From positions 1 through 24,314 of the forward strand of contig JAYWEM010000074.1 of NCBI GenBank assembly GCA_043779265.1: a stretch of DNA of 24,314 bases, written 5' to 3'. Both the position numbers and the translations under genes were made by a program. The stretch's first letter is position 1. The number at the start of each line of letters is the position of its first letter. Source of the DNA: a bacterium. GTDB taxonomy: Bacteria > Eisenbacteria > RBG-16-71-46. The notes beneath the pieces were generated by a model, which was given only the letters and a program-made list of their open reading frames with translations, was not told the DNA's origin and searched no databases. Shown here piece after piece: positions 1-24,314 of this stretch.

Positions 1-2
1 GC

Positions 3-467
3 CTCGCTGCGACGGTCGATCGTCGCGGTGCCACGGGCTCGTGGCAGCCGCTCGGGCCCGCGATGGCAACGGGCGCCGATGCGCTGACGTTCGAGGACCG
101 CGACGTCGTGCCGGGAGAGCGTCTCGCCTACCGACTCGGCTACCTCGAGGATGGCCAACTGAGGCACACCGCCGAGCACTGGCTCGACGTGCCGCGTGCC
201 GCGGTGCTCGCGCTCGCGGGGTTCGCGCCCAACCCCTCACCGCGCGGCGCCAGCGTCGCGTTCACGCTGCCCGACGACTCACCCGCCACGCTCGAGGTGC
301 ACGACATCGCCGGGCGGCTGGTGATGCGCCGCGACGTCGGCGCACTGGGAGCAGGACGCCATGTGGTCGCGTTCGGCTCCGACGCCCGCCTCGACTCCGG
401 CATGTACCTCATCCGCCTGAGGAGCGCCGCGGGGCAGCGCGTCGCGCGCGGCGTGGTGATGGACTGA
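3..467 (+). CDS. 3' end (partial, 5'-truncated by window) of a secreted protein with a C-terminal FlgD-Ig / T9SS-type-A-like sorting domain
   Basis: Frame open from the window edge to TGA at 465-467. C-terminus 'GFAPNPSPRGASVAFTLP..ATLEVHDIAGRLV..GRHVV..LDSGMYLIRL' matches the PNP...YD..GR.V...SG.Y pattern of this domain. Confidence 0.75.
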   Translation, partial: LAATVDRRGATGSWQPLGPAMATGADALTFEDRDVVPGERLAYRLGYLEDGQLRHTAEHWLDVPRAAVLALAGFAPNPSPRGASVAFTLPDDSPATLEVHDIAGRLVMRRDVGALGAGRHVVAFGSDARLDSGMYLIRLRSAAGQRVARGVVMD

Positions 468-496
468 CGCATCGTCGCCGAGCAGCCTGTGCCCGA

Positions 497-1526
497 ACTG
501 GATAGGGGAGCGCGGGTTCGCCCCGCGCTTCCCCTCCCACACCACCGGACATGCGGGTCCGCATCCGGCGGTTCGATGGTTCAGCGGCCGACGAGGCGGG
601 GTACGCCGAGTCGGTCGAAGTACGAAGGTCGGCAGAGCGGTCTGAGTGCCTCCGTGTGCGGCCATCGCCCACCAGCGGCGAGCGTGGGCCGCGAGTGCGC
701 GGGTGTACACGTTCAGGTCGTCGGCGTGGCGAGCGAACTGGAGGCCCCGCCTCTCCAGTGCCTTGTCCACGTCATCCAACAGCACGTTGGCCAGCAGTGG
801 CGACAGTGGCCCGCCTTGCGGCGTGCCCTCGTGTCGTTCCACCGTCACGCCGTCGGCCAGCACTCCGGCCACGAGGTAGCGGCGGATCGGTCCCAGCACG
901 CGTCGGTCCGCGAGGCGCCGCGACAGTCGCTCCATCGGCACGTCGTGGTTCACCCGGTCGAAGAACTTCGCCAGGTCCACGTCGGCCACCCAGCGCAGCC
1001 CCGACTGGATGTGGCGATGCGCGGAACGCACCGCATCGTGCGCGCTGCGCCCCGGTCGGAAGCCGCGGCTGTGTTCGGAGAACGTCGGGTCGGACTGCGG
1101 CTGCAATGTCTGAAGAAGGCACTGCTGGATGAACCGGTCCAGCACCGTCGGGATGCCGAGTCGCCTCGTGCCCCCGCCGGGCTTGGGGATGTCGTGCCGC
1201 CTCACCGGTTGCGGCTGATAGGTGCCCGCGAGCAGTTGCTCCCGGATGCCATCCCAGTGCGTCCCCAGATACGTCGACAGTTCACCCACGGTCATCCCGT
1301 CCACGCCGGGACCGCCCCTCTTCTGCTTCACACGTTTCAGCGCCGCGAGCGCGTTCGTGCTGCTCGGCTCCGCCTCATATCCGGTTTCTATTCGTCGGCC
1401 CGTCGGTTCGTTTCCCGCTTCCTCCGGACGCTCCCTCGCGGTCACGCCCTTGCGGTTCCCCTGGGTCCCTGTGACCAGGTCCTCGGAGGACTTCCACCTC
1501 CAAGTCAGCGCCCGTGCTGGGCGTAC
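497..1526 (-). mobile_element. Group II intron, bacterial class C (IIC), internally deleted and degenerate
   Basis: Minus strand begins GTACGCCCAGCACGGGCG at 1526 (GUGYG-like IIC 5' end). Domain V GAACCGCCGGATGCGGACCCGCATGTCCGGTGGTG (about 574-540) has the IIC CGC triad. Domain VI GGGGAAGCGCGGGGCGAACCCGCGCTCCCCTATCCAGT ends about 497. An RT remnant lies between, and the insertion sits just downstream of a terminator hairpin. Confidence 0.9.
581..1365 (-). pseudogene. ltrA: Group II intron reverse transcriptase/maturase, pseudogene
   Basis: RT motifs ALKRVK..GGPGVDG, IPKPGGGTRRLGIPTVLDR, GFRPGRSAHDA, DLAKFFDRVNHD and GTPQGGPLSPLLAN are present. Catalytic YADD reads HADD (717-728). No native start. 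RT6/7 and most of the thumb are missing after NVYTR. A frameshift near 625 precedes the natural C-terminus SYFDRLGVPRLVGR* (stop 581-583). Confidence 0.85.
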
Positions 1527-1564
1527 GAACGAAGCGGCCGCCCGGCAGGAGCCGGACGGCCGCT
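1527..1564 (-). terminator. Rho-independent terminator-like hairpin of the FHA/kinase operon; IIC intron target site
   Basis: Minus strand AGCGGCCGTCCGGC-TCCT-GCCGGGCGGCCGCT (14-bp stem, one G-U) then TCGTTC and the intron 5' end; about 20 nt after the stop at 1584. Confidence 0.8.
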
Positions 1565-1583
1565 CGGAATCGGTGGAGTCCCC

Positions 1584-1949
1584 TCAGCGAGGGGCACCCG
1601 CGTCGATCCACGCGATGATGACCTCGGGCTCTCCGGCCTTGAGGAACTGGCGCATCGATCCGGTGCCTCCGACGTAGAACCGGATGTTGTTCCGATTCGC
1701 GAACACCACGTCGTAGTCACTCCAATCGGGGAGGGTGGTTCCCGCATGGTGACAACTGGTGCACCCGGTCGGCTGGGTGCCCTCGGAACGATCCGCGATC
1801 AGGTGCTGGATCGTGTTCGTGTACGTGACGGGCCCCGTGACCGGTGCGTTGAGGATCTTGTCCTCGCGGCCGCATGAAACCGTGGCCAGGGCGATGGGCA
1901 GGGCGACGAGCAGCGCGGCCGCCGTGCGACGCAAGTTGGTTCCGGGCAT
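1584..1949 (-). CDS. Monoheme c-type cytochrome lipoprotein (121 aa)
   Basis: GAGGAG SD before ATG 1949. Signal peptide with lipobox-like ATVS-C. Heme motif CTSCH, candidate distal Met (GSMR), and a 'VTY...IQ.LI...C..CH...IIAWIDAGAP' pattern. Confidence 0.75.
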   Translation of the reverse strand: MPGTNLRRTAAALLVALPIALATVSCGREDKILNAPVTGPVTYTNTIQHLIADRSEGTQPTGCTSCHHAGTTLPDWSDYDVVFANRNNIRFYVGGTGSMRQFLKAGEPEVIIAWIDAGAPR

Positions 1950-1980
1950 GTTCGACTCTCCTCGGTTCGCGGTACGCATG

Positions 1981-3048
1981 TCAGTAGCCGATGTAGGCGC
2001 GCACACCGATCTGCGCGGCCAGGCCTGAGAAGTCGACACTGCGATCACCCAGCAGCGACTGGGGGAAGGACTCGTAGACCTCGAAATCGTCGCGGGGCCA
2101 CTCGAGCGCCCCGGAGTTCGCGCGTCGGCCGGACACCCGGCCCGCCACGGCGAATCGCGGGCTCATGAACACCTCGGCCTCGGCTCCGACTTGGAAATAG
2201 AGCCCGATCGCCTCGCCGAGCAACTGCGTCGGGATGAGGCGGCCCGAGACGAGCGAGCGTTCGAACTCGAGCGTCGCTTCGCTGGAGACGAGCCCAGCGC
2301 CCGCGAACACCGAATAGTGGAGCTTGGGATTGTCCCCGAAGTGGTACAGCAGCGTCGCGACGACCGGCGTGGCCGTCGTCGTGTAGCTCGCATGGGAGTT
2401 GCGGACCTCGGGCAGCTTGTCGGAGGTGACGCTGCGCAGGCGCGACATCTCGAGCTCGAACGACCAGCGCGGCTTGAGCGGGAATCGCACGGAGATCCCG
2501 AACTCACCGCTGCCCTCGAAGTCCTCCGCCTCGGCGACGCCGGCGCTGCTCGCGAGGTCCACGAAGTCCTGATGCACTCCCTGCCCCTTGCCGAAGAAAG
2601 CGCCGATGCTCGACGGGTAGCGCTTGCCGGCCTCGACCTGCTCCGCCTTGAACTCGCGAAGCGCCAGATCGAACACCTCCATCTCATCGGGCGGCACCTG
2701 CAGCGCGTCGAGACGGAAGTTCGCGTCGCTCCTGAGCACGGCCTTGTGCAGTTCCTTCGCCTCCAGTCGGCGTCCGAGCTTGGCGAGACAGCGAGCGCGC
2801 AGGGCGCGGCCGGCATTGAGGTCATCGCCCGTGATGCGACCGTCGCGGAGCGCTTCCGCGAGCAGATTCGATGCCTCCTGGAACTTGGACTCCACGTAGA
2901 ACGCCCGAGCCTGCTCGAGCGCCGAGGACGTGACCATGGGTCTCGCTGCCGTCGCAGCGGGCTTCGAGCCCTGAGCCAGCGCGGCCGGTGGCGCCGCGCT
3001 CAGGGAGAGGGCACAGAGCGTGCCTGTGACCATGCGGCGGATGGACAT
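1981..3048 (-). CDS. Secreted TPR-like helical domain + outer-membrane beta-barrel protein (paralog 3)
   Basis: GAGGAGG SD, signal peptide, helical domain 'ALEQARAFY..ARCLAKLG..DANFRLDALQVPPDE', about 8 amphipathic beta-strands, C-terminal aromatic beta-signal GVRAYIGY. Confidence 0.8.
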   Translation of the reverse strand: MSIRRMVTGTLCALSLSAAPPAALAQGSKPAATAARPMVTSSALEQARAFYVESKFQEASNLLAEALRDGRITGDDLNAGRALRARCLAKLGRRLEAKELHKAVLRSDANFRLDALQVPPDEMEVFDLALREFKAEQVEAGKRYPSSIGAFFGKGQGVHQDFVDLASSAGVAEAEDFEGSGEFGISVRFPLKPRWSFELEMSRLRSVTSDKLPEVRNSHASYTTTATPVVATLLYHFGDNPKLHYSVFAGAGLVSSEATLEFERSLVSGRLIPTQLLGEAIGLYFQVGAEAEVFMSPRFAVAGRVSGRRANSGALEWPRDDFEVYESFPQSLLGDRSVDFSGLAAQIGVRAYIGY

Positions 3049-3069
3049 ATCGCCTCCTCAAGTGAGGGG

Positions 3070-3104
3070 AAAGCAACAGGCCGCCCCCAGTGGAGGGAGC
3101 GGCC
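3070..3104 (-). terminator. Intra-operon hairpin with U-rich tail (terminator or attenuator)
   Basis: Minus strand GGCCGCTCCC-TCCACT-GGGGGCGGCC followed by TGTTGCTTT, in the 70-bp gap between barrel paralogs 2 and 3. Confidence 0.55.
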
Positions 3105-3118
3105 CGTGGGGGAAGGGA

Positions 3119-4141
3119 TCAGTAACCGACGTAGCCGCGAACCCCGATCGAGAACGCGATCCCCGAGAAGTCGAGGTCACGATTGCCGATGCTCGTGCCG
3201 GGGGCGTACTGCGTGAAGTCGGAGCCGTCGAACATGTCCGTGGCCTTCGCGGATCGCAGGATCAGCCGCCCGTTGAGCGACAGCTTGGGATTCAGGAGGT
3301 ACTCCCCCTCGACACCGCCGTGCAGATAGGTCCCCACCTTCGAGTCGGTGACCCGGAGCGCGATGCTCGAGAAGAAGAGGAACTTGTCGGCGGCGTAGGC
3401 ATTGAGCATCGGGCCTCCACCGAGGAACGCACTCGCACGGAACTTCTCGGAATCGCGGATCAGCCAGTGCAGGCTCACGACCATCGGCAGCGCCGAAAGC
3501 TCGTACTCCGCCGTGCGGCCACCCGTGGCCGAGTCGCTGTTCGTGGCATTGAAGCGCTGCAGTTCGAGATCGAGCGACAGTCGCGGACGCAACGGGAAGC
3601 GGACGCCGATCCCGAACATGCCCTTGTTATCGAACGTCTCGGAGCCGCCGCCGAACGCGACGTACTCGCCGAAGTCCTTGTTGTCGCCGCTGCCGATGCC
3701 ATAGAAGAGTCCGATACTCGCCGGCAGCCGCTGGCTCGAGCGAAGCTGCTCGGCATCGAACAGACGCTTGGCCGCCTCATACGCGAACATCTCATCGGCC
3801 GGGACGCGTAGCGCGTCAGGACGATACAGCGGGTCCTGGCGCAGCAGGCTGAGGAACGTGCGCCGGGAGCCGGCCTCGTCACCAGCCTTGGTCTGGCAGC
3901 GAGCCAGTAACTCCTTGGCAGCGATCACATCACCGCCGATGACCCTCCCGGATGCGATGGCCTCCTGCAGCGCGGCCGCCGCTTCGGTGAACTGGCCGGA
4001 GTCATACAGGCGCTGGGCGGCAGCGAGATCCGATGCCTGCGCCTGCGCCGATCCCGGCGAGAGATACGTGGGTCCGCCGGCCAGCGGGGCGATCGATGCC
4101 CCGAGCACGAGCAGCAGGACCTTGAATGAATGGCACTTCAT
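3119..4141 (-). CDS. Secreted TPR-like helical domain + outer-membrane beta-barrel protein (paralog 2)
   Basis: Start reassigned to ATG 4141 (GGAGG SD, MKCHSFKVLLLVLG signal peptide). Same architecture as neighbours; ends GVRGYVGY. Confidence 0.8.
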   Translation of the reverse strand: MKCHSFKVLLLVLGASIAPLAGGPTYLSPGSAQAQASDLAAAQRLYDSGQFTEAAAALQEAIASGRVIGGDVIAAKELLARCQTKAGDEAGSRRTFLSLLRQDPLYRPDALRVPADEMFAYEAAKRLFDAEQLRSSQRLPASIGLFYGIGSGDNKDFGEYVAFGGGSETFDNKGMFGIGVRFPLRPRLSLDLELQRFNATNSDSATGGRTAEYELSALPMVVSLHWLIRDSEKFRASAFLGGGPMLNAYAADKFLFFSSIALRVTDSKVGTYLHGGVEGEYLLNPKLSLNGRLILRSAKATDMFDGSDFTQYAPGTSIGNRDLDFSGIAFSIGVRGYVGY

Positions 4142-4161
4142 GGGTCGCCTCCGTGTCGGGG

Positions 4162-5193
4162 TCAATAGCCGATGTACGCGCGCAGACCGATGGTCGCCGC
4201 GAATCCGCTGAAATCGATCTCGCGGCCCTTGAGCGTGGCCACGCCGTAGGCGTCGAACGAGAAGTCGTCGAGCAGCCCGCTCGCTTTGGCCGAGCGTCCC
4301 ATGAAGCGACCGCTGAGCGAGAGCTTCTGAGTCATCATGAGCTCGGTCTCGAACCCACCATGGAAGTACGAGCCGTTCTTCTGGCCGCTCACGTTCAGCG
4401 GAGAGCCGCCGAAGTCGCCGAATTCGATCTTGGCGATGCCCGTCAGGAGCGGTCCACCGCCCGCGAACGCGTACATGCGGAATCGCTGGCCGGTGAAGAT
4501 CGCCTGATACAGGCTGATCGAGAGTGGCAACGCCGACATCTCATAACGCGTGTCGTTGGGCGGCGCATTGCCGTCGACGTTCGTGGCCCGGAAGCGCTGG
4601 AGTTCGAGTTCGATCGACGTGCGGGGCCGAAGCGGGAAACGCACCGAACCGCCGAACTGGTTCTTGTTGTCGAACTTCTTCTCACCCCCACCGGCGACGA
4701 CGATCTCACCCATGTCCTCGTTGTCGCCCTTGCCGGTGCCGAATGAGAAGCCGAGGCTCGCCGGGGCGCGCTCGCCGGCCTGGACCTCCTCGGCCGTCAC
4801 CTCGCGCAGCGCCATCTGGAACACCTCCTGCTCGTCCGGAGGCACGGTCGCGTTGTCCGGCCGATAGCCCGTGAACTGCCGCAGCACGCCCTTGAAGGCC
4901 TCCTTGGCCTCGACGCGATTGCCGGCACGCACGAGGCAGCGTGCGATCAGTTCGCGAGCCGATCGCACGTCGCGACCGCTGATGCCACCACTCGCGAGGG
5001 CTGCTCTCAGCTGCGTCAGCGCCTCGGCGAAGCGCGATTCGTCATAGAGCGCCCGAGCCGCAGCGAGCGTCTCACTCGATGAACTCACCTGCGCGAGAGC
5101 GACTCCGCTCTGAACGGATGCCGCGGGTGACATCGCCAGCGTCAGCAACACGAGGCTCGCGATGGACACGCAGCGGGACCACGCGTGACGCAT
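4162..5193 (-). CDS. Secreted TPR-like helical domain + outer-membrane beta-barrel protein (paralog 1)
   Basis: AAGGAGG SD, signal peptide, helical domain 'LAAARALY..ARELIARCL..YRPDNATVPPDE', barrel strands 'VRFPLRPRTSIELELQRF'; ends GLRAYIGY. Confidence 0.8.
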   Translation of the reverse strand: MRHAWSRCVSIASLVLLTLAMSPAASVQSGVALAQVSSSSETLAAARALYDESRFAEALTQLRAALASGGISGRDVRSARELIARCLVRAGNRVEAKEAFKGVLRQFTGYRPDNATVPPDEQEVFQMALREVTAEEVQAGERAPASLGFSFGTGKGDNEDMGEIVVAGGGEKKFDNKNQFGGSVRFPLRPRTSIELELQRFRATNVDGNAPPNDTRYEMSALPLSISLYQAIFTGQRFRMYAFAGGGPLLTGIAKIEFGDFGGSPLNVSGQKNGSYFHGGFETELMMTQKLSLSGRFMGRSAKASGLLDDFSFDAYGVATLKGREIDFSGFAATIGLRAYIGY

Positions 5194-5235
5194 GACTCCC
5201 TCCTTGGGGTGTGCCCGGGGATGCCGGGCGGGACG

Positions 5236-7653
5236 TCACTTCTTCTGCTTGAGCTTGAACGCCGTACGCGCTTCCTGACCGGCGCGGACATCCACGGACT
5301 GGGGTCCGCCGTCAACGGTGAAGCCCTCGCGGACGAGACTGATGGTATGCGAACCGGGCAGCACACCCTCGAGCACCGCCGGGGTCGTCTTGCCCGTCCG
5401 TTCGCCGTTCAGGTAGATCTCCGCCCAGCCGCCCGAGCTGCTCACTGCGATCGAGCCCGAGGCCGCAGCGAGGAAGTCATGCGAGACCTCCTTGCGTTCT
5501 CCGGAGTCGAGGTCGACGGTGATGTCCTTGTTGCCGAGCGAGGGGTGGGTCAGACGGATCTTGTGGGTGCCGGGCCGGAGCTGGACCGTGAACTGCTTCT
5601 TGTTCTGATCCTTGGTCTCGCCATCGACGATGAAGTCCTGGGCGAACGGCGAGACGCGAACCACCAGCGTCGCCGGCGCGCTTCCCGTGGAGGGAGTGGG
5701 CGTGACGGGCGGCGGCGGCGCCTTCGCGGCACGGGCGCTGTCGCGCGAGGCGATGGCCGAGCGAGCGGCGTCGTAGATCCGGCGATCGAGCCCGGTGAGG
5801 CCCGCGGGCTCCGGAGCGAAGCGTGAATCCCGTGCGATCAGATCCTCGTAGGTGCGCTGTGCGTCCCTGGTGCGATTCGCCCCCGCGAATGCGCGCGCCA
5901 GCAGCTCCCGGCCGGTGCGCTGATCGCGCCGTCCGAGCGCGGTGCCCTTGAGGGCGGTCTCGAGCGTGGCGATGGCCTCGGCATGATTGCCCGAGGTGAG
6001 CGAGGCTCGCGCCGCCGCGAGGGGATCGTCGGTCGACTCTGTGCCCGGCGTGGGTGCAGCGGTCGGAGGCGTCAAGTTCGCGGCGCTCGTGTCCACGATG
6101 GCCGGGATGGGATCGGACGTGGCGCCCGGATCGAGCTCGGTGGGGGCCTTGCGGCCCATGCTGAAGACGGCGAACGCGATCACGGCGATGACGAGGATGC
6201 TCGCACCCATCAGGACCGGGTTCAGCCCGCCCTTCTTGGCGGTCGGCTTGGCTGGCGCGGCGGCGCGAGGCGGCGGCGATGCGGCAGCGGCCTTGGGTGA
6301 AGTCGCAGCAGGCGGTTTCGCCGGGGGCGGCGGCGCCTTCGCGACCGGCGTCGCAGGCGTCGCCGACGCAGCGGACGCGGCAGCCATCTGCTCCGGCGTC
6401 ATCACCATCGTGTGATCCTCGGGGCGCGGCGCAGGCGGAGTCGCCGGGGCCCCCGGGGCGCTGGCCGATGGGGGCATCGAAGCTGCCGCCGCCTGCTCGG
6501 GCGTCATCACCATCGTCTGGTCGCCGACTGCGGTCGCGGGCGGAGCGCCTGCTGTCGGCGCAGCCGGCACGTGCGGCACCTGCGACTGCAACGTCTCGCG
6601 CTCGCGCTCCAGCTTCTTCACGTGGTCACGCGCGATGGTGTTGTCCGGGTCGAGATGGAGCACGCGACGGAACTCGAGCAGCGCGTCGTCGATCTTGCCG
6701 CGGCCCATGTTCTCGAAGAAGAGTCCCTGGTCGAGATGGCGGGCGAGCCGCTTGGATCTCCAGCGATCGCCGACTGTCTGCGGATCGACGGCGTACTCGC
6801 GCAGAAGGTCCTTGCCGCGCAGCAGGCTCAGTTGCTCGATCACATCCTCGAACTCCTGACGCACCGCCGCGATCGAGGCGTAGCGCTTGCCGACATCCTT
6901 CTGCAGCATGCCTCGAAGGATGCGTGAGAGTTCCTCGGGCACCAGCGGATTGAAGTGCGTCACGTCGAGCGGCTCGACCGTGAGGATGGAGCGGAGCACG
7001 GTGGAGTAGCTATCGCCCGAGAACGGCCGCTGGCCGCCCAGCAATTCGTAGGCGAGCACACCGGTCGAGAAGATGTCCGAGCGCTCATCGACGACCTCGC
7101 CCGTCGCCTGCTCGGGCGACATGTAGGCGGGGGTCCCCATGACCGAACCCACCATCGTCATCTGAGTCGAAGTCTCACTGCCCGAACGCGCCAGACCGAA
7201 GTCCATGATCTTGATGGTGCCGTCGGGCGTGAGCATGACGTTCGCGGGCTTGATGTCGCGATGGATGATGCGATGCCCGTGCGCGTGCTCGAGGCCGCGG
7301 CAGACGTCGCGGATCATGAGCAGCGCCATCTCGATCGGTGGTGCGCCGTGGGCATCGAGCCACTTGCGCAGATCCATGCCCTCGACGAACTCCATCGCGA
7401 TGTAGGCCACGTCCTCGTGCAGCCCGCAGTCGATGACCTGGATGATGTTCTCGTGCCGCATCATCGCCGCGGCGCGAGCCTCGCGCTCGAAACGCTGCAC
7501 CAGCTTCTCGTCGTCCGCCAGATGCGCGTGGATGATCTTGACCACGACGGGTCGCTGCAGGGACTTCTGGACGGCCAGGAACACCGACGCCATACCGCCG
7601 ACGCCGATCTTCTCCTTGAGCTCGAAGGCCCCGAAGTCCTTGTTCATCGCCAT
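5236..7653 (-). CDS. Hanks-type membrane Ser/Thr kinase: kinase - TPR - Pro/Ala linker - TM - helical domain - 2x PEGA-like
   Basis: IGVGGMASV, VVVK, HRDIKPAN, DFGLAR, GTPAYMSPEQ, SDIFS. TPR 'IDDALLEFRRVLHLDPDN'. TM 'VLMGASILVIAVIAFAVFSM'. PEGA-like 'AEIYLNGERTGKTTP..PGSHTISL'. Confidence 0.95.
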   Translation of the reverse strand: MAMNKDFGAFELKEKIGVGGMASVFLAVQKSLQRPVVVKIIHAHLADDEKLVQRFEREARAAAMMRHENIIQVIDCGLHEDVAYIAMEFVEGMDLRKWLDAHGAPPIEMALLMIRDVCRGLEHAHGHRIIHRDIKPANVMLTPDGTIKIMDFGLARSGSETSTQMTMVGSVMGTPAYMSPEQATGEVVDERSDIFSTGVLAYELLGGQRPFSGDSYSTVLRSILTVEPLDVTHFNPLVPEELSRILRGMLQKDVGKRYASIAAVRQEFEDVIEQLSLLRGKDLLREYAVDPQTVGDRWRSKRLARHLDQGLFFENMGRGKIDDALLEFRRVLHLDPDNTIARDHVKKLERERETLQSQVPHVPAAPTAGAPPATAVGDQTMVMTPEQAAAASMPPSASAPGAPATPPAPRPEDHTMVMTPEQMAAASAASATPATPVAKAPPPPAKPPAATSPKAAAASPPPRAAAPAKPTAKKGGLNPVLMGASILVIAVIAFAVFSMGRKAPTELDPGATSDPIPAIVDTSAANLTPPTAAPTPGTESTDDPLAAARASLTSGNHAEAIATLETALKGTALGRRDQRTGRELLARAFAGANRTRDAQRTYEDLIARDSRFAPEPAGLTGLDRRIYDAARSAIASRDSARAAKAPPPPVTPTPSTGSAPATLVVRVSPFAQDFIVDGETKDQNKKQFTVQLRPGTHKIRLTHPSLGNKDITVDLDSGERKEVSHDFLAAASGSIAVSSSGGWAEIYLNGERTGKTTPAVLEGVLPGSHTISLVREGFTVDGGPQSVDVRAGQEARTAFKLKQKK
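6388..6522 (-). repeat. Two 30-nt direct repeats in the kinase linker encoding D(Q/H)TMVMTPEQ
   Basis: 6388-6417 ctgctccggcgtcatcaccatcgtgtgatc versus 6493-6522 ctgctcgggcgtcatcaccatcgtctggtc (27/30 identical). Confidence 0.85.
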
Positions 7654-8726
7654 GCGACGAGGCTCTCCGCTTGCTGGGTCGAAGTTGCGCTGGAGGCCGC
7701 ATCGGACTCGGCTTCACCGCGCATCCGTCCGAGCATGAACCACACGATCCCGGCGATGACGAGCAGCAGGATGACGAGTGCGACGATCAGCAGTTGCAGC
7801 GTTCGAGTACGGGCCTTGCTCGAAACAGGCGCCGACGGAGCGTCAGCGCGCGGCTGGGGCGGTGCCGCGGAGACGCGTGCGCGAGGCGCTTCGTGAGCCT
7901 CATAACCGCCGTCGCCGCCGTCGCCACCCTCGATGCGGGCCAGCGCGACGGTGATGTTGTCCGGGCCGCCCCGCTCATTGGCGAGGGCGATCAGCGTTCG
8001 GCAGGCGCGATCGAGCGAGCCATCCGAGGCGAGCTTGGCGATCTCCTCATCACTCAGCTGCCCGTGCAGACCATCGGAACAGACCAGGACCGTGTCGCCC
8101 GGCAGCAGCGGCTCGCCCATGCGGTCGGCGTCGATATCGACCACGGCGCCCACGCCGACGCTGCGGGTGACCACGTTGCGGCGCGGGTCGTGGCGGGCAT
8201 CCTCGGCGGTGATCTGACCGCGGGCGACCAACTGCGCCACGAGCGAGTGGTCGCTCGTGATCTGCGTCATGCGGCCCGAACGGACGAGATACGCGCGCGA
8301 GTCCCCGACATGCGCGAACGTGAGCGTGTCGCCGAGGATCGCCACGGCCGTGCACGTGGTGCCCATGCCCTGGAGGTCCTGGCGCGTGCGGCTGTGCTCG
8401 TGCACCTCGGTGTTGGCGGTGTCGACGGCGCGGTGGAGCGCCGCCTGGGCGTCGCCCGAGGTGTCCTCCTCGAACTCGCGCACGACGGCCTCGACGGCCA
8501 TGCGGCTCGCAACTTCGCCGGCGTTGCTGCCGCCCATGCCGTCACAGACCACGAGCAGGGTGTCGGCCGCGTGCGAGCGTCCGCTCCCGTCAGAGACCCA
8601 GAGAGCGTAGCTGTCCTCGTTACCGTGCCGTCTGCGCCCCACATCGGTCGCTGCGGCCGTGGCCGTACGCAAGTGCGTGGAACTCACGTCGCTCCTCGAG
8701 AGGCCGGGGGATCGCCCGGGCGTCAT
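7644..8726 (-). CDS. PP2C/PPM-family Ser/Thr phosphatase (Stp1/PstP-like) with C-terminal TM anchor
   Basis: TDVGRRR..NEDS, VVCDGMGG..AGEVAS, GMGTT, AHVGDSRAY, DHS, CSDGL, GGPDNIT; TM 'LLIVALVILLLVIAGIVWFML'. Overlaps both neighbours. Confidence 0.93.
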   Translation of the reverse strand: MTPGRSPGLSRSDVSSTHLRTATAAATDVGRRRHGNEDSYALWVSDGSGRSHAADTLLVVCDGMGGSNAGEVASRMAVEAVVREFEEDTSGDAQAALHRAVDTANTEVHEHSRTRQDLQGMGTTCTAVAILGDTLTFAHVGDSRAYLVRSGRMTQITSDHSLVAQLVARGQITAEDARHDPRRNVVTRSVGVGAVVDIDADRMGEPLLPGDTVLVCSDGLHGQLSDEEIAKLASDGSLDRACRTLIALANERGGPDNITVALARIEGGDGGDGGYEAHEAPRARVSAAPPQPRADAPSAPVSSKARTRTLQLLIVALVILLLVIAGIVWFMLGRMRGEAESDAASSATSTQQAESLVAWR

Positions 8727-10024
8727 CCGCGCGCTTCGTAGATCAGATGCACCTCAGGGCCCAGGCTGATGCGATCCCCGTCCGCGAGAACACGGCGCGA
8801 GATCCGCTCGCCATTGATGTAAGTGCCATTCTCCGAATTCAGGTCCACCAAATCAACTTGCCCCCCGCCCTTGGGTTCCAGAAGAGCGTGGCTTCGAGAG
8901 ACATGGGCCTCAGGCAACACGATGTCGTTGCCCGCAGCTCCCCCGAGTGAGACCGGAAGAGCCAGAAGCTCATACCATACCCCGTCATCGTCGTCTCCAT
9001 CATGCACCAACAGCCCTCTTTGGCGCCGCCGCATCAGGAACCAAGCCGCCGCCGCTGCGATCAGGGCCACTGCGCCGAGCAGCCACGGCAGCGGCGAGCG
9101 CCACCACGGATCGGGAAGCGCTTCTTTCGTCTGGTAGGTCGTCTCGGCGCGCCGGGCCGATCCGCCCTGAGCAGCGGTCACGATCAATTGGTGCGTCGTC
9201 GCCTTCGAGTCCCACCCCGGCGCCCGGAACGAGAGCACCCATCGCTCTCGGCCACGCTCGACTTGAGCCGTGAGCGCCGAAGCGAGTTCCGTGGGCGACG
9301 GGACTCGGCCGTAGGCCCCGGCGGTGTGCACGGCAAGTCGCTGCAACCGCTCACTCTCGCTTGACGACCCGGCATCCCCGACCACCGTCACGAGGACGGG
9401 CGTCAGCCGCGAACGACTGCGCGCCAGAGCGAGCACATCGAGCAGGGCTCTGGAGCTTCCGCCGTCGGCCCCTCTCGTCACGAGCATCACCACCGCGCCA
9501 TGATCCTCGGCGGCGCGCGATGCTTGGCGAACCGCGTCATGGAGTGCGTCGTAGATCCGCGGCGTCTCCGAGTCGGCGAGCGACTCGAGCCGCTCCGCCA
9601 GCTTCTCGGCGTCCTTCTGGTCGGCCTCGAGCGCCCGCACGCGACCGCCGGCCGAGAGGATGCGCAGTCGGTCGCCCGGCCGCAGGCTGCGCGCCACCTC
9701 GCGGACCGCGTCCTGGATCCCCGCGAGTGAGTTGCCCCGCAGCATCTGGCCGTCCAACACCAGCGTCAGGGTCGCCCGCTCGTAGTGGCGCAGCGTGGAG
9801 GTGGCCACGAGGTCGACCACCGACGCGCCATCGAGCTGGACCTCGAACCCGTTCTCCAGCGCATCGACCGGTGTGCCGGCATCGTCGAGCACCGAGACGA
9901 GCACGCGGTGCTGGTCGCGTCCCCTGACGCGCACATCGTCGATCGTGAGCGTGGCGGGGACGGCGAGGACGCACGTGGGAACAAGCGCGAGCACGGCGGC
10001 GAGGAGGAACGATGGGCCTCTCAC
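8723..10024 (-). CDS. Signal peptide - vWA-like domain - TM - cytoplasmic FHA protein
   Basis: GTGA overlap with the upstream stop. vWA-like order 'LTLVLDG..TPRIYDAL..VVMLVTRG..LQRLAVHTAGAY'. TM 'WLLGAVALIAAAAAWFLMRRR'. FHA 'VSRSHA..VDLNSENGTYING'. Confidence 0.8.
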   Translation of the reverse strand: MRGPSFLLAAVLALVPTCVLAVPATLTIDDVRVRGRDQHRVLVSVLDDAGTPVDALENGFEVQLDGASVVDLVATSTLRHYERATLTLVLDGQMLRGNSLAGIQDAVREVARSLRPGDRLRILSAGGRVRALEADQKDAEKLAERLESLADSETPRIYDALHDAVRQASRAAEDHGAVVMLVTRGADGGSSRALLDVLALARSRSRLTPVLVTVVGDAGSSSESERLQRLAVHTAGAYGRVPSPTELASALTAQVERGRERWVLSFRAPGWDSKATTHQLIVTAAQGGSARRAETTYQTKEALPDPWWRSPLPWLLGAVALIAAAAAWFLMRRRQRGLLVHDGDDDDGVWYELLALPVSLGGAAGNDIVLPEAHVSRSHALLEPKGGGQVDLVDLNSENGTYINGERISRRVLADGDRISLGPEVHLIYEARG

Positions 10025-11814
10025 GGCTTCTCGAACCCGAACCGCTCGGGCGCCTCGGCGATGACGCGAACCGCGAAGATCTTGGGCACGTAGTTCTGGG
10101 TCTCCTCGGGTAACAGCCGATTCTGCACGAGGTACCAGAACCGCTGCGGGCCCTTCAGCATCGGGTCGGAGATCCGCTGCTTGGCGCGATCGATCGCATT
10201 GTGCCCGCGGTTGTAGCTCGCCAACACGAGCATGAAGTACTCGGGGCCCTGGTCGCGCAGCATCATGGCGATGTACTCGGCCGCCGCGCCCGTCGAGGGT
10301 TCGATGTGGGTGCGCTCATCGCGCGAGCGGTCGCCCAGATCCACCTTGAGGCCGAAGTCACGCGCAGTGCCCGGCATGAGTTGCCACAGGCCGAGCGCCC
10401 CGACCGGACTGATCTGCATCGGGTCGAGCCCGCTCTCCACCCAGGCGACATAGCAGAACGACTCCGGCAGGTGACGCGAGGCGAGCAGGTCGCGGATCCG
10501 AGGCTGGATGCTGCGAGAACGCTCGAGCATCTTGCGCATCGAACCCGGGAACCGCTGGTACTGGTCGACGAACTGCCACACCGCCTGCACGAAGCCATCG
10601 GGCACCGACTCCGGATCCTGTCCCAGTTCGACCGCATAGCGCCGGATCTGCAGGTCGACGTACTCGCGATTGGTGAGCGAGGCGATGCGCGCCGCCGAGG
10701 ACTGCAGCGTCTCGCTCGCCAGGGCGCGGGCGAAGTCGAACTCGCGCAACCCATCCGGGAGTTCGCGTGCGATGTCGCGGAACACGGTGCCCGGCTCCTT
10801 GAGCGAGGCCCCGCGTGGTGCGAGTTCGGAGAGCAGCAGCAGGTCGGCGGCGTACAGCAGATGCGCGCGCGCCATCTCGGCCTCACCCATGCGGGCGGCC
10901 TCGATCCCCTTCTCGGTGCTGGCGAGCGCCTGCGCATGCACTTGCGCGGCGAGACCGGCGACCTGGCGCTGCTCCTGCATGCCACGCGAGACATGGAAGG
11001 CGCCCCAGATGAGCAGCGAGACGACGAGCGCGGCGGCCGCGAGTGCGATGATCCGGCCCCAAGCCGGGACGATGCGGCGCTCGACCCGATAGGCGACATC
11101 GCCGAAGGAGACGGTGTCCCCCGGCCGAACCGGAGCGCGCAGCACGGGGTCCCCGTTCAATGTGGTGCCATTGCTGCTCTTGAGGTCGGTGACGAACAGC
11201 CGCTCGTCCTCGCGATCGAGTCGGGCGTGCAGCCGCGAGACGCTCTCGTCCTCGAGTACGAGTCCGGCCGACGGATCGCGCCCGACGGTCGTGATCGGGG
11301 CGCTGAGCGTCACGACTCGCGCACTGCCGCCGCGCGGCGTGAGCGTCCAGGCCTCCTGCGTGAATGCACTCCGCGAGGCCGGGCGCCCGGCTGCGACAGG
11401 CTCGGAAGCGACAGGGGAATCGTCGGTTCGGGCAGCACCGCGACCATCGGAGGCGGCTCCGCCTCGCTGCACTCGTCCACCAGCCGCTCGCGGCGCGTCA
11501 TCACCTCGTGCGACCTCCGTCGCCACGGCCGAGACCAGCTCGAGGCCGACATCGGGGCCCAGGCGCGCGCGCTGCCCGGGCTGCAATCGTTGCTGTTGGA
11601 TCGGCGCGTCATCGATGAACGTGCCATTGCGGCTGCCGAGATCCCGCAGGATCCACACCCCGCGCTCGCGCACCAACTCCGCATGACGACGTGAGATACC
11701 GGCGTCTTCGAGCACGACATCGCACTCGGGATCGCGCCCGAAGACGAAGCCGTCGGAATCGAGATCGAGATCGAATCGCCGACCTCCCTCGTCGATGCTC
11801 AGCCGATCGCTCAT
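10021..11814 (-). CDS. 2xFHA - TM - MltD-like lytic transglycosylase (SLT) fusion
   Basis: FHA1 'FGRDP..ISRRHA..DLGSRNGT', FHA2 'VGRDP..VSRLHA..DLKSSNGT'. TM 'IIALAAAALVVSLLIWGAF'. SLT motifs 'VESG', 'GALGLWQLMPGTA', 'LASYNRG', 'ETQNYVPKI'. Confidence 0.9.
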   Translation of the reverse strand: MSDRLSIDEGGRRFDLDLDSDGFVFGRDPECDVVLEDAGISRRHAELVRERGVWILRDLGSRNGTFIDDAPIQQQRLQPGQRARLGPDVGLELVSAVATEVARGDDAPRAAGGRVQRGGAASDGRGAARTDDSPVASEPVAAGRPASRSAFTQEAWTLTPRGGSARVVTLSAPITTVGRDPSAGLVLEDESVSRLHARLDREDERLFVTDLKSSNGTTLNGDPVLRAPVRPGDTVSFGDVAYRVERRIVPAWGRIIALAAAALVVSLLIWGAFHVSRGMQEQRQVAGLAAQVHAQALASTEKGIEAARMGEAEMARAHLLYAADLLLLSELAPRGASLKEPGTVFRDIARELPDGLREFDFARALASETLQSSAARIASLTNREYVDLQIRRYAVELGQDPESVPDGFVQAVWQFVDQYQRFPGSMRKMLERSRSIQPRIRDLLASRHLPESFCYVAWVESGLDPMQISPVGALGLWQLMPGTARDFGLKVDLGDRSRDERTHIEPSTGAAAEYIAMMLRDQGPEYFMLVLASYNRGHNAIDRAKQRISDPMLKGPQRFWYLVQNRLLPEETQNYVPKIFAVRVIAEAPERFGFEKP

Positions 11815-12335
11815 GCCGGATTCCTCAGGCGCAGACGCACTCGGAACGCCGAGGCTCCGGCCCGCAGCGTGTCACCCTCCTGCAGGATGTGGCGCTCGAC
11901 CCGCTGAGTCGCGATGAACGTGCCGTTGGTCGAATCGAGATCGATGAGGATCGCGGCGGCCACGCCGACCTCGAGCCGGAAGTGGTCTCGCGACAGGCCG
12001 GGATCGGGGATGGCGAGCAACGAGAAGCTCGCCTCCTCCTTGGGACCGCGACCCACTTTCCAGCGGCCGGGCTCGACATCGAATCGCTGCGGGACGAGCG
12101 GACCCGAGATCGCCTCGAGCCGCAATACCCAGTCGCTCTCGGGCTCGGCGGCGGGCGGCGGTGGGCCGACGGGCGGTGCCCCGAGGATGACCGTCATCTC
12201 GGTCATCTCCTTGGCCAAGGCAGCCCGGCCGCTGGCCCGAACCCACCCACAGCGAGTGCAGTTCGCCGCCTGCTTCGGGATCTCATGCCCCTCGGGGCAG
12301 TGCTTCACCACCTTGGGTCCGGGTCGCAGGAACAT
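11811..12335 (-). CDS. Small Zn-ribbon + FHA domain protein (first gene of operon)
   Basis: CPEGH..CTRC N-terminus; FHA 'VGRG..LSRDHF..DLDSTNGT'; ATGA overlap with the next gene. Confidence 0.85.
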   Translation of the reverse strand: MFLRPGPKVVKHCPEGHEIPKQAANCTRCGWVRASGRAALAKEMTEMTVILGAPPVGPPPPAAEPESDWVLRLEAISGPLVPQRFDVEPGRWKVGRGPKEEASFSLLAIPDPGLSRDHFRLEVGVAAAILIDLDSTNGTFIATQRVERHILQEGDTLRAGASAFRVRLRLRNPA

Positions 12336-12341
12336 GGGCGC

Positions 12342-12350
12342 AAGCTACCA
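12342..12350 (-). promoter_or_regulatory. Extended -10 element, candidate leaderless promoter of the operon
   Basis: Minus strand TGgTAGCTT, 6 nt upstream of ATG 12335; no adjacent SD. Confidence 0.5.
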
Positions 12351-12476
12351 CCCACCCCATCCCCATCCCAATGTGGCGCCGGGGGCCTCCGCCCGCAGCG
12401 GACCCGAGCCCGCGAAGCTCGTGTAACCTGAGCGCGCAAGCGATCGAACTCCAAACCGAATCGAAAGGATACGAAC

Positions 12477-12905
12477 ATGAAGAGCACGTCCACAGCCATC
12501 TGGGAAGGCACGCTGAAGGAGGGCAAGGGGGTCGTCTCCGCTGCCAACGGCGCGTTCAGCGAGACACCGTACTCGTTCGGCAAGCGGTTCGAGGGTGCCA
12601 CCGGCCCCGGCACGACTCCCGAGGAGATGATCGCTGCAGCGCACGCCGCCTGCTTCGCGATGGCGACCTCGGGCGAACTCGGCAAGGCGGGTTTCACGCC
12701 GACGCGGCTGGAAGCCAGCGCGACCGTCACGCTCGAGCCTGTCGACGGCAAGCCCACGGTGAGCAAGTCGCACCTGGTGCTCAAGGCGACCGTGCCCGGC
12801 ATCGACCAAGCGAAGTTCGACGAGATCGTGGCCGGCTCCAAGGCCGGCTGCCCGATCTCACGGCTGCTCAAGGCCGAGATCACGCTCGACGCCCGACTCG
12901 TCTGA
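12477..12905 (+). CDS. osmC: OsmC-family peroxiredoxin
   Basis: WEGTLKEGKG, YSFGKRFE, PEEMIAAAHAACF, KAGCPIS (both conserved Cys). AAAGGA SD; TAACCT -10-like box at 12424. Confidence 0.93.
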   Translation: MKSTSTAIWEGTLKEGKGVVSAANGAFSETPYSFGKRFEGATGPGTTPEEMIAAAHAACFAMATSGELGKAGFTPTRLEASATVTLEPVDGKPTVSKSHLVLKATVPGIDQAKFDEIVAGSKAGCPISRLLKAEITLDARLV

Positions 12906-12912
12906 TCGCGAG

Positions 12913-12942
12913 AGGGCCCGGGCCTTGTTGGCGCCGGGCCCT
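12913..12942. terminator. Hairpin between convergent osmC and histidine kinase genes
   Basis: AGGGCCCGG...CCGGGCCCT inverted repeat followed by TCGCGTTCTCT. Confidence 0.6.
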
Positions 12943-12977
12943 TCGCGTTCTCTCACGCGCGAGCGAGCAACCCGGAC

Positions 12978-15623
12978 TCAGCTGTCCGCTGGCCCCGGCC
13001 CCGGCGCCTGCCTCGTGCTCAGGCGCTGCACCAGACTCGCAAGGCTGAAGGGCTTTCCGATGAATTCGCAGTCTGGCGGGAGCATCGCGTCCTTCCCGCC
13101 CGGACGGTCATTGTAGCCGGACATCAGGATGATCCGCATCTTCGGGAAGCGCGCGCGCAGGTCATGAGCCAGATCGATCCCGCTCATGCCGGGCAGCACG
13201 ATGTCGCTCAGCAGCACATCGAACGCGGCCTCGCGCTGTGCGATCTCGATCGCCTCTCGCGGACTGCCCGCCACGGTCACGTCGTGGCCCTCCAAGCCGA
13301 TCGCGCGCTGAAGCAGCTCTCGCACCTTGACCTCGTCCTCGACGATCAGGATCCGAAGGTTCTCGGACGATCGATCGGTCGTCGGGCCAGCCATCGGGAT
13401 GGCCACGGGCTCCGGTCGCGAGAGCGGCTCGCTGCAGCCGGGAAGATGCACGTTGAACGTGCTCCCCAGGCCGAGTTCGCTTCGAACCGAGAGTCGGCCA
13501 CCTGCCTGGGTGACGATCCCGTAGCACGAGGCAAGGCCAAGCCCCGTCCCCTCGCCCTTCGGCTTGGTCGAGAAGAACGGTTCGAAGAGTCGCGCCTGCA
13601 CCTCCTCATCCATGCCGGTGCCGGTGTCGCTCACGGCGATCAGCACGCCAGGCGGCTCGATCTCCGCGGGCGTTTCGCCGCCCGCGGCATGCGCAGCGGC
13701 TTCATCTTCGCGGATCTCGATCGTGAGGACGCCGCCCTTGGGCATGGCGTCACGCGCGTTGACGGCGAGATTCAGGAGCACCTGCTCGAGTTGCACCGGG
13801 TCCATCAGGACGACAGCGGCGCGCTCCGGACGACTGAGTTGCAACTGCGCGCGACCCTGGAGTAGGTGCTTCAGCATCACCTCCATGCCGCCCACGACTG
13901 CCGCGGCATCAATCACCCTCGGTTCGATCGGCTGCTTCCTCGCAAAGGCGAGCAGCTGACGTGTGAGTGCTGCAGCCCGCTTGGAGCCATCCAGAATCGC
14001 GCGCGCTTCGTCGGCCTCGACGCTGCCGGGCGCGAGTTGCCGGGCGAGCCGCTCCGCATTTCCCATCGTCACCATGAGCAGATTGTTGAAATCATGAGCG
14101 ATGCCGCCGGCCAATCGGCCGATGCTCTCGAGTTTCTGCGACTGCAGGAACTGATGCTCGAGACGCCTGATCATCGTCAGATCACGGGCGACGGTGGAGA
14201 GGAACTCGACCTCCCCGTGCTGGTCCCGATGCGCGAGCACGACCTGCGAGACCGGGATCTCGCGGCCATCTCCAGCTCGAAGAATCGACTCACCGTGCCA
14301 ACTGCCGTCGCGGAGTGCCGCAGGGATCGCCTCCTCGAAGATCATGCGGCCCGACTCGTCCGGGTGGAGTTCCGAAATTCTCGTGGAACTCAGGTCCTCA
14401 TGGCGCGAGCGCCCGATCATCTGGCGGCCAGCCGGATTGATATACAACACTCGGCCATTGGGATCGGAGATGCCGATGAAGTCAGGGGTCGCATCGAGCA
14501 TCGAGAGCAGCCGTTTCTGGATCGCCTCGGCCACGGATCGCTCCCGGATCATGGCGGTGAAGGAGCGGAACAGCAGTGCCACCTCGCGATTCCCGGGTTC
14601 GGGCAGGGGAGCGGCGAAACCGCTCACGCCATAGTCGTGGAGCACCTTGCTGAGAGTCTCGACAGGACGCGCGACGTGATCCGCCAGGATCAGGCCGATG
14701 ATGAACACCGCCAGCATGAGCAGGCCCATCAAGAGCCACATCGGCGCAAGGATGCCGCGGACGAGCGCATCGACCTGAGCCCTCGGCACGACGACGACGA
14801 GCATGAGCTCGACTTCACGGAGTCTCGCGGAAGCCCCGATCCACCTCTCACTGTGGCGTGTGCCGTACCACGGCTCGGCGGCTCCGAGATGCGCGCCTGC
14901 GAAGAGGGAGTCCAACCGCCAGAATCCATCCGGCTCCTCCGCGCTGTCCGAGAGCCCCGCCGAGCGGGCGAGCACGCGACCCTCCTTGTCGAACAGGGCG
15001 ACCTCCCAGGCTTGCGGGAGATGCGCATCGGTGATCGACGAGTAGAGCGCCGGGTTGCGGTCCTGCGCACCGAGCGATGCAACGAGCACCCCGAGGATGA
15101 CGCCGCGGTCATCACGGACGGGGGTCCCCGCGGAGAAACTGCGGTTCCCCGCCGTCGAGATACGAGGAGCGCCGAAGTGCGTGCGGCCGGTGGCCATCGG
15201 GATCCTGAAGTAGTCGCGGTCTGACCGATCGGAGCCTTGGCGCTCGGGCTTGGTGGGGCGCAGGAGGATGCGGCCCCGGGCGTCGAGCAGCGTGTAGTCG
15301 ATGAAGTGCGAACTCGTGGCGTCCATCACGCGCAGGAGCGCATCCGCGCGCTCGGGGTTCATGCGCCGGATGTCCGCGATCCGCGCGGCCGCCTCGAGCT
15401 CGGTCCGGGCTGACCTGAATTCCCGGTCGATGGTCGTCGCGACGGCGGTCGCGCGCGCCACCAGGCGTTGCAACTCGCGCGCCTCGAGCTCGTGCCGAAG
15501 CCTCGGCTGCAGCACGAGCAGGAATGCCAGCGTGATCGCGAGCTGCAGCAGCAGCACGATGCCGGTGATCTGGGAGCGGAGCGACCACGGCATGCTGGCC
15601 GTCTTCTCTGGCAGTGGGCTCAT
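12978..15623 (-). CDS. Hybrid sensor histidine kinase: TM - Cache-like - TM - HAMP - PAS - HisKA - HATPase - REC
   Basis: Cache-like 'SDRDYFR'; PAS 'YINPAG'; H-box AGGIAHDFNNLL; N-box NLAVNARDAM; DTGTGM, FEPFFSTK, GTGLGL; receiver 'ILIVEDE..LSDIVLPGMSG..KPF'. Confidence 0.93.
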   Translation of the reverse strand: MSPLPEKTASMPWSLRSQITGIVLLLQLAITLAFLLVLQPRLRHELEARELQRLVARATAVATTIDREFRSARTELEAAARIADIRRMNPERADALLRVMDATSSHFIDYTLLDARGRILLRPTKPERQGSDRSDRDYFRIPMATGRTHFGAPRISTAGNRSFSAGTPVRDDRGVILGVLVASLGAQDRNPALYSSITDAHLPQAWEVALFDKEGRVLARSAGLSDSAEEPDGFWRLDSLFAGAHLGAAEPWYGTRHSERWIGASARLREVELMLVVVVPRAQVDALVRGILAPMWLLMGLLMLAVFIIGLILADHVARPVETLSKVLHDYGVSGFAAPLPEPGNREVALLFRSFTAMIRERSVAEAIQKRLLSMLDATPDFIGISDPNGRVLYINPAGRQMIGRSRHEDLSSTRISELHPDESGRMIFEEAIPAALRDGSWHGESILRAGDGREIPVSQVVLAHRDQHGEVEFLSTVARDLTMIRRLEHQFLQSQKLESIGRLAGGIAHDFNNLLMVTMGNAERLARQLAPGSVEADEARAILDGSKRAAALTRQLLAFARKQPIEPRVIDAAAVVGGMEVMLKHLLQGRAQLQLSRPERAAVVLMDPVQLEQVLLNLAVNARDAMPKGGVLTIEIREDEAAAHAAGGETPAEIEPPGVLIAVSDTGTGMDEEVQARLFEPFFSTKPKGEGTGLGLASCYGIVTQAGGRLSVRSELGLGSTFNVHLPGCSEPLSRPEPVAIPMAGPTTDRSSENLRILIVEDEVKVRELLQRAIGLEGHDVTVAGSPREAIEIAQREAAFDVLLSDIVLPGMSGIDLAHDLRARFPKMRIILMSGYNDRPGGKDAMLPPDCEFIGKPFSLASLVQRLSTRQAPGPGPADS

Positions 15624-15624
15624 G

Positions 15625-16716
15625 TCAGAGGTCCCATTCCGAGTCCAGCGTCAGTCGGCGCTCGTGGGTGCGCGCGCCAGTCAGAGAGCGCATCAAACGG
15701 GCTGAGATCGAGAGACGCCAGCCCTCGCGCAGAGCCGTCCGGACTCCCAGGCGCAATCCCTCGTAGTTCGTGCGCATCGAATGCCACCCCGATTCGGCGA
15801 GCGCATCGAGCACCGCCTCGCGCTCGAGCCGCTGGCCGGTCGCCATGACCTGCCAATCCCGCGCTCGCGCGGCGCTCCCGGCACGCAACTCGATGGAGTA
15901 GCCGATATTCTCGTGGCCCACCGCGACATTGCGTACAGCCTCAGCCGAACATCTCCAGGGACGCGCGCCCTTCCAATCCGAAACGACGAGGCCGGAGATC
16001 AAGTCGTAGTCGTTCGCCAGCGCGCCTTCGACGTCGAGGGCATTGCTTCCGCGGGAGAACCGGAGCGACGTTCCCTCGACCGCCCCGAGCTCATGGTACG
16101 TGCCGGCGATGCGCCAACCGAGGCCGTTCGGACTCGGCCGAGCGAGCCCGATCTGGGCCACTCCGACCGTTGCATCCGCATCGGACTCGCGCTCCTCCAG
16201 CACGAAGTAGCCGAGGATCAAGCTGGCACCCGATCCCTCGAGAAGCGCGGCGATGCCCTCCGGCGAGACATCCTCATCCCAGACCAGCCCCTCGTGCGCG
16301 ATCGGATTCTGCAACTTGCCGGCAAGCAGAGCCGTTCCGGGCCGCGGCTCCCACCGCACCCACAGCCGATCGAGCCGGAGATCCTTCTTCACGAAGCCGT
16401 CCCCGAGCGTGATGTTGCCCGAAGTCGGATCGGCTGAACCGGTGGTGAGCCTCGCGCCGGCGCTCAGGTCGGGAGCCATCTGGCGCGTCGCGCCGATCCG
16501 GAGTCGCGCACGGAAGCGGTGACGCAGCGTGTCACCGAGGGCGGACTCACGCGACTGGCCGTCGTAACGAAGTCGCAGCGCGCTCTCGACGCGAATCGGG
16601 GTCGCGCCCTGGGTGAACGACGGGATCGCCATGAACGAAAACGTCAGCCCGGCGAACCGGAGCGCCCGCAGCGGCACGCCGAACAGGTCTGGAAGCCTTG
16701 CCGGGCTCGCTCTCAT
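15625..16716 (-). CDS. Putative outer-membrane porin (Porin_5-like); start 16716 or 16746
   Basis: 'LRLRYD..RFRARLRIG..GARLTTG..DPTSGNITLGDGF..LDRLWVRW..AGK..NP..LVWDEDVSPEG' pattern and alternating beta-strands; 1-nt gap to the kinase ATG. Confidence 0.7.
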   Translation of the reverse strand: MRASPARLPDLFGVPLRALRFAGLTFSFMAIPSFTQGATPIRVESALRLRYDGQSRESALGDTLRHRFRARLRIGATRQMAPDLSAGARLTTGSADPTSGNITLGDGFVKKDLRLDRLWVRWEPRPGTALLAGKLQNPIAHEGLVWDEDVSPEGIAALLEGSGASLILGYFVLEERESDADATVGVAQIGLARPSPNGLGWRIAGTYHELGAVEGTSLRFSRGSNALDVEGALANDYDLISGLVVSDWKGARPWRCSAEAVRNVAVGHENIGYSIELRAGSAARARDWQVMATGQRLEREAVLDALAESGWHSMRTNYEGLRLGVRTALREGWRLSISARLMRSLTGARTHERRLTLDSEWDL

Positions 16717-16827
16717 CCGGTCGGAGTCCTCGCATCGTGTGCTCACCGCATCACGACCGGGCGGATCATGATGAGTTCAAGAACTCTGCGTGCAGATCGC
16801 ATCCTACAGCCTGGAGTCCCAACTGGC

Positions 16828-17910
16828 TCAGTCGGCGCGAGTCCGCATCGCCCGGCGCGCCAATGCACTGAGTGCAAGGGCTCGGATTCCGGAAGTCGTC
16901 CACCTCAGCTTGCCGCTGGCGCGAGGGGGCGGCTCGGCCAGCGCCGCCCGCCACACCTCCACCTCGATTTTCCGATGCGTGATCGTGTGCCGCACGCGCT
17001 CGCCCGTGTCCGCGAGCCTCACGACTCGGATACCGAGCCCGGACAACTCGCGTCGAAGCGCCGATCTCGCATCGGCGTCGTCCTCGAGATCGACGCCCGG
17101 CGGCTCCCACATCCCCGCGAGCAGGCTTCCCTCCAGGCGGGTCACCAGCGTCCGGCCCCTCGATTCGATCAGCACGATCGCCCGCCGCAACGAGACACTC
17201 GCGCGACGCTCCGCCACGGGTGGGAACTCGTCCACGCGTTCGAGCGCATGGGCACGGCACCAGTTGCGAACCGGGCAGCGATCGCACGCGGGGGATCGCG
17301 GCGTGCACAGGGTTGCGCCAAGCTCCATCAGGGCCTCGTTCCAGGCGCCGGCGTCGCGATGTCGGCCGCTGCGCGAGCCGCCCCCGGGAACGAGCGCTTC
17401 CGCCATGGCCCACAATCGTTTGGCATCGGCGGGCCGCCTCACCGCGAGCGGCGCCGCCGCCCAGCGCGAGAGCACCCGGGCCACGTTGCCATCAAGCACG
17501 GCCAGAGCCGATCCGAAACCCATGGAGAGCACCGCGCCGAGCGTGTAGCGGCCCACTCCGGGCAGCGCACCGAACGCGGTGGGTTCGGAGGGGACGACGC
17601 CCCCATGATCCCGCACCACGATCCGGGCACTCGCATGCAGCGACCTCGCGCGGCGGTAGTAGCCGAGCCCGGCCCACTGCGCGAGCACGTCGTCGAGCGG
17701 CGCGGCGGCGAGCGCCTCGACGCTCGGGAAGCGGTGCACGAATCGCTCGTAGTAAGGTATCGCGGTCGCCACCTGCGTCTGCTGCAGCATCACCTCGCTG
17801 AGCCAGATGCGGTAGGGGTCCCGGCTCCCGCGCCACGGCAGATCGCGGCGATGGCGGCGGAACCAGGCGAGCAGTGCACGCCTCAGCGCCTTCGTCTCCA
17901 ACTCGCCCAT
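16828..17910 (-). CDS. mutY: A/G-specific adenine DNA glycosylase MutY (start 17910, alternatively 17940)
   Basis: RDLPWR..DPYRIWLSEVMLQQTQV, WAGLGYYRRAR, HhH LPGVGRYT, LDGNVARV, Fe-S motif CTPRSPACDRCPVRNWC, NUDIX-like C-terminus. Confidence 0.95.
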   Translation of the reverse strand: MGELETKALRRALLAWFRRHRRDLPWRGSRDPYRIWLSEVMLQQTQVATAIPYYERFVHRFPSVEALAAAPLDDVLAQWAGLGYYRRARSLHASARIVVRDHGGVVPSEPTAFGALPGVGRYTLGAVLSMGFGSALAVLDGNVARVLSRWAAAPLAVRRPADAKRLWAMAEALVPGGGSRSGRHRDAGAWNEALMELGATLCTPRSPACDRCPVRNWCRAHALERVDEFPPVAERRASVSLRRAIVLIESRGRTLVTRLEGSLLAGMWEPPGVDLEDDADARSALRRELSGLGIRVVRLADTGERVRHTITHRKIEVEVWRAALAEPPPRASGKLRWTTSGIRALALSALARRAMRTRAD

Positions 17911-17938
17911 CGCATCCGTCTTGGAGCCCGCTCCGCGC

Positions 17939-18808
17939 ATGTCCGCCTCTGATCCGATCCGTCAGCGATTCACCGAGATGATCGAGCGCCCCGAGGGCGA
18001 GTTCGAACTCGCCCACACGGCACTGCTGGTCGCCGCCGAGTCCGAGCCCTCTCTCGATGTCGACGCCGAGTTGGCGAAGCTCGATGAGTGGGCGCGGACG
18101 CTGCTGGCACGTCTCGACCCCGTATGGAATCCGCTCCAGCGCCTCGCCAGGCTGCGCACGTTCATGTACGAGGAACTGGGCTTCCGGGGCGACGTGCAAC
18201 ATTACTACTCGCCGGAGAACTCCTTGCTCAACTCGGTGATGGCGCGCCGCCAGGGGATCCCGCTCACCATGAGCATCCTGTTCCTCGAACTCGGGTGGCG
18301 CATTGGAGTGCCGTTCGAGGGTGTCGGCTTTCCGGGGCACTTCCTCGTTCGGCTCACGGGACTGCCCGAGGACCTGCTGCTCGATCCGTTCGATCACGGC
18401 GGCAGTGTCCACGAGGAGGACTGCCGCCGCATGCTCGCCAGTTCGACCGGCGGCGTGCTCGAGTTCGACGAGGCGATGACGCGCTCGATCGGCAAGCGCG
18501 AGATGATCGCGCGGCTGCTCTTCAACTTGAAGGTCGCCTGTCTCAAGGCGGGCCGCTTCGAACAGGCCCTCTCGGCAGTCGAGCGCCTGCTGCTCATCCA
18601 CCCCGAGGATGCGATCGAGGTCCGGGATCGCGGCCTGCTGCTCTACCAGCTCGACCAGTATCGCGCGGCCGCTCGCTCGCTCGAACGCTACTTGGAGATG
18701 CGTCCGAGTGCCGACGACCGTGGCGAGATGGAGCGCCATCTGGCCGCGCTCCACATGATGATGGTGGGTGCGAGCGAGGACGGACCCGAGGGCGAAGGCG
18801 CCCCGTGA
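17939..18808 (+). CDS. SirB1/YchA-family protein (transglutaminase-like core + TPR)
   Basis: LGFRGD..YYSPENSLLNSV..RRQGIP, GVGFPGHFLVR, LDPF, RLLFNLK, EVRDRGLL. Confidence 0.88.
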   Translation: MSASDPIRQRFTEMIERPEGEFELAHTALLVAAESEPSLDVDAELAKLDEWARTLLARLDPVWNPLQRLARLRTFMYEELGFRGDVQHYYSPENSLLNSVMARRQGIPLTMSILFLELGWRIGVPFEGVGFPGHFLVRLTGLPEDLLLDPFDHGGSVHEEDCRRMLASSTGGVLEFDEAMTRSIGKREMIARLLFNLKVACLKAGRFEQALSAVERLLLIHPEDAIEVRDRGLLLYQLDQYRAAARSLERYLEMRPSADDRGEMERHLAALHMMMVGASEDGPEGEGAP

Positions 18809-18809
18809 C

Positions 18810-19007
18810 TCAGGTGCGCGAGGGGAACTGACTAGCGTCCTTGAGATTCGGCGTCTTCGCCTGGCTGCCGGTCCAGGCGCACTGCATCACCACGCCGCAG
18901 CGCGGGCATTCGAAGCGCGCGCCCGAGCCCTCCTCGGCGGTGGGCATCCAGCGCTCGAGCTTGGTCTGGCAGGCGGGCGAATAGCAGAGATACACGCACA
19001 GCGGCAT
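18810..19007 (-). CDS. Small Cys-rich Zn-ribbon protein (65 aa, FmdB-like spacing)
   Basis: AGGAG SD overlapping the upstream TAG; MPLCVYLCYSPAC...FECPRCG..C. Confidence 0.7.
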   Translation of the reverse strand: MPLCVYLCYSPACQTKLERWMPTAEEGSGARFECPRCGVVMQCAWTGSQAKTPNLKDASQFPSRT

Positions 19008-19018
19008 CGCGCGGACTC

Positions 19019-20030
19019 CTATCGTGACTCGTCGGCGTTCGTCTCGACGAACGCGTGCATCGTGACTCCGGGGTGTTCGGGCGACAACTTGATCGTGCGC
19101 TCGAGCGGTCCCACATCGATCCAGAAGAGCCGCGGCTCGCGCACCTCGATGAACACGCCGCCTCGCGCGTCGGTTCGAAGGTCGCGTCCGCGAACCGCCT
19201 CGTCGGGCCACGCCTCATCGCGCAGCACCCACACGCGGGACTCTCCCTGCGGCGGCGGGCTCAGCACCACGCCGACACGATCGGCACTATAACGGATGGC
19301 CAGGAACTGCGCCGGGCAGCCCCTGTTCCTGATAGCGGAACTGAGCGCTGAACATCGGCTCCTCGCCCGCCTCGCGCTTGGCGAGCGGCCCCTTCGGCAC
19401 ACGGCCGGCACCCAGTTCGATGCGGTGCGAGAGCGGCAGCGAGGGCAGCGGCATGAAGGGTGTCGGCGTGATGGGCGGCTCGATGCGCGACAAGCGCTCA
19501 CGAATCGAGAGTTCGATCTCCGCGAGCGTGGCGTCGGCGACATCCACCGCTTCGCCGCCCGCCTCGAACAGCGCGAAGGCCGGCGCGTCCCGCCTTGCCA
19601 CCAGCCGGGCGCTCATGCGCAGGCCGGCATCACTCGCCATGGGGAGCGTCAGTCCGAGACGTCTAGCGAGCCGCGCGGGTACGCCGCTGTCGACTGCGAA
19701 CGCGTAGCTCGGGACGTGCACGGCGATCACCCGGGCATGCGGCGAGAACGCACGATGCCAGCGTTCGGCGGCGAGCAGGGCGGGCTCGGCTGCGGCTTCG
19801 GTGTCATCGACCAGCACGAACACCGACGGCTTGCCGACGAGATCCGAGTCCGACAACGCCCCTCCGCTCACCCACTGGGTGAGCAGCGCGAGCGAAGGCC
19901 GGTCCGCCGCAGGACGCACCGCGGTGTCACGTAGTCCGGGCAGGACGCTCGGACCGACGATCAGGATGAGGCCGGCGACCACGACCACGAGCGCGGCGAC
20001 GGCAATGACAGGAGAGGGAACCCGCATCAC
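19019..20030 (-). pseudogene. DipZ-like protein (TM - thioredoxin fold lacking CxxC - DipZ C-terminal-like domain), split by a frameshift near 19305-19325
   Basis: ORF 20030-19287 has 'GKPSVFVL..VIAVHVPSYAF..LGLTLPMASD'. A different frame to 19019 has 'AIRYSADRVGVVL..VWVLRD..RGRD..EVREPRLF..GVTMHAF'. Could be a true lesion or an assembly error. Confidence 0.6.
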
Positions 20031-20036
20031 GGCAAC

Positions 20037-20098
20037 AGGATAGAAGCCTGTGAATCCCGCGTCACGCGGCCTCGGTCAGCACGTCCTCGTGCTAGAGT
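20037..20098. promoter_or_regulatory. Divergent promoter region
   Basis: Minus strand TATCCT (20042-20037) 6 nt before GTG 20030; plus strand TGcTAGAGT (20090-20098) upstream of the lipoprotein gene. Confidence 0.45.
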
Positions 20099-20162
20099 CG
20101 GCCGCGTCCGACCCCACCATCCACGCCGGTGCGCAGGCGCACTGGCTCAGCGAGGAGTCCTG

Positions 20163-21287
20163 ATGAGTTCCAAGCGTCTAGTGCTCGCCCTGTTCGCGAC
20201 GCTCGCCCTCGCGGCGGCCGGTTGCAGCGGCGGCGGAAGCAGCAAGGCCCCAGTCGAAGGCTTCAAGATCGGCATCATGACCGGCACGGTCTCGCAGAAC
20301 GAAGAGGAGTTCCGTGCGGGTGAGCAGGTGGCCGCCAAGTACGGCAACCGCGTCGTGCACGTCACCTACCCCGACAACTTCATGCAGGAGCAGGAGACGG
20401 TCATCGCGCAGCTCACCGGGCTCGCCGCCGACCCGCAGATCAAGGTGATCATCGTGAGCCAGGCGATCCCGGGTTCAGTCGCCGCGGCGCGCAAGATCAA
20501 GGAGCAGCGCCCCGACATCAAGATCGCATTCATCGAGCCGCACGAGGATCCGCCGCTCGTCAATGAGGTCGCTGACCTCGCGATCATGCCCGATCAGCTG
20601 ACGCGCGGACGCACCATCCTCGAAGAGGCCAAGGCGATGGGCGCGACGACGTTCGTGCACTACTCGTTCCCGCGCCACATGTCGCAGGAGCTGCTGGCCC
20701 GCCGCCGCGACCTGATGAAGCAGGCGGCCGACAATCTCGGGATGAAGTTCGAGTTCGTCACCGCTCCCGATCCGATGGCCGAGGGCGGTCTTCCGGCAAC
20801 GCAGCAGTTCGTGCTCGAGGATGTGCCGCGGCAGCTCGGCAAGCATGGCGGGGCGACCGCGTTCTTCTCGACCAACTGCGGCATGCAGGAGCCGCTCATC
20901 AAGTCGGTCCTCACGTCGGGCGAGGGCTATGTGCCCGAGCAGTGCTGCCCCAGCCCGACGCACGGCTACCCGGGCGCGCTCGGCGTGCAGATCCCCGCGG
21001 GCAAGGCCGGCGATATCGCGTACATCAACAGCGAGAACAAGCGCATCGTCGCCGAGCACGGCATGACCGGACACTTCGGCACGTGGATCGCGCCCGAGAG
21101 CATGGTCGCGACGCGCGCCGCGGTGGACCTGCTGGTCGACTCGGTCGACGGCAAGATCGACCTGAAGGACATGGCCACGGTGAAGGAGTACATGGAGCGC
21201 GAGGCCGGAGCCAAGGTCCAGATCGCGCGCTACGACGAGAAGTCGGGCAACCAGTTCATGGTCGTGCTCGACCACATCATCTACTAG
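20163..21287 (+). CDS. DUF3798-family ABC-transporter substrate-binding lipoprotein
   Basis: GAGGAG SD, lipobox AAAG-C; KIGIMTGTVSQNEEE, HVTYPDNFMQEQE, YSFPRHMS, FFSTNCGMQEPL, QCCPSPTHGYPGALG. Confidence 0.85.
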   Translation: MSSKRLVLALFATLALAAAGCSGGGSSKAPVEGFKIGIMTGTVSQNEEEFRAGEQVAAKYGNRVVHVTYPDNFMQEQETVIAQLTGLAADPQIKVIIVSQAIPGSVAAARKIKEQRPDIKIAFIEPHEDPPLVNEVADLAIMPDQLTRGRTILEEAKAMGATTFVHYSFPRHMSQELLARRRDLMKQAADNLGMKFEFVTAPDPMAEGGLPATQQFVLEDVPRQLGKHGGATAFFSTNCGMQEPLIKSVLTSGEGYVPEQCCPSPTHGYPGALGVQIPAGKAGDIAYINSENKRIVAEHGMTGHFGTWIAPESMVATRAAVDLLVDSVDGKIDLKDMATVKEYMEREAGAKVQIARYDEKSGNQFMVVLDHIIY

Positions 21288-21306
21288 CCCACGTCTGCAT
21301 CGCATC

Positions 21307-21349
21307 GGACCCCGCGCCCTCCTCGAGAAGGCGCGGGGTTCTTGCGTTC
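21307..21349 (+). terminator. Terminator or mRNA-stabilising hairpin after the binding-protein gene
   Basis: GGACCCCGCGCC-N11-GGCGCGGGGTTC followed by TTGCGTT. Confidence 0.65.
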
Positions 21350-21431
21350 CGGGGGCCTGCTTCAGCGCGCCTCGCCTCCGTCCGAGACTTGGGGGCGAGC
21401 GGCCGGGGGGACCCGGCGGCACGGAGGGGAC

Positions 21432-22163
21432 GTGTTCCTGGCACTGGCGCTGATCGTCTCGTGGTGGTTCGCAGCGCTCGTGACACCACGCGCGCCCGAG
21501 CGACTCGATGCCCGGATGATCGCCGATGGAGCGGGCGGTCACTGGCTCGCTTGGTGCGAGCGAGGCGATCGAGACGTCGTCGGCCTGCGGCTCACTCGCC
21601 TCGATGCCGAGGGACAGGCTCGCTCCGGCTGGCTCGACGAGGGGCTCGCCATCGACGAGGCGCAGGACGCGCAGCGCGAACCCGCGCTCGCGCTCGACGG
21701 CCGAGGCGGTCTGTGGCTGGCCTGGAGCGATCGACGAGGCGGCCCTCGGCGCATTCACGCCGCGCACGTCGGAGCCGATGGCGCACGCCTGTCACCCTCT
21801 CGCCGCCTCGGAGGTCAGGGGCGTGAGGAGTTCCATCCGACGGTGATGAGCGCGGGCGATGGTGGCGCGTACATCGCGTGGCAATCGTGGGATGGCCGCA
21901 GCAGCGATGTGCAGGCGATCCGGCTCATGCCCGACGGCGAGCCCGCAACCGGCTGGCCCGTGCACGGCCTCGGCGTGGCCGACTCACCATTCGATGAGTG
22001 CTCGCCCCATTGGATCGCGCGGCCCGAGGGACCGGGCCTGTCATGGATCGCCTACGACGGCCCCGAGCCATCGCAGGGACGCCAGCGCGAGGCGCTCCTC
22101 TCGCGCGGCGAGCCTCGCATCCTATGGCGAGACGGCCCCTTCGGCCGAATGCACGCGCGCTGA
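21432..22163 (+). CDS. Hypothetical exported protein with 3-4 'DG.GG.(W/Y).AW' beta-propeller-like repeats
   Basis: GGAGGGG SD before GTG 21432; hydrophobic N-terminus; repeats IADGAGGHWLAW, ALDGRGGLWLAWSD, SAGDGGAYIAWQS. Confidence 0.65.
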   Translation: MFLALALIVSWWFAALVTPRAPERLDARMIADGAGGHWLAWCERGDRDVVGLRLTRLDAEGQARSGWLDEGLAIDEAQDAQREPALALDGRGGLWLAWSDRRGGPRRIHAAHVGADGARLSPSRRLGGQGREEFHPTVMSAGDGGAYIAWQSWDGRSSDVQAIRLMPDGEPATGWPVHGLGVADSPFDECSPHWIARPEGPGLSWIAYDGPEPSQGRQREALLSRGEPRILWRDGPFGRMHAR

Positions 22164-22308
22164 GCGCCGGGCTCCGACCGGGCGAGGGGCACGGTAGCTC
22201 GAAACTCCCCCTATCCAGCGGCCTGCCGGAGGTCTAGGCTCGTTGAACAGAAGGGCGGCGGCGCCGACTCGGAATGGCGCAGCCCCCGTGAAGTTCCATG
22301 GAGGGGAC

Positions 22309-22599
22309 ATGAGCCACGATTCACGTGCGCCGCGCACATCGGCCGCAGAGGTTCCGCCGATGTTCCTCGATCCTTCCGGGCAAGAGCCGCTGCTCGGGTT
22401 CGATGCCGCCCGCAACGCAGGGCGCCCATCGCTCGTCATCACACTCGCCGCCCTGGGCGGAGCGCTGTTCGGCGGCGCGACGGGCGGCGACGACCGCCTG
22501 CTGAGCGCGGTCGTGTTCGCGGTGCTGTTCGCGATGGGCGCGTGGGTGCTGAGATTCGTCGTGGGCCTGGTCCGGGAACTGCTCGACGGCTCGACCTGA
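22309..22599 (+). CDS. Small hypothetical membrane protein (96 aa, 2 TM)
   Basis: GGAGGGG SD before ATG 22309; two hydrophobic segments (LVITLAALGGALFGG; LLSAVVFAVLFAMGAWVL). Confidence 0.65.
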   Translation: MSHDSRAPRTSAAEVPPMFLDPSGQEPLLGFDAARNAGRPSLVITLAALGGALFGGATGGDDRLLSAVVFAVLFAMGAWVLRFVVGLVRELLDGST

Positions 22600-22722
22600 A
22601 CCCGCCTTCGCAGCCTCCATCTGCCGACCGCCCGGGGCCCGCGTGGCCTCGGGCGGTCGCGCTTGCGGGGCACTCGCGGCGCGGGCATGCTGCCGCGTCT
22701 CTCCCACCTTCACTGGGCCCCC

Positions 22723-24314
22723 ATGACCGCTCCGGTTCTCGAGCTGCGCGACATCATCAAGGAGTACGAGGGGAATCGCGTCCTCAAGGGCGTCTCCCTC
22801 ACGGTGCGCCCCGGCACGATCCACGCGCTGCTGGGTGAGAACGGCGCCGGCAAGAGCACGCTGATGAACGTGCTGTTCGGCATGCCGGTGATCCACCAGA
22901 CAGGCGGCTTCCAGGGCAGCGTCCTGTTCGAGGGCGCCGAGGTGAAGTTCGGCTCCCCCGCCGACGCCATGGCGGCCGGCCTCGGCATGGTGCATCAGGA
23001 GTTCATGTTGCTTCCCGGATTCACGATCGCCGAGAACATCAAGCTGAATCGGGAGCCGACCAAGCCGTCGCCGCTCTCGGCCATCTTCGGCAAGCGGCTC
23101 GAGACGCTCGACATCCCGCTCATCCGCAGCGACGCCAAGGCGGCGTTGGCGCAGGTCGGCATGGGACTGGACGAGTGGGCCCCCGTTGCGGGTCTGCCGG
23201 TCGGCCACATGCAGTTCATCGAGATCGCGCGTGAAGTCGACAAACGCAACGCCAAGCTGCTCATCTTCGACGAACCGACCGCCGTTCTGACCGAGAGCGA
23301 GGCCGAGGAACTGCTCGCGGTGATGAAGCAGCTGGCGGCCAAGGGTCTCGGCATCCTCTTCATCACGCATCGGCTCGATGAGGTGATGGCCGTCGCGGAC
23401 GAGATCACCGTGCTGTGCGACGGCGCCGTCGTCGGTCGCATGAAGCCGAGCGAGACCACGGTCGGGCGCATCGCCGAGGTGATGGTCGGCCGTCCCGCAG
23501 CGCTCGTGCGCCATGTCGATGAGCGCTCCACCGCGCCGCGTGCCGCCAAGCTCGAGATCCGGAACCTCTCGGTGGAGATGCCAGGCGAGCGCGTGCATGA
23601 GGTGTCGTTCACGCTGCAGAAGGGCGAGATCCTCGGACTCGCCGGACTCGCCGGGCACGGCAAGATCGGCATCGCCAACGGCCTCATGGGCCTGTCCCCG
23701 GCGAGCGGCGCGGTGCTGAAGGACGGCCAGCCGTTCGCGCTCAACGACCCGCGCGCCGCGATCCACGCAGGCCTCGCGTTCGTCTCCGAGGACCGCCGCG
23801 GCGTCGGAATCCTTCCCGATGAGAGCATTGAGCTGAACATCGCCCTCACGGCGCTCGAGGTGCAGGGCAAGTTCCTCCTGCCGGGCCCGATCCCGGCGCT
23901 TCGCCTGATGGACGCCCCCGCCATCCGCAAGCACGCGCTCGCCAAGATCGAGCAGCTCGACGTGCGCTGCACCGGGCCGACGCAGCACGTGCGCCGACTG
24001 TCGGGCGGCAATCAGCAGAAGGTGTGCCTCGCGCGCGCCATGACCCTGGCGCCCGACACGTTGTTCGTCTCCGAGCCGACGCGCGGCATCGACGTGGGCG
24101 CCAAGGAGCTCGTTCTCGACCTGCTGCGGCAGCTCAACCGCGACGAAGGCCTGACGCTGCTCATCACATCCTCGGAGCTCGCGGAACTGCGCGCCGTATG
24201 CGATCGCATCGTGATCATCTACCACGGGCGCATCGTCACGATCCTCAAGCCGGACGCCAGCGACGAGCAGTTCGGGCTGGCGATGGCAGGCGAGCTCGCC
24301 GAGGCGGCTCACGC
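22723..24314 (+). CDS. Sugar-type (CUT2, RbsA/MglA-like) ABC transporter ATP-binding protein with tandem NBDs; runs off the window end
   Basis: Not in the ORF track because no stop falls in the window. MTAPVLELRDIIKEYEGNRVLKGV..LLGENGAGKSTL, LLIFDEPT, FITHRLDEV, VSEDRR, LSGGNQQKV (around 24001), EPTRGIDVGAK. Confidence 0.93.
   Translation, partial: MTAPVLELRDIIKEYEGNRVLKGVSLTVRPGTIHALLGENGAGKSTLMNVLFGMPVIHQTGGFQGSVLFEGAEVKFGSPADAMAAGLGMVHQEFMLLPGFTIAENIKLNREPTKPSPLSAIFGKRLETLDIPLIRSDAKAALAQVGMGLDEWAPVAGLPVGHMQFIEIAREVDKRNAKLLIFDEPTAVLTESEAEELLAVMKQLAAKGLGILFITHRLDEVMAVADEITVLCDGAVVGRMKPSETTVGRIAEVMVGRPAALVRHVDERSTAPRAAKLEIRNLSVEMPGERVHEVSFTLQKGEILGLAGLAGHGKIGIANGLMGLSPASGAVLKDGQPFALNDPRAAIHAGLAFVSEDRRGVGILPDESIELNIALTALEVQGKFLLPGPIPALRLMDAPAIRKHALAKIEQLDVRCTGPTQHVRRLSGGNQQKVCLARAMTLAPDTLFVSEPTRGIDVGAKELVLDLLRQLNRDEGLTLLITSSELAELRAVCDRIVIIYHGRIVTILKPDASDEQFGLAMAGELAEAAH

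Follow-up and report, generated by a model that had tools for sequence, protein, structure and literature searches.

Gene content and layout of the locus

The locus lies in a stretch of 24,314 nucleotides (the window) from a genome of Ca. Eisenbacteria. Nine open reading frames run in one direction on the minus strand, spanning 12335 to 1584. They are given below in reading order, with their predicted products and the features at either end.

12340..12352, minus strand: extended -10-like box, a few bases 5' of the g1 ATG; candidate promoter; no Shine-Dalgarno sequence seen
11811..12335, minus strand: g1, first gene; soluble protein with a zinc-ribbon (CxxGH...CxxC), a Thr-motif linker and an atypical FHA domain
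10021..11814, minus strand: g2, FHA-FHA-TM(255-273)-helical region-MltD-like lytic transglycosylase (SLT)
8723..10024, minus strand: g3, signal peptide, periplasmic vWA-like domain, TM(312-330), cytoplasmic FHA
7644..8726, minus strand: g4, PP2C phosphatase with C-terminal TM; PppA/TagG analogue
5236..7653, minus strand: g5, Hanks kinase; PpkA/TagE analogue
4162..5193, minus strand: g6, signal peptide, TPR and 8-stranded OmpA-fold barrel; class A
3119..4141, minus strand: g7, TPR-barrel; class B; 44% identical to g6
1981..3048, minus strand: g8, TPR-barrel; class C
1584..1949, minus strand: g9, monoheme cytochrome c lipoprotein; Cys26, CxxCH 63-67, Met99
1533..1567, minus strand: terminator-like hairpin 3' of g9; the group II intron remnant starts directly behind it
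497..1527, minus strand: group II intron remnant, a truncated RT/maturase with domain V/VI at 497-573; outside the module

The gaps at the junctions from g1 to g9 are, in order, -4, -4, -4, -10, 42, 20, 70 and 31 bp, in agreement with the overlapping, co-directional genes reported in a preliminary description made from the sequence alone. That description also placed one terminator after the last gene and one candidate promoter before the first. The former is confirmed by the hairpin after g9 (z = -4.1), although a simple consensus promoter and terminator scan, which gave nothing at either end of the operon, missed it. The latter stands only in part: an extended -10-like box lies near the g1 start, but the scan found no full sigma-70 site at the operon. 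Only 6 of 12 loci show a -10 box located 5-9 nt upstream of the g1 start (background 131/2716). The first gene, g1, is probably leaderless. In addition, tssJ has a separate conserved promoter of sigma-70-like type (16/20 loci versus a background of 5.5%). The intron remnant lies between the module and its probable link to tssJ.

Signalling proteins of the module

Pfam and NCBIfam assign an FHA domain to g1, two FHA domains and SLT to g2, FHA and a weak vWA to g3, PP2C to g4, and kinase, TPR and PEGA to g5. Together with a model of g6 and an alignment of g9, these calls uphold the domain content predicted earlier for the nine genes, with two qualifications. All four FHA domains are detected, but the full set of pThr-binding residues is retained only in the two of g2 (78-80 of 80 rows); in g1, Lys replaces the first pThr-binding Arg in 9 of 15 aligned rows, and in g3 this Arg is missing in 20/20. 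Likewise, g3 does combine a vWA-like domain with a TM segment and an FHA domain, but the vWA match falls short of the Pfam cut-off and the MIDAS (DxSxS...T...D metal site) is degenerate, with only the first Asp left in 20/20 rows. No T6SS_FHA_C domain was found in g1-g3 with Pfam or NCBIfam, and scores of 19.9 and 75.4 bits leave the FHA proteins under the cut-off of the TagH model TIGR03354 (120).

The SLT domain of g2 exceeds the PF01464 cut-off. Its catalytic Glu460 is kept in 80/80 rows, and E460, G475, W477, Q478, Y534, N535 and G537 are invariant across the alignment. A Thr motif in the linker between the two FHA domains was dropped from consideration, since it appears in only 2/80 rows.

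The phosphatase g4 scores 261 bits against NF033484 (cut-off 230); PP2C is missing in several related loci. The kinase g5 consists of the kinase domain, cytoplasmic TPR-like helices, a Pro/Ala linker with Thr motifs, a single TM segment (480-498), and a periplasmic part with TPR and two PEGA-type domains. K39, HRDxKPxN and DFG are invariant in 24 rows.

Association with type VI secretion

In relatives, the module genes are syntenic and lead into the T6SS (type VI secretion system) genes tssJ-K-L-M. Locus L072 reads g2-g3-g4-g5-g6-g7-g8-g9-tssJ-K-L-M, in the same order as the window, and G016 has g1-g5, g8, g9 and tssJ. The tssJ gene directly follows g9 in six related loci (G016, G105, L069, L072, L075 and L076). 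Among ten metagenome loci with g9, tssJ is reached in eight, tssK/M fragments in one, and one ends too early.

Co-occurrence was counted in 89 genomes of one family of Ca. Eisenbacteria (f1) and in 206 genomes of the phylum; the compared genomes are kin, so these counts are not independent. An orthologue of the FHA-transglycosylase is present in 25 of the 89 family f1 genomes, and 22 of the 25 have TssC. Two of the other three carry TssF and the remaining one is 66% complete, giving T6SS core genes in 24/25. The cytochrome gene g9 is found in 8/206 genomes, all eight with TssC or TssF. TssC itself occurs in 52/206 phylum genomes, 25 of these 52 being outside family f1 and lacking an FHA-SLT orthologue. 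In two genomes of the same genus in which no T6SS core gene matched (82% and 58% complete), only decayed FHA pieces and PP2C are left, while G027 has two related kinases and no TssC match. T6SS loci lacking SLT also exist (G128, L071, G008 and G012), so the transglycosylase is not essential to every T6SS of the family.

The preliminary description reported no T6SS core genes, which is true of the window, but a complete T6SS lies on other contigs of the same genome (C124, C3 and C110), comprising tssJ, K, L, M, A, B, C, hcp, tagJ, E, F, G, clpV, vgrG and PAAR. The end of C124 and the start of C74, the contig of the window, look like the two parts of a single gene, correctly oriented. The two ends do not overlap and no contig among those examined bridges them; in two DNA runs, too, the contigs stop at both of these ends, at roughly twice the depth, and none of those examined spans the gap. 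As other cut genes of the same family stand at other contig ends, the link is likely but unproven; the T6SS is probably ~8 kb from the module across an assembly gap. A Tad/Flp accessory module was rejected: the loci hold no Flp pilin or Tad genes, and Flp pilin (PF04964) was not found in the window's genome by one Pfam query (genome 92% complete).

In most related loci, then, the module genes adjoin tssJ, and across genomes they co-occur with T6SS core genes. On the strength of the tssJKLM gene order and this co-occurrence, we conclude that the module is almost certainly the regulatory and accessory arm of the T6SS in one family of Ca. Eisenbacteria.

TPR-barrels and the cytochrome c lipoprotein

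The model of g6 (pLDDT 90.9) has a TPR domain followed by an 8-stranded barrel, and OmpA, OmpW and OprF are among its top Foldseek matches. This model, with g7 and g8 as TPR-barrels of their own classes, supports the predicted outer-membrane barrels. The cytochrome g9 keeps its lipobox Cys26, CxxCH and Met99 in all 43 homologues, and its Atlas neighbours are cytochrome c clusters, in line with the heme lipoprotein described as the last gene. Wherever the gene upstream of g9 is visible, it is g8.

Against NCBIfam TssQ_fam (NF038027; cut-off 65 bits), 60/100 members match weakly (best E 9e-7), and the window's own barrel copies reach 16-19 bits, under the cut-off. Homology of the barrel TPR to TslA/TagM1 was rejected, with scores of <6 bits versus three proteins from the TslA position. 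The full-length barrel proteins have a pI of 6.1-8.5, against a TslA/TagM1-like criterion of >8.7, and their TPR domains are mostly acidic. TssQ_fam does not include the Ralstonia protein found at the TslA position.

These genes bear on an alternative that we consider somewhat unlikely, namely that two modules share one operon, with T6SS regulation confined to g1-g5, and with the TPR-barrels and cytochrome c as mere passengers that make up a general kinase-partner or surface cassette. It would account for the varying number of barrels per locus (0 to 3), for the TPR protein with a hydrophobic tail that replaces them in G019 and G020 (a plasmid search with this protein gave nothing useful), for a cassette of a kinase and two barrels standing alone in G016, about 330 kb from the T6SS, and for related barrel-only proteins in family f3 genomes with no TssC match. 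It fits less well with the restriction of full TPR-barrels to family f1, where 16 of the 18 genomes having them are TssC-positive, and with the periplasmic part of the kinase, which carries the same TPR type as the barrels (E 5e-10). The alternative is compatible with the core of the mechanism proposed below.

A TssL threonine motif and the proposed mechanism

TssL is here of a short type that has no periplasmic PG-binding domain, and its N-terminal E-T-[VIM]-[IV] motif resembles the region of pThr14 in Agrobacterium TssL. The broader pattern [DEK]-T-[VIMT]-[VIML], which was defined after inspecting these same sequences from kin genomes, is present in 17/17 records with the tandem-FHA protein and in 0/7 T6SS of other families (background rate 2.3% of windows). 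The motif is missing in 4/5 T6SS genomes where the tandem-FHA protein was not found; the exception, G162 (85% complete), keeps it with no FHA-SLT found. Natural deletions point to the target of the predicted phospho-reader g2. In G128, g2 is cleanly deleted, g1 overlaps g3, and TssL has Ser at the motif Thr position. In L071, the tandem FHA is fused to g3, SLT is lost and the TssL Thr is kept. In G008 and G012, kinase and PP2C are kept, with no FHA match and no TssL motif.

The intact catalytic and pThr-binding residues of g2, and the paired loss of the TssL Thr and the tandem FHA, lead us to predict g2 as the reader of pThr-TssL. We propose that the operon is likely the assembly trigger of the T6SS, with the kinase producing pThr-TssL and the tandem-FHA transglycosylase opening the wall. 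The membrane kinase g5 would phosphorylate the conserved Thr in the TssL tail; the g2 tandem FHA would then bind pThr-TssL and bring the transglycosylase to the TssJLM channel site, where it would open peptidoglycan as the channel assembles; and the PP2C g4 would reverse the phosphorylation. The proteins g1 and g3, with their atypical FHA domains, may act as adaptors or substrates. We infer the phosphorylation, the FHA-TssL contact and the PP2C reversal, and judge the step from TssL to FHA-SLT fairly probable. Local peptidoglycan remodelling for an envelope-spanning apparatus, in line with the output suggested earlier, is supported.

More tentatively, the TPR-OmpA barrels could serve as the input at the outer membrane, switching on the kinase by way of its periplasmic TPR/PEGA region, with the class-C barrel g8 pairing with the heme lipoprotein g9. 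Such an input might stand in for the one that TagQRST or RtkS provides elsewhere; no TagQRST- or RtkS-type activator genes are present among the nine genes, and none were recognised in related loci.

A different wiring of a T6SS phospho-switch is improbable, though it has points in its favor. Here, g1 or g3 would read pThr-TssL, or the kinase or g1 linker would be the main target, and SLT would act in post-firing wall repair or constitutively. Similar Thr-hydrophobic motifs do occur in the g1 and kinase linkers, and SLT has been lost from some T6SS loci. However, the pThr-binding Arg is missing or weakened in both the g1 and g3 FHA domains, and in G128 the TssL Thr is gone even though g1 and g3 are both present, while L071 keeps both the tandem FHA and the Thr.

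The preliminary description instead took the genes for a circuit complete in itself, which would sense at the envelope and remodel the wall without any T6SS, in a combination that it could not match to a described system. Its phosphothreonine trans-envelope circuit holds up as conserved and probably co-transcribed, and the candidate promoter and terminator, the separate tssJ promoter and the lack of T6SS genes in the window would suit independence. Nevertheless, by its own refuting criterion, mapping onto a T6SS accessory module, this reading fails on the tssJ-K-L-M adjacency in relatives and the T6SS in the same genome, and the 24/25 co-occurrence, the paired loss with the TssL Thr and the decay in genomes without T6SS matches also speak against it, leaving it very unlikely. 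The module is a PpkA/PppA/Fha-like T6SS accessory pathway built from different parts, and not a free-standing new signalling system. Least credible of all is an immunity array or an anti-phage kinase, suggested by three tandem paralogues and by kinase-domain matches to the PADLOC PD-T4-6 and MAD6 models, since the barrel classes are stable across genomes (identities mostly 50-65% within and about 35-45% between classes), no effector gene adjoins, and the PADLOC matches are mostly to the generic kinase domain, with one weak PP2C match and none for the other seven proteins.

Comparison with known systems

The closest parallel is the PpkA-TssL(pThr14)-Fha pathway of Agrobacterium tumefaciens, in which Fha binds TssL pThr14 (DLPpTVVEI) (PMC3953482). 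Both systems have a T6SS-linked membrane kinase and PP2C, a Thr in the N-terminal part of TssL with hydrophobic residues after it (DLPpTVVEI versus E-T-[VIM]-[IV]) and an FHA reader with conserved Arg and Ser (PMC3953482). They differ in the predicted reader, which in our module is not a soluble TagH/Fha but a tandem FHA bound to the membrane and joined to a lytic transglycosylase; in TssL, which here is short and lacks the periplasmic PG-binding domain; and in the interval from tssM to tssA, where the examined family f1 loci showed no TagF.

The H1-T6SS of Pseudomonas aeruginosa (PpkA/TagE, PppA/TagG, Fha1/TagH, TagQRST) likewise has a kinase, a PP2C and an FHA protein beside T6SS genes, and the T6SS tail in the window's own genome has a short TssA and TagJ, as H1 does. 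P. aeruginosa PpkA also has a periplasmic vWA (PMC3224232). Unlike there, the loci here have no TagQRST, the vWA-like domain sits on a separate TM-FHA protein, the periplasmic part of the kinase is TPR and PEGA, and the FHA proteins reach <=75 bits against the TagH cut-off of 120.

For the T6SS membrane complex, the wall is remodelled by MltE in EAEC and by TagX in Acinetobacter (PMC13584744), the role predicted here for the peptidoglycan-cutting g2; MltE is a housekeeping enzyme encoded elsewhere, TagX is an endopeptidase, and the available part of that source describes no phospho-reader for either. Acinetobacter TslA with OmpA, and Burkholderia TagM1, which serve to aim the T6SS at contact sites, combine a periplasmic TPR-like protein with an OmpA-type barrel, and share with our proteins a signal peptide, TPR, and a same-direction position upstream of tssBC (PMC9251886). 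Here, TPR and barrel are on one polypeptide, and the likeness is one of analogy only; A. baylyi, moreover, is without Fha/PpkA/PppA (PMC9251886).

A vWA, kinase, PPM/phosphatase and FHA toolkit is also attached to a secretion system in T7SSc, where the vWA is cytoplasmic and, in the available part of the source, SLT, barrels and cytochrome are not described (PMC11217815). A Deinococcus vWA-STPK-FHA-PP2C operon has this common toolkit too, its description, as available, mentioning no SLT, barrels or cytochrome. We found no description of the module in the open PMC and bioRxiv literature, and within that literature the parts list of tandem-FHA-SLT, TPR-barrels and cytochrome c is, as far as our searches reach, new for a T6SS.

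Significance

The mechanism that switches on PpkA is unknown (PMC9251886), and it is not clear in what way TagH/Fha, once activated, brings about assembly (PMC13584744). Wall remodelling by MltE or TagX and threonine phosphorylation have been presented as separate accessories (PMC9251886, PMC13584744). In g2, a phospho-reader and a wall-cutting enzyme are joined in one polypeptide, which offers a direct and cheap test of whether phosphorylation licenses local peptidoglycan opening. The complete outside-in circuit, in which barrels sense contact or redox, the kinase marks TssL and one protein both reads and cuts, is doubtful as a whole. If true, the roles of TslA and OmpA would be naturally fused in the barrels, one of which would be coupled to a heme lipoprotein, and phosphorylation would directly set the site of the envelope breach. 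The locus also points to T6SS with predicted post-translational control in an uncultured phylum.

The nine genes and their predicted products

The block comprises nine open reading frames, all on the minus strand (g1 to g9; window 12335 to 1584), and ORF coordinates and domain scans confirmed the positions, junctions and domains reported in the preliminary description. Junctions along the block measure -4, -4, -4, -10, 42, 20, 70 and 31 bp, and the domain scan gave the following for the first five products:

g1: FHA
g2: two FHA domains and a lytic transglycosylase domain (FHA-SLT)
g3: weak vWA and FHA
g4: PP2C phosphatase
g5: kinase, TPR and PEGA

Hydropathy places one transmembrane segment each in g2, g4 and g5, and a signal peptide and one transmembrane segment in g3. 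The AlphaFold model of g6, the first of three TPR-barrels (g6 to g8, classes A to C), was built on a 100-sequence alignment and has a TPR followed by eight strands (pLDDT 90.9), with OmpA, OmpW and OprF among its top Foldseek matches. Cys26, CxxCH and Met99 of the cytochrome c lipoprotein g9 are kept in 43/43 aligned homologues, and cytochrome c assembly genes are present in the genome. A strong hairpin (z -4.1) lies 3' of g9, and directly behind this terminator hairpin is an intron remnant:

Window 497-1527 (-): what remains of a group II intron, its RT/maturase truncated

An excerpt of PMC1702495 describes this spot as the usual position of IIC introns. Short copies of the remnant's ends are found at five other contig ends of the same genome.

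Positions 12978-24314 of the window hold ordinary genes, including a hybrid histidine kinase, a putative porin, a MutY-like glycosylase, a transglutaminase-like TPR protein, a DUF3798 lipoprotein and an ABC ATPase-like gene. Against ~30 Hanks-kinase matches, the genome has just two to PP2C; its FHA domains number six, of which the g1-g9 operon holds four. A separate FHA protein, a kinase and two genes that we read from their sequence as PilT-like lie on contig C1 (37270-42453), a second phospho-module, possibly for type IV pili.

Continuity with the type VI secretion system

In relatives, the named ones being Ca. Eisenbacteria, the block continues into membrane-complex genes that belong to a type VI secretion system (T6SS). 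The downstream genes in genomes G016, G019 and G014 and in locus L013 are tssJ, K, L and M, with NCBIfam scores above cut-off except for tssJ of L013 (29.9 versus 31.6 bits). Locus L072 carries g2 to g9 in the window's order and then, after 145 bp, tssJ, which also lies directly 3' of g9 in G016, G105, L069, L075 and L076. Ten metagenome loci, some of them duplicates of genome loci, contain g9: eight extend to tssJ, one has tssK/M fragments and one ends first. The block had been proposed to be a self-contained trans-envelope phosphothreonine (pThr) circuit; we retain such a circuit, but not as one standing on its own, since the block is an accessory arm of a T6SS.

The window's own genome contains every core T6SS gene, on three other contigs:

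C124: tssJ, K and the start of L
C3: the rest of L, M, A, B, C, hcp, tagJ, E, F, G and clpV
C110: the end of clpV, vgrG and PAAR

A 99-bp overlap links C124 with C3. The N-terminal part of a repeat protein is cut off by the end of C124, and a FlgD-Ig C-terminus of that family, likewise cut, opens the window:

Window 1-467 (+) and locus L028 7094-8411 (+): the two truncated halves, from a repeat protein whose C-terminal domain is FlgD-Ig/T9SS-like

These parts lie 0-200 bp apart in paralogues, and a join would give g9 its conserved orientation upstream of tssJ, but for an insert of ~8 kb. An insertion at that point would be tolerated, tssJ being served by a separate sigma-70-like promoter (16/20 loci, versus 5.5% of upstream regions overall). 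None of the contigs spans the gap between C124 and the window, and other cut paralogues exist; we consider the join likely. This genome encodes many paralogues of the repeat protein, one of which, 1321 aa long and kelch/galactose-oxidase-like, precedes tssJ. In a vgrG island (L030 1686-8746) lie genes for a TPR-methyltransferase and a Tox-PAAR-like protein and one of ketoacyl-synthase-like type, with similar genes in several relatives.

Distribution across the phylum

TssC was detected in 52 of 206 genomes of the phylum, 27 of them among the 89 of the window's family. Orthologues of FHA-SLT (E < 1e-70) occur in 25 genomes, every one in that family; 20 weaker matches were left out, comprising 18 SLT-only proteins from other families and two FHA remnants. 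TssC accompanies FHA-SLT in 22 of the 25 and TssF in another two; the remaining genome (66% complete) shows neither. Eighteen genomes, 16 of them TssC-positive, encode full TPR-barrels, and eight encode g9, all with TssC or TssF. Five genomes of the family have TssC and no FHA-SLT. As kin genomes are not independent, these counts are patterns rather than statistical tests. Nine T6SS loci of other families, searched up to ~19 kb either side of tssC, yielded no FHA; three have a kinase, one of them with PP2C too. Tails of two types are found alongside the module (TssC 87-88% or 41-43% identical to the genome's own copy), consistent with a target in the membrane complex and not in the tail.

Two same-genus genomes lacking a T6SS core match have only FHA fragments and an apparently intact PP2C (L011 2320-4090; L012 3864-5598), likely a decayed module with the phosphatase retained. 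At L050 9919-10605 and L054 9096-9710, genes 5' of tssJ encode the C-terminal domain of TagH (PF20232), and no FHA domain was detected in them.

A TssL threonine and the tandem FHA

In 78-80/80 rows the pThr-binding residues Arg, Ser, Arg, His and Asn are intact in both FHA domains of g2, and in 80/80 its SLT retains Glu460. The first Arg is missing from the g3 FHA in 20/20 rows and is Lys in g1 in 9/15, and the vWA MIDAS of g3 is degenerate. An unstructured extension at the N-terminus of TssL in these loci carries an E-T-[VIM]-[IV] motif. In Agrobacterium, according to part of PMC3953482, PpkA phosphorylates TssL Thr14 in DLPpTVVEI and Fha binds that peptide. Our motif, defined after inspecting the sequences, is present in 17/17 FHA-SLT records whose TssL was examined (15 genome loci and two metagenome loci), 0/7 TssL from other families and 2.3% of background windows.

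It is absent from four of the five TssC genomes without FHA-SLT. G008 and G012 have kinase and PP2C, no FHA match and no motif; G128 has a clean deletion of g2 between g1 and g3 and Ser at the Thr position. TssL of G132 likewise has Ser there. The exception, G162 (85% complete), keeps the motif. At L071 the SLT is lost, the tandem FHA is kept as a fusion to g3, and the Thr is kept. Given these losses and this retention, the TssL threonine tracks the tandem FHA in sequence comparisons.

We propose that the kinase g5 would phosphorylate TssL and that g2 would dock on the mark, bringing its transglycosylase to the site where TssJLM crosses the wall. A portion of PMC13584744 assigns the same wall-opening job to MltE in EAEC and TagX in Acinetobacter. 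PP2C, which is missing from several loci, would reverse the mark.

The module would work like the PpkA/PppA/Fha pathway. Its FHA proteins score 75 bits or fewer against the TagH cut-off of 120, and no upstream activator of the TagQRST or RtkS type was recognised among the nine genes or in related loci; it is therefore a variant of that pathway rather than a member. A 2026 review of accessory genes of the T6SS (PMC13584744) lists neither the FHA-transglycosylase, the TPR-barrel nor the cytochrome in its Table 1, and we found no description of the module in the open PMC and bioRxiv literature.

Candidate inputs

Input through the barrels is the weakest step of our proposal. Their TPR is of the same type as that in the periplasmic part of the kinase (E 5e-10); TPRs of this type are likewise seen on proteins that have a signal peptide and a hydrophobic tail and that replace or accompany barrels, and, in other proteins, as fusions to PEGA domains. 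In Acinetobacter, a periplasmic TPR-like protein and OmpA jointly place T6SS assembly at contact sites (PMC9251886, in part); the TPR-barrel fusion may be a functional parallel by analogy, no homology having been found between the two TPRs. A dedicated role is argued against by a barrel number that varies from 0 to 3, by a free-standing cassette of kinase and two barrels in G016, and by related kinases in G027, where TssC has no match. Other cassettes were seen at these loci:

L004 14137-17607; L009 2754-6082; L025 11987-15250; L045 4018-7373: the barrels' place beside one or two kinases is taken by a TPR protein whose tail is hydrophobic, a protein weakly matching a Bdellovibrio MAT fibre N-terminus, and a protein with a FlgD-Ig C-terminal domain
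L064 4005-10557; L053 13509-16783; L056 1738-4922: T6SS-linked kinases followed, in other families of the phylum, not by barrels but by CsgG-like/TPR periplasmic proteins, which may be an alternative cassette for sensing
L048 8963-11272; L049 2255-3666: tandem barrel-only relatives of g6-g8, lacking the TPR, in genomes of another family (f3) without a TssC match

A class-C barrel precedes g9 wherever its upstream gene could be seen. At the other end of the operon, an osmC peroxiredoxin gene (window 12477-12905, +) is divergent from g1, an arrangement shared by several relatives, and it may matter if the heme lipoprotein g9 senses oxidants.
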